Assembly: GCA_963802945.1 (NCBI GenBank) | Contig: CAWDKY010000029.1 | Span: 128,001 to 192,000, forward strand | Source: an uncultured delta proteobacterium | GTDB taxonomy: Bacteria; Desulfobacterota; RBG-13-43-22 | Reading direction: 5' to 3' | Length of the DNA: 64,000 nt | Shown here: positions 1-64,000 of the stretch, piece after piece | Numbering within the stretch: the first letter of the stretch is position 1 | How the letters are laid out: every line of letters starts with the position of its first letter | The notes under the pieces: model-generated | Told to the model about the DNA's origin: nothing | The model's input: the letters and a program-made list of their open reading frames with translations, nothing else | The model's database searches: none | Program-made: the position numbers and the translations under genes

Positions 1-2
1 CC

Positions 3-158
3 AGTCTGGTCGGAATGGGGGCTCTGACCCTGGCCCGCCATCCGGCCCTTTATTCCATCGGCATCACCGTGCTTCTGGGTATGTGTGGGGCCATTCCCTC
101 GGCCCTTCTGGTTATCCCAGCCTTTTATCAAAATAATAAAGACGTGAACAATGGATAA
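3..158 (+). CDS. C-terminal end of an MMPL/RND-family lipid exporter (partial, runs off window)
   Basis: Frame 3 reads SLVGMGALTLARHPALYSIGITVLLGMCGAIPSALLVIPAF, the typical last TM helices of MMPL exporters in aryl-polyene-type clusters; stop overlaps the next ATG. Confidence 0.7.
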   Translation, partial: SLVGMGALTLARHPALYSIGITVLLGMCGAIPSALLVIPAFYQNNKDVNNG

Positions 159-540
159 CCTAAGATTCGCCATCCGATCATCGGCCTTGGGGTCCGTCAG
201 GGAAACGGAGCTAGGCCATTTTATCCAGTCCTATTGTTTTGCACCGGATTTTATCGGATTTTCCGGCCATTTTCCCGGATACCCCATTCTTCCCGCTTTT
301 ATTCAGGTGCTTATGGTTATGAATATGGCTGAAGAATTGAAAGGACGCAATCTAAGATTCTCCTCTCTGGAAAAGGCTAAATTTCAGAATAAAATATTTC
401 CTGGCCAAGAAATCGAAGTTCGCTTCAGGGAAAGGCTCATTAAAGGAAAGAAGGCTCTTGAGGCAACACTTGCGGTTGTTGATGGTCAAGCGGCTTCTTT
501 CCAGCTCACTATTGACGACAGGGCGGTAGGAAAGGAATGA
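151..540 (+). CDS. FabA/FabZ-like hotdog 3-hydroxyacyl-ACP dehydratase (ApeI-like)
   Basis: FSGHFPGYPILPA motif, KAKFQNKIFPG strand. Confidence 0.8.
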   Translation: MDNLRFAIRSSALGSVRETELGHFIQSYCFAPDFIGFSGHFPGYPILPAFIQVLMVMNMAEELKGRNLRFSSLEKAKFQNKIFPGQEIEVRFRERLIKGKKALEATLAVVDGQAASFQLTIDDRAVGKE

Positions 541-547
541 TATAGAG

Positions 548-1009
548 ATGCGCAAACCCTATTTCCCTTCCGTTAAAGGTAATCCTCCACCCCTTAGAAT
601 TCGGGTGGAGAGAAAGGTGAGATTTGAGGAGGTGGACCAACTGGGCATTGTCTGGCATGGACGTTATGCCAGTTTTTTCGAAGATGCGCGTAGCGCTGCA
701 GGAGAGAAGTACGGCTTCGGTTATCCAGACTTTAAAAGGAATAGAGTCAGCGCACCCATACGGATACTGCATACGGAATTCCTTATTCCTTTAAAATTTG
801 ACGAAACCTTTGTTGTCGAAGGCCTTCTTCATTGGACCGAGGCGGCCCGGATCAATATTGAGTACCTGATATGGAATTCTGATGGCCGCCTATCGACCAC
901 CGGATACACTGTGCAGGTGCTGCTGGACAAGGATGAACAACTTCTCCTGATTTCTCCTCCCTTTTACCAGGAATTCCGTGAAAAGTGGCGGGCAGGTGAA
1001 TTCCAATGA
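548..1009 (+). CDS. Acyl-CoA/ACP thioesterase (4HBT/YbgC family)
   Basis: VRFEEVDQLGIVWHGRYASFFEDAR motif. Confidence 0.85.
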   Translation: MRKPYFPSVKGNPPPLRIRVERKVRFEEVDQLGIVWHGRYASFFEDARSAAGEKYGFGYPDFKRNRVSAPIRILHTEFLIPLKFDETFVVEGLLHWTEAARINIEYLIWNSDGRLSTTGYTVQVLLDKDEQLLLISPPFYQEFREKWRAGEFQ

Positions 1010-2141
1010 GAGAAGTCTGGATTACAGATGCCGGGGTGGTGACCGCGGCCGGGAAAAACCTTGAGGACACCTGGAGGACCTCGCTATCCGGCCGGACGGC
1101 CATTCGGAAGATAGACCGATTTCCGGTCGAGGCCTACCGGTCGGAGGTCGGCGCATTAATTCAGGGGATAGAATCTTCCGGGGCAGCGTCATTGATTCAT
1201 AAAATCATGGACCTCCTTCTGGATCAGATGGATAAGGTTCCTGCCGATTCCCTGCTGATAACCGCCTCGACCAAGGCCGGCATCGACAACCTGGAAAAGA
1301 TCAAGCAGGGGACGGCCGCTGATTCCGAAGATATTTTACCGGCGTCGATGTCGAATTTGGTAAAGTCCAAACTGGATCTGAAGGGCGAGGTGTTGAACAT
1401 CAGCGCGGCCTGTGCCTCTTCCACCGTGGCTGTGGCCCAGGGAGCGCAGCTCATTGCCTCCGGAGCGGTGGAATCCGGTTGTGATCTGTTGCCGGGATAT
1501 CATCACTGAATTTGTTTTTTCAGGTTTTTCCGCCCTTCAAATCCTGTCGCCGTTTCCTTGCCAGCCTTTTGACCGGGACCGATCCGGTCTTTCCGTAGGA
1601 GAGGGGGGGGCCTTTATTATGCTCATGAGCGCCGAACGGGCACGGCGTCTTGGCTGCCCCCAAAAAGGGATTGTTGCCGGCGCAGGGATATCCAGTGATG
1701 CCCGGCACATCACTGCCCCGGACAGAAACGGGGCCGGTCTAATCAGGGCCATCACCGGAGCCATGAAAGGCGCCGGAGTGGAAAGGTCGGAGATAGCCGG
1801 GATCAGTGCTCATGGAACCGGTACGATTCACAATGACCTCATGGAATTAACCGCCTTTAAGACGGTTTTTGAAAAGCATTGTCCTCCGATTTACTCGGTG
1901 AAGGGGTGTATAGGCCATACCTTCGGGGCAGCGGGAGGGATCGAGATCGCCCTGGGGACCAGGATTCTGGCCGAACAAACTCTCCCGCCTACCGCAGGTT
2001 TTGTGCATCCGGAACAGGGGTGCGGAAGGATTAGTCAGCGCTCAACCCGTTTCCATAAAAGGGGATTATCTCCTGACAACGAACTCCGGTTTCGGCGGCA
2101 TCAATGCGGCCATCATCCTGAAAAGGGGGGAGTTATCGTGA
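1006..2141 (+). CDS. Beta-ketoacyl-ACP synthase (FabF-like), split by two +1 frameshifts (~1478, ~2018)
   Basis: Joined frames give AACASS (Cys), SAHGTGT, GCIGHTFGAAG and C-terminal NSGFGGINAA, ending at TGA 2139-2141. Confidence 0.8.
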
Positions 2142-2851
2142 AGGCTATGATAACCGGTGTCGGTTGGGTGAATAGCGCCGGCATGGGACAGGGGAAGCAG
2201 ACCATTTTTCGACGCGGGTCCAGTGAAGCCCGGTTGAAATTTTCGGCCAAGGGTGTTTTTGATAAACCGGTCCCACGCTACGGGAGAATGGATGAATATT
2301 CCCGGCTTGGGTTAACGGCCATAGCCCTGGCCCTGAAAGATGCGGAATTGGATCAATGGACGGAGAGGAGGAATATTGCTATGATAGCCTCAACGGTTTA
2401 CGGGTGCCTGCAAACGGATGCAAAATATTATGATACGGTCCGTGACGAGGGAGGGCGCCTGGCCAGCCCGAACCTTTTTGCTTATACCCTGTCCAACACC
2501 TTTCTGGGTGAGGTTTCTATTTATTTCGGATTGACAGGGGCCGGTTTTGTTATCCATGAAATGTCTCTTGCGGGCCTTTCCGGTTTGCGGTTGGCCATGA
2601 ACAGTATTTTGAGACAGGAGTGTGAGGCGGTCGTAACCGGGATTTGTGACGCCGGGCCGCCCCAGTCGCTTGGATTGACAGGGCGAGCGATCCCAGGGGC
2701 ACTCTTCTTTGTTCTCCAGGCGGAATCCGCAGGGCAAGGCTTGTCTTACGGGGCATTGACACAAAATAAAAGGGGTGCGGTTATTTTTGATGAGAAAAAA
2801 ATCGAAGAACTCCCTGACCTGGCCGAAAGGTGCACCAGAAAAATGAAATAG
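2138..2851 (+). CDS. Ketosynthase N-terminal-domain protein lacking catalytic Cys (chain-length-factor-like)
   Basis: GTG start overlapping the KS stop; RMDEYSRLG, ASPNLFAYTLSN; no active-site Cys. The ORF track fuses it to the upstream KS because of the frameshift. Confidence 0.75.
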   Translation: MKAMITGVGWVNSAGMGQGKQTIFRRGSSEARLKFSAKGVFDKPVPRYGRMDEYSRLGLTAIALALKDAELDQWTERRNIAMIASTVYGCLQTDAKYYDTVRDEGGRLASPNLFAYTLSNTFLGEVSIYFGLTGAGFVIHEMSLAGLSGLRLAMNSILRQECEAVVTGICDAGPPQSLGLTGRAIPGALFFVLQAESAGQGLSYGALTQNKRGAVIFDEKKIEELPDLAERCTRKMK

Positions 2852-2995
2852 GATTCCTGGATTCAAGGGGATAAGGGATTCAAGCGATTGAAAGGTGCAA
2901 GGTATAAGGTTCAAGGAAGAACCTTATACCTTGCACCTTATACCTTATACCGGCAGTTTCTTTGAACCCTCGAATCCTGGAATTTTCGAGTCCTA
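2851..2995. repeat. Nested imperfect palindrome built from 7-8 nt repeats (ggattcaa, aaggtat/atacctt)
   Basis: aaggtgcaaggtataaggttc ... gaaccttataccttgcaccttatacctt, flanked by ggattc/gaatcc units. Confidence 0.7.
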
Positions 2996-3026
2996 TTTTC
3001 GGAATAGATAAGGACAACAGTAACCC

Positions 3027-4295
3027 ATGAAGATGACACTCATCTATCCCACCTGGCCGAAATTGGAAGGACAGAGGGAATACCATTTGCCGCCCCACGG
3101 TCCGGTGGTGTTTGCCGCCGATGTCCCTCCCGAGGTCGATCTGACTTTTATTGATGAAAATGTTCAGGAGATCCCCTTCGATTCCTCTCCTGATGTGGTT
3201 GCCCTTTCCGTGATGCTCACCAGCCAGCTTCCCAGGGCCTTTGAGATTGCCCGGTATTTTCGTGGGCAGGGGATCACGGTCATTTTCGGCGGTATTGCCG
3301 TGATGCTTCATAGTGAAGAAGTGACGGATCACGCGGATTCAGTATTCCTGGGCGAAGTGGAGGGCCGATTTGCTGCCGTCCTTTCGGATTTCAAACAGGG
3401 CCGATTGAAAAAGGTATACAACTACATGAACGATTTCCCGGAGATAAATCTGGTGGGCACGGCCAGACGGGAGATCCTCAATCGTTCTTTCTACAACTAC
3501 CGTGGGGTCCAGATGTTTGACCTCGTTCATGCTTCCAGAGGGTGCAAATTCAATTGCTTTCCCTGCTGCACGGGTTTCCTGGGAGGGCGAAGGTTTCGTC
3601 CTCGGCCTATCGACCGGGTCATCGAAGAAATGGCCTCTATTCCTAACAACCGGTTGTTCATTGTTGACAACTCTCTGGCCCAGGACCGTCAATGGTTATT
3701 AGATCTGTTTTCGGCCATGATCCCCCTTAAAAAAAAGTGGGTATCCCATCCGATCCTTGATGATGACCAGGTACTTTCTCTGGCAGCCAAGGCCGGTTCC
3801 TGGTATGTGTACCAGGCCATTTTTGACACCTCGGAAGTGATCCGCAACCGGGTAAAAAGACTGAAAGACCATGGCATCGGCATTGAAGGCACTATTATTC
3901 TGGGAACAGACGACCAGGATGAGGATTATATCAAGAGACTGGTTGATTTTCTGTTGGAGATCGGGATTGATATGGCGGAGTTTACCATTATGACCCCTTT
4001 CCCTCACTCTCCTATAAGGGAACAGATGGAAAGGGAAGGCCGGATTCTCAGCAATAACTGGATTGACTACACGGCGGATAAGGTCGTCTTTCAACCCAAG
4101 CGCATGACCCCGGAAAAACTTCGTGAAATGTTTCATTACGCTTGGGACACCTTCTATCAGGGGGGGGGCTACCAGCTTAAAATGGGCGAACTTTTCAAAA
4201 AAGCCATTCGGCGGGAAATGGATGACGGGACCTACCGGAGATATGACGCCAGGAGGAAGCGGTCCTTTAAAACCGAGTTGAAAACCGATGAGTAG
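3027..4295 (+). CDS. B12-binding-domain radical SAM protein
   Basis: N-terminal cobalamin-binding-like domain (VIFGGIAV), SRGCKFNCFPC CxxxCxxC motif, TPFPHSP. Confidence 0.85.
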   Translation: MKMTLIYPTWPKLEGQREYHLPPHGPVVFAADVPPEVDLTFIDENVQEIPFDSSPDVVALSVMLTSQLPRAFEIARYFRGQGITVIFGGIAVMLHSEEVTDHADSVFLGEVEGRFAAVLSDFKQGRLKKVYNYMNDFPEINLVGTARREILNRSFYNYRGVQMFDLVHASRGCKFNCFPCCTGFLGGRRFRPRPIDRVIEEMASIPNNRLFIVDNSLAQDRQWLLDLFSAMIPLKKKWVSHPILDDDQVLSLAAKAGSWYVYQAIFDTSEVIRNRVKRLKDHGIGIEGTIILGTDDQDEDYIKRLVDFLLEIGIDMAEFTIMTPFPHSPIREQMEREGRILSNNWIDYTADKVVFQPKRMTPEKLREMFHYAWDTFYQGGGYQLKMGELFKKAIRREMDDGTYRRYDARRKRSFKTELKTDE

Positions 4296-5652
4296 GGTAT
4301 TTCTTCTTTCTTCTAATACCATGACCGAACCCTATCCGGTATATCCCTTGGGGATGGCGATAGTGGCTTCAGCCTTGGTCTCCGCCGGACACCAGGTTCA
4401 GCAGTTTGATTTCCTGGCCGAAGGCCGCAACTACAACCGTCTTCACCAGGCCATTCAAGAATTCAATCCCGATTTCGTCGGGGTTTCGATGCGCAATATC
4501 GACAATGTGGATTCCTTTACCTCGGAAGAATCCTGGGCCTTGGCCTTGGATAAGGAAATAATCAAGAGGATCAGAGGGGCTACTGGGGCCCCTGTGGTTT
4601 TGGGCGGATCGGCCTTCTCCCTCATGCCCGAAGAGATCCTTGAATTTGTCGGCGCCGATTATGGGATTATTGGGGATGGAGGAATTCTCTTTACTCATTG
4701 GCTTGAATGTTTTGAACAGGGACAAAAAATCCCTCTGATCTCAAGAGAGAACCATCCTCTCGATCTCGGTGATATGACCGTACCTCCTCTATGGAACGAA
4801 TCAATCATCAATTATTACAAAGAAAGCAGCAAAGTGATCGGCCTCAGGACCAAACGCGGCTGTCCCCATCACTGTGCTTATTGTACCTATCCGGCTTTGG
4901 AAGGGAGCAAGGTCAGACACAGGGAACCTGGATCAGTGATAGAGGATATCCGACGATTGCAAAAGGACTACCATATTGAAACTATTTTTTTTACCGATTC
5001 GGTATTTAACGATGATGAAGAAACCTATCTTGAGATGGTTGAGGAACTCATAAGAAGTGAAATCCGTATGCCCTGGTCGGCCTTTTTTCAACCTATAGGA
5101 ATCGAGAATAAACATTTACGGCGGTTAAAACGTTCTGGTCTCTATGCTGCGGAATCGGGGACGGATGCCTCCAGCGACGCAACCTTGGAGGGACTCAACA
5201 AGGGCTTTTGTTTCGACGATGTGGTGCATTTCAATGAGATTTGTCTTAATCAGGAGATCCCCTGCGCCCATTACATCATGTTCGGGGGACCCGGCGAGAC
5301 GAGAGGTACCGTCAAAGACGGATTAGACAATATTGAATTATTGAAGAACTGTGTTGTCCTGGCTTTTTCCGGGGTGCGTCTCTTACCCGGTACGCTCCTC
5401 TACTGGAAGGCCGTGAAAGAGGGAATTGTGCAGGAAGAGGACTCCCTTTTAAAGCCCGTTTTTTATTTTTCTCCTGATATTGAGCCCGAAACCATGAATA
5501 AGACCCTTGCAGAGGCCTTCAAACATCAGCGACAAAGGATTTTTCCTCCCTCCGCATGCCAGGAAAAACTTAAGCTCCTGAGACGTTTCGGTTACCGGGG
5601 CCCCCTGTGGGAAACACTGATTTCTTTTAACAAAGCCCAGTTAAGGAAATGA
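4288..5652 (+). CDS. Lipid-biosynthesis-associated B12-binding radical SAM protein
   Basis: PYPVYPLG, RNIDNV, TKRGCPHHCAYCTYP, FFTDSVFND; matches the family recalled from anammox/deltaproteobacterial lipid clusters. Confidence 0.85.
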   Translation: MSRVFLLSSNTMTEPYPVYPLGMAIVASALVSAGHQVQQFDFLAEGRNYNRLHQAIQEFNPDFVGVSMRNIDNVDSFTSEESWALALDKEIIKRIRGATGAPVVLGGSAFSLMPEEILEFVGADYGIIGDGGILFTHWLECFEQGQKIPLISRENHPLDLGDMTVPPLWNESIINYYKESSKVIGLRTKRGCPHHCAYCTYPALEGSKVRHREPGSVIEDIRRLQKDYHIETIFFTDSVFNDDEETYLEMVEELIRSEIRMPWSAFFQPIGIENKHLRRLKRSGLYAAESGTDASSDATLEGLNKGFCFDDVVHFNEICLNQEIPCAHYIMFGGPGETRGTVKDGLDNIELLKNCVVLAFSGVRLLPGTLLYWKAVKEGIVQEEDSLLKPVFYFSPDIEPETMNKTLAEAFKHQRQRIFPPSACQEKLKLLRRFGYRGPLWETLISFNKAQLRK

Positions 5653-5670
5653 CCTGGAGGGAGTCTGATT

Positions 5671-6456
5671 TTGTCTGAAAACTTAAAAGTCATCCTCGTC
5701 ATCCCGGTATACAATCATGGGAAAACCTTAAGTGAGGTGGTCCATCAGGCCCTTGAAACGGGCGCCGAGGTCATGGTGGTTGACGACGGCAGTACTGATG
5801 GGGGCCTGGAAACGCTTTCCGGGCTTCAGGTAATGACCATCCGCCATCCGCAAAACAGGGGTAAGGGGGCGGCCATCCTAACAGCGGCCAAGGAAGCCGG
5901 AAGACTCGGGATGACCCATATGGTCACCATAGATGCCGATGGGCAGCATGACCCGGGTGATTTTTTACGCTTCCTCCCAATGATCCGGGAAAATCCACTG
6001 GCCATGGTCATAGGAACAAGGGTTTTTGACAAAAAGGCTACTCCTTTGTTATCTCGATTCGGCCGGAGTTTTTCCAATTTCTGGTTCAGGATACAGACCG
6101 GCCATTCTTTAAAGGACACCCAGAGCGGTTTCCGGGTCTATCCGGTTGCTGTCCTATCCTGGTTAAAGCTCCACGAGAAACGATTTTCCTTCGAAGTGGA
6201 AGTGTCAGTGAAGGCTGCCTGGGCCGGTATCGAAATCAAGGAAGTGGATATTTCGGTCCATTATCCCCTCTACGGTGAACGGGTTTCGCATTTTCACCTT
6301 TTCAAAGACAATCTGGCCCTTACCTTACTCAACACCCGGCTCACCCTAAGGGCCTTTATCCCTATGCCACACAGGCAGTTTTCCAACCTTCAAAAACCCT
6401 TAGGAAAAGATAATGATCTTTCACCTTATGAAGTTTTTGAGGAAAAGCATGAATAG
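5671..6456 (+). CDS. Glycosyltransferase family 2 (C-terminally truncated)
   Basis: IPVYN, VVDDGSTDG, NRGKGAA, DADGQH, DTQSGFRVYP. Confidence 0.85.
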   Translation: MSENLKVILVIPVYNHGKTLSEVVHQALETGAEVMVVDDGSTDGGLETLSGLQVMTIRHPQNRGKGAAILTAAKEAGRLGMTHMVTIDADGQHDPGDFLRFLPMIRENPLAMVIGTRVFDKKATPLLSRFGRSFSNFWFRIQTGHSLKDTQSGFRVYPVAVLSWLKLHEKRFSFEVEVSVKAAWAGIEIKEVDISVHYPLYGERVSHFHLFKDNLALTLLNTRLTLRAFIPMPHRQFSNLQKPLGKDNDLSPYEVFEEKHE

Positions 6457-6900
6457 AGAAGGGCAGTCAAGGGAAAATCCGGATCAACGGACCAGCCGAA
6501 GTCTCGGTTCAAATTTTCAGCACCATATTTTCTATGCCCTTATTTGGTTCGGCGGATCAAAGGCTGCTTAGGCCCTACTTTATAGAATTGCCATGTATTT
6601 TACTTTTTACTCCGGCGATCAGGGGAAAAGTGTACTATTATCTGCAGCGGAGGTTTGAGACGAAAAATTTATTAAAAAAAGGTTGAACAGCTTCCGTATT
6701 TATGTCAATTTTGGAATGGTTTAGATCGATGAGGCCGTCATCGGGATCCATGGGCCGGATATGATGAAGGTGGCTTTTGATGATCGAGAAACCATACGGG
6801 CACTAGATCATCCCTATGTTGCCTAATTTGTCGAGGCCTTGGAAGCGTGCGTCCAAAGGTATCCCTGTTATAATATGTGGGAAGAAGATCTGGAAGTAAT
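6449..6900 (+). pseudogene. Decayed LpxL-like (lipid A/lysophospholipid) acyltransferase
   Basis: N-terminal remnant TSRSLGSNFQHHIFYALIWFGG with in-frame stops, and C-terminal remnant PYVA*FVEALEACVQRYP..YNMWE; the middle is deleted. Confidence 0.6.
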
Positions 6901-6922
6901 TTAAGGGAAGAAAGGTCGTCTT

Positions 6923-7177
6923 ATGACCATTAAAGAAAAGCTGAAAAAAATGATTGTGGAAGAACTCAAACTGGAAGAGATCCAACCCGAAGAGATCGAG
7001 GATGATGCCCCTCTGTTCGGCGAGGGATTGGGACTCGATTCTTTGGATGCCGTTGAACTCGTTGTTCTTATTGAAAAGCATTTTGGAGTTGAAATCAAGA
7101 ACCTTGATAAAGGGCGTGTTGCCTTCCAGTCGATTAATACATTGGCTGCTTTCATAGAGGAGAGACAGGTTTCATGA
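6923..7177 (+). CDS. Acyl carrier protein (aryl-polyene type)
   Basis: LFGEGLGLDSLDAVELV phosphopantetheine site. Confidence 0.9.
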   Translation: MTIKEKLKKMIVEELKLEEIQPEEIEDDAPLFGEGLGLDSLDAVELVVLIEKHFGVEIKNLDKGRVAFQSINTLAAFIEERQVS

Positions 7178-8379
7178 GCTTCACCTCCTCTGTGGCTATA
7201 ACCGGAATGGGCTGTCTGTGTGCCCCGGGTCATACCCTTACGGAATGCATGGATGCCCTTTTCAGGGGGGAAAGAAATCCTGCTCCGTCTTCAAGATTCC
7301 ATTCCGATCATTCGGTTTCCTATCCGGTTTTTGAAGTTACCGACGACCTGACATCGTTAAAAATCAAGGGGACCAAAAATGGCTCGCGTACTGCCAGGCT
7401 GGCCATGGCCGCGGCCTTGGAAGCCATCGGCAATGCCGGACTGGATAAGGAATGGATTCGTTCAAAACGGGTAGGGGTCTGTATGGGTACAACTGTAGGC
7501 AGTGCCATGAACAATGAAGCTTTTTATCGACAATACCGACAGGACGAGGAGCCGGATATGGACCCCATCACCAGGTTTCTTAACAATAATCCAGCGTCGG
7601 TTCTGTCCAGGGCGTTTAATCTGACCGGGCCCTGTCAGACAGTGGTCAATGCCTGTTCTTCCGGTACTGATGCGGTCGGACTCGGGGCCCTCTGGATTCA
7701 ATCGGGACTATGCGATATCGTACTGGCCGGCGGGGCCGATGAACTTTGCCATGTCACCTACAATGGATTTATCTCGCTTATGGTTACCGACGACTTGCCC
7801 TGCAAACCCTTTGATGTAGAACGGAAAGGTCTGAATCTGGGTGAAGGTGCTGCCGTGCTGGTTTTGGAATCCGAAGATTCAAGTCAGGCCAGGAAGAAAC
7901 AGGCCCGGGCCTTTGTCCGGGGGTACGGAGCCTCCTGCGATGCTTATCACCTGACCGCCCCTCATCCCCAGGGATATGGTCTAAAACGGGCGATTGAAGA
8001 GGCCATGGAAATAAGCGGCTCTGCTGCTTCGGATCTGGCCTTCGTCAATGCCCACGGAACAGGCACCAAGGATAATGACCGAGTCGAGTCTCAAGTCTTT
8101 AGTGACCTTTTACCAGGGATTCCTTTCCTTTCCACCAAGGGATATACGGGTCACACCCTGGGTGCGGCCGGGGCCATTGAAGCGGCTTTCACCGTGGCCT
8201 GTCTGGAAGAGGGGAGGATACCGAAAAGTGTCGGTTTCACCACCTCTGATCCGGAATTACCATGTTCCCCTGCAGGAATGGAAATGAGCGTTAAAGGAGC
8301 TGTTGCCCTTTCAGAGTCCCTGGCCTTTGGCGGCCATAACGCAGTTCTGATCATTGGGATAGAAAGAGGTCTGTTATGA
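7174..8379 (+). CDS. Beta-ketoacyl-ACP synthase (FabF-like)
   Basis: NACSSG, NAHGTGT, GYTGHTLGAAG, SLAFGGHNA. Confidence 0.9.
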   Translation: MSFTSSVAITGMGCLCAPGHTLTECMDALFRGERNPAPSSRFHSDHSVSYPVFEVTDDLTSLKIKGTKNGSRTARLAMAAALEAIGNAGLDKEWIRSKRVGVCMGTTVGSAMNNEAFYRQYRQDEEPDMDPITRFLNNNPASVLSRAFNLTGPCQTVVNACSSGTDAVGLGALWIQSGLCDIVLAGGADELCHVTYNGFISLMVTDDLPCKPFDVERKGLNLGEGAAVLVLESEDSSQARKKQARAFVRGYGASCDAYHLTAPHPQGYGLKRAIEEAMEISGSAASDLAFVNAHGTGTKDNDRVESQVFSDLLPGIPFLSTKGYTGHTLGAAGAIEAAFTVACLEEGRIPKSVGFTTSDPELPCSPAGMEMSVKGAVALSESLAFGGHNAVLIIGIERGLL

Positions 8380-9503
8380 GGCTGGCCATTCAAGGGGTTG
8401 GTGTGGTTGGTGGATTCGGCTGTGGCGTAGAAGCCTTAAGCCATGCGCTGGCTAATCAAGAGTCCAAGAGACAGAGTGTTTCTATCAAAACCGCCCAGGG
8501 AATGTGCAAGGTACCCGCCTTTCTGGCCGATACCTCCAGACTTGAGGATTTCGTGAATAAGAAGGCCCTGCGCAGGATCGATCACTATTCAAAACTGGCT
8601 CTGCTGGGGGCTTATCTGGCTCTCAATGATGCCGGCGGGGGTGCCGGACAATCAGAGGCAGACCGACAAAGGATGGGCATGATCATAGCTACCGGCTATG
8701 GGGCCTGCCGAACCACCTTTACCTTTCTTGATTCGTTTATTAATGACGGAGATAAATTTTCATCGCCGACCTATTTCTCAAATTCCGTTCATAATGCCGC
8801 CTTGGCCAACGTTTCCATGCTTTTGGGCATAACCGGGCCTGGTTTGACCGTAAGTCAACTCGAGATGTCCATCCCATCGTCCCTCTTTACCGCCAGAAAC
8901 TGGCTGGAAGAAGGCCGGGTCGATTCAGTACTTTTTGGGGGGATCGATGAATACTGTGATGTTCTGGGCTACTGTTGGCACCGTTTTTTTGGAGAACAAG
9001 GGGATACCGGCCAGGACATGAATCCTCTCTCTTTCAATCTGCAGAGCGCCATGCCCGGAGAAGGGGCGGCCTTTTTTTTGCTGACAAGAGCAGAAAAAGA
9101 CATGACTCCCTATGGGTGTATTGGTGATATAGCCATGGGGAGATTCGATCGAGGAAATTTAGAAGTGCCTGAAGAAGCAGTGCTGATCATCGGTGCTGAT
9201 GGTCAGAAAAAGTGCGGGAGTTATTATAAACGATATATTCCCGAGAGTGCACCGATGGCCTGTTACACCCCTCTCTATGGAAGCCTTCCGGTTGGCCCGG
9301 CCTTCGATATGGCCATAGCTGCTTTATCCATAAAAAACAACAAGGTTTTTCCTTCTCCCCATTGCCTCACGGAGATTCCTGAGATGAGGATCATAAGCAA
9401 AGAGACTGATCTCGCTTGGGAAAAAATCTGCTGCTTAAAAATAGACGGTTATGGTGAATGGGGAAGAATTACTTTGAGTGCTTTTCCTCTTTCCATCCTT
9501 TAA
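8376..9503 (+). CDS. Chain-length-factor-like ketosynthase homolog (no catalytic Cys)
   Basis: LRRIDHYSKLA, SPTYFSNSVHNAA; the Cys position reads SQLEMS. Confidence 0.8.
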   Translation: MRLAIQGVGVVGGFGCGVEALSHALANQESKRQSVSIKTAQGMCKVPAFLADTSRLEDFVNKKALRRIDHYSKLALLGAYLALNDAGGGAGQSEADRQRMGMIIATGYGACRTTFTFLDSFINDGDKFSSPTYFSNSVHNAALANVSMLLGITGPGLTVSQLEMSIPSSLFTARNWLEEGRVDSVLFGGIDEYCDVLGYCWHRFFGEQGDTGQDMNPLSFNLQSAMPGEGAAFFLLTRAEKDMTPYGCIGDIAMGRFDRGNLEVPEEAVLIIGADGQKKCGSYYKRYIPESAPMACYTPLYGSLPVGPAFDMAIAALSIKNNKVFPSPHCLTEIPEMRIISKETDLAWEKICCLKIDGYGEWGRITLSAFPLSIL

Positions 9504-9640
9504 GATCAAGTGCAATGTTTCCCTGATTTTCAAGGGCTACCAGTAAGGGTTTATTAAGTTCTTCTATTCACTTGATGACCTTTTAAAACCAGGGAAAAGG
9601 ACTAAAGTTGAGGGCATTGGGTACGACTCCTCCTCAGAAA

Positions 9641-11128
9641 CTAGATTCGCACCTCTTGCTTGAATCGCTCTGAGCCCACGATAAATTTCACAGTGGAGAG
9701 AGAACCTAAAATTGTGCCCAAAATACCCGGGGCCAACACGCTCTGGCCGGCCAAAAAAAGGCCTCGCAAGGAGGTCCGATTCAACAACGCGGCCGAAAGC
9801 ATTTGGTCGTTCGATCGCATGACCCCGTAAGCCGATCCTTCAGGACTGTTGACCCAATCCCGGATAGTCAAAGGGGTAAAGACGTCGAGGATCTCCAGCC
9901 CATGGAAGGGACCTAAAATCTTTTCTGCCCTCCCAATAATACTATGGGCCATATCAAGTTTCTTCTGGATGTAATCCGGACCGCGCTGTCCGGAGTGTGT
10001 CTGTTGCCAGGCTTGCCATATTTCATTATGACCTGAGGTGATCAGCGTCAACAGATTCTGTCCCGGTTCATCACTGGAGCGTAATTGCAGAAAGATCAGG
10101 TCCAGGAGGTCACCGTTGGAGTCGGGCTGTGCCAGGTATAAATTATGTAGAATTTCGGGGTGCAGCTCGGTCGGCACAAGGGCGTGTACCGCCATCATAC
10201 CGGCGGTATCCCTTAACTCCATAATCCTCCGACGGTAGGAGGCTTTAATGACTCCAGGCTCTAATAACTCGATTATCCTCTTAGGGTGGATCGTGCCGAC
10301 AATGAAGGAGGCGTCAAGGGTTTCTCCTGATTCCAGGGTAACTCCCCGGACCCGGCCGTCGGCCGTTCGAATGCCGGCTACCGCTTCTCCGGTACGCAAG
10401 CCTCCTCCCAGGGATTTCAGGCGTTGAGCGCAGACGTCAACCATGGTCGCTCCCTGCCCTTTTAGGCGCCAGGCGGACAAAAGGTAGCTGGCCAGGGTCA
10501 TGGAGTGATAGAACTGGGGGCACACTTCATGAGGCACACCAATCAAGACTGACGGCAGTCCAAAGACAGCCCGCAGCCCGGGGGAACAGCCGATCCGGTC
10601 GAAAATCGCTCCCAGCGGTTCGGCTTGATCAAACCAGTATTCAGTCGGTCGGTCGGAATATAAAAATGACAGGCGGTCCAATTGGTCGGCGCCGCGGCGT
10701 AACATAGCCATCAAAGCGGCCACTTGTGTTCTTTGGGTTGGAAAGGCGGTGTTTAAACTGGCTTCGTAAGACTCAAAACCGGTGGGCACATCGAAACTAT
10801 CGATCCCAAGATGGTTGTCGGTGAAAATGATACCGTCCACCGGCGCATCAATCCCCATCCGAATAAGTGGAAGCTGATCGGTAATTCCCAGAAAATCGAA
10901 ACAGCGGCGCAGAATCTGGCCATGATCCAGGGCGCCCATGTAATGCAGGCCGACGTTGCACTGCACCCCCCGGCGTGCGTAGCTGCGCATCATCCCACCG
11001 GGTTGTCGATTCTTCTCGATGACGGTGACTTCAAAACCGAGCTTGGCTAAAATGATGCCCGTGCTCAGGCCACCGATCCCGGAGCCGATGACCAGGACCT
11101 TTTCCTTGCCTTCTTTTAGTGCAGGCAT
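9641..11128 (-). CDS. Phytoene desaturase/retinol saturase-like FAD-dependent oxidoreductase
   Basis: VIGSGIGGL Rossmann motif, EKNRQPGG, TPLTIRDWVNSPEGSAYG, GLFLAGQ. Confidence 0.85.
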   Translation of the reverse strand: MPALKEGKEKVLVIGSGIGGLSTGIILAKLGFEVTVIEKNRQPGGMMRSYARRGVQCNVGLHYMGALDHGQILRRCFDFLGITDQLPLIRMGIDAPVDGIIFTDNHLGIDSFDVPTGFESYEASLNTAFPTQRTQVAALMAMLRRGADQLDRLSFLYSDRPTEYWFDQAEPLGAIFDRIGCSPGLRAVFGLPSVLIGVPHEVCPQFYHSMTLASYLLSAWRLKGQGATMVDVCAQRLKSLGGGLRTGEAVAGIRTADGRVRGVTLESGETLDASFIVGTIHPKRIIELLEPGVIKASYRRRIMELRDTAGMMAVHALVPTELHPEILHNLYLAQPDSNGDLLDLIFLQLRSSDEPGQNLLTLITSGHNEIWQAWQQTHSGQRGPDYIQKKLDMAHSIIGRAEKILGPFHGLEILDVFTPLTIRDWVNSPEGSAYGVMRSNDQMLSAALLNRTSLRGLFLAGQSVLAPGILGTILGSLSTVKFIVGSERFKQEVRI

Positions 11129-11176
11129 TGGATTGTTCCCTTTCTAGTAAGCTTCCATTCTAAAAATGCAGAAGAG

Positions 11177-11945
11177 TCAGGGCTCACGCTGGAGTTCAAA
11201 GGCTTGCCTGACTTGCTCGATCAGTGCATGAATCGAGAAAGTATCACTGTCGTATTCCGGCGGAATGCTTACAATCCGTTTTACTTCAATCGTAATCGGA
11301 ACACAGGTATTTAATAAGAATGTGCCCGGCTTTAATAACCTATTCGTATTGGTTGATCATCAACACCTGAATCGGAGCATGATATTGCCTGGCAATGGTA
11401 AAGGCCCCTTTGTTTAACCGCCCGATCTTCCCGTCTCGGCTTCTCGTACCTTCCGGAAAGACGAATAAATTCCCCCCTGATGACAAATAATTTTCCATAT
11501 GCTTGATACGTTCCAACATAAGGACAGTAAAAGTCTCCTCTTTCGTTGAAAATAAATACCCGGATTTTTTTAACACCCATCCGAAAACGGGTACTTTCAG
11601 AAATGTTTTTTTAACGACCGTCTTTTGTTTTTCAAACAGAGAAACCAGAAGGATCGGATCGAGGTATGAAAGATGATTACAGACAATAACGGAAGACCGG
11701 ATGGAACAAACGTCGTCGTCAATGCGGATGTTTAAGCGGGGGGTGATGATTCGCAGGACGATAAAAAACGATTTGAAAAATCGGTGATTTATTTTTTGAA
11801 AAGAATTTTCGAGGTTATCAGAGAATAGGAAGGAAAAGAGATAAAAGGGAGAGAATAAAATGAAATAGCCAAAGGTAAAATATATCCATATAATAATGGT
11901 GACAAAAAAATCAATAGAACGTTTAATCCATTTGGGAATGGTCAT
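11177..11945 (-). CDS. 1-acyl-glycerol-3-phosphate acyltransferase (PlsC-like), +1 frameshift near 11352
   Basis: NHLSYLD (HX4D), FPEGTRS; C-terminus TNRLLKPGTFLL...QREP* continues in the next frame. Confidence 0.8.
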
Positions 11946-12025
11946 TTTATATTTTAGGAGGTAAGTATTGGCAGTGAGTTGTTTTTTGGAAAACTTTAAA
12001 AAACAAGCCCCTCAGACACCAAATT

Positions 12026-13270
12026 TTAAATATCTTTAGCTGGATTTTTGATAATCAGGCAGGTGTTAACACCCCCAAAGGCAAAATTTTGGATAGCAGC
12101 CATTCGGATGTTGCCTTCCTGAAGTTTCAGGGCGTGCCGAATCATGGCACAACGGTCATCCACTACCTCCAGGTTCAATGTTGGAGCCATGAATCCTTCT
12201 TCCATCATGTAAAGGCAGAGAATGGTTTCGATGACACCGCAAGAGCCCATCGTATGTCCCATATAACTTTTTAAACCGGCAACACAGGGTGAATTCCCAT
12301 AGACCGAATGGATAGCCTGCGCCTCAATAATATCCCCCATTTTGGTTCCTGTGGCATGAGCGCTCACAAAATCAATCTGATCCGAAGAAATTCCGGCATT
12401 CTCGAGCCCAAGTAGAAGCGTCTGGGTGACGCCGTTTAGATTGGGCAAAATCAAATCGCCGCCGTTATTAGTGCAGGAAAAGCCAATGACTTCTCCAAGG
12501 ATGTTGGCCCCCCGTTTACAGGCGTGTTCGTATTCTTCCAACAGGACCGCCCCGGCGCCTTCGCCAACGACCAGACCGTCTCTTCTGGAATCAAACGGGC
12601 GAGGGGTGAGATGCGGGGTGTCATTAAAAGCAGTGGAACAGGCCAAAAGATTATCAAAAACAGCAACGGTCGTAGTGTCATATTCGTCAGCCCCACCGCA
12701 AAGCATGGCCTCCTGCATCCCGAACTTGATCGATTCATATCCAAAACCGATGGATTGGCTGCTGGTCGTGCAGGCCGTTGAAGAAGAAATAACCCGCCCC
12801 GTAATTCCAAACATCTTGGTGATATTCACCGCTGTCGTATGGACCATGGATTTCAGGTATTCAACTGCACCGATGTTTGAATATTCGGAAGAAGAGCCCC
12901 CGAAAAAGATTTTATAGATATCCCTCTGAACCGAAGGGCTGCCATGAGTTGATCCAAAGGCTACGCCTAAGCGTCCTGAGGTGATAAACGCATTATCTAA
13001 ACCGGAGGCCTCAATAACTTCCTTGGCCACCTGACAGGCATAATAGGCCACCGGACCCATGGTCTTGCGATGCGAGCGTTTGAAATCATATTCAATGGGA
13101 TAATCTACCGTTCCGAAAACTCCGGAATGGATATAACTGGTCAGAAGATCATCCTTGCGTAACGGTTTTACTCCGGAAATTCCCTTAACCAGGCTATTGA
13201 TGATTTCTTTTTTGGAATGCCCAATAGGGGTAATCGCTGAACAGGCGGTAATAACGACTCTTCTTTCCAT
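12026..13270 (-). CDS. Beta-ketoacyl-ACP synthase (FabB/F-like)
   Basis: TACTTS, SAHATGT, SYMGHTMG, NFAFGGVN. Confidence 0.9.
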   Translation of the reverse strand: MERRVVITACSAITPIGHSKKEIINSLVKGISGVKPLRKDDLLTSYIHSGVFGTVDYPIEYDFKRSHRKTMGPVAYYACQVAKEVIEASGLDNAFITSGRLGVAFGSTHGSPSVQRDIYKIFFGGSSSEYSNIGAVEYLKSMVHTTAVNITKMFGITGRVISSSTACTTSSQSIGFGYESIKFGMQEAMLCGGADEYDTTTVAVFDNLLACSTAFNDTPHLTPRPFDSRRDGLVVGEGAGAVLLEEYEHACKRGANILGEVIGFSCTNNGGDLILPNLNGVTQTLLLGLENAGISSDQIDFVSAHATGTKMGDIIEAQAIHSVYGNSPCVAGLKSYMGHTMGSCGVIETILCLYMMEEGFMAPTLNLEVVDDRCAMIRHALKLQEGNIRMAAIQNFAFGGVNTCLIIKNPAKDI

Positions 13271-13285
13271 AAATCAATTCACATT

Positions 13286-13552
13286 TCAGGCCCTTGTTTT
13301 AGCCAAAGCTTCCACATAATCACAAATATGGTTAATGGTCCTAATATCCATCGCCTGTTTTTTTTCTTCCTGAGTCAGCTCTGTTTTTAATAAATGTTCA
13401 ATCTCTACCAGAAGTTCTATGGCGTCGATACTGTCGAACTCATACTTCTCTCTTAAATCATCATCCAAGTCGGGATTTTCGATTTCAAATTCTCTGGATA
13501 GAATTTTTAATATTTCACTCTTTATCTCTTCCCGTGTCATAATGGTATCCAT
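13286..13552 (-). CDS. Acyl carrier protein
   Basis: FDSIDAIELL; acidic 88 aa. Confidence 0.85.
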   Translation of the reverse strand: MDTIMTREEIKSEILKILSREFEIENPDLDDDLREKYEFDSIDAIELLVEIEHLLKTELTQEEKKQAMDIRTINHICDYVEALAKTRA

Positions 13553-13632
13553 CGTTTTGTTATCTTACAGCTTCCTTCTTCCTATTCTTTAACCAAGGAT
13601 CTTCAATAAGATCGATCAATTTTAAAAGAATA

Positions 13633-13661
13633 ATTATAGGGCAAGAAAAGTGCTGGGTCAA
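13633..13661 (-). promoter_or_regulatory. sigma70-type promoter for the ACP-KS-acyltransferase-CrtI unit
   Basis: TTGACC-N17-TATAAT on the minus strand. Confidence 0.65.
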
Positions 13662-13774
13662 GGAGAAAAAAGGTCAAATTTAAACAGGCTTTATTTGGCT
13701 TAGAAAACAAAAAAATAGAACTTTTGTCCGCCGACGGTTGGGAAAAAATCGCTAAGTTTCCTTCCCTGAACCAG

Positions 13775-14512
13775 CTAAATCATTCCCCCATTGACGGAGA
13801 TGACTTGACCGGTAATATAGGAGGCATCATCGGAACAGAGGAATCGGACAACTTTGGCCACCTCTTCCGGGAGTCCAACCCGACCCATGGGGATGATCTG
13901 TTTTATCATCGCCTTGGGCATGGCTTGAATCATCTCAGTTTCGATCATGCCTGGGGCCACTACGTTGACCCGAATACCGAGACGGGCGACCTCCGAGGCC
14001 AGGGAGCGACAAGCCCCTTCAAGAGCGGCCTTAGCTGCCGAATAGTTGGTCTGACCGCGGTGGCCGAGCCTGGCAGAAACGGAGGAGATGATCACAATCA
14101 CCCCTTGGTTTCTGGTGACCATCTTTTTAAGGACAGGTTGAGTGACATTATAAAATCCTTGTAACGATGTGTTAATAACCCTGGTCCATTCCTCGTTAGA
14201 CATGAGCACAAAAAGACTGTCTGCCGCTACTCCGGCATTATTGACTAAAATATCAATTCCTTCATGACGGGTCAAAAGGGCTTCAAGGCTTTTCTCGGTT
14301 GCTTCTTGATCCGCCACGTCAAAGCAGACCGTCTCGCCCATTCCTCCAGCTTCATGAATCAATCCCAAGGTCTCTTCAGCCGCCTTTTGGTTGGAAAGGA
14401 AATTAACAATCACATATAGGCCGTTTTTTGCCAGTTCCAGACAGATAGCCCGTCCGATTCCCCGACCTCCCCCCGTTACCAGGGCAATCTTCCTCGGCGA
14501 TAAAGGTTCCAT
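13775..14512 (-). CDS. fabG: 3-oxoacyl-ACP reductase
   Basis: TGGGRGIG, NNAG, YSAAK, NVVAPG, ITGQVISVNGG. Confidence 0.9.
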   Translation of the reverse strand: MEPLSPRKIALVTGGGRGIGRAICLELAKNGLYVIVNFLSNQKAAEETLGLIHEAGGMGETVCFDVADQEATEKSLEALLTRHEGIDILVNNAGVAADSLFVLMSNEEWTRVINTSLQGFYNVTQPVLKKMVTRNQGVIVIISSVSARLGHRGQTNYSAAKAALEGACRSLASEVARLGIRVNVVAPGMIETEMIQAMPKAMIKQIIPMGRVGLPEEVAKVVRFLCSDDASYITGQVISVNGGMI

Positions 14513-14633
14513 GTTTTTCTTTCTCCTCAAGTTATTAAGGGTTTATAATAATCTTGACCTGAAATGGATGGACTTACCTAACATTGGACTGGGGGATCTT
14601 TTTTGGGGCTTGTCTAAAAGGTAACTCATTGCC

Positions 14634-15098
14634 CTACCCCGGCCCGTCCAGTAAAGTTTTTTCGGAAAGGGCTTCCTCCTCCGGCTCCATGACTTGGATC
14701 GTGGTTTTAAAATGGAAGTCCGACCCAGAGTCGACCTGACCTTCATACACGGCATATTTTTCAACATAATAGGTCTCGGCAATATGGATAACAAGCCTCG
14801 TCCCCAAAGGAATGCTGGAGGGAGAAAATTCAGCTTCTTTAAGACCGACTACGAATCCAAGTCGCGATTCGGCTCCTTTTCCTTCATTCCAGGTTCTCAA
14901 GGCAGCGATGGCTTGGGCGACCAGTTCGATACATATCAAGGAACTCACCATACCGTCTCGGTGAAGAGGCCAATTGGCGTTTACGGTAGCTTCTGCCTGC
15001 AGGGTTTTCTCGATCGGTCGTCTTACCCATTCCAAGAGCCTCATAAGATGACGGTGCGGGATCAAAGGTTCAGCAGGAAACAATTCATTCCGTTCCAT
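14634..15098 (-). CDS. Hotdog-fold dehydratase partner (ApeP-like)
   Basis: LIPHRHLMRLL, IELVAQAIAA, LGFVVG. Confidence 0.75.
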   Translation of the reverse strand: MERNELFPAEPLIPHRHLMRLLEWVRRPIEKTLQAEATVNANWPLHRDGMVSSLICIELVAQAIAALRTWNEGKGAESRLGFVVGLKEAEFSPSSIPLGTRLVIHIAETYYVEKYAVYEGQVDSGSDFHFKTTIQVMEPEEEALSEKTLLDGPG

Positions 15099-15123
15099 TT
15101 TTTTTATCCCATTAAATCATTCA

Positions 15124-15516
15124 TCAGTGTTCAAAAGGGCCTTCTTCTCGGGCCTTCAAAAAACCATGGACAACGAGTTTGGCCTGACAGGTTATCTGAA
15201 AATCGAGTTTAGCCTCAGGACCGCTGGGCATGGCTGCTACAGAAATGCATAGTTCATCCCCCGGGAGAACCAGATGCCTAAACCTTACCCTGGAAAAGCC
15301 TAAGACATTGAGAAGCCGACCATTTTCAAAGCCTTGCCTTTGTAGCGTTTCAGAAGCCAAGGCGAGGAGAGCCACGCCGGGTAACAAGGGGAATGTTTCA
15401 AAATGCCCCGAGAACCACTTTGATTGAGGCCCGAATCGCACCCTCGATTCCCATCGGCCTTCAGGGGTGATCCGTTGTTTCTCCAGAGGCAACCAATCAT
15501 CGGGGGGGGTAGGCAT
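15124..15516 (-). CDS. FabZ/ApeI-like dehydratase
   Basis: WFSGHFETFPLLPGV, VRFRHLVLPGD. Confidence 0.8.
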   Translation of the reverse strand: MPTPPDDWLPLEKQRITPEGRWESRVRFGPQSKWFSGHFETFPLLPGVALLALASETLQRQGFENGRLLNVLGFSRVRFRHLVLPGDELCISVAAMPSGPEAKLDFQITCQAKLVVHGFLKAREEGPFEH

Positions 15517-15600
15517 CCTACGACAGACTTTCTATTTTCGAGCTATCTGATATAAAATATAAGAGCTTTTCTTTTGGGGGACTTTTTATCAGTATGAAAA

Positions 15601-15688
15601 ATTCTATCCATAACTATTGGTATTGTCAATATTAAATAAACTTTATACTTAATTTCTCTTGACCTCAGGTTCTAATCCATTTTATAAT
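15601..15688. promoter_or_regulatory. Divergent sigma70-type promoters
   Basis: Minus: TTGACA-N17-TAGAAT (15629-15601); plus: TTGACC-N18-TATAAT (15659-15688). Confidence 0.65.
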
Positions 15689-15740
15689 TCGTCTCACTTT
15701 AAAGGATAACCAATAAGAAAAATAATAAAAAGGGAGGATC

Positions 15741-16016
15741 ATGATGCCTGAAAAGGAAGACATTAAGGGCATTATTGAAAATGTAGCCCAAAAAATAATT
15801 TTTGAACTCAAACTGGAAGATGTAACGGTGGAAACGTTCAATCCTGATTTGGATCTGATCGATGAACTGGGAATTGACAGTATGGATCTGGCCACTATCG
15901 CTCTGGTTTTACAGGATGAATACAAGATTGTCATTGACGAAGACGATTATCCCAAATTGAAGACCATTCGCTTGATCGCCGAATATGTTGAGGAAAGAGT
16001 TAAAGCCCGGAGTTAA
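15741..16016 (+). CDS. Acyl carrier protein
   Basis: LGIDSMDLATI; GGAGG RBS. Confidence 0.9.
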   Translation: MMPEKEDIKGIIENVAQKIIFELKLEDVTVETFNPDLDLIDELGIDSMDLATIALVLQDEYKIVIDEDDYPKLKTIRLIAEYVEERVKARS

Positions 16017-16074
16017 GAATCCGGCAGCCCGATCCCGGTGCTAGGGTAGAGCAACTGAGAGGAACTCATTCGCC

Positions 16075-17145
16075 ATGACCATGAATCATCAGCCATTCTT
16101 GGAACCAGACCAAACGAAATTTTCCGAACTGCTTGCCCATCCGGAAGTCAGGCAGCGGTGGGAGAAAGTCCGAAAATATTTTTTCCTGCGGGAATCCACC
16201 TATGACATGAGCAATCGCTGCAATCTCCGTTGCGACGGATGTTATTATTATGAGGGGGAAAAACAATTCGCCGTTGAAAACAATCAGGTCGAAGCCTGGC
16301 GGGAACTGATGCAAACCGAAAAAAAACGGGGTATCACTTATGTGGTTCTGGCCGGGGCTGAACCCTCGCTCGTTCCGGAACTGTTGGAGGTATGCTTTCA
16401 GGAAATGCCGTTGGGCAGCATAGCCACCAATGGGTTGAAAAAAATCCCGGAATCGGTTGGATATAAAATCCACATTTCGGTTTGGGGTAACGATGAAACC
16501 AGCCTTCAGGTTCGGAAGGCCAGGGATCTTTTAACAAAACAAATCGAAAATTACCGGAATGACCCGCGGGCCGTTTTTGTCTATACCTTCACCCGGGTCA
16601 ATATCGCAGAGGTCTGGGAGGTGGCCGAACGCCTCGTGGCCGAGGATTGTAAGTTGACCTTCAATGTTTTTTCCTCCCCGATCGGCTATAAAGGACCTTT
16701 ACGCCACAATGAAGATTCACTGGAACGTACCAGAAACAATATGATCGCCCTCCTGGAGAAATATCCTCAGCAGGTTTTGTTCTCGGTCTATAATGCCGTT
16801 GCCCATACCCACCGCGGCAGTTTGCATGACCTTTTTGCCTGCCAGTACCCTCGACAAAACCCCTCTCAGGACATTGGCCTGGGACGGTCCTTTCGACAGT
16901 ACCGAACGGATTTAAAATGGGACCGGTCGGTGGCCTGCTGTGTGCCGGATACCGATTGTAGCGATTGCCGGCATTATGCCTCAGGTTCAGCTGTGGTCAC
17001 CGCCCGTCTTTTTCGTCATGCCGGTCAATTGGACACCTTCAAGGCTTGGCTGGATTATGTGGATACGTACCTGGCGGTATGGGTGATGGGGTATCCCAAA
17101 GGGGAGAATCTCTGTCCGGCCCCGGTCAGCCCCCCGATGACCTGA
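16075..17145 (+). CDS. Radical SAM protein (no B12 domain) with Cys-rich C-terminus
   Basis: CNLRCDGC, LAGAEP, ATNG; C-terminal CCVPDTDCSDC. Confidence 0.85.
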   Translation: MTMNHQPFLEPDQTKFSELLAHPEVRQRWEKVRKYFFLRESTYDMSNRCNLRCDGCYYYEGEKQFAVENNQVEAWRELMQTEKKRGITYVVLAGAEPSLVPELLEVCFQEMPLGSIATNGLKKIPESVGYKIHISVWGNDETSLQVRKARDLLTKQIENYRNDPRAVFVYTFTRVNIAEVWEVAERLVAEDCKLTFNVFSSPIGYKGPLRHNEDSLERTRNNMIALLEKYPQQVLFSVYNAVAHTHRGSLHDLFACQYPRQNPSQDIGLGRSFRQYRTDLKWDRSVACCVPDTDCSDCRHYASGSAVVTARLFRHAGQLDTFKAWLDYVDTYLAVWVMGYPKGENLCPAPVSPPMT

Positions 17146-17198
17146 ACTCCGGACCGAAAAATCAGAAAAACAAAAAGAAGGCTTTAAGAGACGACTTT

Positions 17199-18197
17199 AT
17201 GAAAACCGTCAGTTCATTATTAGATTCATCCTGGTCCGAACGTTATCGGAGGATTTCCAAATTAAATATCCGCAGTTCCATCTATGATGTTACCAACCAA
17301 TGCAATTTGCGCTGTAAGGGGTGCTTTTTCTTTTCCTCCAATGAACATCGGGCGGCCCGGGAAGAAATGGATCTAAAAAAGTGGGAGACTTTTATCGACC
17401 GGGAAAAAGAGCGGGGCGTCAATCTGGCCATATTGATCGGCGGAGAGCCGACCCTTTTCCTGGACAGGGTTGAGGCCTTTTATCATCGGCTGCCGACCTA
17501 TTGTGCCACCAACGGCTTGATCAAAGTGCCCCGGGATCGGTTTCCTGATATGATGATCGGGATCTCTCTCTGGGGCAGTCCTGAAGATGAAAAAATGCTC
17601 AGGGGAAAAGACACCTTTGCCGTTTCCAGTAAGCATTATGCCGGTGACCCCTATACCTATTATCTGTACACCATCACGCCACGGCAGGTAGGTAAAATCG
17701 AACCGGTCATTAAAAGAATCGCCGATATCGGGTTGAAGGTTCATCTTCAGCTTTTGTCAAACGACGAACATGTGGAAGGCTTTTCCTGGCGGGAAGAAGA
17801 ACTAACGGCCTTGCGTCACGAACTGGATGAAATGTTGGATCGGTATCCCCAAACGATCATTTCCTGCAAATATTACCATCAAATCATCACCACAGGGACC
17901 ATGATGGGCCGTCCCTTCGGCTGGAACGAATGCCCCTCTGTAACCGAATCCTTAGACAATAGGAATCCCCAGCCCCACCGTTTGATTCACTTCATCCGCT
18001 GGGCTTCTGATTTAAAGACGGTCCACCGCTGCTGCACTTCAGCCAGCCGGGACTGTTCCACCTGCAAGGACGGGGCGGCCCACATGAGCTGGGTTATGGT
18101 CAACAAAAGGGAACATATTCGGTCGACCGAAGATTTGCAGAACTGGATCGAAGTTTATGAAATGTTCGCCAAACTGTATCATTTTATCCCCTGGTGA
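17199..18197 (+). CDS. Radical SAM protein, paralog of the upstream gene
   Basis: CNLRCKGC, IGGEP, ATNG; C-terminal RCCTSASRDCSTC; true start probably MKTVSS at 17199. Confidence 0.85.
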   Translation: MKTVSSLLDSSWSERYRRISKLNIRSSIYDVTNQCNLRCKGCFFFSSNEHRAAREEMDLKKWETFIDREKERGVNLAILIGGEPTLFLDRVEAFYHRLPTYCATNGLIKVPRDRFPDMMIGISLWGSPEDEKMLRGKDTFAVSSKHYAGDPYTYYLYTITPRQVGKIEPVIKRIADIGLKVHLQLLSNDEHVEGFSWREEELTALRHELDEMLDRYPQTIISCKYYHQIITTGTMMGRPFGWNECPSVTESLDNRNPQPHRLIHFIRWASDLKTVHRCCTSASRDCSTCKDGAAHMSWVMVNKREHIRSTEDLQNWIEVYEMFAKLYHFIPW

Positions 18198-18374
18198 TTC
18201 CGGGCGGGACTTTGGCAGTCTGCTTTTTCCGGCATTCAAATCCGACCTCCTCATCGATTCCATCGAAAAGAGAAAAAGCGCTGGCTTGGTCTCCTCAACG
18301 GTAGGTGATGCCTCAGGGCATATACTTAAAAATTTATTTCTCTTCAAATGTTCTTTTTGATTTGAGTACTCTTT

Positions 18375-19625
18375 ATGGAATCAAAAAAAGCAGTCATTTT
18401 AGGATATGATGCTGTTTCCCCTTTAGGAACGGACTGGAAAACCCAATGGGAAAGGGTGGTACGCGGGGACTCAGGAATAGGCCCCCTAACCCGTTTTTCC
18501 TTAAGTCCCGATTTCCCGGTAAGGGTGGCCGGGGAAGTTCCGCCTTTTGATATCAAGCCTTTTCCTTTTTTGCAACCCCGGGAAATGGCCCATTGGACTT
18601 CCCCTATTTTCCCCAACGCCCTGTTGGTCGTCCACCGCGCCCTGCAAAAAAGCGGTTTGGTGATTACACCCGAGATAGCCCCCCGCGTGGCCGTCACCTT
18701 CAGCAGTGCCATCGGAGGGCTGGATGCCGTGTTGGTGGCGGACCGCTTGATGGTCTCCCAGGGGAAAATGCCCCATCCCTTTACCAACCCCAACTCATGC
18801 ATCAATATGGTCGGCGGACGGGTCTCTGTTTTCACCGGGGCTACCGGACCCATCTTTTCCACCATTACGGCCTGCGCCACGGGCGTCACCTCATTAATCA
18901 CAGGGGCAATGCTTCTGCGTCAGGGGCTGGCCGATGTGGTCATCGGAGGAGCGGTCGATTTTCCGTTGGTTGAACCGATCGTTGCCGGCTTTGTCACCAT
19001 GAACGGCGCTTATCATCCCAAAGAGGGTCAGCCGCTTGAACCGCCTGAAAAAACCAGCCGGCCTTTTTCCGTTAACCGCAGGGGGTTTGTGGTTTCCGAA
19101 GGGGCAGCCTGCATTATCATTGCCTCAGCGGAATTCGCTGCCGCCCATGGACTTAAAGCGCCCATAGAACTGGCCGGGTTTGGAATGACCTCGGATGCCA
19201 AGCACTTCGTTGCCCCTAATCTGGAAACCGTTCAAAGATCCATGGAGCTGGCTATCACCCAGGCCGGGATTAATCCCTCGGATATCGATGCCATAAACGC
19301 CCACGCCACTTCGACCAAGGTAGGGGACAAGGTGGAGGTTGATGCCCTGCATAATATCTTCGGAAAACGCATTCCTCCGGTATCGGCCAATAAATCCCAA
19401 ATGGGCCATGCCATGGGGGCCTCCAGCGCCATTGAGGCCATTTTCGCCATGGAAGGGTTGCTCAAAGATACCTTGCTTCCCACGATTAATTATCTCCCTG
19501 ATCCGGAAGTTGAATTGGACTGTGTGTCCGAAGGGGCCAGAAAATTGAACGGAGAATTTATCTTGAAAAATGCACTGGGCTTTGGCGGGTGCAATGCCTG
19601 TTTGGTTTTACGGAGATTGTTATAA
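18375..19625 (+). CDS. fabF: Beta-ketoacyl-ACP synthase II family
   Basis: TACATG, NAHATST, SQMGHAMG, LGFGGCN. Confidence 0.85.
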   Translation: MESKKAVILGYDAVSPLGTDWKTQWERVVRGDSGIGPLTRFSLSPDFPVRVAGEVPPFDIKPFPFLQPREMAHWTSPIFPNALLVVHRALQKSGLVITPEIAPRVAVTFSSAIGGLDAVLVADRLMVSQGKMPHPFTNPNSCINMVGGRVSVFTGATGPIFSTITACATGVTSLITGAMLLRQGLADVVIGGAVDFPLVEPIVAGFVTMNGAYHPKEGQPLEPPEKTSRPFSVNRRGFVVSEGAACIIIASAEFAAAHGLKAPIELAGFGMTSDAKHFVAPNLETVQRSMELAITQAGINPSDIDAINAHATSTKVGDKVEVDALHNIFGKRIPPVSANKSQMGHAMGASSAIEAIFAMEGLLKDTLLPTINYLPDPEVELDCVSEGARKLNGEFILKNALGFGGCNACLVLRRLL

Positions 19626-19653
19626 AGGATAAACTGGAAAAACTCTAAATCCG

Positions 19654-19790
19654 GACGGCTTCGTAAAAAGTTCGCAGGTAAGGCGCGCAAATCCTGAGAA
19701 ACGAGGCGTACACATAGGTACGCCGCAATGACGAAGGATGAAGCGCAATCCCGCGAAACGCGGGACTTCCGGACTTTTTACGAAGTCGTC
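19654..19790. mobile_element. ~137 bp MITE with 18-bp terminal inverted repeats
   Basis: gacggcttcgtaaaaagt ... actttttacgaagtcgtc; internal hairpins; no ORF. Confidence 0.7.
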
Positions 19791-19811
19791 ATAAAGGACG
19801 TGCAGTGAACC

Positions 19812-21077
19812 ATGAAGGCACCTAAAAACAGAAGGGTGTTTGTTGTCGGTTATGGGATGGCCACACCCCTGGGCAGCACCTTTGAGAAGACCTGGAAGCG
19901 GGCTGTCAAAGGGGAAGCCGGGTTCCGGAAAGTCACCCGATGCCAGGTGGAATCGGCCTGCAACATTGTCGGAGAAATCCCGGACTGGAATCCCTTAGAG
20001 CTGGATTATATCGATGCCAAAGAAGTGTACAACTGGAACGCCGGTTTTGTTATCATGACCATGGCTGTCTGTCAGGAAGCCCTGCAAAACGCCGGGATTA
20101 CCATGGATGAACAGATTTCCCCCCGAATGGCCTGCCTGATGGGCTCTGCCTTAAATGGGCCGGATGCTTTTCGTATCGCCATGCAGGACCTGGAACAACG
20201 GGGACCTTTAAGGGTAAGCCCTTATCTGCTCCCCAATCTATGCGCCAATGTACCTGGCGGAAAGGCCGGCATGCTCCTAAAATTCACCGGTCCCATCTTT
20301 TCTCCCCAAGGGGCCTGCGCCTCGGGGAACCATGCCATCGGGATAGGGGCCAGAATGATCCGGGACGGGGATTGCGATTTCGTATTGGCCGGCGGGGCCG
20401 ATGCCCCTATTCTGCCGGAATTGATCCACGGCTTTGCCAATATGAATGCTACGATCAAGGTCTACCCAAAAGATCGGGCCTTTACAGATCCAGCCCAGGC
20501 TTCACGCCCTTTCAGTCTTGACCGAAGAGGATTTGTTCTTTCTGAAGGAGCCGGCGCAGTAATTCTGGCGGCGGAAGAAGTCATTAAGGCTTACGGTCTC
20601 AAGGCCCTGGCCGAGGTCTTAGGGGTAGGCTGGACTTCGGACGCTTATCATTACACCAGTCCCAATCCCGTCACCATTGTCCGGGCCATCAGGGAAACTA
20701 TTGAGGACGCTGGCTTGGAGCCAAAGGACATCCAATATATCAATGCCCACGGTACGTCTACGCCCAAAGGGGACCGGACGGAAATAAAATGCCTTCGTGA
20801 AGTGTTCGGCAAGGCCATTGAAAAAATCCCCGTTTCTTCCAATAAGTCCCAATTTGGCCACACTTTGGGGGCCACCGCAGCAATTGAAGCGGCCTTAACC
20901 ATCGAAGCCATGGGAAGAGGGTGTATCTTACCGACTATCAATCATATTCCTGATCCGGAATTTTCCGATATCGATGTAGTGCCCAATGAAGTCCGCCGGC
21001 ATCATTATGAATTGGCTCTTTCCAATGCCTTTGGGTTTGGAGGGACGAACTGCTGTATTATTTTCAGGGGGGTGTGA
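19812..21077 (+). CDS. fabF: Beta-ketoacyl-ACP synthase II family
   Basis: GACASG, NAHGTST, SQFGHTLG, AFGFGGTN. Confidence 0.85.
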   Translation: MKAPKNRRVFVVGYGMATPLGSTFEKTWKRAVKGEAGFRKVTRCQVESACNIVGEIPDWNPLELDYIDAKEVYNWNAGFVIMTMAVCQEALQNAGITMDEQISPRMACLMGSALNGPDAFRIAMQDLEQRGPLRVSPYLLPNLCANVPGGKAGMLLKFTGPIFSPQGACASGNHAIGIGARMIRDGDCDFVLAGGADAPILPELIHGFANMNATIKVYPKDRAFTDPAQASRPFSLDRRGFVLSEGAGAVILAAEEVIKAYGLKALAEVLGVGWTSDAYHYTSPNPVTIVRAIRETIEDAGLEPKDIQYINAHGTSTPKGDRTEIKCLREVFGKAIEKIPVSSNKSQFGHTLGATAAIEAALTIEAMGRGCILPTINHIPDPEFSDIDVVPNEVRRHHYELALSNAFGFGGTNCCIIFRGV

Positions 21078-21562
21078 AGATGCGTCCCAAACCTTTTCGA
21101 CCCGAACCTTTCACTAACGATCCCAACTTTATCCGCGACCAATCCACTGGTTTGATCTGGCACCGCTCTAAGTATAGAACGTTATATGCCGATACGGACC
21201 GTTCGGCCGTGGTTTATCATGCCAATTACTTGAGATTTTTTGAATTCGGACGAACCTCTTTGATGCGCGACTTCGGTTACCCCTATAAAGAAATCGAAGC
21301 CAGCGGCTTTGTTTATCCCATTATCGATTTAAGGATCGGATATTATTCTCCCTTGTATTATGATGACGTCATGCTGATCCATACCCGGCCGACCCACCTG
21401 GAAAGGGTCCGACTGCAGTTTGACTACCTGATCACCGAAGCGGAAACCGGCCGGATCGTCTGCATCGGATATACTAAACACTGCGCCCTGAATGCCAAGG
21501 GGCTTCCTGTGGCCGTGGACCCCCAAACGATTGCCCTTTGGAAATCCTTCCCCGGTGACTAA
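21074..21562 (+). CDS. Acyl-CoA/ACP thioesterase (YbgC/4HBT family)
   Basis: YADTDRSAVVYHANYLRFFEFGR. Confidence 0.85.
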   Translation: MKMRPKPFRPEPFTNDPNFIRDQSTGLIWHRSKYRTLYADTDRSAVVYHANYLRFFEFGRTSLMRDFGYPYKEIEASGFVYPIIDLRIGYYSPLYYDDVMLIHTRPTHLERVRLQFDYLITEAETGRIVCIGYTKHCALNAKGLPVAVDPQTIALWKSFPGD

Positions 21563-21610
21563 GGGTCTCATAATAGTTTTGGCATGAAACGTTTTGCTTC
21601 GCATTAGATT

Positions 21611-21829
21611 AAGGACCAGGGAGGTTTTATTTTTGGGGTTGTCCACTCTGAACCTGGAAGCTTCTTTACCGGGCCAATTATTTAACTAAATCAAAAGCAG
21701 GCCTTCACCTGGGCTCGAAACAGGCTACGGTGGAGGCCCTGCCTCGAATCAAACTTTGCTGGACTGGCCGGGATAGGGCGATAAATTACCCTTTGGACAA
21801 TCCCCAAAAATAAAACCTCCCCGGTCCTT
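21611..21829. mobile_element. ~220 bp MITE-like element with ~35-bp terminal inverted repeats
   Basis: aaggaccagggaggttttatttttggggttgtcca ... tggacaatccccaaaaataaaacctccccggtcctt; the right half recurs at ~26070-26203. Confidence 0.7.
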
Positions 21830-21869
21830 TTTAGACAATGTTATTTTGAGACCCTTATTAAATCAAAAA

Positions 21870-22703
21870 ATGCGCCATCCTTTGGAAATTGAAGTCGGTG
21901 ACTATTTATTGGACCATCGATTTGAAGGCCGGTGTGTTTTGCCGGCGGCAGAGGCTTTAAATGTCCTGGCCATGGTTGTTCATGAATATTTTTCCAATTG
22001 GGATATGGTTTGTTTGACCGAAGCGCGGTTTCCCCGTTTTCTGATTATCCCCCCTGAAATACACCGTCTGCCGGTCATCGTCGAAATAGATCACACCCCC
22101 AAGGGGGGTATTTCAGCTGGGCTTATGACCTCGATGAGATCAAGGACTGGAGGCATCAGCCGTAACCTGGAGCATGCCCGGGTGGAATTTTTTCTGGCCA
22201 ATTCTTCCTCAATTTCTGTGCCGTTTTTAACCGATGTGGGAAATCCCGACGGACAGGGCTTCACGATACCGGTTGTTTCGATTTACCCCCAGCTGATCCC
22301 CTTCGGGACGGCTTATAGGAATATTATCGGCCCGGTGTCTCTTTCACCCCTAGGGGCTTCGGCTTCCCTGTTCGGCGGGGATCAGAGAAAGGAGGATGAT
22401 CTGCTCGGCTCCCCGTTTCCCTTTGATGCCGCTCTTCAGATGGCTTGTATCTGGGGGCAATGTTTTACCGAGCATGTTCCCTTCCCAGTGGGTTTTGAAA
22501 AAAGGGTCATCTACCAGAAAACCAAAAAAGGGGGTTTCTACCTCGGCAGGATTATACCGGTGGCGGTTGAGCAGAACCCGTTCTTATTTGACGCCCTGAT
22601 TATTGATTCCCAAGGGTCTATCTGCGAGGAAATCCTGGGAATTCAGATGCAGGATGTATCTCAAGGGCGCCTGCACCCGCCGTCATGGATCAAAGAGTTG
22701 TGA
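21870..22703 (+). CDS. Stand-alone PKS-type (double-hotdog) dehydratase
   Basis: YLLDHRFEGRCVLPAA (HxxxGxxxxP), FGTAY, PFPFDAALQ. Confidence 0.8.
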   Translation: MRHPLEIEVGDYLLDHRFEGRCVLPAAEALNVLAMVVHEYFSNWDMVCLTEARFPRFLIIPPEIHRLPVIVEIDHTPKGGISAGLMTSMRSRTGGISRNLEHARVEFFLANSSSISVPFLTDVGNPDGQGFTIPVVSIYPQLIPFGTAYRNIIGPVSLSPLGASASLFGGDQRKEDDLLGSPFPFDAALQMACIWGQCFTEHVPFPVGFEKRVIYQKTKKGGFYLGRIIPVAVEQNPFLFDALIIDSQGSICEEILGIQMQDVSQGRLHPPSWIKEL

Positions 22704-22934
22704 CCGTAAAGCTAACCAAATATGTTTGAAATTGGATTCGTTAGACCAAGTTTCCAAGCCTATGGAAAGGACTCAATCTTCTGAAATGATATTGGATACT
22801 GGTTTCTTGATTCTGGATAAAGTCAATCAAGCAGCAAGGATCGGCTATTTGATCCAGTATCAGGTTTTTGGTTTAATTCAGCTTCCCCTTGACTCTCCTT
22901 CAAAAGTACCTTATAAATTTCCATCCAAAAGCAA

Positions 22935-23106
22935 TAAAAGTGACGGACATCGGAGACTCATGGAGGAGATTTGCCCTTCAAGGCTCAAAGATCAGTAAGG
23001 CTGTTTACCCGATGGAGACGACTACGGACGTTTGTATGACATCCTTCTGGATTGTGGGCAGAAGGAATCCCATTTATATCAGGAGTTATCGGTAAAAATC
23101 CGTTGA
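22935..23106 (+). pseudogene. C-terminal remnant of a BtrH/DUF4872-like protein
   Basis: VTDIGDSWRRFALQGSKISK then (shifted) DDYGRLYDILLDCGQKESHLYQEL*; this gene usually precedes the ABC exporter in flexirubin/aryl-polyene clusters (recalled). Confidence 0.45.
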
Positions 23107-23114
23107 AGGTATGT

Positions 23115-23867
23115 ATGTTTTCCGATGTAAAAATACTTTCTGCTGACCGATTGGTCAAGATCTATCCGAAACGATCCCAACCGGCCATAAACGGAATTAC
23201 ACTCTCCATCACGGAAGGGGAGGTTTTCGGTCTTCTTGGCCCGAATGGGGCCGGAAAGACTACGGCGATTTCAATCATGACCACACTGCTCAAACCTACG
23301 AGCGGGAGCCTTACGATCTGCGGATTGGATACCCTCAGATACCCTGCTCAGGTAAGAGGTCTTATCGGCTTTGTTCCCCAGGAGGTCGCCCTTTATCAGA
23401 ATCTCACCCTTCGTGAAAATCTCAGATTCTTTGGCCGTATCTATGGGTTGCGAGGGAAAGAACTGGCAACCCGTATCTCCGAATTTATTGAAATGGTAGG
23501 TCTTGAGGAAAGTGCCGATTCCCTTGTTTTCACCTTTTCCGGGGGAATGAAGCGTCGGGCCAACTTGGCGGCGGGTATCCTCCACAAGCCGAAGGTTCTC
23601 TTTCTTGACGAGCCGACCGTGGGAGTTGATCCCCAATCCAGAAATTTAATCCTGGAGAGACTTGCCGGATTAAAAGAAAAAATCACCATGGTCTATACCA
23701 CCCACTATATGGAAGAGGCCGAATCACTCTGTTCTTACGTGGCTATCATGGATGCAGGGCAAGTCATCATCGAAGGAACTCCTGAGGAGCTTCTTCGACG
23801 GTTCCCCGAGTGTATCGATTTGGAAGCCCTTTTTATTAAACTGACCGGGAAACAACTTCGAGATTGA
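23115..23867 (+). CDS. ABC-2 exporter ATP-binding protein
   Basis: GPNGAGKTT, FSGGMKRR, LFLDEPT, TTHYMEEA. Confidence 0.92.
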   Translation: MFSDVKILSADRLVKIYPKRSQPAINGITLSITEGEVFGLLGPNGAGKTTAISIMTTLLKPTSGSLTICGLDTLRYPAQVRGLIGFVPQEVALYQNLTLRENLRFFGRIYGLRGKELATRISEFIEMVGLEESADSLVFTFSGGMKRRANLAAGILHKPKVLFLDEPTVGVDPQSRNLILERLAGLKEKITMVYTTHYMEEAESLCSYVAIMDAGQVIIEGTPEELLRRFPECIDLEALFIKLTGKQLRD

Positions 23868-23876
23868 CAGGTTGCT

Positions 23877-25235
23877 ATGGTTAAATTCTGGTCTTTTGTT
23901 CAAAAAGAACTGATCCTCTTCTACCGTGATTTTTCCGGCCTGTTGGTGTTGTTTGTCATGCCTTTGGCCCTGGTTATTGTGGTCACTTTGGTTCAGGAGA
24001 ATGTTCTTAAATACATGGGAGAGACTAAGAACCGGGTGCTTTTTGTTGACCAGGATGGAAAAATGATAGGGAAATGGGTAGAAGAATCCTTAAGAAAGTC
24101 CGGTTCGATAGAAATGGTCAAGGACCTCAAAGGAAAACCGGTCGATATAGAAACGGCCAAAAAGGCAGTGCTTAGAGGAGATTTCCAGACCTGTGTCCAA
24201 ATCCCCCCCGGGCTGACCGAAGCTTTCAAAAAAAAAGTTCGACAATCGGTAAAAAACTCTCTTGCTCCTGATGCTAAAAAAAGGAAAACCCTGACTGCAG
24301 GAGATAAAGGTCTTCTGTTTGTTCCGGTCTATTTTGATCCAACCCTTCGGGAAAACTACCGGACCGGGATGATCAACGGTCTGGAAAAAATGATCCTGGG
24401 ATTGGAAATCAAAGAAAAGATGGGGGTCTTCTCGGAACTCTTGCCGGAAAAAATGGAAGAAATGGCTAAAAAAGTGGCCGGGCCTATGTGGTCGGATGAA
24501 TTTAAAAAAGGGATACCCAAAATTCAATTAGACTGGGACGAAAAGCCCCTTATGGCGATTAAAGAGAAGACGACTCAATCTCAAGACGTCATCGTGGTTT
24601 TTAGTACCATACAGCAGAACGTTCCAGCCTGGACCCTCTTCGGTATGTTTTTTATCGTGGTTCCTCTGGGCGGTTCCCTTATTCGGGAAAGACAAGAGTT
24701 GATGCTGGCCCGACTTCTGACCATGCCGACTTCTTATCTCACCATCATTTCCGGAAAGATCCTGGCCTATGTTATGATATGTTTGGTCCAGGTTGTCCTC
24801 ATTTTTTCTGTCGGGAAGTTTTTGTTGCCGCTTCTTGGGACACCCGGTCTGGAATTGGGGGCATCACCAATGGCGTTATTACTCGTTGTTTTAAGTTCGG
24901 CCCTGGCCGCCTCCGGGTATGGCATACTCCTGGGTACCATTGCCAGGACTTATGAGCAGGCTTCCATGTTCGGCGCCGTCTCGGTGGTGATCGCCGCAGC
25001 TCTTGGCGGAGTGATGGTTCCGGCCTATTTTATGCCGAAAGTGATGCAGGAAATCAGTAGTTTTTCCCCTCTCGCCTGGGGCCTGAATGCATTTTTAAAC
25101 GTGTTGGTTCGCGGCGGGAATATACGATCGATCATTCCCGATGCAGCCTTATTGATGAGTTTCTTTGTAATAACCGTCAGCGTGGCCTGGTTTTATATGT
25201 TTAAACGAGGGCGGGTCGGAATTCAGCAACAGTAA
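23877..25235 (+). CDS. ABC-2 exporter permease
   Basis: N-terminal TM, periplasmic loop, QNVPAWTLFGMFF, multiple C-terminal TMs. Confidence 0.88.
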   Translation: MVKFWSFVQKELILFYRDFSGLLVLFVMPLALVIVVTLVQENVLKYMGETKNRVLFVDQDGKMIGKWVEESLRKSGSIEMVKDLKGKPVDIETAKKAVLRGDFQTCVQIPPGLTEAFKKKVRQSVKNSLAPDAKKRKTLTAGDKGLLFVPVYFDPTLRENYRTGMINGLEKMILGLEIKEKMGVFSELLPEKMEEMAKKVAGPMWSDEFKKGIPKIQLDWDEKPLMAIKEKTTQSQDVIVVFSTIQQNVPAWTLFGMFFIVVPLGGSLIRERQELMLARLLTMPTSYLTIISGKILAYVMICLVQVVLIFSVGKFLLPLLGTPGLELGASPMALLLVVLSSALAASGYGILLGTIARTYEQASMFGAVSVVIAAALGGVMVPAYFMPKVMQEISSFSPLAWGLNAFLNVLVRGGNIRSIIPDAALLMSFFVITVSVAWFYMFKRGRVGIQQQ

Positions 25236-25289
25236 GGTAAATGGGGGGAAATTGCCCTTGATAAAGGGAGCCAACCGTTGAGAGCGACC

Positions 25290-25940
25290 ATGAGTGTTGA
25301 AGCGATTATTTTTGACCTGGACGGGACCTTGCTGGATACTATTGATGACCTGACGGATTCTATGAACCAAGTGTTGAGCCGTTTTGGCTTTTCAGGGCAT
25401 GACCGGGAGGCTTATAAATATTTTGTCGGCGATGGGATTGGCGCCTTGGTTAGAAGGGCTTTGCCGCCGGAAAACCGTGATGAAGAAATGGTCGCGCGGT
25501 GTGTTGAGGCCATGAGAGAAGAATACAGCTTACGTTGGGACAAAAAGACCCACCCTTATTCGGGGATCCCCGAACTTTTGGATGCCCTTTTCCAAAGGGG
25601 ATTATCTATGGCCATCCTGTCCAACAAACCCCATGATTCTTGCCAAATGGTCGTGGCCAAATTACTGCCCAAGTGGCCGTTTCAAATAGTTTTGGGCGCC
25701 CGCCCCTCTGTTCCCAAAAAGCCGGACCCTGCAGCGGCCCTGGAAATCGCTGAAAGGATGCACCTGACCCCCGGACAATTTTTATATCTTGGAGATACCG
25801 GCACCGATATGAAAACAGCAGTTAATGCCGGGATGTTTCCTGTCGGGGCTTTATGGGGCTTTCGTACGGCCCAGGAACTCATGGCCGATGGGGCCAGGGC
25901 CTTGGTTGAACAACCTTTGGATTTTCTCCAATACCTGTAA
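25290..25940 (+). CDS. HAD-superfamily phosphatase (phosphoglycolate phosphatase-like)
   Basis: FDLDGTLLDT, SNK, KKPDP, GDTGTD. Confidence 0.9.
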   Translation: MSVEAIIFDLDGTLLDTIDDLTDSMNQVLSRFGFSGHDREAYKYFVGDGIGALVRRALPPENRDEEMVARCVEAMREEYSLRWDKKTHPYSGIPELLDALFQRGLSMAILSNKPHDSCQMVVAKLLPKWPFQIVLGARPSVPKKPDPAAALEIAERMHLTPGQFLYLGDTGTDMKTAVNAGMFPVGALWGFRTAQELMADGARALVEQPLDFLQYL

Positions 25941-26224
25941 GGTTCAGGGGTACTGCGAAGCGAGAGCTAAAAGACATTAACGCTTTTGGCTAGAGCGGGA
26001 TTCGGCAAGATTTTTTTGGTGAATTTTAAACTTGTAATTCCCCGTAGCTTGCTACGGGGAGGTTCATTTTGAACCAGGCCCACAAACAAGACCGAAATGG
26101 GCTTGGGTGCCTGACCTGCACCTAATCCCATCAGCCGTCCGGGCCGGAATAAGGTGATGAGTTACTCTTTGGGCAATCCTATAAAAGAGGGACACCGGTC
26201 CTTGGCCTTCCTTCATCAAAGGCG

Positions 26225-26722
26225 TTAGTCAATCAGGACGAATCCATAGCGATTTTGAAGATCGTTTTTCCCTTGAAGGACTTGACAGGGCAGCCCTAAG
26301 TTCCGCACGGTCTTGTAAACATCAATCCCAAAACTTTGATCGCAGGGTCTGACCTTTTGCGGGGTTGGGCAGGGCTTCCCCTGGGAGACTTTACACGTTT
26401 TACATAAATTACAGAATCGAACAGCAAAAGCGAAATAATAACCGTCCAGAAAGGCAGTTCGTTCAATCTCTAAGACAGCCCGGCTTATTTTGTGGGCGTC
26501 ATGGGAATGGACCAGAAGGATGCGGTTATACGCTTTTATCATTCCTACCCGTTCCTCAAAGGTTGTTCCCCGAATATCACACCGGATACCCTGCTTATCA
26601 TAATCCTCACAACCCCAACGGCATTTCAATATGGCCCGGTTATCGAAAAAGACATCTTGAGGTGATATGATCAGGGCATTGATCATGCCAAGTTTCTTGG
26701 CTAATTTCTTGTAGTTTTCCAT
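26225..26722 (-). CDS. DUF2284-type Cys-rich metal-binding protein
   Basis: LKCRWGC, CNLCKTC, CPTPQKVRP, GIDVYKTV, YGFVLI. Confidence 0.8.
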   Translation of the reverse strand: MENYKKLAKKLGMINALIISPQDVFFDNRAILKCRWGCEDYDKQGIRCDIRGTTFEERVGMIKAYNRILLVHSHDAHKISRAVLEIERTAFLDGYYFAFAVRFCNLCKTCKVSQGKPCPTPQKVRPCDQSFGIDVYKTVRNLGLPCQVLQGKNDLQNRYGFVLID

Positions 26723-26840
26723 GTTGGCCTCCTGACCCGAAAAGAATTTGTCTAAGAGGAACAGATGTGTTACTAAATGACTTTAACTCGATGGAATAAT
26801 TATAGGACGATACTTTGGCTGAAATCAACCTAAAGAATTT

Positions 26841-27974
26841 TTATTTATCGACACGGGCAATAAACCAGATTTCTTCTCTATGGGGGATGGTGCGCTCCAC
26901 AAGTTCCTCTTTGAAGCCGGCATCTTTGAGGATTCGGATACATTGTTCCCTTTCCCTGAAATGATATTTCACTTCTTTGAATCGAAGTTTAGTCTCTTCC
27001 ACAAAACGGAGCAGGCTGAATCCTTCCCTGGGAACAGTTGCTCGGATGATCAACCTTCCTTCCGGCCTTAGTACCGGTCTGCTTCTGTCCAGGAATTTCA
27101 ACAGTTCCTGGTCGGAAAGATAATGGAGGATATCCAGAAGGAGGATGGCATCCGCTTTTTTATTCTCTAAAGGCAGGTCCTGAGCAGTGCAGGTCAAGAC
27201 CTCCCCTTGTTTACCAAGGATCCTGGTTGCAACTCTCGTTCGTTCTCGATTAGGATCACAGGACAGAAATTTCAGGTCAGGATAAGCGGCCAAAAGCCAG
27301 GCTGCCGGTGCCCCATAGCCGCAGCCCACATCGATTATTTTCCAGCCCGGCCTGACAAAATCGGCCAGACGAGGGAACATGGGGTCGGTGAGGATCTTGA
27401 ACCGGGCGAAAAGACGGGGATAGGGTTCAAGATGCCGAAAGCGGCGGAGAGCCATCCGGAGGTGTTGCTTTGATCCTATTTGCACCGGAGTGAAAGCAAT
27501 CGGCGAATCCGAGAAGAGGTGATGTAGCACAAGCGGCATGATTCCACAAGTGGCTACCGTAACAAAAAAGAACCCTAAGAAGGTGAACCCTTTGTTGTCC
27601 CGAAACAGGGGTTGCCCGAAAAGTATCAAAAATCCGAAGCCGATCAGGACGGAGATACATCCGACGAGAACCATAACCCGAATTGGTTTGAAACCTAAGG
27701 GGGGTGAGGGCCGCCAGCGTTGAAAGGATCGAATCACAAAAAAACCTTGAATAAGTCCCAGGCCCACCATTACGGATGCAGGAAGGAGAAAGGATATGGA
27801 CAGAGGAAATCCCAAAGTACTCATGGTCACTAAGGCGGCCAGAATAGAAAGACTGATTAATGCGATCAGGAGAAGAAAACTTTGCCAATCCAGAAAGATA
27901 AAAAAGAAAAAGACTAACATCCCGCCGACGATGAAAAGAATTCTTGGGAGGATAGTATTGATAGCGAGGTTCAC
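26841..27974 (-). CDS. Multi-TM membrane domain fused to class I SAM-dependent methyltransferase
   Basis: Hydrophobic N-terminal ~155 aa; IIDVGCGYG, LLDILHYL, LRPEG. Confidence 0.75.
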   Translation of the reverse strand: MNLAINTILPRILFIVGGMLVFFFFIFLDWQSFLLLIALISLSILAALVTMSTLGFPLSISFLLPASVMVGLGLIQGFFVIRSFQRWRPSPPLGFKPIRVMVLVGCISVLIGFGFLILFGQPLFRDNKGFTFLGFFFVTVATCGIMPLVLHHLFSDSPIAFTPVQIGSKQHLRMALRRFRHLEPYPRLFARFKILTDPMFPRLADFVRPGWKIIDVGCGYGAPAAWLLAAYPDLKFLSCDPNRERTRVATRILGKQGEVLTCTAQDLPLENKKADAILLLDILHYLSDQELLKFLDRSRPVLRPEGRLIIRATVPREGFSLLRFVEETKLRFKEVKYHFREREQCIRILKDAGFKEELVERTIPHREEIWFIARVDK

Positions 27975-28322
27975 TTTAAGTATATCCGATTAAAAAATTT
28001 ACGCCTCAATCCTGACTTGAATTTCCAGAGCCGTTTTTATAAAGACGAATACCAAATCCTCTTCTCTTACCTCTCTAATACTACTTATTTGTTTATATTG
28101 TAAATCTCTTTTTTGCCCTTGGACCTTAAACGCTATGAGAGGGGACACCTAATTAATCCCTAAAAAGTTCTCTGGCGACGAAAGGTTTGGCTTGAGAGAA
28201 AGGCCATATAGGTATTAATCGTCTTATTGTAGAACAGACACGATGCTTTTCCTGAAAATGAATAATCTCTGGACTCCGGTTTTCACCGGAGTGACAGATA
28301 GGGGTTAAAAGTCCATAATAGT

Positions 28323-28442
28323 TCAACCAAAAAAGCATTTATGGTCTGCAACGAAGGCACTCCACGGCTGCATGAGGATAGCCATGTTTTGACCTGGCGT
28401 GATTTTCTGAAAATGTTGTTGAAAGGAGAAGTGATATCATGA
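28323..28442 (+). pseudogene. C-terminal fragment of an AAA+ ATPase (DUF4143-type)
   Basis: FMVCNEGTPRLHEDSHVLTWRDFLKMLLKGEVIS* resembles the conserved tail of this family. Confidence 0.4.
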
Positions 28443-28556
28443 AGGGAAAGCGGATAGGCCGTCAGGCGATTGTTCTCAACCCGTGGTGGTAATCGGAGAA
28501 GGCGAAAGGTGTGGCTCGTCGCCGCTTTTTAAACAGCTTCATAGACGTGCGAAATT

Positions 28557-29327
28557 TTACACTGGTGACCGATAGGCCAGGTAATCGTAGGGATTATCGA
28601 AGCCGATTCTCGCATAGACAGGTTTGCCCATGGCCGAAGCCTGCAGACTTGCGTACGCGCAGCCTTTCTCCTTACCGGCCAAGACAGCCCTCAGGGTTAT
28701 AGCTGCGCCGAAGCCTCGATGGCGGTATTCCGGTAAAGTCGATACCCAGTATATGCCCGCTACAGGACCTGTCCGGATAAGCATCGACGTACAAGCAGGT
28801 TTGCTTTCCGTGTAGCCTATGAACATTTCAATATCAGGAAGTCTAAAGGTCTGTTCGGTCGTTACATAGGGTCCCGTGCCGGCGGGCAGGGAGAATCCTT
28901 TTTCCCCCGCTTCCTGAAAATCGCCCAGTTCTTCTAGCGTAGAGACCTTTCGTATGTCCAAGTCTGTCCTTTCATCAACCTTGGTAGGCAGATTTTCTAA
29001 GGTCATGACCGGTAGGGGATCCGACTTTTCATAACCTCTCTCCTGCAAGAGCGGCAAGAACTCGCCCTCCACTCCTGGCGAAAAAAGGACACGAAAGGGC
29101 AGCTGTCGGGGAGTAAAGAACTCCTCCCACTTTTCCACTACCCTCTGGGGTTTTGAAGTCGTTCTCTTGACGAAGACCACGTTCCATCGCTCATCGGGAA
29201 TGCCGCTACTGTAAATACCTATCCGGTAAGAATCGAAGAACTCTCCAAACACGGAGTTAGACATCATTAGACCCATGGTCAACAAAAAATTATGATCCAT
29301 TGAAATGATTTTTTCCTGGCTAATCAT
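28557..29327 (-). CDS. GNAT family N-acetyltransferase
   Basis: IYWVSTLPEYRHRGFG, LQASAMGKPVYARIGF. Confidence 0.88.
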   Translation of the reverse strand: MISQEKIISMDHNFLLTMGLMMSNSVFGEFFDSYRIGIYSSGIPDERWNVVFVKRTTSKPQRVVEKWEEFFTPRQLPFRVLFSPGVEGEFLPLLQERGYEKSDPLPVMTLENLPTKVDERTDLDIRKVSTLEELGDFQEAGEKGFSLPAGTGPYVTTEQTFRLPDIEMFIGYTESKPACTSMLIRTGPVAGIYWVSTLPEYRHRGFGAAITLRAVLAGKEKGCAYASLQASAMGKPVYARIGFDNPYDYLAYRSPV

Positions 29328-29437
29328 CCAATAATCTTCCTCCTTCAGTCTGCGGTCGGGGTAGGTCCGTCTTTAGATAAGAAATTTCTTTTCGAGGTGA
29401 AGTTATAGAAAAGGAAGCCTTGTATGTCAATACAACT

Positions 29438-29513
29438 TGGTGGGCCGTGCAGGGCTCGAACCTGCGACCTACTGATTAAGAGTCAGTTGCTCTACCTGTT
29501 GAGCTAACGGCCC
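29438..29513 (-). tRNA. tRNA-Lys (CTT)
   Basis: GGGCCGTTAGCTCAACAGGTAGAGCAACTGACT-CTT-AATCAG...GGTTCGAGCCC...CGGCCCACCA; 76 nt with encoded CCA. Confidence 0.97.
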
Positions 29514-29592
29514 AATTGGAATTTTTCTAACATAATTTATTTGAGATGACAATAGGAAAAACCTTTGAGGTATAAAAAGTTCCCGGAACAAA

Positions 29593-29859
29593 TTATGAAC
29601 CTGTTTTGGTTCCTTTGATTTGCATCAGACAGTCAAAAATCCGTTCCAGTCGAGTTTTAGGCAATCCTCCGAAGGCGGCTTCCAGATCAGGCCTGGAAAA
29701 GTTCTCGGCTAAAAAGGAATCCACGGGAATTCGTTTCTCCCAGCAGCCGATTAAATTTCGACAGGGCAAAGGGGACTGCGCTCGGCGGCAGTATTGGAAA
29801 TTCATCATCATCCCCAGTTGGGGGCAATAAATTTCCAAATGGTCGTAAGTTTCAATCAT
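29593..29859 (-). CDS. Small Cys-containing conserved hypothetical protein
   Basis: CPQLG..YCR..PCRNLIGCW pattern; same orientation as trpB2. Confidence 0.65.
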   Translation of the reverse strand: MIETYDHLEIYCPQLGMMMNFQYCRRAQSPLPCRNLIGCWEKRIPVDSFLAENFSRPDLEAAFGGLPKTRLERIFDCLMQIKGTKTGS

Positions 29860-29867
29860 AAAGAATG

Positions 29868-29960
29868 GTTCAAGTTTTAAGGTTTCGAGGTATAAGGTTC
29901 AAGGAATAGGGTTGAGACGTGTTGTTTTTCCTTGAACCTTACACCCTGAACCTTATGCCT
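29868..29960. repeat. Heptamer-repeat palindrome (aaggttc/gaacctt)
   Basis: Same unit as 2900-2950. Confidence 0.6.
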
Positions 29961-29966
29961 GCCTTT

Positions 29967-31334
29967 TTATATTTTCGGCTTGGGAAATTTTTCCAGGGCT
30001 TTTAATGACTTTCGGATCTCTTCGTCTGGCAGTTCAAAATCAGACAGTTTCCCTTCGAAATAGGCATTGTAGGCCATCATATCCACCAGGCCATGGCCGC
30101 TCCAGTTGACCAGTATGGTCTTGGCTTTGCCCTCTTCCTTGCATTTCTTGGCCTCGGAGATAACTACGGCCAGGGCATGATCGGTTTCCGGTGCCGGGAT
30201 ATTCCCTTCGGTCCTGGCCCAGGTCACCCCGGCGGCAAAGGTTTCCAATTGGCCAACGGCCCTCGGTTCGACCAGTTTATCCAGGATGAGCTGGGAGACA
30301 ATGGGGGCCATTCCATGATAACGGAGGCCTCCGGCGTGAATGGGAGCAGGGACAAAGGTATGACCCAAACTAAACATGGGGAGTAAGGGCGTCATTTGCA
30401 CGGTATCCCCGAAGTCATAGACAAAGGGACCTTTGGTCATGGTCGGACAGGAGGAAGGTTCAACGGCGATAATCTCGACTTTCTTTCCGCCAATCTTATC
30501 TCGGACAAAGGGAAGGGCCAGTCCGGCGAAGTTGCTCCCGCCGCCGGCACAACCGATGACGATGTCAGGATATTCCCCGATTTTTTGAAATTGTTTCTGG
30601 GCCTCCTGGCCGATGATGGTTTGATGGAGCAAGACGTGATTTAAGACGCTGCCCAAAGAATATTTGCTGTTCGGGGTGGTCACCGCATCCTCCACGGCCT
30701 CACTGATGGCAATACCCAGACTTCCAGGAGAATTGGGATCCTGGTCCAATATGGTTCTCCCGGCCTTGGTATCCGGACTGGGGCTGGGGATGCAAGTCGC
30801 CCCCCAGGTGTTCATCATCAGCCGCCGGTAAGGTTTTTGATCATAACTGACCCGAACCATATAGACTTTTATTTCCAAACCAAAGAGGGCCCCGGCAAAA
30901 GCCAGGGCACTGCCCCATTGTCCGGCCCCGGTCTCCGTGGCTATCCGTTTGGTACCGGAGATCTTGTTGTAATAGGCCTGGGCCACGGCGGTGTTGGGTT
31001 TGTGACTGCCGGCCGGGCTAAGGCCTTCGTTCTTAAAATAGATTTTTGCCGGGGTCTGTAAAAACTGTTCCAGGGCATAGGCCCTACACAATGGTGACGG
31101 CCGCCAGATCAGATATTTTTCTAAAACCGGTTCAGGGATGTCGATAAAGCGCTGCGGACTGACTTCCTGTTCGATCAGAGGCATGGGAAAGATCGGGGCC
31201 AGATCATCCGGACCGACCGGTTGACCGGTGCCGGGGTGTAAGGGAGGTTGCATCCCGTTCGGCATATCCGGCAAAATGTTATACCACTGGCGGGGCATTT
31301 CGTCTTCAGTTAAAAGTATTTTTCGGGTCACCAT
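29967..31334 (-). CDS. trpB2: TrpB-like PLP enzyme (TrpB2)
   Basis: GSHKPNTA (PLP Lys), [24 protein letters not shown]. Confidence 0.93.
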
Positions 31335-31490
31335 GATTCCTCCTTTTCCTTAAGGATTGTATTTATTTTGTTGCACTATTTTTTGTTTTCATTGAGAATA
31401 TGGTCCTTCTGGCAGAGGCGATGACCTGCCGGAAAAAATATGCGGTTTACTATATAAAGATCGATTAAAACTGTCAATCAAATTTCTGAA

Positions 31491-31835
31491 ATGAAAAAAG
31501 AGGCCGTACCTTTAAAGACCATTGTCCAGGAGTTGTGGAGCGGAGGGAATTCCGTCATCGATCCCCTGATCCCGGCCGTCATTGAGGCCTGGGCCCAGGT
31601 GGTCCCTGACTCCATACGCCAGGGGATCTGTCTGGAAGGGATCCGTGAGGGGACTCTCCATCTGTTGGTTTCCAACCCTGTGGTCGGGCAGCAGTTTCAG
31701 TTTCTTAAGGAAACCATTCGGGAAAAAATGAATGTTATTTTGGGAGCTCCGCAAGTCAGAGAGATTCGGGTAAAACCCGGTTCGTTTCCGGAGATGCGCC
31801 CAACAGCTCCTGAGTCAGGGATAATGAAGGAATAA
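31491..31835 (+). CDS. DUF721 / DciA-family protein
   Basis: AWAQVV, LHLLVSNPVVGQQFQFLKETIREKMN, VREIRV. Confidence 0.75.
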   Translation: MKKEAVPLKTIVQELWSGGNSVIDPLIPAVIEAWAQVVPDSIRQGICLEGIREGTLHLLVSNPVVGQQFQFLKETIREKMNVILGAPQVREIRVKPGSFPEMRPTAPESGIMKE

Positions 31836-32092
31836 GCGATAAAACAAGAATCGTAAAAAGGGGGAAAAGGGCAAAGGGCTTTCTCATTTTGACCTCCGCA
31901 ATAAAGGCAAGATTAACCCCTTTAGGTTCTATTTGCAAGAGGTTTGAAAAGAACTGGCAGACCCTTTCCTATTTGAGGACTTCATCTAACTACTCTTCTA
32001 AAGAGGGAATCCTGAAAATTAATGATTACTGTTTGAAATGTGCACAAGAAAAGGTAGAGCCCGCCTTATCTCTCTCGTCTTCTTTAATTGCA

Positions 32093-32480
32093 TTAGTGTG
32101 GCATGATCAGGTTAAAAAGTTTGTCGGCCTTTTTCGGATCGAGGCTCTGCAGTTTCCGGACGGCATCCAGGGCGGCTGACCGGTTGCCGGAAACTATATA
32201 AGCGTATCCGAGGCCGTACCAAGCGTCGGCATTTTTCGGACCAATCCTGACGGCTTGGCGATAGGCCTCGACGGCGTCATCGTAGCGCTTGAGGTTGAGA
32301 TAAGTGGCCCCGAGGTTGTCCTAGGAGCTGAAATTCTTCGGATCGATTACGCAGGGCCTGGCGATAGGCCTCGATTTCGTCGTCGTAGCGCTTGAAGTAG
32401 TCGTAAGCGAACGCAAGTAATCTCCAACAGCCGGCATCCTTTGGTTCGCTTTTCGTACACCGCTGGGACGAATCAAGCAT
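32093..32480 (-). pseudogene. Decayed tetratricopeptide-repeat protein C-terminus
   Basis: Repeated RYDD.(I/V)EAYRQA.R TPR units ending NRSAALDAVRKLQSLDPKKADKLFNLIMPH*; frameshift plus in-frame TAG. Confidence 0.65.
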
Positions 32481-32665
32481 CAATAGAGAGAAAAATTTTT
32501 GGGACATCAACGGGTTCGGGCTTTTGTTCAAATTTAAAATTTGGCCCCATTTTAAATCCCAGAAAGAACGTTTACGAAAACGATTTGCAATACCTCCGGA
32601 TAGGACTTATAATAATAAACAGAGTTAACTTCTCACAACACACAGTTCTAAAAAGATGGAAAAGT

Positions 32666-33238
32666 ATGAATCTTAAGCTTTCTGGAGATAGACTGTTGGG
32701 CTGGACTGTTTGCATCGTTCTAACCCTTTATTGTTCCATCGGTTTTCCAACTGAGGCCCTAGCCCCGAGAAGCACGTTGCCTGGGTTTCAAATAAAAATG
32801 CCCAATTCGCCTGAAATAAACAGTTACTTAGGGCTTAAGCGTGCCAAGACTTTTTCTTTGTCCCAGGTTCAGGCCAAGTTCCTGGTGGTTGAGTTCTTTG
32901 ACGTTTTTTGCCCGGTCTGTCAGGGAAATGCCCCCTCGGTCAACCGGCTTTTTGAATTCATTCAAGAAGACAAAGAACTAAAGAAAAAAACAAAAATGTT
33001 GGGTATCGCTCTCGAAGGCAAGTCCGGTGATTTGGCTGTTTACAAACAGGGATTCAAAGTAGAATTTCCTCTGTTTTCAGATGACGATAACGAGATCAAG
33101 ACCCTTTCAAAAGTGAAATATGTCCCACTGTTAATCATAGTTGATAAGAATGGGAAGATCCTTATGAGCCACGCCGGTCAGATAAAAGATTTGGACCCTT
33201 TTTTGGCGGAACTCAGAAAACTTAGTAAGGCCTTTTGA
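32666..33238 (+). CDS. Exported TlpA/peroxiredoxin-like thioredoxin-fold protein
   Basis: Signal-like N-terminus, FCPVC, FPLFSD, VPLLIIVD. Confidence 0.75.
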   Translation: MNLKLSGDRLLGWTVCIVLTLYCSIGFPTEALAPRSTLPGFQIKMPNSPEINSYLGLKRAKTFSLSQVQAKFLVVEFFDVFCPVCQGNAPSVNRLFEFIQEDKELKKKTKMLGIALEGKSGDLAVYKQGFKVEFPLFSDDDNEIKTLSKVKYVPLLIIVDKNGKILMSHAGQIKDLDPFLAELRKLSKAF

Positions 33239-33273
33239 CAATTTGACAGAAGAAAAGGGAAATTCCTTCCAAT

Positions 33274-34185
33274 ATGGCCGAAGAGGAAAAAGACAAAAAT
33301 TTTAAGGCCCTGGCCGAAAGCCGCCTGTTCGAAAACTTGAACCGGGAAGCCCTTGAGGCCATTGCCGCTATTGCTCTGGAAGTGACCTTGCCTCCCGATA
33401 CGGTCTTCGCCCGGATGGGAGATACCGGAGGAAGCGGCTGCCTTATTGTCTCCGGAGGGGTGAAGATTTTCAGGCCTGGGAAAGACGGCGCCGAAATTGA
33501 AATCACCCGATTGGGGCCGGGAGAAAGTTTCGGAGAAGCGAACCTTTTAGCTGAGGAACCTATCCCGACTTCCGTTAAGACCTTGGAAGAATCCCGTCTG
33601 ATCGTCATTCAAAGGGAACCATTCGGTCCGATTATGCAGAAATATCCTGAGGTGTCGGCGGCCATCGGAAAAGCTGTTTCCCACTGGCTGGATCGTGCCA
33701 GTACCAATATCGAACGTCGCATCAACCCTCAGGCTGCATCTTTGAGGTGGATTGACTTTATTCCGATCATCGGCATCAGTCTGGTTTGTGCCTTGGCTTT
33801 TAATGCCTCAAATCCCAAGGGTATCCCCATCATTCCAAAAAGTTTTGCCAGAGAATCCCTTTCTTATATAAGCCCTTCAGCCGCTTATGATAAATATAAA
33901 CAAGGCAAAATTCTTGTAATAGATGCCATGCCCTCCATTTTTTATGATCAGGAGCACATCGATAAGGCCCTAAGTCTCCCCCTAGACATCTTTGACTTTA
34001 TGTATGACATCGACCTGGCGAAAATTGACAAAGATAAGGAAATCATCGTCTATGGGAGATCCATCAGTAAACATTACGATGAAGAAGTGGCCAATAAACT
34101 CGTCCTCAGAGGGTTCAAGGATGTAAAAATTCTGAAGGGCGGGCGGGCGGGCTGGGAAAAAAATCATTATCCGGTGGTTCCATGA
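33274..34185 (+). CDS. cNMP-binding domain - TM - rhodanese-like fusion protein
   Basis: LGPGESFGE cNMP motif; TM IIGISLVCALAF; IDAMP..YDQEHIDKA, LKGG.AGW. Confidence 0.8.
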   Translation: MAEEEKDKNFKALAESRLFENLNREALEAIAAIALEVTLPPDTVFARMGDTGGSGCLIVSGGVKIFRPGKDGAEIEITRLGPGESFGEANLLAEEPIPTSVKTLEESRLIVIQREPFGPIMQKYPEVSAAIGKAVSHWLDRASTNIERRINPQAASLRWIDFIPIIGISLVCALAFNASNPKGIPIIPKSFARESLSYISPSAAYDKYKQGKILVIDAMPSIFYDQEHIDKALSLPLDIFDFMYDIDLAKIDKDKEIIVYGRSISKHYDEEVANKLVLRGFKDVKILKGGRAGWEKNHYPVVP

Positions 34186-34673
34186 AGTCTATCCTGATCT
34201 TAACGAAAAAATTATTGACCCATCGATATCTTTCCCTTGCCTTTAGAACTTACATCGGATGGATTTTCATCTATGCCAGCTTAAGTAAAATACCCGATCC
34301 CCTTATTTTTGCCGAAAATGTGGCCAATTATCAGATCATTCCTTTTGTGGCTATTAACTTGGTGGCTGTTATCCTGCCCTGGCTGGAACTGGTCTGCGGC
34401 TTTTACTTTGTCCTTGGTCTGAGGACAAAGGTCACGGCCTCGGTTTTAATCGGTCTCCTTTTTTTATTCACACTTTTTATCATTATTAATATATTTTGGG
34501 GATCTAAAATGAGCTGCGGATGTTTTGACACCGTTGGGGATCCGATCGGTTGGAAGAAGGTCATTGTAAATATTATCTGGCTTCTCATGACCATTCAGGT
34601 ATTTTTCTTTGACCGGATTCATTTTTTTCGCCAGCACGAACTTTCTTTTAGAAAAAGTTCCGGTTCCTATTAG
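34182..34673 (+). CDS. DoxX/MauE-family membrane protein
   Basis: IFIYASLSKI, LPWLELVCG, SCGCF. Confidence 0.85.
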   Translation: MKSILILTKKLLTHRYLSLAFRTYIGWIFIYASLSKIPDPLIFAENVANYQIIPFVAINLVAVILPWLELVCGFYFVLGLRTKVTASVLIGLLFLFTLFIIINIFWGSKMSCGCFDTVGDPIGWKKVIVNIIWLLMTIQVFFFDRIHFFRQHELSFRKSSGSY

Positions 34674-34680
34674 GGGGAAT

Positions 34681-35025
34681 ATGTCAGAATTAAGAAGATA
34701 TTTTTCTTGTTTTTTCCTTCTGTTAATTGTCACGATGTTATTAATTGGTGCCTGTTCTAAAGAAAAAGAAATCCTCGGGACTTATCAAGCTGTACCAGAC
34801 AGCCCGCCAAGGTTTGCAGGCCTCTTGGTGGAATTAAAAAAAGGGGGGGAAGGTATCCGCCGGATCAAAAACGGAGAAGCATTAACCTTCCAATGGGTCA
34901 TCAAGGGAGACGAAATACGTATCCATACCAGATCCGGAGGAATTATTGTGGCCAGACCGAAAGGCGACCTGTATGAGGTTATATTTCCCGGCCCTCAAAT
35001 CGTCTATTTCAAAAAAATCAAGTGA
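34681..35025 (+). CDS. Putative lipoprotein
   Basis: LLIGAC lipobox; GGGGAA RBS. Confidence 0.6.
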   Translation: MSELRRYFSCFFLLLIVTMLLIGACSKEKEILGTYQAVPDSPPRFAGLLVELKKGGEGIRRIKNGEALTFQWVIKGDEIRIHTRSGGIIVARPKGDLYEVIFPGPQIVYFKKIK

Positions 35026-35100
35026 CTTAAATGTTACATCGCGGTTCTCTAACAAAATTTCCTCGCACATGGCCTCATAGCACTGAATTTAACGATTTCG

Positions 35101-35846
35101 GTAGAGTAGAGAGCTGGCGCCGAGCTGGAGCCGCTTTTGAACTTTTCGATGCACGCATCTATTTAGAACTATAGCGGTCAGAGGTTTCCAGCTCCCCCTC
35201 GTCAAACCGTACGTTCGGTTTTCCCGAATACGGCTTACCGATCATCTTCTTCCAGAGGCTTTCGCCTAAACTTGGCACTCTGATATAGTTTCCACCAAAG
35301 GTTCCGAATCTCTCGGAGTTAAGAGCGCTTCTGCAATCTCCTTTTCTTCCCTTCTTCAGAAACATGATGAAAGTATTGCCCCTTCCCTCTCCCAAGGTTA
35401 TGCTGTCCTTGAGATACCATCGGTACTATGGGCAACTCCGACTCCCTGGCCGACCTGGTAAAACTTCATCTCCTTATATTTACCCGTTGCTCTCCTGTTG
35501 AGCATCGACCAGGGTCTCCCGTGCTCATTGTCGTATGGCTTCCCCTGTGTGTCACCCTTGTTACTCCGGGAGTCCACCTGTCGGTTCTGGCAGTTATGGT
35601 TAGGATAGATGCACCGGTCTTCCCCAGTGTAGGAGGGGGTCGACAACTCCATTGAGAATTTCGAGGCTACATATAGGTTCGCTTGCGCTGCAACCCGCAG
35701 GTTTGCTCAACTCCCTTATTGGAGCCTTCGTCAGGAAATTTAGTGCTTCAGGTTACCCCTTACACCTCCCTCAAGCTATGTGGGCGAACTGCCGAACTCC
35801 CACCATCGGACTTTAGCCGACCAGTCATACGTTTTACACGGCATAC
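35101..35846 (-). mobile_element. Group II intron RNA with internally deleted RT ORF
   Basis: 5' GTATGCCGTG; domain V AAGCCGTATTCGGGAAAACCGAACGTACGGTTTG; domain VI GAGCTGG...CCAGCTCTCTACTCTAC 3' end; only a short RT N-terminal remnant. Confidence 0.85.
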
Positions 35847-35903
35847 CCTACAAATCTTGTTTGGGAACTGGACTGAAGGGCAATGGTTACGGATTGAATG
35901 CTT

Positions 35904-35992
35904 GCGTAACGATTTAATTCACCGTCCTGCACGGCTTTTCTTCTTTTCGGCCGTATTCGTAAGGCAGTAAGCGAAGCAGATTATAGTTAGGC
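35904..35992 (+). repeat. Degenerate attC-like site
   Basis: GCGTAAC ... GTTAGGC ends with AATTCAC inner box and an internal hairpin. Confidence 0.35.
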
Positions 35993-36014
35993 GGAAAAGA
36001 CTTTTCAACCACCA

Positions 36015-36779
36015 TCAGAACTGAAGGCCTAATTCCAACAAGGGTCCGCTGAATCGAACATCAGACTTGATATCAAGCGTATCAAAAACGACTTCCTCAT
36101 AGCGGTATCCGGCACTCACAAAGGCAAAGCTAAAGAAGTTATATTTTATTCTTCCGATGAGGTCATAAAACTGATTGCCATTATAGGCAATACCGCGGAT
36201 TTCTCCCTCCAGAGAAAGGGATTTAACAGGCCTGACCTGGATACCGAGGTAAATCATTGGTACCGGCAGATAAAAACTCTCGGATTGCATATTGCCCCCC
36301 TGAGTAACCTTGGCCTGGACATCAAAAACCCTCATGTTGAATCCTAAATCTACATTTAACATCCCCTGGGTGGCTGACTTAATAAAGGGGACCCCATAGT
36401 AGAGTGCCAAATCATAGTGGTCCAGTTTGACGTTGGAAGTAAAAGAGGTGCCAGCAACAAAGGTTTGATTACCAAAGGTGAAGGAAGTATTTTTTGCAGC
36501 AGTGCCATCGTAGCTAAGAGGAGTAGCCATTAAGTAAATATTAGGGAATAAACGTGGCAATTCAACTTTAGCCCTTCCAAAAAATTTTACTTCCGAGGAG
36601 TAATTCAAATCATTTTTCAGATCTAGGGAATCCCCTTCATAGCCTATCCCTCCCCCTGGTTCGGCATACCAGACCCCAAAGGCCGCTTCAAAGCCCACTG
36701 CTTGGACAACTTGAGGAAAATCCATTAAAAGCCAACCTAAAAATACGATTGTCAAAAGCCAGGTATGCTTTTTGCCCAT
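36015..36779 (-). CDS. Outer-membrane beta-barrel protein (TIGR04219-like)
   Basis: Signal peptide, LFPNIYL, YDLALYY, PVPMIYLG, C-terminal LGLQF. Confidence 0.8.
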   Translation of the reverse strand: MGKKHTWLLTIVFLGWLLMDFPQVVQAVGFEAAFGVWYAEPGGGIGYEGDSLDLKNDLNYSSEVKFFGRAKVELPRLFPNIYLMATPLSYDGTAAKNTSFTFGNQTFVAGTSFTSNVKLDHYDLALYYGVPFIKSATQGMLNVDLGFNMRVFDVQAKVTQGGNMQSESFYLPVPMIYLGIQVRPVKSLSLEGEIRGIAYNGNQFYDLIGRIKYNFFSFAFVSAGYRYEEVVFDTLDIKSDVRFSGPLLELGLQF

Positions 36780-37655
36780 TCTAAATCGATCCTTCTTTTG
36801 TGGAAAATTGATAAAAACGATCTAATGCTTGTCATAAGGGTCTATGAAGGTTGCCGTGTATATTTTCAGACCTTTTGAGACACATTCACCTGATATGAGT
36901 TTGCGCTTTGTTCTTGGCCTGGGTCGTTGTTTTGGTTAATATTCCTGCCTTGCAATTTATACTTCTTCCTGCGTTCTAAGGTCAACTGTTTCTTTTCCTC
37001 ACCCCTCATAAATGATATCCCCTTTCTTTGGGACTGTATGAATAGCAAAAATATACCGGCTGAAATTGTGAAAACATAGCTCCATATAAATAAAACCTCT
37101 TAAAAGAAACTAGACATCTACTTCCTCTATTCCATCCTTTCTCCTAATTCGGACTAATCTCATTACTTGGTCCCGGTACTTACAGTGTTACCGATTTTCA
37201 GAAAATATCTTGAGAGCTGAAAATAGCCTTTTTTTGATTTTTCCAAATTTCATTCCAAAAAATTGACCCCAAAAATAAGGCTTCAAAACCTGTGTTTGAA
37301 GGCTTAAAACAGTCAAAAGAAGCCTAGGATTGAGGCCCATTTTGCTTGACTGTATAAAATATAAGAAGATGCATGGTTTTTCTCTAGATCGGTTAAAACT
37401 ACAATTAGAAGCCGTTTTTGAGAGTTTTGTTTTGGTATGGAATATTGGCTATAATTATTGATCGTTGGAAGTTATTCCGGCGATCTTTCTGTTTTGACAG
37501 CATGATGCTTAAAGATTGCACATACTCTTCAAAAAAACTGGTCCCAAACATTGAGGATTACGGATTGAAATATGGAATAAAAGGTTGGACTACCCCGGCC
37601 TTGAACTTGAGGTATCATTGCTCTTTTTTGGTTATAATCACTTCCTCCCTTGTGG

Positions 37656-38114
37656 CTAACTCAGGACATCCCCTTTCCCTATTTTATTATCCTTTATCTT
37701 CTTTAAGGTTTCTGCTTTGAGCAGAACCTTTCTCGAAGCAATGGCTTCCCGTTTAGTAATTTTCTTGGAACTGACATTAACCATCTTGGCCCGGCCCTTT
37801 GCATCCACATGGGTCCACTCTTTAAAATCCAGAGAAGCATTTGGGCCGTCCGTTTGACCAGGCAAGGTATCCTCGCCTTTTTTCTCACTATTCTTTCCTA
37901 ATCCTTTTGGTTCCAAGAGTAATTCTTTTTCGAAAGGAAAATCCACTTTGCCGGCAGCGATTTCTCGAAGGGCCACAACCACTTCTTTGTTATTGCTTTG
38001 GACCCTTGGGGCATCTCCGGCCCGCAGTTGCTTAACTCTTTGAAATGCTAAATGAATTAATGAAAAACGATTAGGAACTTGTTCGAGGCAATCCTTTATA
38101 GTGACTCTTGCCAC
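37656..38114 (-). CDS. rpoZ: RNA polymerase omega subunit fused to a truncated MoaC N-terminus
   Basis: MARVTIKDCLEQVPNRFSLIHLA..R..QL..K.VVVALREIAAGK, then THVDAKGRAKMVNVSSK..T.REA.A...KGDVL. Confidence 0.8.
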   Translation of the reverse strand: MARVTIKDCLEQVPNRFSLIHLAFQRVKQLRAGDAPRVQSNNKEVVVALREIAAGKVDFPFEKELLLEPKGLGKNSEKKGEDTLPGQTDGPNASLDFKEWTHVDAKGRAKMVNVSSKKITKREAIASRKVLLKAETLKKIKDNKIGKGDVLS

Positions 38115-38254
38115 GTTTGGTCCTCCAAAAAGTAGTTAAAATTAAATTGAATAATATAACTCATTTCTTATCCCTAATGAGAGGTTGCCAACAAGAAAAT
38201 GATGACCCACATAAAATAAATGATGAATCACCTTTGACAGCTATCTCAATTAGC

Positions 38255-38606
38255 TCATTTTTTGATAAGAACTTCAAGCCCCTTGATGCACGCTTGGGCT
38301 ACAGAAGTGTCAGCCTTTTCTTGCCCGGGCATTTTATCCCAGCCCCCTTTTTCAATGAATTCACCTTGCTTTTCCGCAATCTAATCCCCCTAATTCTTTA
38401 AGTTTCTCTTCATGGTTCGGTTGCTTCATAAACTGAGCGACACAGATCGCCGCCTGACTCGCCAAGACCGCCTCGTCGGCCGTCTTTTGGGTAGTGCCCT
38501 TGGTTGACCAACCACCCCAGGCAAAGCCGATGATCATTGCGATGACGGCGCCACAAATAAGGCCCCAAACTCCATACTTAACCTTCCCTGTAGTTTCTGG
38601 TTTCAT
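38255..38606 (-). CDS. Small membrane-anchored hypothetical protein (frameshift near 38375)
   Basis: WGLICGAVIAMIIGFAWGGW..ICVAQF, continuing GEFIEKGGWDKMPGQ..AQAC in the next frame; GGAGG RBS. Confidence 0.65.
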
Positions 38607-39208
38607 TACTACCTCCCTAAATTATGGTGACATCCTTATTTAATTAGACAATGGCATATTACCATAAGACAATTGAAAACCTAACAGAAAATAACGTAGT
38701 ATAAATATCGAATAAGCCCCCAAAGAAATTTATTTCCCTCTTTGGAGGCTTTATATTGGTACCTTCCGGTAATTCCTTCTCATGTCTTTTTCCGAAAAGT
38801 TAGAGGTTAGGTTGTTAGATTGATGCTGATTGGAAAGAGTATCAACCAACTTCATTTCGCTCTTTTCCATGTTTTATCTACCTACACGCCCTACACTAAT
38901 TTTGCAAGGGGTAGGTGTCTCACTATTATTGGCACAGAGGGTTTGGTCTGTCTGCAAGACCGATTCTCTTGTATTTAGGTTTAATCGGATGTATGGTGAA
39001 GTGAATTAGTTGCCAAGAGCCTTTTAAAAATTGATGCCTGGCCCGCTAAGAACTCTAAACAACTTCTTTGCGGGTTTTTTATTATTCATGGCAGGCATTA
39101 CCTTACCACTGCTAAAGTCGAGGCTGCCGCAGATTCTCGGTTGCCGGGGTGTATGATCACACGGTGTTTATGGAGTAAGGATTACTCTAATAGGAGGTAT
39201 GAGGTATA

Positions 39209-39475
39209 ATGAACAAAAAGATTTACATCGCCAATTTATCCTTCCAAACCAGCGAACCTGAGATCAGAGTCCTTTTCTCCAAAGCGGGAGATGTCACCTC
39301 GGTTAAGATCGCCAAAGACAGGCAGACTGGTCAACCAAAAGGTTTTGCCTTCGTGGAGATGTCCACTCAGTGGGAGGCCCGGAGGGCTATCTCCATGCTT
39401 AATCAAACCGAGTTCAAGGGAAATACTTTGTTGGTAAAAGAGGCCATAGTCAGACGTGGCTTCGGTGAAAGATAA
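39209..39475 (+). CDS. RRM-domain RNA-binding protein
   Basis: IYIANL (RNP2), KGFAFVEM (RNP1). Confidence 0.92.
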   Translation: MNKKIYIANLSFQTSEPEIRVLFSKAGDVTSVKIAKDRQTGQPKGFAFVEMSTQWEARRAISMLNQTEFKGNTLLVKEAIVRRGFGER

Positions 39476-39739
39476 TAAACCTCGGTGTAGGAAAAGTCGA
39501 GGGTGCCGAATTTCCTTTGTTGTCCAAGACTTGCAGTAGATGTATACAGCTTCGCCTTGGACGCCTCGGATCTGCAATCTCCGAAACTTTGGCAACATCG
39601 AGATCTGCTTTACAATGTTCCTCATACTATCACTCCCGTGAAAGTGGGAATCAAGGTTGAAAATACAAGATTCCGGATCAAGTTTGATATGAATCTCCTT
39701 GTCGAAAGGCTTGCCCTTGACATTTAAAGGGAAAAAACA

Positions 39740-41326
39740 ATGAAAGTGCTTCTTGTCTACCCCAACTGCCCGGATACCTTCTGGAGTTTCAAGTATGCGC
39801 TGTCCTTCATATCCAAAAGGGCCGTTCAGCCACCACTCGGCCTGCTCACTGTGGCCGCCATGCTTCCTGAAGAATGGGGAAAAAGACTGGTCGATATGAA
39901 TGTTGCCGAGTTAAAAGACCAGGACCTTCAGTGGGCGGATTATGTGTTTATCAGCGCCATGACGGTCCAAAAAAAATCAGCCAAAGAAGTCATTTCCAGG
40001 TGCAAGGCATTGGGCGTTAAAATCGTGGCCGGCGGACCGCTCTTTACCGCTGCCTGCGAAGATTTCCCGGAAGTGGACCATCTGGTGCTCAATGAAGCCG
40101 AGATTACACTTCCTCTCTTTTTAAAAGATTTGGGTGAAGGCCACGCCGAAAATCTTTACACTTCCAAAGCATTTCCGGATTTGGAAAATACCCCGAGCCC
40201 TCTCTGGAAACTGGTTGAGATGAAAAGATATGTCTCCATGAATATTCAATATTCCCGGGGGTGTCCCTTTAGTTGTGAGTTCTGTGATATTACCACCCTT
40301 TTCGGCCACAGGGCTCGAATCAAAAGCGCAAGCCAGGTACTGGATGAATTAGAGACGCTCTATTCGCTTGGCTGGAGGGGCGGCGTCTTTTTTGTGGATG
40401 ATAATTTCATAGGCAATAAGAAGAAACTTAAGGAAGAGGTCTTGCCGGCCATGATCGACTGGATGAAGAAAAGAAAGTACCCCTTTAACTTTGCTACGGA
40501 AGTGTCCATAGATCTCGCCGATGATGAGGAATTGTTAAGACTGATGACCCGGACCGGTTTTGATAATGTTTTTGTCGGCATTGAGACGCCGGACGATCAG
40601 GCCCTGAAGGAATGCCGCAAATTCCAGAACAGAAACCGTGATCTCATCAGCAGTGTGGAAAGAATTCAGAAGTTCGGTTTAAATGTGCGAGGAGGCTTCA
40701 TCGTCGGATTTGATAGTGATTCTCCTGAAATATTTGATAGACAGATCGAATTCATTCAAAAAAGCAAAATTATTACAGCCATGGTGGGTATGCTGAATGC
40801 CCCGCGCGGTAGCCGGCTCTATGAGCGCCTTCAAAAAGAAGGCCGGTTGTTGAAAGAGGTAACCGGAGACAATACTGATTTTTCAACCAATATCATTCCC
40901 AAAATGGGTTACGAAAAGCTGGTCGAGGGATACAGAAAAATAGTCAGCCAAGTCTATTCTCCCAGATTATACTACGAGCGGGTGAAGGTATATCTAAGGG
41001 AGTACCGGCCTCCGGAAAAGAAAAAAATACACTTCCATTTCGGGTACCTCCGCTGGCATTTTTTGTATCTCGCCGCCCCTTTCAAGACCTTTGTATCATT
41101 AGGCATAAAGGATAAGGCCCGGTTCTATTACTGGAAGCTTCTTTTTTGGTCTTTGTTCAGGCGGCCTCAGCTTTTGCCTTTGGCCATAACGTATTCGATT
41201 TATGGATTTCATTTCCGAAAGATATTCAGATTAAATTTCGGGATCGATCCGATCAATCGGGGGGAAAGGGGGACTGGATTTGAACAGCGAAGTCAACCCC
41301 AGTGTCCTGTTAAGGGGAATACATAA
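39740..41326 (+). CDS. B12-binding radical SAM protein with DUF4070-type C-terminus (HpnP-like family)
   Basis: PDTFWSF, PPLGLLTVAA, SRGCPFSCEFC, FVDDNFIG, FIVGFDSD. Confidence 0.88.
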   Translation: MKVLLVYPNCPDTFWSFKYALSFISKRAVQPPLGLLTVAAMLPEEWGKRLVDMNVAELKDQDLQWADYVFISAMTVQKKSAKEVISRCKALGVKIVAGGPLFTAACEDFPEVDHLVLNEAEITLPLFLKDLGEGHAENLYTSKAFPDLENTPSPLWKLVEMKRYVSMNIQYSRGCPFSCEFCDITTLFGHRARIKSASQVLDELETLYSLGWRGGVFFVDDNFIGNKKKLKEEVLPAMIDWMKKRKYPFNFATEVSIDLADDEELLRLMTRTGFDNVFVGIETPDDQALKECRKFQNRNRDLISSVERIQKFGLNVRGGFIVGFDSDSPEIFDRQIEFIQKSKIITAMVGMLNAPRGSRLYERLQKEGRLLKEVTGDNTDFSTNIIPKMGYEKLVEGYRKIVSQVYSPRLYYERVKVYLREYRPPEKKKIHFHFGYLRWHFLYLAAPFKTFVSLGIKDKARFYYWKLLFWSLFRRPQLLPLAITYSIYGFHFRKIFRLNFGIDPINRGERGTGFEQRSQPQCPVKGNT

Positions 41327-41484
41327 CTTCCATGCCTAATTAACGATTTCCGATTGAAATCTTGTCTTTTTTCCAAATAGGAAATTTGACGCTTTCAGGA
41401 AGTACTTCTCAAGTTTCCTCGAACATGGCCGCACCGCACTGAATTCAACGAGTACACTTACAACTATTCTAATTGAAATGTGCA

Positions 41485-41518
41485 TAAAAAAAGGCAGGAC
41501 CATTGCGTCCCTGCCCTA
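41485..41518 (-). terminator. Intrinsic terminator downstream of the acyltransferase
   Basis: GGCAGGGAC-loop-GTCCTGCC followed by a U7 run. Confidence 0.6.
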
Positions 41519-41661
41519 ATAAGTTTATGGTTTCCATAGCCTCTTTTTTCCTGGGATGGATTCGGGAGCCGCAAAAGACTTGAATAACAACTCGCCGGCA
41601 AACACCTTACTTATGCGAACTTGATTCAAAATATCAAAAGCCTGATAGCGAATTGGTTTTT

Positions 41662-42264
41662 TCATGTTTTAGAATAAATAATAGCGGCGCTTGTTTTATC
41701 GGGATATTTGCCCTTAACAGTCAGATAAAAATTACTAATGGTCCGCATGTCTTGATCCAGATCGCCAGTGGGATATATTAGCGGTCCTGCTCCACCGGTT
41801 TTGCTAGCATAATCGAGAAACGCAAGCTGAATGGGAACATGGGCACTAACCGCAATATGATAAAACCCTGATTTCCAGTAACCTGTTTTATGACGGGTGC
41901 CCTCTGGAGTCAGGGCAAGAATAAATTTCTTGCTTTCATTGAAAGTAGATATCATTTGATCCACGATACGGCTTGCTAATGCCCTGTCGATCGGGATGCC
42001 TCCCAGCCACTTCATAAGTGGGGAGAAAGGCCAGCGGAACAATTCTTTTTTTGCTATAAAGCGGACGTCAAGGTTCAACGCGAAGGCCAGGATAATTCCA
42101 TAGAATAAGTCCCAGTTAGATGTGTGTGGTGCAAGAACAATGACATATTTGGCCTGACTGGGTAACGGCCCTTTTTTCTTCCAGCCGAGTATTTTTAAAA
42201 GAAACAGGGAGATACCAAGGAAAAATGCTTTTAAGACCGGTGTATTAAAAATGGTGTAACGCAT
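41662..42264 (-). CDS. Lysophospholipid/glycerol acyltransferase family protein
   Basis: APHTSNWD, GGIPIDR, PEGTR, WKSGFY. Confidence 0.9.
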   Translation of the reverse strand: MRYTIFNTPVLKAFFLGISLFLLKILGWKKKGPLPSQAKYVIVLAPHTSNWDLFYGIILAFALNLDVRFIAKKELFRWPFSPLMKWLGGIPIDRALASRIVDQMISTFNESKKFILALTPEGTRHKTGYWKSGFYHIAVSAHVPIQLAFLDYASKTGGAGPLIYPTGDLDQDMRTISNFYLTVKGKYPDKTSAAIIYSKT

Positions 42265-42439
42265 AACGTTTCACCCCTAATTTTTGATAGAACTTGCTTT
42301 TTGATGGGAAGAGTATAAGGCAAGAAAAGGACTGGGGCAAGGAGAAAAACAGGGCGGAAGAAAAAGGAGCAGGCACTTCAATAAAAAAGGGGGGGAATGT
42401 TCATTCATCCCCCTTCCTTTTTTGATGATTAACGAAAGG

Positions 42440-42643
42440 TTACAGAATCGTCACATTGGCTGCGGCTGGGCCTTTTGGGCCCTGCTCAATATCAAAGCTT
42501 ACCCGCTGGCCTTCTTGCAAGGTTCTAAATCCAGCCATACTGATGGCTGAGTGGTGGATAAAAACGTCTTTATCCTGACCGTCCACATCAATAAAGCCAA
42601 AACCTTTGTTCTCGTTAAACCACTTTACGCTTCCTTCTGCCAT
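42440..42643 (-). CDS. csp: Cold-shock protein
   Basis: [31 protein letters not shown]. Confidence 0.95.
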
Positions 42644-43246
42644 AGTCTTATCCCTCCTCCTGAATTATTTCTCAAGTTGGGATACGACATGCCAAAAAAA
42701 AAGCATCGAAGATAAATTCTCCGATGCCTGTGCTCACCGAATTGTTCACCAACTTCGACCGTCATTTACACCGTACGGAGTCCATAACGGGTTTCTTGTA
42801 TATAAGATAAGCCCTTTATTCAGATAAGTCAAGTACTCTTTTTCGCCGGCCTCTTTTCGTAAAGTGCGAATGTCAAACCTGAAGGAACAATGCCCATTCT
42901 TTTGGGCTGTTTGTTTCCTCACCAGAGCCCGGAATTTCTTGGGCCACGTCTTTAGCCTCCTCTTCCAGGGATTGGGCCTTGTTTAAGTGGGCGGCTAACG
43001 ATTATCGATTGAAATCTTTTCTTTTTATAAAAATTGAGATTTGAGGAGTTTAGGAAGTTATAATTATTTTCTCTACCAGTTTGCCCATACCAAATGAAGG
43101 CTGTTGGATCTTCCTTTTTCAGGGGTTCATAGTGGATTTGGATATTCAGTCTGCCAGCGACATATTCAATTTGGATCAGAAGTTCATTGTGGGTCAGAGA
43201 TTAAAATAACCATCAACCCACATAATATTCCAATAGTAGGCAATGT

Positions 43247-43453
43247 CTAAACTGGGCTAAGTATACTAAACATTTCTATCACTAAAGGACATGGCGATGT
43301 ATTTTTATCTACGTATTGACATTCTTCCTGATTGCATTTAACAAAATAATCTTTTTTATATTTGAGACCAAAATTAACTTTATTTTTTAGACAAATTTTA
43401 ACATCTTCACTGATCACTTTACAATAATAATCTTGAATGTTTCTTTTTGCCAT
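43247..43453 (-). CDS. Small Cys-rich hypothetical protein
   Basis: 68 aa, five Cys, low GC. Confidence 0.5.
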   Translation of the reverse strand: MAKRNIQDYYCKVISEDVKICLKNKVNFGLKYKKDYFVKCNQEECQYVDKNTSPCPLVIEMFSILSPV

Positions 43454-43621
43454 TTCTTATCCCTAATGAAAGGTTGCCCTTAAAAAAACTTAATAAAATT
43501 ATTTAAATATTTTATCTCTTATCTACTCAAAAGTCAATTGAGTTCAATCCCCGGTAGTGGGTCAGTTTGAAAAGAAGAGCTTTTATTTGCATATCTCATT
43601 CCCCTTGATAGTATATTTATT

Positions 43622-44407
43622 ATGGGGATCGTTTTTACTGTCATCCTTGGCCTTATTCAATTATTTTTGGCCGGATTGGGGGTTTTTGTGTCTCTAAAGC
43701 CCCCACAACCACGATATCATCGTTTATTAATTATTCTTTTTTTATTTTTAGGGATAGGAGGGATTATAATAGGAATATGCCAACAATACCAAAATAATTT
43801 AACATCAGAACAACTGATGGCCAAAATTATTAATATTGATAAAACGGCAGCAGAGATAGCGACAAATATTAAAAATTTTAAACCAAAAGAAACAGAAATC
43901 AGTAAAACTATTATTTCATCCCTAAAAATAAAAAAAGAACCTGAGATCCCAGAAAAATCCAAAGTTACAGAAAAGGAATCTATAAAGGATATTGAAAAAG
44001 GCATAACAGACCTAAAAAGAATGATCGCAGGACAAACATGGGGACTAAATGCGGAACAATTAATTAAATTATCTAAGCGGATGACACCGTTTGCAAAGAC
44101 GGAAGATAGGGGTGATTTAATTTGGTGTGTCTTAGGTGATTCCGACAGTACCAAGTTCGCTGTTAGTTTGGTGGCTGCTTTTAGGACTGCGGGATGGCAA
44201 CTTAAGGGATATTATGGCATGAATCAAGCTCTTTTTCCTGGAAACCCAACCGGAATAATAATAATTCTTAATTCAAAAGATGCAAACCCCGCAGGTGTAC
44301 GAGAGTTGATAATTACTTTGCGAGAATCTGGAATTGAACCAACCGAGGAAATTGATACCGATATTCCTCCCAACCATTTTCGCATCATTGTTGGAAGAAA
44401 GCCTTAG
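43622..44407 (+). CDS. Hypothetical membrane protein (two N-terminal TMs), low GC
   Basis: Long AT-rich ORF; no recognised family. Confidence 0.6.
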   Translation: MGIVFTVILGLIQLFLAGLGVFVSLKPPQPRYHRLLIILFLFLGIGGIIIGICQQYQNNLTSEQLMAKIINIDKTAAEIATNIKNFKPKETEISKTIISSLKIKKEPEIPEKSKVTEKESIKDIEKGITDLKRMIAGQTWGLNAEQLIKLSKRMTPFAKTEDRGDLIWCVLGDSDSTKFAVSLVAAFRTAGWQLKGYYGMNQALFPGNPTGIIIILNSKDANPAGVRELIITLRESGIEPTEEIDTDIPPNHFRIIVGRKP

Positions 44408-44527
44408 GAGAGACTATAATAATCCAATAATATCCTCAATCTCCCAAAGCCGTCACCCCCGCTTCCATTGCCGGAGTGTTCACGCCTCACATACAGCCTT
44501 CCTACCCACCTTAACGTTTTTATCAAC

Positions 44528-44669
44528 TGTAGCCAAAGTGTAACTGTCTTAACCGAAAATAACCCAATGTAACCCAAGCTAATCCAATTTGGTCTCTGTA
44601 ACTGATTGATATTTAAGGAGTTGAAATTTAACGGGAAATCGCCTTAGACAGTTCTTGACTATAAATCCC
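44528..44669. repeat. Direct repeat copy 1 (att site; includes duplicated 3' end of the tRNA methyltransferase gene)
   Basis: Aligns over ~140 bp with 55943-56084; minus strand encodes GIYSQELSKAISR*. Confidence 0.88.
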
Positions 44670-44760
44670 ACGACCCTCACGGTCACGTCGATTGAATTCT
44701 GACCTCCGGTGCCAACAGAAAAAATACAATGGGGTCCTTTGGGGCCCTTGCTTATAGATT

Positions 44761-44960
44761 CTATTGGCTGTTGCGCCTACCATCTTTCAGAATTCCTTCT
44801 TGCTGTCCATGTAATACCGGCCTGTCTTCTAAGTCTATTTTAGGCGCCTGTGCCCATGCTGTGCCTAACTTGTGCCGGTTGTCTTTTGTAATCCGATCTT
44901 GCTCGATAATATTGCCCCTCTCTTGATGGTACTCAACAACTTTTTTGGATGCCTCCCCAG
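44761..44960 (-). pseudogene. Probable tyrosine integrase C-terminal remnant with arm-type repeats
   Basis: EASKKVVEYHQER...HKLGT tail; TGTGCC x3 at exact 11-bp spacing (44849, 44860, 44871) next to the att repeat. Confidence 0.45.
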
Positions 44961-45063
44961 AAACGACTCCGCATAAGCAATACAAGATCAGCTAACTCAA
45001 GAAAATTCTTCCCTAATGGGACTTCGAAAGAATTCATCTGTTGAATACCATATAATTCTAGGT

Positions 45064-46365
45064 TTATTTATTTTTCAGATAGATAGTCTTAAGCTTATCC
45101 AGGCGATCCTTGGAGAAGAAGATGCAGTCCGTTTTTTGGGCCTCACCGGAAGCAATATCTAAGGCCAAGGTTCTGCAATTCGGTGTACCGCACAATCCGC
45201 AGTTAATTCCGGGCAGTGCGGCCAGCACGGTTTCAGCCTCCTGTCTTTTCTTGATACGCTCCTTTAAACTGCCCCCATCTTCTTTGAGTGGTCTTGGCAA
45301 AAGAGGTGCTTTAATGAAAAAATCTTCGTTGGGGTAACGTTTTTGTACTTCCGCTTCGATCCACGGATCCCTTCCGGGAAGTTCGGTAATCAAACGTTGT
45401 AGCTTGTTGACCGAAGCGTAGAAATTATCAACGGTCAGGTTCCCATTGATACATCCGGCCCAGCAGCTATAGCATTCCATGAAGTCTATGTTGCGCAGTT
45501 TCCCCTTTTCTATATCGTCGAAGACGCGAATGATATTCGACAAGCCGGTTAAAGAAAGATAACGATAGCCGTGAAGATTATCGAGTTGCCCTCTGGACAG
45601 TGACCACTGGAGCATCTGCCTGTCGAGATGAAAATCCTTTGATCGAAGCGTTTGATCGTTTTCCTTATGGGCATAGGTTGCCTCCAAAATGCCGTTGTAG
45701 ACATCGTGAAAAGAGATCGCCCCATCCAGATTGCTTTTAACTCCCTCGGCCGGGGTAAAAATAGACATGGTTTTCGCTTGACAGGAAGTTATATAGATGG
45801 CCGCCACCTCATCTTGGCTGATGCCCAGCTTGTCAGCGTATCTTAACTTTACCTCTCGGCCGGCGAGTTCACGGGGCGGCAGGATGGGGATAAGTTGTTC
45901 GACCATCTCAGGATAGGAGACTTGGATCAGCCTGACGACAACCGGGCAGGAGCTTGATATCAGGGGAAGGCGGCCTTTCCATTTTTCCACATAATCCCGA
46001 ATGGCCCGATTAATAAGGGCTACTTCGACCGCGAATGGCCAGACGGCATCAAAGCCGAGAGATTTGAGGCCCTCAACAATATGAGCGGGCGATACACCTG
46101 GTGGGAACTGGCCGAAGAGAACAGGCGAGGGGACAGCGACTTTATATTTGAAATCCCAGACTTCCTTTAGAGGGCGCGTTGCCGCCGATATCGCCCCGGA
46201 AGGGCAGGCCTTCAGGCAGGAGCCGCAATCAATACACAGTTCCGATAAAAGACTGGCCTTGCCTTCTTTGACCCGGATTGCCTGGGTAGGACAGACCCGC
46301 ATACAGGCCAGCTTACCTTGGCATTGGTTATAATCAATATTGAAGCTGTAGCTCTTTTCAGACAT
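45064..46365 (-). CDS. [FeFe]-hydrogenase-like putative sensory protein (group C/D-like) with ferredoxin and C-terminal FeS domains
   Basis: N-terminal 2x[4Fe-4S]; SSSCP, TSCQAK, ECYSCWAGCING H-cluster-like motifs; LPGINCGLCGTPNC. Confidence 0.85.
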   Translation of the reverse strand: MSEKSYSFNIDYNQCQGKLACMRVCPTQAIRVKEGKASLLSELCIDCGSCLKACPSGAISAATRPLKEVWDFKYKVAVPSPVLFGQFPPGVSPAHIVEGLKSLGFDAVWPFAVEVALINRAIRDYVEKWKGRLPLISSSCPVVVRLIQVSYPEMVEQLIPILPPRELAGREVKLRYADKLGISQDEVAAIYITSCQAKTMSIFTPAEGVKSNLDGAISFHDVYNGILEATYAHKENDQTLRSKDFHLDRQMLQWSLSRGQLDNLHGYRYLSLTGLSNIIRVFDDIEKGKLRNIDFMECYSCWAGCINGNLTVDNFYASVNKLQRLITELPGRDPWIEAEVQKRYPNEDFFIKAPLLPRPLKEDGGSLKERIKKRQEAETVLAALPGINCGLCGTPNCRTLALDIASGEAQKTDCIFFSKDRLDKLKTIYLKNK

Positions 46366-46795
46366 TCAGATTGTGCCTAATACGGGCCGAAAGCGTCGTT
46401 CCTTCCCCTACAGAGGATTCGATGATTAAATGGTCCGCATTCTTCCTAATGTTGGGCAATCCCATTCCAAAGCCAAAGCCCATCTCCCGCATCTCATCCG
46501 AGGCAGTCGAATAGCCTTCCTGCATGGCCTGGTCGATATCGGCTATGCCCGGACCTTTATCGGCAATTTCCAGATCGATTTCTTCGTCGGTGATGATAAA
46601 ATTCAGGGTTGCGGACTTGGCATACATGACGACATTCATCTCAGCCTCAAAGGCCACCACAACCGTCCGGCGTATGATGCCGGGATCGATATTGAGCCCT
46701 TTGAGTATTTCTTTTATTTCCGTCGAGGCCTCTCCTGCTCCATCAAAATTGCGGCCGTAAATCTTGAAAGCCTTTCTGAACAATTCTTCGGCCAT
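46358..46795 (-). CDS. RsbT-like anti-sigma regulatory Ser/Thr kinase (HATPase_c)
   Basis: EAEMNVVMYA, DKGPGI, GYSTA, GFGFGMGLPN, GEGT. Confidence 0.88.
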   Translation of the reverse strand: MAEELFRKAFKIYGRNFDGAGEASTEIKEILKGLNIDPGIIRRTVVVAFEAEMNVVMYAKSATLNFIITDEEIDLEIADKGPGIADIDQAMQEGYSTASDEMREMGFGFGMGLPNIRKNADHLIIESSVGEGTTLSARIRHNLNV

Positions 46796-46797
46796 GA

Positions 46798-47142
46798 CTA
46801 CATGGCCCCTTTCAGGCCATGTTCGCGCAAGATGCCGCAAACGTCGAACATCCCCAGCTCGGTCGCCAGGACGGGTATTCCCTTTTGCTGGGCAAAGTTG
46901 ATGGTCTTCTCATTCGGCCGCTTTCCGCGGATATAGACTATGGCTCGAACATCAGCCACATCAGCCGTCCTGACCGACTGGATATTGGTCAGACCGGTGA
47001 TCATCAGCGCCCCCGGGCAGTAAAAGGCTAAAATTTCACTCATCCCATCGGAGGCCACGACGCTATCTACTTCAAAGGACAGATCCGGATCGGGCGTCAG
47101 CAGTTCGCATTGTAAAATTCTTTTGATTTCTTTGAGCTTCAT
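46798..47142 (-). CDS. DRTGG-domain protein
   Basis: ASDGMSEILAF, LMITGLTNIQSVRTA, RGKRP. Confidence 0.85.
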   Translation of the reverse strand: MKLKEIKRILQCELLTPDPDLSFEVDSVVASDGMSEILAFYCPGALMITGLTNIQSVRTADVADVRAIVYIRGKRPNEKTINFAQQKGIPVLATELGMFDVCGILREHGLKGAM

Positions 47143-47158
47143 CTTGTCTTCGGCTTCT

Positions 47159-48553
47159 TCAGATTTTTAAAAGGGTTTCGTGTATCGATTTGGCCGCCTT
47201 CCTTCCGGCACCCATGGCACTGATAACCGTGGCTGCCCCGGTGACCACGTCGCCTCCGGCCCAAATTCTGTCGCGCGAGGTCTTTCCGGTCGCTTCATCG
47301 GCTTCAATATTCCCTTTCTTACCGACGGCCAGGCCCGGTGTGGTCATGGGAATCAGTGGATTCGGGCTGTTGCCGATAGCACAAACGACGGCATCGGCCT
47401 TCATTCTGAATTCAGAACCTATGATGGGTACAGGGCTCCGGCGTCCCGAAGCATCCGTTTCACCGAGTTCCATTTTTTGGCACTCGATTTCGGTCAGCCA
47501 GCCTTGCTCGTTACCGATAAGTCTTAAAGGTAAAGTCAGGAAGTCGAAAATAACCCCTTCTTCTTCGGCATTCTCCACTTCTTCCAGCCTGGCCGGTAAC
47601 TCTTCACGACTTCGACGATAGACGATGTGGGCTTCGTCCGCCCCCAGTCGTAAGGCGGTCCTGGCCGAGTCCATGGCCACGTTCCCGCCGCCGAAGACCG
47701 CCACTCTGGTCGGGCGCTTCATCGGGGTGTCACTGGCCGGAAACCGATAACCCTTCATCAGATTGCAGCGGGTAAGATACTCATTGGCCGAGTAGACGCC
47801 GTTCAGGTTTTCTCCCGGTATCCCCATAAACCAGGGCAGACCGGCTCCGGCTCCGATAAAGATGGCCTCGAACTCTTGTAGCAGGCTTTCGATCGTTCTG
47901 GTCTTGCCGATGATATAGTCCAGATAGAGTTTTACCCCCAGGCTTTTGACATATTCAACTTCGCGTTTGACAATGGCTTTCGGCAGCCGAAATTCAGGAA
48001 TGCCGTAAGTCAAGACGCCGCCCGCTTCGTGAAGGGCTTCATAGATATTGATTTCGTACCCGAGCAGCGCCAGATCATTGGCTACGGTAATGCCCGACGG
48101 GCCGGAACCGACTACGGCGATTTTTTTGCCGTTGAGAGGGGCCATTTCGGGTCTTTCACTCTTTCCATCAGCCGCTTCACGGTCCGATAAGAAGCGTTCA
48201 AGGCGTCCTATGGACACTGCCCCGCCCTTTTTGCCCAGAACACAACGACGCTCACACTGCTCTTCCTGCGGACAGACACGGCCGCAGACGGCAGGAAGGG
48301 CGTTCGTTTCTTTGATTTTTTTTATACCACCAATATAATCCCCTTCAACGATACAGTGGATAAAAGCCGGAATATTGATCCCCACCGGACAACCTTGACT
48401 GCACATGGGTTTTTTACAGTTCAGGCAGCGGCCCGCTTCTTCACGGGCCAGGACATCCGTATAACCCAGGGCAACCTCATCGAAATTTCTAATGCGTTCG
48501 AAAGGCTCCTGCTTCGGCATGTCCCGACGTTTATAATCGATCTCTTTGGCCAA
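47159..48553 (-). CDS. nfnB: NADH-dependent ferredoxin:NADP+ oxidoreductase large subunit (NfnB/SudA; GltD-like)
   Basis: RCLNC..P.C..GCP, CGRVCPQEEQC, GSGPSG, YGIPEFRLPK, GGGNVAMD. Confidence 0.9.
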   Translation of the reverse strand: MAKEIDYKRRDMPKQEPFERIRNFDEVALGYTDVLAREEAGRCLNCKKPMCSQGCPVGINIPAFIHCIVEGDYIGGIKKIKETNALPAVCGRVCPQEEQCERRCVLGKKGGAVSIGRLERFLSDREAADGKSERPEMAPLNGKKIAVVGSGPSGITVANDLALLGYEINIYEALHEAGGVLTYGIPEFRLPKAIVKREVEYVKSLGVKLYLDYIIGKTRTIESLLQEFEAIFIGAGAGLPWFMGIPGENLNGVYSANEYLTRCNLMKGYRFPASDTPMKRPTRVAVFGGGNVAMDSARTALRLGADEAHIVYRRSREELPARLEEVENAEEEGVIFDFLTLPLRLIGNEQGWLTEIECQKMELGETDASGRRSPVPIIGSEFRMKADAVVCAIGNSPNPLIPMTTPGLAVGKKGNIEADEATGKTSRDRIWAGGDVVTGAATVISAMGAGRKAAKSIHETLLKI

Positions 48554-48623
48554 CGCGCTCTACCTCCAAAATTAAAATGAGGGCTTGGAAATCAGTTCGA
48601 TCCTACAATTTTTCAATAAGGTA

Positions 48624-49457
48624 TCAAAAGTGAGAAGCGCAACCGCTTTTGCGTAACGGATGAACTTCTTCGGGATTGTAAGTCCGACGCCTATTCAGAA
48701 ATTCATCCCAGTCGACTTCATGACCGTCAAAGTCAGGACCGTCGACGCAGGCAAACTTGGTCTTACCGCCAACCGTAAGCCGGCAGACTCCGCACATCCC
48801 GGTCCCGTCGATCATGATGGGATTCATATTGACCATGGTCTTGATGCCCATCGGCTTGGTGACCTGCGAGACCTTCATCATCTGGAAAGTGCACCCGTTG
48901 ACGATGACCCGATCCGGCTTGATTTTTTCCAGGGTCAGTATCTCGGGCAGCCGGTTGAGATGCCCTTTGTACCCGGCCGTACCGTCACGGACGATCTCAA
49001 TCACCCGGTCCGAAACCGCTTTAAACCGATCCTGCCAATAAAGAAGATAGGAACTACGCGCCTCCAGGAGGGTATAAACCGTATTCCCCCTCTCCTTCAA
49101 GGCGCGGGCAATGGGATAAATACTTCCGATGCCGTAACAACCGCCGATGCAAAGCACGGTTCCGAAGTGATTGATTTCCGTCTCTCGACCGAGAGGTCCG
49201 GCATAAGTGGGAATCTCGTCACCGGGTTTGAGTCTGGCCAACTTGGCGGTTGATGCCCCTACTTGCATGAATATGCTGGTTACTAGGCCGGTTTCTTTAT
49301 CCCAATCGGCAACGGAAAGAGGAATGCGCTCACCGTTTTCATCCGGCCGGACTATGACGAAATTGCCCGGACGAATGGATCCGGCGACGTCCGGTGCTTC
49401 GATTGTAAATTCGTGCAGGTTGGGAACGATCATCCGGCGTTCGATTACTCGATACAT
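48624..49457 (-). CDS. nfnA: Nfn small subunit (NfnA/SudB)
   Basis: GERIPLS, GPLG, PIMIDGTGMCGVCR, FACVDGPDFDGH. Confidence 0.9.
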   Translation of the reverse strand: MYRVIERRMIVPNLHEFTIEAPDVAGSIRPGNFVIVRPDENGERIPLSVADWDKETGLVTSIFMQVGASTAKLARLKPGDEIPTYAGPLGRETEINHFGTVLCIGGCYGIGSIYPIARALKERGNTVYTLLEARSSYLLYWQDRFKAVSDRVIEIVRDGTAGYKGHLNRLPEILTLEKIKPDRVIVNGCTFQMMKVSQVTKPMGIKTMVNMNPIMIDGTGMCGVCRLTVGGKTKFACVDGPDFDGHEVDWDEFLNRRRTYNPEEVHPLRKSGCASHF

Positions 49458-49528
49458 CTTTTACCTTCCCCAAATGGTTTACAAATTAATAAGGGGCTTG
49501 GCTGAAAGCCCACTTCTTTGCAAATTAC

Positions 49529-49597
49529 GTCATGCCGGACTTGATCCGGCATCCAGGGATTTGGGTTTTTCTGGACCCCGGCTTTCGCCGGGGTGAC
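49529..49597. repeat. REP-like double-hairpin repeat (GTCAT...CCAG / CTGG...TGAC)
   Basis: Related copies at 28269-28295, 58257-58356 and 61379-61443. Confidence 0.7.
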
Positions 49598-49694
49598 GGC
49601 AATACATGATCTGAAAAATTTAGGCCTGGTTTACATCGTTCTTTTAAGGTCCCCGTAGGGCGGACAAATTAAACCCCGGTCCTATCGGGGCCAA

Positions 49695-52236
49695 TTATTT
49701 ACTTTTCTGATCCATAGCTTTCCCTGCCGGCCGCACAATGACCTTGATCGGATTGGCTTTTAACCGATAGAGCGGCTCTAAGTTTTGGCGAGCGGTTAAA
49801 CCTCCAAAACTGGACGGCTTATAAAAATAGATCACCCCTGCCGGGCAATCCGCATCGGCCTTGGCCATCACGGCGATCTCAAGACCGGTTACTGAAATAG
49901 CCATCTGATCTCCATCCTGGATACCCAGCCTGATGAGATCGTCGGGATTCATCCGGAAGCCTTCTTCCAAGGCCAGTTCGGAAAGCCCTTCCACGACATA
50001 GGAAAGATCAATACCGCGATGCCTGAAACCGGCCGGCTCGGCGATGAGCAGATAATCACCTGGTCCTTTGACAGGTTTCTTGAAACGGTCGATCGGAAGA
50101 TCGATCCGTGGTCTAAGGAGACGCGGCTCTCTATCCGGCATCTCAGGAAATTCTGGAACGGTTTGATGGATCTCCTTCCGGATGTCCTCCGCCTTAGTGT
50201 ATGGCAGGGCCGTGCAATCAAGCTTTTGGGCCAATTCGGAAAAGATGGTCCAATCAGGTCGGACAAAACCGGTAACGGCGCTGTCCGGAAGGTCCTCGAT
50301 CTTTATCAGCTCCTGGACTCTACCCTCTATGTTGGTAATGGTCCCTTCGGCTTCAGCAAAGCTGGCGGCTGGAAGGAAGGCATCGATCTCAAATGGCGGA
50401 TAGTAAATATCCTGGGCAATGACATATTCACAATCCGGCCGCTCAAAGAAAGGGACTTCTCCCACCAGGTAAATCACCTTCGGTTTTTTGCGCTTTTCGA
50501 TGACCTCGGCCAAGGAAATCCCTTTGTTTTTCGAGGGTCCGATCCCAGGAAGCAGTTCACCGAAGACCCCAAGTTCAAAGGCGCCTCTGACATTCGTCCC
50601 GTTGTATAGAGGCATAAAGATCGTCTCCGGGCGCTTGGCCAATCTCAAAACCGCCTCGAACATTTTTTCATTGCGGTCATATCCCAAAACTGTCGGCCCG
50701 ATGATGACCGCCAAATTTTTGCCTGAGGCGATGGCTTCTATGGCTTTTTGGAGCTGGTCTTTATCAACCCCGGCCTGGAGAGCAATCTTTTTGAGATCGC
50801 ATTTCTCTTTCTCTAAGCTTTGGGCTAGTGTCTCAAGGATGAGCCCTTCCTGAGTAGGAGTCGGCTTTAACGAAAAATCCGTATAACGGACCAGGTTCGA
50901 ATCACGGGCGTCGACGGTGATCAGCTGAGCCCCTTTCTGCAAGGCACGCCGGATTTGGACTCCGATCACGGAGAAATAAAAGCGGGAATCAAGACCGATG
51001 GCGATAATGGAATCGGCCTCGGCTATACCCTTGATCGAGATGGGCAGAGAGAAGAGTTTGGTCCACAGGCCCAGTCCGCCCGGCAGGTTAAGACGGGCGG
51101 TGGAATCGATACTATCACTGCCCAGGCACTCTCGGACAAACTTTTGGGCGCTGTAAAGACTTTCGTTGGTCAGATCGGCTGAGACGACCATCAGGAATTC
51201 CTCGGGTTTGAGGCCTTTGAGCCTGCCGGAAACCTCCTCCAGGGCTTCGTTCCAGGTTACTTCGCGGAAATATTTTCCCTTCCTGAGCATCGGCTTTTTA
51301 GTCCGCTCGTGATAATGGGTCGTCTCCGGCAGGGAGAAGCGACCGCGCACACAGAGTTGGCCATCGTTGATCTCGGCCTCCAGGTTGGGAAGGACTTTTG
51401 AAAGCCGTCCGTCCTTGTGAACCAGTTCAAGGCGGCATCCGATCCCACAGAAGGGACAGGTCGAGACCAAGGTCCCATCGGGCTTTCCGTCCCACTTTGA
51501 GCTCTTCTCGGCCAAGGCCCCGGTCGGACAGACCGAAACACAGGCCCCACAGAACTCGCAGCCGGCCTGAATGTGGCTTTTACCAAAGGCCGGGCCGATC
51601 TGAACCTTTGGCCCTCGGTATTTAAAGGCCAGGATCGAGGTCCCGCGCACTTCCTGACACATTCGTACACAGCGGCCGCAAAGGATGCATATATTATAGT
51701 CTCGATCGAAAAAAGGATCATCATGCTCGGCTTCATAACCGCGGTAATACACCGGATAGGTTATTTCGGTTACCCCCACTTTTTCCACGACGGTTTGCAG
51801 TTCACATTGGCCGTCATTTGGACAATAGCGGCAGCCGGTGGCCACGCCGGTTTTCCGGATGGTGTACTGATATTGCTTGCACTCCTCTTTTTCAGAGCAA
51901 ACCAGACAGACTCGAGGGATGTTCGCTGAGGATGAGTTGGAGGATCTCCTGGCGCATATCTCGCAACGTGGCCGTATCGGTAAGAACTTTCATGCCTTCC
52001 TGGGCGACGGTGCTGCAGGCCAAGGGATAGCCCCTCATGCCCTCGATCTCCACCACACACATCCGGCAACCGCCGAAAGGAGAGAGATCTTTATGGGAGC
52101 AGAGCGAGGGAATATAGATATGGTTTAATTCCGCAGCCCTCAGAACGGTAACCCCTTCCGAAAAATGGATCGGGCGATGGTCGATTTCCATTTTCAAAGC
52201 AGGTCTAATGTTGGCTTGGGTTTCTTTGGCAGTCAC
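49695..52236 (-). CDS. NuoG/FdhF-like FeS protein with molybdopterin-oxidoreductase fold but no Mo-ligand Cys/Sec (one +1 frameshift ~51910)
   Basis: IPSLC..GGCRMC [2Fe-2S], HPS.C, CILCGRCVRMC, CEFCGACVSVCP, CPFCGIGC..LCVRG; SIDSTARLNL where FDH has the catalytic C/U-H. Confidence 0.82.
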
Positions 52237-52243
52237 GGTAGCC

Positions 52244-54115
52244 TCACGATTCAATAACGATGGCGTCGCCGGCAATAGCGTCAAAACGGCAGATTTCATA
52301 GCAGGATCGACATTTGATGCATTTACTCTCGTCCAGATTGTGCGGCTCCGAACGTGGACCGACGATAGCCCCGGTCGGACAGACTTGGACGCAACGCTGG
52401 CAACCCGTACATTTTTCTTTAATGATTCGATAAACAACCAGATCCCGGCAAACGGCGGCCGGACAGCGTTTGTTCATGATGTGGGCCAGAAACTCTTCCC
52501 GGAAATATTTCAGTGCACTTAAAACAGGATTCGGGGCCGTCTGACCCAGCCCACAGAGAGAGGCCCCTTTGATGGCGCCGGACAAGCGCTCCAGTTTGGC
52601 CAGATCTCCGATCTCTCCCTTGCCCTGACATATTTTGGTCAGGATATGGACTAAGTGTCGGGTCCCGATACGGCAGGGAACACATTTCCCGCAGGATTCG
52701 GCCTGGGTGAAGCTGAGGAAATATTTGGCCGTATCGACGATGCAGGTGTCTTTATCGATGACGATCAGACCGCCCGATCCCATAATGGAACCGGCCGCAG
52801 CCAGATTCTCGTAGTCAATAGGCGTATCCAGAAATTCTTTTCCCAGACACCCCCCGGAAGGGCCGCCGGTTTGGACCGCTTTGAACTCCTTGACCAATCC
52901 ACCGCCGATATCGTAAATCACTTGGCGCAAGGTACTGCCCAGCGGAACTTCGATCAGACCGGTGCGCCTGACCTTACCGACCAGACTGAAGGTTTTGGTC
53001 CCTTTGGATGTTTCCGTCCCATACTTCGAATACCATTCGGCGCCGTTGCGGATAATGTTCGCCAGGGTCCCTAAGGTTTCAACGTTGTTGATAACCGTGG
53101 GTTGCCCCCATAGCCCCGATACGGGCGGGAAGGGCGGACGGGTGCGCGGCATCCCTCTTTTCCCTTCAATACTGGCCATCAAGGCTGTCTCTTCTCCACA
53201 AACAAAAGCGCCCGCGCCCTCCTTGATCTTGATATCAAAGCTGAACTCGCTTCCCAGTATGTTATCGCCGAGAAGGCCCATTTCACGCAGGACGGCGATA
53301 GCCCCCTTCAGCCGCTCGATGGCCAGCGGATATTCCGACCGGATATAGATGTAACCCTGGCTGGCGCCGATTCCATAGGCGGCGATCAACATACCTTCCA
53401 GCAAGGCATGGGGATCCCCTTCTATTAGGGATCGATTCATAAAGGCCCCGGGATCACCTTCGTCGGCATTGCAGATCAGATAACACTGTAGGCTTTCGGT
53501 TTCCCGGCAGAATAGCCACTTGCGCCAGGTGGGAAATCCGGCACCACCGCGTCCACGCAGGCCGGAATTTTTAACGATCTCCAGGACCTCCTGCCAAGAC
53601 AAGGACAGGCATTTTTCAATCGCTTTGTATCCGTCACGGGCCAGATAGTGATCGATATCTTCGGGATCGATGATACCGCAATTTCTCAAGACGATGCGCA
53701 CCTGGTGAACCAGCATCGGATGCTCAAAAAATTTGGGTAGACCATCGATGGGTTCTTGGCCGAAGTGGCCTATCAGGCGGGGTTTATACACTTCGCCTTT
53801 TTCGAAAAATGATTCCAGAATGCGGCCGACGCTATCGGGATTAACATTCGAATAACTGATGCGCGGTTTCCCGGGCATCTGGATATCGACCAGCGGTTCC
53901 AGATAGCAGGGCCCGATGCAGCCGACTTTAATGAGGTCCGCCGTCAGCTTCTTAGCGCTTAGATAGGATTCCAAGGCTCCGATGACTTCGGTGGCTCCGG
54001 CCGCAAGTCCGCATGAGCCGGCTCCGACAAAGATGACCGGGCGTTGGTTGTTTTGAAGTTCAGCCCATTTCTTTTCGGCTTTTCTGCGACGTTGCTCAAG
54101 TTTTTTTATGTTCAT
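52244..54115 (-). CDS. nuoF: NuoF/HydB-type FMN- and NADH-binding subunit with C-terminal 2x[4Fe-4S]
   Basis: LRGRGGAGFPT, NADEGDPGAF, GAFVCGEET, SCGKCVPCRIG, CTGCQRCVQVCP, CIKCRSCYEIC. Confidence 0.92.
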   Translation of the reverse strand: MNIKKLEQRRRKAEKKWAELQNNQRPVIFVGAGSCGLAAGATEVIGALESYLSAKKLTADLIKVGCIGPCYLEPLVDIQMPGKPRISYSNVNPDSVGRILESFFEKGEVYKPRLIGHFGQEPIDGLPKFFEHPMLVHQVRIVLRNCGIIDPEDIDHYLARDGYKAIEKCLSLSWQEVLEIVKNSGLRGRGGAGFPTWRKWLFCRETESLQCYLICNADEGDPGAFMNRSLIEGDPHALLEGMLIAAYGIGASQGYIYIRSEYPLAIERLKGAIAVLREMGLLGDNILGSEFSFDIKIKEGAGAFVCGEETALMASIEGKRGMPRTRPPFPPVSGLWGQPTVINNVETLGTLANIIRNGAEWYSKYGTETSKGTKTFSLVGKVRRTGLIEVPLGSTLRQVIYDIGGGLVKEFKAVQTGGPSGGCLGKEFLDTPIDYENLAAAGSIMGSGGLIVIDKDTCIVDTAKYFLSFTQAESCGKCVPCRIGTRHLVHILTKICQGKGEIGDLAKLERLSGAIKGASLCGLGQTAPNPVLSALKYFREEFLAHIMNKRCPAAVCRDLVVYRIIKEKCTGCQRCVQVCPTGAIVGPRSEPHNLDESKCIKCRSCYEICRFDAIAGDAIVIES

Positions 54116-54554
54116 TTAAAATCCCCTGAAGCTTCAAGACCGACATCTGGGCGTAGGTTTTTTCATTCAGTGTGACTACCGGGGCCAGCGCGCAACAACC
54201 CAAGCAGACTACCCGTTCAAGGTCATACTCGCCGTCGGCCGTAGTCTCCCCCGGGTTTACCTCGAACCGCCGTTTGATGACCTCAAGCATCTGTTCTCCG
54301 CCTTTGACATGACAGGCTGTTCCCAGACATACTTTAATATGATTTTTACCTCTTGGTGTGAAGCGAAATTGGGCATAAAAAGTGGCCACGCCATATATTT
54401 CGTTTTCCGAAATCTTGAGCCATCTCGATATGCGCTCGATCGCCTCCCGGGGAAGATATCCGTAAATGGACTGTATCTTATGAAGGACAGGAACGATATC
54501 AGCACGCTCTCCTTTGAATTCCTGCTTAAGGTCGGCTAATGGGTCTTTGGGCAT
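54096..54554 (-). CDS. nuoE: NuoE/HydC-type [2Fe-2S] subunit
   Basis: GVATFYAQF, VCLGTACHVKG, CLGCCALAP. Confidence 0.92.
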   Translation of the reverse strand: MPKDPLADLKQEFKGERADIVPVLHKIQSIYGYLPREAIERISRWLKISENEIYGVATFYAQFRFTPRGKNHIKVCLGTACHVKGGEQMLEVIKRRFEVNPGETTADGEYDLERVVCLGCCALAPVVTLNEKTYAQMSVLKLQGILNEHKKT

Positions 54555-54645
54555 AAACACAACCCTCCTCAGGACGCTATTCGCCCCAGTCAAATATGGA
54601 ATTCATCGTTGTCTAAAGAAAAGGATCGATAATCCAGCCTAGGCT

Positions 54646-54975
54646 CTATTTTATCCCGAGTTTTGTGAGCTTTGAGGCGAGGGTCCAGGCATCAACCGAA
54701 GTAGTAAAAAGTCCGATTCCGACCTTATTGGCCAGTTCGATTAAGTCAGGAGCGGGCTTTTTACCTTTGACAAAAACAACCGCCGCAACATCGACCAAGT
54801 TGGCGGCCGCAATAAGGCTCTTGTTGGTCTGAAGGGTTATCAAAAGCAAATTGGCTTTGGTCAAAGTGATTAAATCGGAGACCATATCCGAAATATAGAC
54901 TCCTTCGATTTCTTTGTCTTTATAGACATTGACTGCTTTAAGACCGCATTTTTTACTGACCTCCGATAGCTTCAT
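54646..54975 (-). CDS. DRTGG-domain protein
   Basis: GVYISDMVSDLI, LITLQTN, VKGKKP. Confidence 0.82.
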   Translation of the reverse strand: MKLSEVSKKCGLKAVNVYKDKEIEGVYISDMVSDLITLTKANLLLITLQTNKSLIAAANLVDVAAVVFVKGKKPAPDLIELANKVGIGLFTTSVDAWTLASKLTKLGIK

Positions 54976-55009
54976 GTTTCCCCCTTTTTCTTTTACTGGT
55001 GACTCTGTA

Positions 55010-55531
55010 TTAATACATATCAGTAAGTCCCTTATCGGCTATCATTATTCCTTCACATCTATCGATTTTGCAGCATTGATTACATGGGACGATCACGATC
55101 TTCTTGCCCAAAGTTTTTATGTTTTGGTTGAAGTATTCATTGAGGGCCTTGATCCCTTTGCCGCTTACACATTTGCCTTTGGGGTGACTGCTGTCGGCGC
55201 AGAGGGCCACATAGACCATTGTCCCTGGCCCTTCGTTTATCCTAATCTGGGCGACCGTACATTCAGGGTCTTTGCAGGTCGATATCATCAGTCCCATCAT
55301 ATCGTTAAGATTGATGAGCCTTTGACATTTTGTGCATTTAAGATTGAATTTAATCGATTGTGAGCTTCCTAAATAAATCCAGAAGTGGTCTCCTTCCCGA
55401 TATTCGTCGACCGGTGCGACGGGTTCCTCGGAAAAGAATGAAATCCGACCTCCGCATTTTGGACAGCCTTCAACCACGAAGTATCCATAGCGGATATCGG
55501 CCATTTCCCATTTATGTTTACAACTACCCAT
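55010..55531 (-). CDS. Cys-rich hypothetical (putative metal-binding) protein
   Basis: CPKC, CTKC, CKDPEC, CNQCC motifs; GGAGG RBS before MGSCKHKW. Confidence 0.75.
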   Translation of the reverse strand: MGSCKHKWEMADIRYGYFVVEGCPKCGGRISFFSEEPVAPVDEYREGDHFWIYLGSSQSIKFNLKCTKCQRLINLNDMMGLMISTCKDPECTVAQIRINEGPGTMVYVALCADSSHPKGKCVSGKGIKALNEYFNQNIKTLGKKIVIVPCNQCCKIDRCEGIMIADKGLTDMY

Positions 55532-55942
55532 TGATCCTCCAATGCTTCTCATTATATTAAGGGGCTAATAATATCGACAAAATTTTTTACCAGGGAACTG
55601 AAGGTCTTCTTTTCGATCAATCCAAAAATCTCGCTGAATGAAACAAAAAACCCCACCTCTCTATCGGGAAATGGGGTCTATTATTCTTCCATCGACACTC
55701 CTTTTTACAAAAGTTGCCAAAAAGAAAAAAAGATTATATTCAAGTTGTTAATATTTAATCTAAATATTTTTTAAAGTCAACTAATTTTATGGATTTTTAT
55801 TAATTACCATTGAACTCTTGCGTTTTTAAAAAATGGAAGTTTGAAAATTTTAGGAAGAAATGTTTTTACCTTAAACCACAAATGAATCTAACAGCAAATT
55901 CCATTTTGATCCTTCACTGTTTATATCCTGATTTTCTTCAAG

Positions 55943-56084
55943 TGTAACTAAAGTGTAACCGTCCTAACCGAAAATAACCCAAAATAACTCACGCTATTCC
56001 AAGATGGTCTCAGTAACTGATTGATATTTAACGAACTGAATTTAGACGGGAAATCGCCTTAGACAGGTCTTGGCTATAAATCCC
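55943..56084. repeat. Direct repeat copy 2 (att site overlapping the trmN6 3' end)
   Basis: Aligns with 44528-44669; TAAC repeats at ~10-11 bp spacing. Confidence 0.88.
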
Positions 56085-56807
56085 CTTCTCCTGGTAAACG
56101 GTAAGGGTTGGAAGGATCTTGAGGTCTTCCCGTCCCTGATAAACGGCTTCCATCAACACCCATTCCGCCTCTTTATCCTGAAAAGAATGAACCATTCGGA
56201 TTTTCTTGGGTTCCAGACGGTTTTGTCTGGCAAGGGCCAGAAGAGAAACCAATCTCCAGGCCGGATAAATAACGAACCATTTCCCACCATCCTTTAAGGT
56301 GTGGGCTACGGCTTTGAGCAGTTGAGGTAAGGTGACCCGAATCTCATGGCGGGCCATGGCCTTCTGTGGATTAGGATTGATTCGGCCTCGGTGCAAAGGG
56401 CGATAAGGTGGATTGGAAACGACGGCATCAAATCTCCCTTTTTTGAAAAATCCGGGGAGTTGACAGAGATCTCCCTGAACAATGAAAATACGTTCCTGAA
56501 ATTGATTGAGGACGATATTACGGCGGGCCAGATCAATGGATTCAGTCGCCAATTCCAAGGCCATGATTCGAGCAGTGGGATAAACCTTAGCCAAGAGAAG
56601 GGCCAGGATCCCGCTGCCTGTTCCCAGGTCCAATATGAGAGATGGATCTTTCAGCCGGATAAATTCAGACAGGATTAAAGAGTCAATGGAAAAACGGTAA
56701 CCGGTTTTCTTTTGGATAATCCGCACAGCCCCCTTCCCCCAGGAATCGAGGGTTTCATCGGCTTTTATCGATACGGATTTCTCAGAGGATAGCGGATTCA
56801 TTCCCAT
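56028..56807 (-). CDS. trmN6: tRNA1(Val) (adenine37-N6)-methyltransferase family (YfiC/TrmN6)
   Basis: GYRFSIDSLIL, LDLGTGSG, NPPY, ARHE. Confidence 0.88.
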   Translation of the reverse strand: MGMNPLSSEKSVSIKADETLDSWGKGAVRIIQKKTGYRFSIDSLILSEFIRLKDPSLILDLGTGSGILALLLAKVYPTARIMALELATESIDLARRNIVLNQFQERIFIVQGDLCQLPGFFKKGRFDAVVSNPPYRPLHRGRINPNPQKAMARHEIRVTLPQLLKAVAHTLKDGGKWFVIYPAWRLVSLLALARQNRLEPKKIRMVHSFQDKEAEWVLMEAVYQGREDLKILPTLTVYQEKGIYSQDLSKAISRLNSVR

Positions 56808-58134
56808 TCAAGGGGTTCATCACCAGGCCAGTCAAGGTTTTAGGATAAAAATAAGTGGATTTTCTGGGCATGACCAGAGAAGCCTCAGCAATCTGCCGAA
56901 CCTGTTCGATCGGGGTCGGGTTTAAGATAAACCCCATTTGACCCTGTCCCTTTTCCACTAATTTTATGGCCTCAAGACTGTCATGCAGATATTTGATCAT
57001 ATTTTCCTGATCTAATTCTTCTCGCTGGATTCCCAGGATTTTTTGAAAAACCAGACGGCTTAAAATCATGACATCCAGTCCGCGTAATAAAGGATGCAAA
57101 CCTTCTCCCCAGTCGCCATCCAAACTATCTTTCTTAAGAGTCAGCAGATAAAACCAGGAAGTCTGGGCCATAAAAAGACCAAAGGCATGGGACTGGTCGG
57201 CTTTTTGGTTGAGTCGGGACAGGAATTCCACGGTAATCCGTTTTTTATCTTCATGACGGAAGGGGAATTTTTCAATAATAAAATACGATCCCAGTTTTTT
57301 TTCCAACAACAAAGGATCCAATTCAGGAACGCGGTTCAAAACCCGGTGAACCGGGAAAATGGTTAACCCGGGATCCTCCATGGGGCAGAGAAACATCAAG
57401 GTATAATTAAAGGGCGCGGTCATCGGAAGCTTCGGATGCTTTTTAAGCATATCCGACTGATAGGCCAAACTGGTTTCATAACGATGATGTCCGTCGGCGA
57501 TATAAACGGTTTTGTCCAAAAAGCTTTTCTGAATTTTATTTAAGGCCGAAGGGTCGGTCACTCTCCAAAGTTGATGACGAATGGATTCCTGATCCTCAAA
57601 GTCCATAAAGGGTTCTTTCGGAGCTTGATCGGAAAGAAGGGAGATGATTTCCCCTTCTCGGTCAAGATAAAAAGAAAAAATCGGACAAAACTGCATTTGA
57701 CAATGTTGGAAAAGCTGATAGCGGTCATGCTTAAAATAGGAAAAAGTCTTTTCATGTGGCCGGACTTGGCCGGAATCAAAGGATTCCAGACCAAGCAGGG
57801 AAATAAAACCAGTGCGGATACGAACATCTTGCCCGGGAATTTGATAGTGAATTTTATAAAGATAGATTGCAGGTTCCCGATCCCGGATAAGGATCTGTTC
57901 CCTTTCCCATATCTTTAAAATCCGGGCGGCCCGGGTGTATCGATTGTCTTCAGAGGTATCGCTGGGGAAATTTTTGCCGAAATCCAGGCGGATGATGTTA
58001 TAGGGATGCAACTGATAAAAATGTTCCTGTTCCGCAGAATTGATCACATCATACGGCGGGGTCACCACCTGGGAAAGGTGGTCGATGATTTGCGTATTAT
58101 AAATTATCCCCCGAAAGGGGGCGATGCGTGCCAC
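56782..58134 (-). CDS. DUF1015 family protein
   Basis: PPYDVI, PHEKT, YIADGHHRYET, MPRKSTYFYPK. Confidence 0.9.
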   Translation of the reverse strand: MARIAPFRGIIYNTQIIDHLSQVVTPPYDVINSAEQEHFYQLHPYNIIRLDFGKNFPSDTSEDNRYTRAARILKIWEREQILIRDREPAIYLYKIHYQIPGQDVRIRTGFISLLGLESFDSGQVRPHEKTFSYFKHDRYQLFQHCQMQFCPIFSFYLDREGEIISLLSDQAPKEPFMDFEDQESIRHQLWRVTDPSALNKIQKSFLDKTVYIADGHHRYETSLAYQSDMLKKHPKLPMTAPFNYTLMFLCPMEDPGLTIFPVHRVLNRVPELDPLLLEKKLGSYFIIEKFPFRHEDKKRITVEFLSRLNQKADQSHAFGLFMAQTSWFYLLTLKKDSLDGDWGEGLHPLLRGLDVMILSRLVFQKILGIQREELDQENMIKYLHDSLEAIKLVEKGQGQMGFILNPTPIEQVRQIAEASLVMPRKSTYFYPKTLTGLVMNPLNGNESAIL

Positions 58135-58652
58135 CGGACTATCTATTCCTTTCTATCGAAAAAATTATCAATTTTAATAACACGTTCTTGTTAGCCGGTA
58201 AAGTAAATTTAATACGAGAATAGCCCCAAATTAACCTTTTGAGTGGTTTGTTCCCCGTCATGCCGGACCCCGTATCAAGTACGGGGCAGGCCCGATCCGG
58301 CATCCAGGGTATTTGATGCATTATTTTACCTGGATTCCGGCTTTCGCCGGAATGACACCTATCCCACGGGAAGGCAATATTTTCATATTTCGTGGCGGCC
58401 CATAGGGGCCTGAGGGTTTAGTACGAAAATAGGATTCGAGGATTCCAGGATTCGAGTCCCGCCTGCTAATGGGATTGACCTCTGGACCCCTTGAATCCTC
58501 TGCTTAATTTTAATGTTTCCAGGATCCCGCCTTAAACAAGTTTGAGAGTTTAATATCAAAGAGAGGATGCAAAAAAGATATCATGGGGAAAATCTGAAGG
58601 TTGGAGGGCAGCGGGTATTACTCAGCACCCGGATGGGTCAACGAATCTGATA

Positions 58653-58697
58653 TACTCAAAGATCCCTTTAATGGCCAAGAAAAGGGATCTTTGAGTA
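58653..58697. terminator. Long perfect hairpin (probable terminator)
   Basis: tactcaaagatcccttt ... aaagggatctttgagta. Confidence 0.6.
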
Positions 58698-58769
58698 TTG
58701 AATAAATGCAAGTGATAAAAAGCTTCGGACTTTAGAGGTTTTCTGTTCGGCCAAGACGGACTATTTTTT

Positions 58770-59003
58770 CTAAGGAAGGGGCTTCACCTTTTTCCCTTTA
58801 AGATATAATTTCAATGCCTCATCGACTACCTCTTTAATCCCTTTTTTCTCCCAATAGGTAATAGACTTTATCTTCTTATGATTCATTTCCCGAATCATGA
58901 CCGTCGTCCTGATCCATTTTTCTTGTGCTTTTTGAGGTTGTTTGGCCTTGCTGGAAACGGCAACTTTTATTTTTTTTATGGCCGTTCTTTTGCGGATCAC
59001 CAT
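58770..59003 (-). CDS. Small basic ribbon-helix-helix-like protein
   Basis: WIRTTVMIRE...YWEKKGIKEVVDEALKLYL. Confidence 0.55.
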   Translation of the reverse strand: MVIRKRTAIKKIKVAVSSKAKQPQKAQEKWIRTTVMIREMNHKKIKSITYWEKKGIKEVVDEALKLYLKGKKVKPLP

Positions 59004-59093
59004 GATCTTTGCTCTCTTTCAATAAGAATTGGGTCAATGATCGGGTATACTTCCTTGACTCTTTCTCTTCCTTTCCTGAAGGTAATGAAAAAC

Positions 59094-59396
59094 CTATTTT
59101 TTGGGAGGAACTACAGCATCTTTAAAAGCTTTGGCGATCCTCATTTTGGTAACGGTCTTGGCTGGAATCTTGATCGGCTCGCCAGTTTGAGGATTTCTGC
59201 CGGTTCGTGCTTTTCTCTTGGAAAGAACGATCTTGCCAATGCCCGGAATGATAAAAGCCCCGGATTTCTTGGTCTCGGCAACCGCCAACCGGGCCAATTC
59301 ATCCAGGATCTCCTTTGAAGAATTTTTAGTGATCATGAACTTTTCCGCCAGAAAAGAAACTAATTGGTTTTTGGTAAGGGGTTTTTTGGTAGCCAT
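59094..59396 (-). CDS. hup: HU family DNA-binding protein
   Basis: PGIGK, RKARTGRNPQTGEPIKIPAK. Confidence 0.93.
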   Translation of the reverse strand: MATKKPLTKNQLVSFLAEKFMITKNSSKEILDELARLAVAETKKSGAFIIPGIGKIVLSKRKARTGRNPQTGEPIKIPAKTVTKMRIAKAFKDAVVPPKK

Positions 59397-59565
59397 AACC
59401 TTTCTCCTCCTTTTAAAGTTAGTTTTTGTTACGTTTTATAAAGGAAAAATTAGTATGGGTCAAGAGAAAAAGACAATATGAGCCAAAAAAATGCAATTAA
59501 TTTCATTTTTTTTTTACCTGTACTCTTATCTTGAGACGTTTAGACCCCAAATTTGAGCTTATGAT

Positions 59566-60400
59566 TCAAATCAATTTTAAATTCTTCTGACAGGAAGGAC
59601 AATAATGGGTGCCGCGACCGGCCACCCTTATTTTTTGAATCGGAGACCGGCAGGAAGGGCAGGGCAGTCCGGTTCGGCCGTACACTTGATGATAATTTTG
59701 AAATCCTCCGGTCATTCCATCCGGTCTCCGATAATTTCTTAGAGTGGATCCTTGCTTTGAAATGGCCTGGGATAAGATTTTTTTAATAATCCGATGGAGG
59801 TTTTTAATCTGGGCTAAAGATAAGGACCCCGATTTGCTCAGGGGATGGATTTTGGCCTTAAATAAGGACTCGTCCACATAAATATTACCCAATCCACTGA
59901 TCAAAGACTGATCCAGGAGAAGGGATTTGATGGATTTTTTCCTCGAAAGGACGATCCGGGCAAATTGATTGGAGGATATTTCAAAGGGGTCAGGACCCAG
60001 GCGGCTGAGATAGAGGAGACAAGCTCTGGAATCGGCTTGAAATACATTAAAAAAGCCGAATTTTCTTATGTCCCGATAGCGCATTTGAAAATCCACATGA
60101 ATCAAAATGAAAAATAACCTGGGTGTGCCGGTCGACAGGGGTTGAATGGGGTTCAATCAATACCTGTCCGGTCATTTTGAGGTGGAGGATCATGGTCCAA
60201 CCGGGCTCAAGATCGATGAGGATCAACTTGCCTTTACGCCTTATTTCTCGTATGATGGCTCCGGTTAATGTTTGAACAAAAGCTTTTTTGGAACATCGAA
60301 GAATTTTGGGATTGAGAACCTGAACCGATCGAATTTTTTGGCCGATCAGGCTCAGACGAAGACGTCGAACAATGGTTTCAACTTCCGGCAGTTCGGGCAT
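59566..60400 (-). CDS. mutM: Formamidopyrimidine-DNA glycosylase (one +1 frameshift ~60090)
   Basis: MPELPEVET, HLKMTG, D.RKFG, LLDQ..ISGLGNIYVDE, C-terminal zinc finger. Confidence 0.92.
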
Positions 60401-60409
60401 AGTTTTGAT

Positions 60410-61298
60410 TCAGCCTTCAGAATTCGGGGGTCGGAGAGGGTCTTGTTGAGGTCGATAACGGGTGATAAACCATTTCAGTTGGCGGCAGACACCGCGGATC
60501 ATGCGGACTTCATTGGAATAGAGGCCTATCCGGGAAAAAAAGCGGCGCAGGCTCATCATCCAGAGTTCAGGATTTTGTTTGTCCAAAAAGTCCATCATCT
60601 GAAGGGCTTCCGATAGGTGCCGGTACATCCCTTCCAGCTCAAAGGAAGAGGCCAAGGTATTTCGGATTTCGGATTTCGGATTTCGGATTGCGGAATTTGA
60701 GGAATCGAAAGACGAGGGTTCAAAGGTTTGGGGTGACAGGAAGGTTGGATTTTTCATCATTCCGCAATCCGCCAATCCGACAATCCGAAATGGTTCATGC
60801 TGGTGGGCTAAAAAAATTTCATAACTCATGAATCAAAACAGCCTGAGCCAGATTAAGGGAACCGGCTGAAGCTGTGGGGATGTGGACCGTACTATGGCAG
60901 AATCGCAGTTCTTCGTTACTGAGTCCCCGGTTTTCAGGGCCGAAGAGGACGGCAATACGATTCTGACGGCCCAGGGATCGAATTTTTTCGGCTGCCTGGG
61001 CTGGGTCGATAACCTCTTTCCGTTGGCCCCCCAAACGGGCCGTGGTTCCCACGATGTAGTTAAAAGGGGCCAGGGCCTCGGCCAGTGAGGCATAGGTTTC
61101 CATTTTTTCCAGGAGCCCTCGGGCCACATGCGTGGAAAGTTTGGTCATTCGCTCCCAGTCGGTATCCTCGGGGTTGACCAGAATGATATGGGACAAGCCC
61201 ATATTCCAGGCTGCACGGGCCGAGGCCCCGATATTTTCCGCAAACCGGGGTTGATGGAGGACCAGGGTGATGTGGTCGAATAGAGCGTTTTCAGGCAT
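60410..61298 (-). CDS. trmJ: TrmJ/LasT SPOUT RNA methyltransferase (one +1 frameshift ~60830; in-frame repeat insertion)
   Basis: ENIGASARA, VGTTAR, LFGPENRGLSNEEL, SLNLAQAV, then SYEIF...EVRMIRGVCRQ. Confidence 0.88.
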
Positions 61299-61341
61299 GG
61301 GAGTTTTTTTTCAAAAAGAATTCAGAATCCAGAAGTCAGTG

Positions 61342-61477
61342 TAGTGTCTCAATAACAGATTTACAATAGTCTTAAGCTGTCATTCCTGCGAAAGCAGGAA
61401 TCCAGGTTGAAAATACTGGATTCCGGATCAAGTCGGGAATGACAACGTTGTAAAGCGAATACTGTAACAGTACACTA
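61342..61477. mobile_element. MITE-like element (TAGTGT...ACACTA ends) carrying a REP-like double hairpin, nested in an agaattc heptamer palindrome
   Basis: Terminal inverted ends and inner gtcattcctgcgaaagcaggaatccag...ctggattccggatcaagtcgggaatgac. Confidence 0.55.
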
Positions 61478-61515
61478 ACAGTCAGAATTCAGAATAAGAA
61501 AAAACAAAAAAATTT

Positions 61516-63767
61516 ATGTTGATTCTGGATTCTGAATTCCATATTTTTTCTTATCACAAAACTGAGACCAACACAATCAGCCATTATGGTTTAAACGCAC
61601 GAATTATTTTACTCTTGATCGGCTTGGTTTTCATGCTTTTCGTGGCCGGATGCACGAAAGGAACCTGGAACAACCCCTATCCGCTTCAGGAACGGGGCCG
61701 TAATATTCTCTACTCGGCTTTTTCCGAGCGCCCCAAACATCTCGACCCGGTACAGTCTTACAGCGAGGATGAGGCGGCCTTCAATGCCCAGATCTACGAG
61801 CCTCCTTTGCAGTACCACTTTTTTAAACGGCCCTATACCCTGGTTCCAGCTACCGCCGAAGAAGTTCCACGTCCCCAATTATTTGATGCCGCCGGGCATC
61901 GACTCCCGGATGATGCCGAAGCGGGTAGGGTGGCTTACAGTCTGTACGAGATCAGAATTCGCCCCGGGATCCGTTTTCAACCTCATCCCGCTTTTGCCCG
62001 GGATGCAGCCGGCAATCTGCTTTATCACCATCTGAAGCCCGTTGACCTGAATCCTATCCATACCCTCTCGGACTTCAAATATCAGGGCACCCGCGAACTG
62101 ATGGCCGCTGATTATGTTTACCAGATCAAGCGGCTCGCTCACCCGAGACTGCAATCCCCGATCTTCGGTCTCATGAGTGATTACATCGTGGGACTCAAGG
62201 CCTATGCCGCCCTGCTTAGAAAAGCCAATCAAGAGCTGTTAAAGGCCGGGAAAGGCAATGCCTATCTGGATCTTGACCGGTTTTCTCTGGAAGGGGCAAC
62301 GGTTGTGGATCGATACACCTACCGGGTGAAACTCAAGGGAAAATATCCCCAGTTCGTTTACTGGCTGACCATGCCTTTTTTCGCCCCGGTTCCTCAAGAA
62401 GTGGACCGCTTCTTTTCCCAACCGGGCATGGCGGAAAAAAATTTGACTTTGGATTGGTACCCGGTGGGCACCGGTCCCTATATGCTGACCAAGAATAACC
62501 CCAACCGGCAGATGGTTCTGGAACGTAATCCCTATTTCCACGAAGAGGCCTATCCTTCCGAAGGAGAACAAGGGGACCAAGAGGCGGGGCTTCTGACTGA
62601 TGCGGGCCAGCCTTTGCCCTTTATCGACAAAGCGGTATTCAGTTTGGAGAAGGAAGGAATCCCTTACTGGAACAAGTTCCTGCAAGGTTATTACGACGCT
62701 TCCGGGATCAGTTCCGACAGCTTTGACCAGGCGATCCAGATCTCCAGCACCGGGGATATCGCCCTTACCGATAAAATGAAGGAAAAAGGGATACACCTTT
62801 CCACCTCGGTGGCCCCTACCTACCTTCTATATGGGATTCAATATGTTGGATCCGGTGGTCGGAGGGCATTCGGAGCGGGCCCGCAAATTGCGTCTGGCTA
62901 TTTCCATTGCGGTGGATTATGAGGAGTACATCAGCATCTTCGCCAACGGCCGCGGTATTGCGGCCCAGGGCCCGATTCCGCCGGACATTTTCGGCAACAG
63001 GTCTGGTAAGGATGGGATCAATCCCTATGTGTATGACTGGGTAAACGGCCACCCTAAGCGTAAATCCATAGAGGCGGCTAAAAAATTGTTGGCCGAGGCC
63101 GGTTATCCGGATGGGATCGATAAGGAAAACGGTAAGCCTTTGGTGCTTAACTTCGATGTCACCGCCCACGGCCCTGACGACAAGGCGCACCTTGATTGGT
63201 ATCGAAAACAGTTCAGCAAACTCAATCTTCAACTGGTGGTCCGGGCTACGGATTACAACCGATTTCAGGACAAAATCCGAAAGGGTAATGCCCAGATCTT
63301 CAACTGGGGATGGAACGCCGATTATCCTGACCCAGAGAATTTCCTTTTCCTACTGCATGGACCCCAGAGTCATGTCAAAAGCCAGGGAGAAAACTCGGCC
63401 AATTACGCTAACCCTGAGTACGACCGGCTGTATGAGAAAATGAAAAACATGGAATAACGGGCCGAGTCGCCAGGCTATCATCGATCAGATGATCGAAATT
63501 GCCCGCCATGACGCCCCGTGGCTGTGGGGCTTTCACCCCAAGGAATACCGACTTTATCATTCTTGGATGCTCAACCAGAAACCGAATAAGATGGCGCGCA
63601 ACGGGCTTAAGTACCAGCGCATCGATGCGGGGATGCGGGAACAGAAACGGGCCGAATGGAACCGGCCGGTGCTCTGGCCGATGTTTCTGGTCCTGGCCGT
63701 GTTGGTGGTCACTGCCCTGCCGGCGGTTATTGCCTTTCGTCGCCGGGAAAGGAAATCGGCCCTCTGA
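61516..63767 (+). CDS. Peptide/nickel ABC transporter substrate-binding lipoprotein (family 5), two +1 frameshifts (~62822, ~63454)
   Basis: FVAGC lipobox, PKHLDP, PVGTGPY, LRLAISIAVD, GWNADYPDPENF; true start uncertain. Confidence 0.85.
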
Positions 63768-64000
63768 TGCTGAACTATATCATCCGACGTGTACTCTATG
63801 CCCTTCCGATCCTGATCGGGGTCAATATCATCACCTTCAGTCTGTTTTTTGTGGTCAATACCCCGGATGACATGGCCCGCATCCATTTGGGGGTGAAGCG
63901 GGTGACGCCGGAAGCCGTTGCCAAATGGAAACAGGAGCGGGGTTACGACAAGCCGCTTTTGTTCAGTGCTTCCGCTCCGGGTACGGCCAAGGTGACCGAT
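63767..64000 (+). CDS. Peptide ABC transporter permease (partial)
   Basis: MLNYIIRRVLYALPILIGVNIITFSLFF; start overlaps the upstream stop. Confidence 0.85.
   Translation, partial: MLNYIIRRVLYALPILIGVNIITFSLFFVVNTPDDMARIHLGVKRVTPEAVAKWKQERGYDKPLLFSASAPGTAKVTD

Follow-up and report, generated by a model that had tools for sequence, protein, structure and literature searches.

On the plus strand of the window (the whole 64,000-nucleotide stretch of DNA that was analysed), positions 15741-22703 code for an ACP, two paralogous non-B12 radical SAM proteins, two FabF-type ketosynthases (KS), a YbgC-type thioesterase, and a PKS-type dehydratase. This agrees with the gene list of the original prediction for this region, and the features lie as follows.

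15601..15688, no single strand: putative divergent promoter-like sites in the 224-bp gap between a minus-strand dehydratase gene and the ACP gene
15741-16016, plus strand: ACP, 91 aa, PF00550
16075-17145, plus strand: rSAM1, 356 aa, PF04055
17199-18197, plus strand: rSAM2, 332 aa, paralogue of rSAM1, PF04055
18375-19625, plus strand: KS-A, FabF-type ketosynthase with intact Cys-His-His
19812-21077, plus strand: KS-B, FabF-type ketosynthase with intact Cys-His-His
21074-21562, plus strand: thioesterase, YbgC/FadM-type hotdog
21846-22703, plus strand: dehydratase, PKS-type double-hotdog, likely start at the ATG near 21867

Spacers of 53-58 nt separate the ACP, rSAM1, and rSAM2 genes (53 nt between rSAM1 and rSAM2), and the start of the thioesterase gene overlaps the stop of KS-B by 4 nt. 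The 224-bp gap before the ACP gene holds a promoter-like TTGACC-18-TATAAT on the plus strand (15659-15688, 11/12) and a TTGACA-17-TAGAAT on the minus strand (15629-15601, 11/12). Because the total count of promoter-like sites in the gap region is no higher than in shuffled sequences (10 versus 11.2, i.e. no enrichment), these sites are only consistent with divergent promoters and do not prove them. The plus-strand operon has no genes for a KR, ER, or acyltransferase, and these functions would need another source. The divergent operon of the window encodes a PlsC-type acyltransferase, ApeI-like and ApeP-like dehydratases, and a FabG (299 bits with the flexirubin FlxB model), while a DrrA-type ABC ATPase and an ABC-2 permease, and no PlsY, are encoded 3' of the plus-strand operon. 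Among the genes at positions 1-25235 of the window, two code for ACPs and four are of radical-SAM type. At least five KS-like genes are complete, and a further KS-like stretch (1006-2851) is split; a CrtD-like flavoprotein, a GT2, and hotdog dehydratases are encoded as well. A KS/CLF-like pair is located elsewhere in the window, at 7174-9503.

Identity between rSAM1 and rSAM2 extends over 81 of 321 residues (25%, E 1e-32), a similarity far above the chance level that marks the two sequences as paralogues. The rSAM2 open reading frame opens at 16965, and the start common to its orthologues is the ATG at 17199. The original prediction ascribed to both proteins a shared cluster motif, an ATNG motif, a C-terminal cysteine motif, and independence from B12, and each of these features was recovered. 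The cluster motif reads YDMSNRCNLRCDGC in rSAM1 and YDVTNQCNLRCKGC in rSAM2, ATNG occurs in both, the C-terminal motif is CC-x5-C-x2-C in rSAM1 and CC-x6-C-x2-C in rSAM2, and neither has a match to the B12-binding domain PF02310, which in the window matches two upstream genes (3027-4295 and 4288-5652). Scores with PF04055 are 32.5 bits for rSAM1 and 30.7 bits for rSAM2 against a cut-off of 29.5. Residues C49/C53/C56, G94, E96, C288, C295, and C298 of rSAM1 are invariant, as are C35/C39/C42, C279, C286, and C289 of rSAM2 (cluster cysteines in alignments of 72 and 71 sequences, respectively). The CX3CX2C motif, a G-x-E SAM-binding motif, and four C-terminal cysteines are found in 50/50 family sequences, as is a cysteine located 12-45 residues before the C-x5/6-C-x2-C. 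The AF2 models are confident radical SAM barrels (pLDDT 90.9 for rSAM1 and 94.5 for rSAM2) whose top Foldseek matches are all radical SAM enzymes, the closest being SkfB, SuiB, CteB, and anSME (TM ~0.5) for rSAM1 and CteB, anSME, and SkfB for rSAM2. The CX3CX2C motif, the PF04055 match, and the predicted fold place both proteins in the radical SAM superfamily, and both look catalytically complete.

The four C-terminal cysteines are predicted to be enough for one auxiliary cluster, which would be twitch-like rather than SPASM. SkfB, the best solved relative of the pair (in the core region only), is presumably a twitch enzyme. A SPASM domain has seven or eight C-terminal cysteines and two auxiliary clusters. 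SPASM membership of the pair was rejected since only four C-terminal cysteines are conserved and no SPASM Pfam match was listed, and all NCBIfam models of SPASM families stay at 16-33 bits where 300-855 are required. Assignment to the cobalamin-dependent (class B) radical SAM enzymes was rejected since both proteins lack a PF02310 match, and Tes membership was rejected at 28.3 and 22.6 bits with NF045702 (cut-off 450), from the N-terminal core only. The RiPP-maturing class of the SkfB/CteB/SuiB type was likewise rejected, both a recognition domain and an adjacent precursor gene being absent. That the pair belongs to no characterised family, as originally proposed, is borne out by the Pfam search, in which only the generic Radical_SAM model scores above its cut-off; the top NCBIfam models reach ~30 bits, whereas 180-650 would be required. 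Judged by sequence, rSAM1 and rSAM2 belong to one small family that is named by no Pfam, NCBIfam, or PDB entry.

Within this family, the rSAM1-type and the rSAM2-type sequences fall into separate clades, each with an SH-aLRT support of 100%, and the two clades join as sisters with 96%, which indicates that the two types are ancient sister clades, both of which have been kept. Both types also occur in Acidobacteria, Myxococcota, and Gammaproteobacteria, with members of each named from Pyrinomonadaceae/Blastocatellia, and anammox or Desulfotalea names were absent among the 30 family clusters looked up. The records of rSAM1-like and rSAM2-like proteins agree in contig count and in the length of the longest contig, in one case 3 contigs (longest 71,540 bp) and in another 2 (longest 8,034 bp). 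P0222, of the rSAM2 type, is a fusion with a TubC docking domain and a type-I thioesterase, and this would count as a carrier-protein context outside the Syntrophales-type loci. A weak search among longer proteins found no fused rSAM1-rSAM2 protein. Only at locus L005 does rSAM1 read through in frame into rSAM2; the frame there shifts shortly ahead of the usual stop, and an indel in a long-read assembly is the simplest explanation.

Conservation of the locus was followed in the best 80 of 549 confirmed matches. These 80 all belong to one order-level group (Syntrophales-type) at 74-96% identity, so that common descent, and not selection, could account for much of the synteny. Among these 80 loci, the ACP gene lies directly upstream of rSAM1 in 77/77 testable cases and rSAM2 lies downstream of rSAM1 in 75/75. 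Every complete locus has exactly two members of the rSAM family. KS-A is present in 66/70 testable loci, KS-B in 59/63, the thioesterase in 56/60, and the dehydratase in 54/58, and these KS-KS-thioesterase-dehydratase genes come 3' of the triad in ~93%. Within the flanking DNA available, no KS genes come after the triad in 3/70 loci (L005, L058, and L077); in L058 and L077 the ACP gene is still upstream of rSAM1. PlsY lies 3' of the operon in 40 of the 80 loci. Median identity is 75.6% for the ACP, 78% and 81% for the rSAM genes, 84% for KS-B, and only 48% for the dehydratase. The two outcomes that the original prediction named as counting against it did not occur, because the pair falls in no characterised family and is tightly conserved beside ACP and KS genes.

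The remaining proteins of the operon resemble components of fatty acid or polyketide synthesis. The ACP has the DSM serine motif and a PP-binding match (PF00550, 34.8 bits), and none of the NCBIfam ACP equivalogs reaches its cut-off. Alignment of KS-A and KS-B revealed that the active-site Cys and both His residues are kept in each. Their TIGR03150 scores (332 and 388.9 bits, respectively) fall under the cut-off of 493.75, and their best PDB matches are FabF (E 2.9e-79 and 9.2e-87), so that by sequence their closest solved relatives are canonical FabF proteins. The thioesterase scores 82.5 bits with TIGR00051 (YbgC/FadM; cut-off 68.7) and 49.9 bits with 4HBT_2. Pfam matches of the dehydratase are under cut-off (PKS_DH_N, 21.1 versus 27; PS-DH, 19.8 versus 23.7), and its PDB matches are CurF (E 0.0035) and the CurK dehydratase (E 0.018), the latter weak but end-to-end. 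H24, P33, and D194 of the dehydratase are invariant in 53/53 sequences and G28 is present in 50/53; H24, G28, and P33 belong to an HxxxGxxxxP motif and D194 to a Dxxx(H/Q) motif.

The best explanation for these features is that the operon is a dedicated fatty-acid-synthase-like module, conserved among syntrophic bacteria, in which the rSAM pair probably acts on a lipid chain during its growth, through a so far undescribed radical chemistry. We infer the substrate (an ACP-bound chain), the reaction type, the order of the steps, and the lipid fate. The growing acyl chain would be carried by the operon's own ACP, extended by the two FabF-type ketosynthases, and its beta-hydroxy intermediates would be processed by the PKS-type dehydratase. 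Each rSAM protein would cleave SAM at its CX3CX2C cluster, abstract hydrogen from the ACP-tethered chain, and dispose of electrons through its single C-terminal auxiliary Fe-S cluster. Such a step would tailor the chain oxidatively, by closing a ring or joining carbons in some other way, or else by desaturating it without oxygen. As in other paralogous radical SAM pairs, rSAM1 and rSAM2 would most likely act sequentially, at two positions or in two steps. The chain would then be released by the hotdog thioesterase or handed to glycerol-phosphate acyltransferases, and the proposed product is therefore an unusual acyl chain of a membrane lipid. The PlsY gene found 3' in 40 of the best 80 of 549 matches and the PlsC-type acyltransferase in the divergent operon would support a lipid fate. 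Chances are about even that the pair tailors an ACP-bound acyl chain destined for a membrane lipid, with the two enzymes acting consecutively.

Alternatively, rSAM1 and rSAM2 could work as an obligate heterodimer on a single joint transformation, like a split two-domain radical SAM enzyme, which we consider possible though doubtful. Their genes are always adjacent and in a fixed order, 53 nt apart in the window, and are among the most conserved of the operon (median identity 78% and 81%), and both clades are retained together across phyla. Each protein, however, has a full catalytic and auxiliary cysteine set, so neither looks like a mere scaffold, and no genuine fusion was seen, given the probable indel in L005 and the empty, if weak, search of longer proteins. 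It is also conceivable, albeit unlikely, that the product is not a bulk membrane lipid but an exported polyketide of the polyene or aryl-polyene-like kind, a secondary metabolite that radical chemistry has tailored. The ABC exporter encoded 3' of the operon in the window fits a secreted product as well as it fits a lipid, and the ApeI-like and ApeP-like dehydratases, the FabG scoring on the FlxB model, the absence of an enoyl reductase gene, the PKS-type dehydratase, and the fusion of P0222 to assembly-line docking and thioesterase domains point in the same direction. Both ketosynthases are nevertheless nearest to housekeeping FabF rather than to type II PKS ketosynthases, the commoner Syntrophales layout ends in PlsY without a transporter (40 of the best 80 of 549 matches), and most genomes of the group have the operon, as would befit a core function.

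The closest solved folds modify peptides or sugars, not lipids, which speaks against the membrane-lipid reading, and the best sequence and fold matches of the pair are SkfB, CteB, SuiB, and ChlB. That rSAM1 and rSAM2 are peptide (RiPP) maturases is still very improbable. With just 34-48 residues ahead of the cluster motif (SkfB aligns from its residue 111), there is no room for the missing N-terminal peptide-recognition domain; the 53-58-nt gaps within the triad leave none for a precursor gene; only four auxiliary cysteines are conserved; and lipid genes are neighbours in every one of the 80 best matches. It is slightly less improbable, though still hard to credit, that the pair acts on mature lipid tails like Mss/Tes, with the ACP serving only the neighbouring ketosynthases. 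Both proteins have weak N-terminal matches to Tes/GDGT-MAS (including 7tol), and the family has members in Blastocatellia/Pyrinomonadaceae. These are Acidobacteria, a phylum reported to include iso-diabolic-acid producers that lack an mss homologue (PMC13159169). The Tes model, however, gives 28 bits where 450 are needed, the rSAM proteins are ~150 residues shorter than Tes, and the ACP is invariably the immediate upstream neighbour (77/77 testable loci among the best 80), also in L058 and L077, where no KS genes were found.

Several known systems resemble parts of the locus. SkfB (6efn), anSME (4k36-39), CteB (5why), SuiB (5v1q), BlsE (7vob), and DesII (8hzv) have the same radical SAM core with a Cys-rich C-terminal extension. 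SkfB matches the rSAM family profile with E 2e-17, and Foldseek against solved Twitch/SPASM enzymes gave a probability of 1.0 at TM ~0.5, a similarity of the core only with identity of just 12-20%. The solved SPASM enzymes have seven or eight auxiliary cysteines, whereas the rSAM family conserves four and has no peptide-recognition domain, and the solved Twitch/SPASM enzymes belong to peptide or sugar pathways whereas the rSAM genes accompany ACP and KS genes. Jaw5 belongs to the HemN-like enzymes and transfers a methyl group with the help of a second SAM, and no search (NCBIfam, PDB) related the rSAM family to Jaw5-type enzymes. According to a published summary, this radical SAM cyclopropanase works with an iterative PKS, and its proposed substrate is a carrier-bound ketoacyl chain that is still being elongated (PMC13459092); the rSAM pair too would modify a carrier-bound chain, both activities being proposals. 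The radical SAM enzymes Tes/GDGT-MAS and Mss functionalise lipid carbons that are not activated, and weak core matches to the pair were found, but according to the pertinent sections of the source they act on finished glycerolipids and their genes are unlinked to ACP or KS genes (PMC13159169).

The operon matches, by gene composition only, the 'ladderane-like' FAS/radical-SAM clusters of anammox bacteria and deltaproteobacteria. The original prediction saw in the pair a candidate for new chemistry; its position outside characterised families stands, whereas the arrangement has a precedent in the FAS-type clusters described in 2009 for Kuenenia and Desulfotalea, which contain ACPs, FabF paralogues, and an adjacent non-B12 radical SAM pair (kuste3342/3343 and DP1853/DP1855, respectively) and for which, in the sections bearing on them, lipid pathways were proposed (PMC2649909). 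Going by the published descriptions (Rattray 2009, PMC2649909; Javidpour 2016, PMC4790861), kuste3335-3352 and the Desulfotalea psychrophila cluster resemble the present locus in having several ACPs, FabF paralogues, and such a pair, and their phytoene-desaturase-like flavoprotein, glycosyltransferase, and polysaccharide-deacetylase-like gene also occur in the window or in Syntrophales loci. Positions 1-25235 of the window hold the ladderane-type gene content of Rattray 2009 (FAS II, ACPs, FabF paralogues, radical SAM, and phytoene-desaturase-like). On expression in E. coli, kuste3342/3343 were reported as undetectable. The host here is Syntrophales-type rather than anammox, and no report was found of ladderanes outside anammox bacteria. 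KS-A and KS-B are both intact, whereas amxFabF2/amxFabFmut of anammox Cluster I are KS/CLF-like, as far as the consulted portion of the preprint describes them (10.64898/2026.05.19.726425). A tentative and rather speculative extension is that, while the fatty acyl chain grows on its ACP, the pair closes a ring in it or desaturates it without oxygen, by a radical reaction that would be new, and that energy-starved syntrophs thereby obtain a dense, low-permeability membrane lipid, a functional counterpart of the ladderanes of anammox bacteria. If that were true, the same rSAM pair may underlie 'ladderane-type' clusters across anaerobic phyla.

The operon at window positions 15741-22703 comprises seven plus-strand genes that are mostly separated by short gaps or overlap.

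Genes of the operon (window positions)
15741-16016 (+), ACP, 91 aa
16075-17145 (+), rSAM1, radical SAM protein, 356 aa
17199-18197 (+), rSAM2, radical SAM protein paralogous to rSAM1, 332 aa, with the start placed at the ATG at 17199 that is common to orthologues
18375-19625 (+), KS-A, FabF-type condensing enzyme
19812-21077 (+), KS-B, FabF-type condensing enzyme
21074-21562 (+), hotdog thioesterase
21846-22703 (+), dehydratase, 285 aa

The original prediction described rSAM1 and rSAM2 as related radical SAM proteins of the non-B12 type, and every motif it quoted is found in the two sequences. The proteins are indeed paralogous (81 of 321 residues identical, E 1e-32) and neither contains a B12-binding domain, which is present in two genes further upstream (window 3027-5652). 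The first of these, at 3027-4295, has a B12-binding match and no Radical_SAM match; the adjacent second gene (to 5652) has both, and a GT2 glycosyltransferase gene follows. KS-A and KS-B both keep the Cys-His-His triad in alignment, and their nearest solved structures are ordinary FabF enzymes, not polyketide ketosynthases. The thioesterase scores above the YbgC/FadM cut-off. Pfam scores for the dehydratase fall under the cut-offs, yet its earlier labelling as a PKS dehydratase holds because the protein aligns from end to end with CurK, the dehydratase of curacin synthesis (E 0.018), and the His and Pro of HxxxGxxxxP and the Asp of Dxxx(H/Q) are invariant in 53/53 sequences.

The gap upstream of the ACP gene contains two promoter-like sites matching at 11 of 12 positions and facing outward, in a scan whose total was no higher than that of shuffled sequences, and an Rfam scan found no riboswitch near the operon. 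About 280 bp (21563-21845) separate the thioesterase stop from the dehydratase start. In locus L001, which is 96% identical, this stretch is missing and the thioesterase and dehydratase genes abut. In the window the stretch carries 36-nt inverted repeats (21611-21645 and 21794-21829, 94%), has partial copies at window 14600-14679 and in loci L001, L003 and L006, and looks like a small non-autonomous mobile element. Elsewhere in the window, a 167-aa piece with a partial KS N-domain overlaps a 479-aa ORF that has a KS C-domain followed by a second KS N-domain (1006-2851); these odd KS-like ORFs could reflect a frameshift or a fusion. Rfam matches to a group II intron occur at 35101-35823 on the minus strand (RF02003, 73 bits; RF00029, 45 bits).

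That the radical SAM pair belongs to no recognised characterised family, as had been stated, agrees with the database comparisons. Generic Radical_SAM is the sole Pfam model above its cut-off (32.5 bits for rSAM1 and 30.7 bits for rSAM2 vs 29.5), and all NCBIfam models score far below their own cut-offs, at best about 30 bits vs 180-650. Searched exhaustively with HMMER, 1.84 billion representative proteins yielded 475 relatives with E <= 0.001 and, at the stricter E <= 1e-30, 87; many of these were fragments. Source names of the family members are all generic, and cluster look-ups of 30 family representatives together with Atlas searches gave no anammox or Desulfotalea entries among these generic names. 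Across 50 diverse full-length members the CX3CX2C cysteines, the G-x-E motif, N119-G120 and R147 are invariant. A C-x5/6-C-x2-C motif lies near the C-terminus in 50/50 members, with an additional Cys 12-45 residues upstream, and the CC doublet occurs in 37/50. The four conserved cysteines fit one putative auxiliary cluster of the twitch-like kind, not the two clusters of SPASM proteins; the candidate ligands in rSAM1 are C256, C288, C295 and C298.

Among solved structures, the family profile best matches SkfB (E 2e-17) over the core only. The match begins at SkfB residue 111, so the peptide-binding domain of SkfB has no counterpart in the family, and a peptide-maturase role for rSAM1 and rSAM2 is unlikely. 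Confident AlphaFold models (pLDDT 90.9 for rSAM1 and 94.5 for rSAM2) have SkfB, CteB, anSME, SuiB, ChlB, BlsE and DesII as their nearest folds, with TM scores of about 0.5 and 12-20% identity. As modelled, the two proteins share a core with the twitch/SPASM group, and no closer likeness was seen.

Conservation of the pair next to ACP and KS genes had been set as a test of its proposed role. A scan of species-representative genomes confirmed 549 relatives, and the best 80 of 549 loci, 74-96% identical to rSAM1, were compared with the window. Titles of these 80 are mostly Syntrophaceae, Smithella, Smithellaceae, Syntrophales, Thermodesulfobacteriota or the older "delta proteobacterium", and one record is titled Pseudomonadota. 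Counting only those of the 80 with sufficient flanking DNA, ACP lies directly upstream of rSAM1 in 77/77 loci and rSAM2 directly downstream in 75/75. Downstream of rSAM1 are also KS-A (66/70), KS-B (59/63), the thioesterase (56/60) and the dehydratase (54/58), so the pair does adjoin ACP and KS genes. Of four loci missing the downstream genes, L078 has them about 4.5 kb further on, and in L005, L058 and L077 they are absent within the flanking DNA covered. The family profile finds exactly two members in each complete locus. Median identity to the window is 84% for KS-B, 81% for rSAM2, 78% for rSAM1 (a figure biased by the choice of loci by rSAM1 similarity), 76% for KS-A, 76% for ACP, 72% for the thioesterase and 48% for the dehydratase. 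Since the 80 loci all belong to a single group at order level, synteny alone is unable to separate selection from common descent.

The upstream part of the commoner Syntrophales layout is unlike that of the window.

Genes flanking the seven-gene unit in the commoner layout (loci among the best 80 of 549; example coordinates from locus L049)
Flavin-reductase/rubredoxin fusion gene, divergent, at the upstream end (L049 3065-3754, -), 44 loci
FabA-like gene, upstream, 36 loci
Gene for an unknown protein of 137 aa, upstream, 41 loci
Additional ACP gene, upstream of the seven-gene unit, 35 loci
B12 radical SAM gene, upstream, 51 loci
Polysaccharide deacetylase gene, upstream, 54 loci
ApeI-like hotdog gene, just before the seven-gene unit, 52 loci
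PlsY (acyl-phosphate:glycerol-3-phosphate acyltransferase) gene, directly after the dehydratase (L049 16166-16735), 40 loci

The flavin-reductase/rubredoxin protein could be the electron donor to the radical SAM clusters. Where other loci have PlsY, the window has an ABC exporter (23052-25235) and a HAD phosphatase after the operon.

With the closest rSAM1 relative from outside Syntrophales as query, a search recovered 1746 proteins at E <= 1e-20, with Reinekea marinisedimentorum, Pyrinomonadaceae, Myxococcota, Polyangiaceae, Desulfobacteraceae and Pseudomonadota among the named sources. Distant family members include WP_132700684.1 (R. marinisedimentorum), HEX8174139.1, HKC63625.1 and HKR13380.1 (Pyrinomonadaceae), HKQ06400.1 (Blastocatellia) and MGO9835210.1 (Polyangiaceae). 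In a quick IQ-TREE analysis of 70 sequences (SH-aLRT support only, midpoint root), an rSAM1-type clade of 17 rows and an rSAM2-type clade of 11 rows each have 100% support. The two are sisters at 96%, separate from the 42 other family members in the tree, which include alphaproteobacterial proteins (Ponticaulis, Sphingomonadaceae). Named proteins of both types come from Pyrinomonadaceae/Blastocatellia, where the rSAM1-type and rSAM2-type entries belong to different assemblies. In metagenome data the rSAM1-like protein P0308 and the rSAM2-like protein P0287 are each on 3 contigs, the longest of 71,540 bp, and proteins P0436 and P0289 are each on 2 contigs, the longest of 8,034 bp. These matching contig counts and longest contigs are an indirect sign that the pair is kept together in a further lineage. 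In protein P0222 (724 aa) an rSAM2-type domain is joined to an N-terminal TubC docking domain and to a thioesterase domain of type I, so that in this assembly line a member of the family occupies the carrier-protein end. The comparison shows the two types as apparently ancient sister clades that have been kept together across several phyla.

Complex prediction for rSAM1 with rSAM2 gave a score of 0.00 in a run without controls and counts neither for nor against binding. No fused rSAM1-rSAM2 form was found among the longer proteins searched, which the search tool itself rates as weak evidence. A 706-aa rSAM1-rSAM2 ORF in L005 (10001-12118) was rejected as a Rosetta-stone fusion. Its frame shifts just before the usual rSAM1 stop, and the read-through is therefore probably an assembly indel. 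In L080 (11066-12059) the rSAM2 orthologue is in two overlapping pieces in different frames, a frameshift or assembly error. AhbC/AhbD, MqnE/MqnC and GrsA/GrsB are paralogous radical SAM pairs that act in sequence. By analogy with these, and because both proteins keep all catalytic residues, two successive reactions are favoured over one joint reaction of rSAM1 and rSAM2.

Sequence comparison thus reveals a gene set with a dedicated ACP and two sister radical SAM enzymes, predicted to be catalytically complete, with one auxiliary-cluster motif each. Co-inherited with them are a thioesterase, a dehydratase of PKS type and two seemingly intact condensing enzymes of FabF type. In the proposed mechanism, rSAM1 and rSAM2 would take hydrogen from an ACP-tethered chain and the auxiliary cluster would receive the electron. 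The outcome would be oxidative, either formation of a ring or other C-C bond or O2-free desaturation, and the modified chain would then be extended and passed to glycerolipid synthesis. This lipid fate is suggested by PlsY, which follows the operon in 40 loci, and by a PlsC-type gene at window 11340-11945. Alternatively, the product may be an exported polyene-like metabolite, a reading that fits the ABC exporter and the divergent Ape-like operon of the window, in which no enoyl reductase is encoded. It is also possible that the pair acts on finished lipids in the manner of Mss/Tes. Radical chemistry on acyl-ACP, as originally predicted, is a reasonable hypothesis, and the arrangement has a published precedent in the ladderane-type clusters described in 2009.

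A comparison of Kuenenia stuttgartiensis with Desulfotalea psychrophila was the first to set ladderane-type clusters side by side; these contain FAS II genes, extra ACPs, FabF paralogues, and radical SAM and phytoene-desaturase-like genes (PMC2649909). The same comparison treats kuste3342/3343, an adjacent radical SAM pair of K. stuttgartiensis, apart from the B12-type kuste2803 and describes similar clusters in Geobacter and Pelobacter (PMC2649909). Since 2009, FAS-type clusters that include radical SAM genes have been regarded as the likely source of ladderanes and, in other anaerobes, of unknown lipids; in these accounts no enzyme of the radical SAM set is characterised and the anammox proteins are described as not expressible (PMC4790861, PMC10139942), kuste3342/3343 having been undetected when expressed in E. 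coli (PMC4790861). Ladderane clusters called by antiSMASH in Desulfobacterota and other non-anammox phyla are reported as of unknown function (PMC9902471). The structures described from anammox Cluster I are of ACP, FabZ and a KS/CLF-like FabF pair, with no radical SAM enzyme among them (PMC10139942; preprint 10.64898/2026.05.19.726425). Window 7174-9503 encodes a ketosynthase with an intact active site and, overlapping its end by 4 nt, a KS-like protein that has lost the catalytic Cys and both His; the two resemble a KS/chain-length-factor pair, as reported for anammox Cluster I. A 2026 review regards ladderane chemistry as still hypothetical and, among ketoacyl lipids, lists only ladderanes and the Jaw5 product as presumed targets of radical SAM modification (PMC13459092).

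In the literature searched, the rSAM1/rSAM2 family has no characterised enzyme and the operon is not described from Smithella or Syntrophus. Apart from the ladderane proposals and Jaw5, the searches likewise gave no characterised radical SAM system linked to an ACP in this way. What is new is the compact, strictly conserved three-gene core of ACP, rSAM1 and rSAM2, the candidate twitch-like single auxiliary cluster in the pair, and the apparently ancient sister-clade structure with joint retention across phyla. The rSAM1 type is carried by a cultured species, R. marinisedimentorum, and the pair by many Syntrophales genomes, so this long-standing question of chemistry is open to experiment outside anammox bacteria, in hosts that are easier to work with. 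Orthology of rSAM1 and rSAM2 to the Kuenenia and Desulfotalea pairs is a lead, the likeness being by published description. Taken as a whole, window 1-25235 has the same gene content as the Kuenenia and Desulfotalea ladderane-type clusters, and the operon belongs to this already known kind of cluster.

Follow-up and report, generated by a model that had tools for sequence, protein, structure and literature searches.

A gene cluster that joins a Bfu-type bifurcating core to NfnAB in an uncultured delta proteobacterium

We analyzed a stretch of 64,000 nt (the window) from contig CAWDKY010000029.1 of assembly GCA_963802945.1, which derives from an uncultured delta proteobacterium (RBG-13-43-22); all coordinates are window positions. 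The sequence-only reading of this DNA had pointed to five genes, encoding NuoE-, NuoF-, and NuoG/FdhA-like proteins, NfnA, and NfnB. All five are present on the minus strand, but they are only the core of a ten-gene cluster whose hydrogenase-like sensor cassette had been overlooked. The features of the locus are as follows.

31836..56027: 24.2-kb strain-specific insertion, bounded by dciA, which stops at 31835, and by a methyltransferase gene whose 3' end is at 56028
44517..44669, plus strand: left member of a pair of 153-nt direct repeats that share 85% identity
45064..46365, minus strand: [FeFe]-hydrogenase-like protein, putatively of the HydS sensory type, 433 aa
46358..46840, minus strand: histidine-kinase-like ATPase-domain protein, 160 aa (PF02518, PF13581)
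46798..47142, minus strand: second DRTGG-domain protein, 114 aa (domain search)
47159..48553, minus strand: NfnB/NfnL, 464 aa, FAD, NADP(H), and 2x[4Fe-4S] subunit
48624..49457, minus strand: NfnA/NfnS, 277 aa, FAD, NAD(H), and [2Fe-2S] subunit
49695..51908, minus strand: large subunit (BfuA-like), main part, 737 codons
51895..52191, minus strand: large subunit, N-terminal fragment, 99 codons, with a [2Fe-2S] Fer2_4 domain and ending in ...SEHPSS
51906..51912, minus strand: site of the frameshift, where a surplus t (near 51910, on this strand) stands between HPSS and CLVC
52244..54115, minus strand: BfuB/NuoF/HydB-like FMN and NADH subunit, 623 aa
54096..54593, minus strand: BfuC/NuoE/HydC-like [2Fe-2S] thioredoxin-like subunit
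54646..54975, minus strand: first DRTGG-domain protein, 109 aa (PF07085)
55010..55552, minus strand: Cys-rich protein, 180 aa, first gene of the cluster
55932..56084, plus strand: right copy of the 153-nt repeat; the pair brackets the cluster

The cluster reached this genome within the 24-kb insertion. In five of five genomes of the same genus, dciA and the methyltransferase gene are adjacent and the insertion is absent. The inserted DNA is a mosaic, as judged from its GC profile and Rfam matches, of low-GC accessory genes, the RNA of a group II intron without an ORF, an ORF combining rpoZ with a MoaC fragment, and the ten-gene cluster. The 153-nt repeat occurs in only two copies in the genome and was not found in the congeners or in 80 related loci. 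The earlier description of the region as a mobile island is thus borne out as far as the insertion goes, but a scan of 57 window proteins turned up neither an integrase nor a transposase.

Outside the core, the Cys-rich protein has no Pfam or NCBIfam match. It and the first DRTGG-domain protein each have homologues in 31 of the 41 wide related loci over which flanking genes were counted, and the second DRTGG-domain protein and the ATPase-domain protein each in 32 of 41. The HydS-like protein (PF02906, 9.4e-26) carries the motifs SSCP, CQAK, and ECYSCWAGC and a C-terminal Cx2Cx4Cx16C. SSCP stands where a TSCCP motif would be expected. No match to the maturation protein HydG was found in this genome or in five complete genomes with the cluster, and matches to HydF were all under the cut-off. 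This protein probably lacks a true H-cluster. Together, these five flanking genes would form a conserved regulatory or redox-sensing cassette derived from HydABC-type operons.

The bfuC gene runs over the start of bfuB, so that BfuC is encoded beside BfuB. BfuC (PF01257, 7.2e-48; CLGTAC, CLGCC) has 165 aa if counted from the TTG at 54593, although the ATG at 54554 is the likelier start. BfuB has an N-terminal [2Fe-2S] domain (GSCG...GCIGPC), the motifs GRGGAGFP, GGPSG, and CGKCVPC...SLCGLG, a His/Cys site (B2) that reads HIMNKRCPAAVC and has the form HxxxxxCPxxxC, and a C-terminal 2x[4Fe-4S] region with two CxxCxxCxxxC motifs, CTGCQRCVQVCP and CIKCRSC. Of these, the N-terminal domain, the HxxxxxCPxxxC motif, and the C-terminal 2x[4Fe-4S] region had been reported for the NuoF-like protein from its sequence. 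It aligns end to end with solved bifurcating subunits (9bov_B, 3.8e-223; 7t2r_B, 5e-220; 8oh5_B, 1.2e-216), and its full-length matches are Csac NfnB, A. mobile HydB, Tsib NfnB, and StnB, with E-values from 1e-216 to 1e-223. With every bifurcation-type motif kept, BfuB is by sequence of the bifurcating type, and the full set of extra clusters together with the adjacent BfuC places the pair in the Bfu family. The NuoF-like protein scores 473 bits against TIGR01959, for which the cut-off is 559. By gene content and motifs the trio does not fit a respiratory NuoEFG N-module: the cluster contains no nuo membrane genes, and BfuB has the extra clusters, which NuoF lacks.

In the domain search the large subunit matched Fer2_4, Fer4_Nqo3, Molybdop_Fe4S4, and Molybdopterin, but neither Pyr_redox nor Fer4_20. 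Its main part combines a degenerate molybdopterin-oxidoreductase fold with two CxxCx5C triads, two ferredoxin-type [4Fe-4S] motifs, and a MopB [4Fe-4S] motif; 18 FeS cysteines are invariant across 59 family members. Neither fragment contains an Fe_hyd_lg_C (PF02906) H-cluster domain, which rules out an [FeFe]-hydrogenase HydA. The window sequence SIDSTARLNL aligns with TDTCARVCHS of the R. capsulatus-type FdsA, with Asn in place of Cys and Leu in place of His. By both counts this subunit is catalytically empty, in agreement with the sequence-only reading.

An alternative would make the large subunit a true formate dehydrogenase with Mo/W, and the set an ordinary Fdh-Bfu enzyme beside NfnAB. 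Its homologues are indeed named 'formate dehydrogenase alpha subunit' by their sources, and among solved structures its best relatives are FdsA-type formate dehydrogenases (6TG9 of R. capsulatus, 1.7e-55), ahead of 7t2r BfuA (2.8e-41), 9bov_A (Csac NfnA; 2e-36), and 8oh5_C (StnC; 6.5e-33). FdsABG likewise has a NuoE/NuoF-like diaphorase. However, FdsABG has a Cys-His pair at its active site, whereas across the 59 family members scored the ligand position is Cys in 0/59 and the His position His in 0/59, the ligand column being variable (E, F, S, and others); no Sec stands there either. Binding of Mo/W had been named beforehand as an outcome that would overturn the proposal, and its ligand is missing throughout. 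The large subunit scores 196 bits against Fdh-alpha (TIGR01591; cut-off 666) and 201 against NuoG (cut-off 470), and its Molydop_binding domain is under the Pfam cut-off. Furthermore, the FdsB-type subunit is without the extra bifurcation-type clusters (PMC9304861) that the present BfuB has. The formate dehydrogenase reading is already contradicted at the sequence level, and we consider it highly improbable.

The large subunit is not one intact gene in this assembly, which had escaped notice. The frame 52191..51895 runs into a stop, and the remainder continues from 51908 in another frame; the extra base parts ...SEHPSS from CLVCSEKEEC, while intact homologues are continuous across the site. 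The frameshift is probably an assembly error, because the few other stretches of the same assembly that were read contain two further frameshifts, each clean and of a single base, one in a StnC-like gene (contig C11) and one in a stand-alone nfnA (contig C15). It may instead be a recent inactivation, in which case this organism would carry a nonfunctional remnant, an operon gained by horizontal transfer and already disabled by a genuine frameshift. This is unlikely, though a possibility to be taken seriously. The added base does not lie within a homopolymer, searches of 13 genomes of the same genus and 7 of the same family did not find the cluster, and a second NfnB (61% identity) elsewhere in the genome could make the cluster dispensable. 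On the other hand, there are no further lesions: the remainder of the large subunit shares 87% identity with a homologous protein (P0002) from end to end, and the cluster's nine other genes are open. Moreover, two metagenome contigs from two studies, each about 96% identical, have one base fewer at 51910.

Downstream of the large subunit, NfnA and NfnB form, by sequence, a canonical and complete NfnAB. NfnA matches 5jca_S (4.1e-79 over residues 1-264) and 4ylf_A (3e-67) and scores 345 bits against NF004862 (cut-off 220). It has the PyrK-like combination of an FAD/NAD domain with a [2Fe-2S] site, and shares DGTGMCGVC...FACVDGP with 5jca_S. NfnB matches 4ylf_B of T. maritima at 2.5e-160, scores 571 bits against TIGR01316 (cut-off 472), and contains PF14691 (9.4e-41) and PF07992. 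Its Glu motif CPQEEQCE aligns with CPQEVQCE, a stretch as in the NfnB of Tm and Pf, and the Arg near the flavin N5 is retained (EFRLPK at 187). Compared with NfnAB/NfnSL of T. maritima (4YLF) and P. furiosus (5JCA), the alignments are full length and the NCBIfam cut-offs are passed or approached.

As known, NfnAB stands alone, but here its genes are tied to that of the large subunit. At least 571 stretches in a collection holding one genome per species encode a relative, and phyla with the cluster include Planctomycetota, Acidobacteriota, Actinomycetota, Zixibacteria, and Desulfobacterota. We surveyed the 80 loci that match the large subunit best; at least 491 further matches lie outside the counts. 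Among these 80, nfnA is directly 3' of the large-subunit gene in 72 of the 72 loci with at least 900 nt of room, and nfnB then follows in all 66 with at least 2.5 kb. The nuoF gene is the immediate 5' neighbor in 58 of 67 loci, and another 6 have it at a different place. The stop codon of the large-subunit gene lies within or beyond the start of nfnA in 35 of 73 loci, where the two genes share 1-17 nt; the median overlap at this junction in the relatives is 8 nt. In the window itself, 237 nt and a hairpin separate the two genes, so nfnA does not follow immediately, contrary to what had been stated. In three cases the large subunit and NfnA are fused in frame (locus L048, and, in the protein collection, P0057 of 1153 aa and P0102 of 1138 aa). 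With the large-subunit gene preceding in 72/72 and these fusions, the set does not fit a free-standing two-subunit NfnAB. The linkage of a catalytically empty HydABC-like module to a complete NfnAB, whose loss among relatives had been named as grounds for giving up the proposal, is conserved. The spacing of the five core genes suggests that they are co-transcribed.

The reading we favor, and consider reasonably likely, is that the five core genes encode one soluble, cofactor-rich Bfu-family enzyme that links NADPH, NADH, and ferredoxin and whose third-substrate module is NfnAB, in place of the hydrogenase, formate dehydrogenase, or fused GltD domain of other members. Complex formation, electron path, reaction, and regulation are what we infer here. 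BfuB, with FMN, an NAD(H) site, and ferredoxin-side clusters, would form the Bfu bifurcating core with BfuC. The large subunit would descend from the alpha subunit of an NAD-linked formate dehydrogenase; having lost the Mo/W site, it would act as a scaffold and as a wire of iron-sulfur clusters, with a single [2Fe-2S] site and at most five of the [4Fe-4S] type. NADP(H) would bind at the FAD of NfnB, and NfnA would add a second FAD/NAD(H) branch. The pools of NADPH, NADH, and ferredoxin would therefore be connected. The likeliest path would run from the [4Fe-4S] pair of NfnB through the large-subunit wire to the flavin/cluster site of BfuB, as in Stn/NfnABC. Such a composite would bind NAD(H) at two sites and might react with ferredoxin at two as well; because its net reaction would duplicate that of either module alone, no selective advantage is evident.

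Because NfnAB is complete and self-sufficient elsewhere, its co-location with the Bfu genes could reflect co-regulation only. There would then be two separate enzymes under common regulation, NfnAB as the usual transhydrogenase and the NuoEFG-like trio with a partner encoded elsewhere, such as an 11-subunit Nuo complex (for which it would be an NADH/ferredoxin input module) or an unknown catalytic subunit. The NfnAB enzymes of T. maritima and P. furiosus are self-sufficient (PMC10482914, PMC12018979), and Schut et al. predicted a membrane-bound Nuo-Bfu (PMC9304861). The present genome may hold a headless Nuo complex: its one nuoH is on contig C25, and none of its four nuoF-like genes is on that contig. 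Nevertheless, a native Nuo complex cannot depend on the cluster, because the insertion is absent from the five congeners. The cluster also contains no nuo membrane genes. The overlapping starts and stops, the three fusions, and the unbroken linkage of nfnA and nfnB across many phyla also speak for a single enzyme, and we regard two separate ones as unlikely.

A bolder version of the single enzyme, which we find quite doubtful, places the two bifurcating centers in series as a redox amplifier that would draw extra-low-potential electrons from NADPH alone and be tuned by a hydrogenase-derived redox sensor that would have ceased to bind an H-cluster. The NfnB flavin would split the electron pairs of NADPH, sending the high-potential electron through NfnA to NAD+ and the low-potential electron along the Mo-less wire to the Bfu core for a second bifurcation. 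The approximate sum would be 4 NADPH + 3 NAD+ + 2 Fd(ox) -> 4 NADP+ + 3 NADH + 2 Fd(red). By our own arithmetic, using E' values of -380, -280, and -500 mV (PMC9304861), this could bring ferredoxin down to about -680 mV. If true, hundreds of uncultured anaerobes would possess a widespread soluble source of extra-low-potential electrons.

We found no account of a cluster of a Bfu core with NfnAB in the literature, although Supplementary Table 1 of PMC9304861 might include such clusters; it is seemingly undescribed. A 2019 review of NfnAB gives, in the portion of its text available, four gene patterns without Nuo-like partners, and 'Nuo' occurs there 0 times (PMC6405883). Its kind is less unprecedented than had been supposed, given Stn/NfnABC (PMC10482914) and benzoyl-CoA reductase (2026 preprint, 10.64898/2026.04.10.717634).

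Stn/NfnABC (Nfn-Bfu, Type 1 Bfu; S. ovata 8OH5, C. saccharolyticus 9BOV, T. sibiricus 9N5U) has the same BfuBC-type core, and its BfuB is the closest to ours (1e-216 to 1e-223). Its large subunit (StnC, Csac NfnA) also contains an inactive NuoG/Fdh-like domain, and its core receives electrons from a flavin module for NADP(H) of the GltD/NfnB type. In Stn, however, the large subunit carries the GltD-like domain as an insertion, a homologue of NfnA is absent, and a Lys stands where the present NfnB has the CPQE of NfnB (PMC10482914). In our cluster NfnB is a separate canonical subunit, and a full NfnA is always there, sometimes fused to the large subunit. We did not assign the cluster to Stn/NfnABC: the large subunit contains no GltD/NfnB-like domain, and nfnB and nfnA are separate genes.

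Bfu enzymes with additional subunits are an established class (PMC9304861). For example, the Type 3 NiFe-HydABCSL of A. mobile (7T2R) has a BfuABC scaffold in which BfuA is without a catalytic site and electrons come from added subunits, as proposed here; there the added module is a NiFe hydrogenase, whereas ours is a flavoenzyme that bifurcates in its own right. Class II benzoyl-CoA reductase, Bam[(BC)2DEFGHI]2, similarly joins a Bfu/HydBC-type BamGHI to a second, different bifurcating module in one complex (10.64898/2026.04.10.717634; PMC9304861). That second module is of the HdrA type with a tungsten active site, while ours is NfnAB with no further catalytic site encoded.

Nfn-type and Bfu-type transhydrogenases are treated in the literature as alternative, unrelated solutions, of which organisms typically have one (PMC7483475, PMC12018979). 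A cluster that hard-wires both types would challenge this either-or picture, and would be a second natural example, after benzoyl-CoA reductase, of hierarchically assembled bifurcation modules. Metabolic reconstructions of abundant anaerobes of sediment, peat, and wetland, in which these genes currently go by the names 'formate dehydrogenase', 'NADH dehydrogenase', and 'glutamate synthase', would change as well.

We found all five genes that the sequence-only reading had grouped as NuoEF, a NuoG-like large subunit and NfnAB, on the minus strand, but they are only the core of a larger cluster, since ten consecutive minus-strand genes are present:

Genes of the ten-gene cluster
55552..55010, minus strand: Cys-rich 180-aa protein of no family
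54975..54646, minus strand: first DRTGG protein
54593..54096, minus strand: NuoE/BfuC-like [2Fe-2S] protein
54115..52244, minus strand: NuoF/BfuB-like protein, 623 aa
52191..49695, minus strand: NuoG/FdhA-like large subunit
49457..48624, minus strand: NfnA
48553..47159, minus strand: NfnB
47142..46798, minus strand: second DRTGG protein
46840..46358, minus strand: histidine-kinase-like ATPase protein
46365..45064, minus strand: [FeFe]-hydrogenase-like protein, 433 aa, with a C-terminal FeS domain

The Cys-rich protein matched no family in Pfam or NCBIfam, and its Atlas matches (at most 0.83) carried none. A promoter and terminator scan gave no excess over shuffles (15 vs 11.8 and 20 vs 15.3, respectively).

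With the large subunit as query, a protein search scored 8000 candidates, of which 2043 were relatives at E ≤ 1e-20. The 120 relatives listed show 61-100% identity and derive from MAGs carrying labels such as Syntrophobacteraceae, Phycisphaerae, Planctomycetota and Aminicenantales. We also scanned contigs from one genome per species, which gave at least 599 pattern matches, at least 571 of them encoding a relative, and analysed the best 80 loci. These belong to Planctomycetota/Phycisphaerae, Acidobacteriota/Aminicenantes, Krumholzibacteriota, WOR-3, Eisenbacteria, Actinomycetota/Thermoleophilia, Anaerolineae, Zixibacteria, Ignavibacteria, Latescibacterota, Gemmatimonadota, Desulfobacterota and Syntrophorhabdus. 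Among them, nfnA lies immediately 3' of the large subunit at all 72 loci with at least 900 nt of room, and nfnB comes next at all 66 with at least 2.5 kb. On the 5' side, nuoF is the immediate neighbor at 58 of the 67 loci with at least 2.3 kb of room and lies elsewhere in the locus at 6 more; accessory cassette genes occur at 31-32 of 41 wide loci. At 35 of 73 loci, the stop of the large subunit and the start of nfnA share 1-17 nt, and the two proteins are fused in frame at one locus (L048) and in two members of the protein collection (P0057 and P0102). For longer fusions, among proteins of 1291-3685 aa, the sole match was an Stn-like protein (29% identical). The earlier reading would have been undone by an nfnAB linkage that is not conserved; the neighborhood counts, overlaps and fusions show that it is conserved. 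At one acidobacterial locus (L016, 16832-19025), another nfnAB pair, more divergent (42% and 55% identity), lies directly 3' of the ten-gene cluster.

One alternative is that the large subunit is a real formate dehydrogenase, and 'formate dehydrogenase alpha' or 'YjgC' are indeed the usual names among the 120 relatives listed. The window protein has the domains Fer2_4, Fer4_Nqo3, Molybdop_Fe4S4 and Molybdopterin, with no H-cluster domain in the domain search, as had been claimed, and it misses the NCBIfam cut-offs for both NuoG and Fdh-alpha. In the closest FdsA comparison (R. capsulatus-type 6tg9_A, 1.7e-55), the active-site stretch TDTCARVCHS lies opposite IDSTARLNLP, so that the metal-ligand Cys is replaced by Asn and the catalytic His by Leu. 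We extended this comparison to an alignment of the window protein and 58 loci, out of 69 passing the coverage filter (3 duplicate or partial sequences and 7 others were left out). Across these 59 sequences, the Cys/Sec column holds E (17), F (16), S (11) and other residues and never Cys, while the His column holds L (39), Y (19) and F (1); the Cys/Sec-His pair is thus missing, as the earlier reading had it.

In the same 59 sequences, 18 cysteines and a single histidine never vary. They correspond to two CxxCx5C triads, one of them of the His type, to the MopB cluster motif and to two motifs of ferredoxin type. Together with the [2Fe-2S] site at the N-terminus, these predicted clusters make up an extended iron-sulfur wire carried on a degenerate pterin fold. 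An inactive Fdh-like domain of this kind is present in StnC and in C. saccharolyticus NfnA, according to passages of PMC10482914 and to sequence matches. Residues 1-35 of the main fragment of the large subunit (the part that follows a frameshift, at 49698-51908 on the minus strand) hold two consecutive triads, CLVCSEKEEC and CRYCPNDGQC, each invariant in 59/59 sequences, whereas the FdsA alignment reaches only the second. The additional triad may mark a further cluster or metal-binding site particular to this large-subunit family.

The NuoF-like motifs named in the sequence-only reading were all recovered: GSCG/GCIGPC, GGPSG, CGKCVPC..SLCGLG, HIMNKRCPAAVC and two C-terminal CxxCxxCxxxC motifs. 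Over its whole length this protein can be aligned to BfuB of four solved bifurcating enzymes, namely C. saccharolyticus NfnABC (9bov_B, E 3.8e-223), A. mobile NiFe-HydABCSL (7t2r_B, 5e-220), T. sibiricus NfnABC (9n5u_B, 9.8e-217) and S. ovata Stn (8oh5_B, 1.2e-216). NfnB matches T. maritima NfnB at 2.5e-160 across residues 9-461 and retains CPQEEQCE as well as the arginine of EFRLPK, whereas Stn, as described in a part of PMC10482914, has Lys instead of Glu as the corresponding cluster ligand. NfnA matches P. furiosus NfnS at 4.1e-79, and by these resemblances the pair looks like a fully competent NfnAB. The same genome has a second, stand-alone nfnAB (on contig C15), whose intact 470-aa NfnB is 61% identical to that of the cluster. 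Elsewhere in it (contig C30, 159256-161613), a 1026-aa open frame, with matches to NuoF (Complex1_51K) and, at 40% identity, to a GltD/NfnB-like domain, is apparently a fusion of NuoF and GltD; a comparable NuoF/GltD juxtaposition lies upstream of the large subunit at locus L041.

A BfuABC whose BfuA lacks a catalytic site requires a third-substrate module, and from gene arrangement NfnAB is the sole candidate, being invariably adjacent, apparently coupled in translation and in some cases fused. The most conservative view would be a split Stn-like enzyme. The NfnB flavin would oxidise NADPH, and the NfnB clusters and then the large-subunit wire would carry the electrons to the BfuB flavin/cluster site serving NAD(H) and ferredoxin; NfnA would provide a second NAD(H) branch, and bifurcation might occur serially at both flavin sites. 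Hierarchical coupling of bifurcating modules occurs in nature, in benzoyl-CoA reductase, according to part of a preprint (10.64898/2026.04.10.717634). A rival explanation is that the cluster encodes two separate, co-regulated enzymes. A complex prediction pairing NfnA (64-row alignment) with the MopB region of the large subunit (main-fragment residues 140-737; 59 rows) returned a score of 0.00, a mark of 0.32 and 'no answer'. A NuoEFG-like set joined to NfnAB is undescribed in the literature searched, including section 5 of PMC9304861 (apart from its Supplementary Table 1) and portions of PMC10482914, PMC12018979, PMC13689815, PMC6405883, PMC7483475, PMC3903129 and PMC11406978; all five gene names occurred as whole words in the Stn paper only.

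The large-subunit gene is interrupted, which the sequence-only reading had missed: the first 99 codons end in LILSEHPSSLSGLL and a stop, and the continuation, CLVCSEKEEC..., is in a different frame. Intact homologues of 822-889 aa have an uninterrupted LILSEHPSSCLVCSEKEEC at the corresponding site, which points to one surplus base in the window at about 51910. At 51910, exactly one base is missing from each of two contigs of ~96% identity that come from separate studies (peat and wetland). The contig search found no near-identical contig spanning 51842-51977, and at most 27% of sampled words matched in any sequencing run searched. The frameshift could mean that the cluster is a dead relic in this strain. 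However, the large subunit otherwise shows no lesion and shares 87% identity with its nearest relative, and two further clean single-base frameshifts were found in the assembly, making three in about 82 kb read unsystematically. Specifically, a StnC-like GltD-NuoG fusion gene (contig C11; about 4570 of locus L098) is split into frames of 271 aa and 743 aa by one surplus G (CTTGGAAGG, where the in-frame form would be CTTGAAGG), and the stand-alone nfnA on C15 (about 2766 of locus L100) shifts after ...GARTKDLL. For these reasons we infer that the break more probably stems from an assembly indel than from pseudogene formation.

The hydrogenase-like protein has the motifs SSCP, CQAK, ECYSCWAGC and Cx2Cx4Cx16C, a set that presumably fits HydS-type sensory hydrogenases. 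The HydG maturase family had no match in any of six genomes (the window genome, 100% complete by markers, and five complete carriers), and HydF gave only below-cut-off matches in the genomes checked. A true H-cluster is therefore unlikely, and so, on the same HydG result, is a catalytic role; the hydrogenase fold appears to be conserved without the H-cluster maturation system. The accessory cassette may be left over from HydABC operons, with a redox-sensing or regulatory function.

The sequence-only reading had placed these genes on a mobile island. Horizontal acquisition of the cluster is well supported: in all five congeners fetched, dciA adjoins the methyltransferase gene (order PALP-dciA-MTase-DUF1015), while in the window the two are 24.2 kb apart. 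Searches of 13 genomes of the same genus and 7 of the same family gave no large-subunit ortholog, the best match being 30-36% identical, and GC is 52-54% in the cluster vs 37-46% in the flanks. Mobility found no support: the 57 window proteins scanned gave no match to an integrase, transposase or phage family; the sole tRNA is 2.3 kb beyond the insertion. The cluster is exactly bracketed by 153-nt direct repeats, 85% identical (44517-44669 and 55932-56084), which occur in two copies only in the genome, are absent from congeners and the 80 related loci, and match no Rfam family at gathering score. Within the insertion, 35101-35823 (minus strand) looks like an ORF-less group II intron, with Rfam domain matches (RF02003, 73 bits; RF00029, 45 bits) about 450 nt apart and no reverse-transcriptase ORF between them. 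In its low-GC DNA, a 152-aa ORF (37656-38114, minus strand) encodes an entire RpoZ (Rpb6) domain followed by roughly the first 41 positions of MoaC, where it ends; with no MoaC continuation downstream in any frame, it is a gene remnant. Elsewhere in the window, 151-21562 holds a run of six or more ketoacyl-synthase genes accompanied by thioesterases, an ApeI-like dehydratase, an SDR reductase, and acyltransferase, glycosyltransferase and B12-binding radical SAM genes, and is a predicted lipid or aryl-polyene-like biosynthetic cluster.
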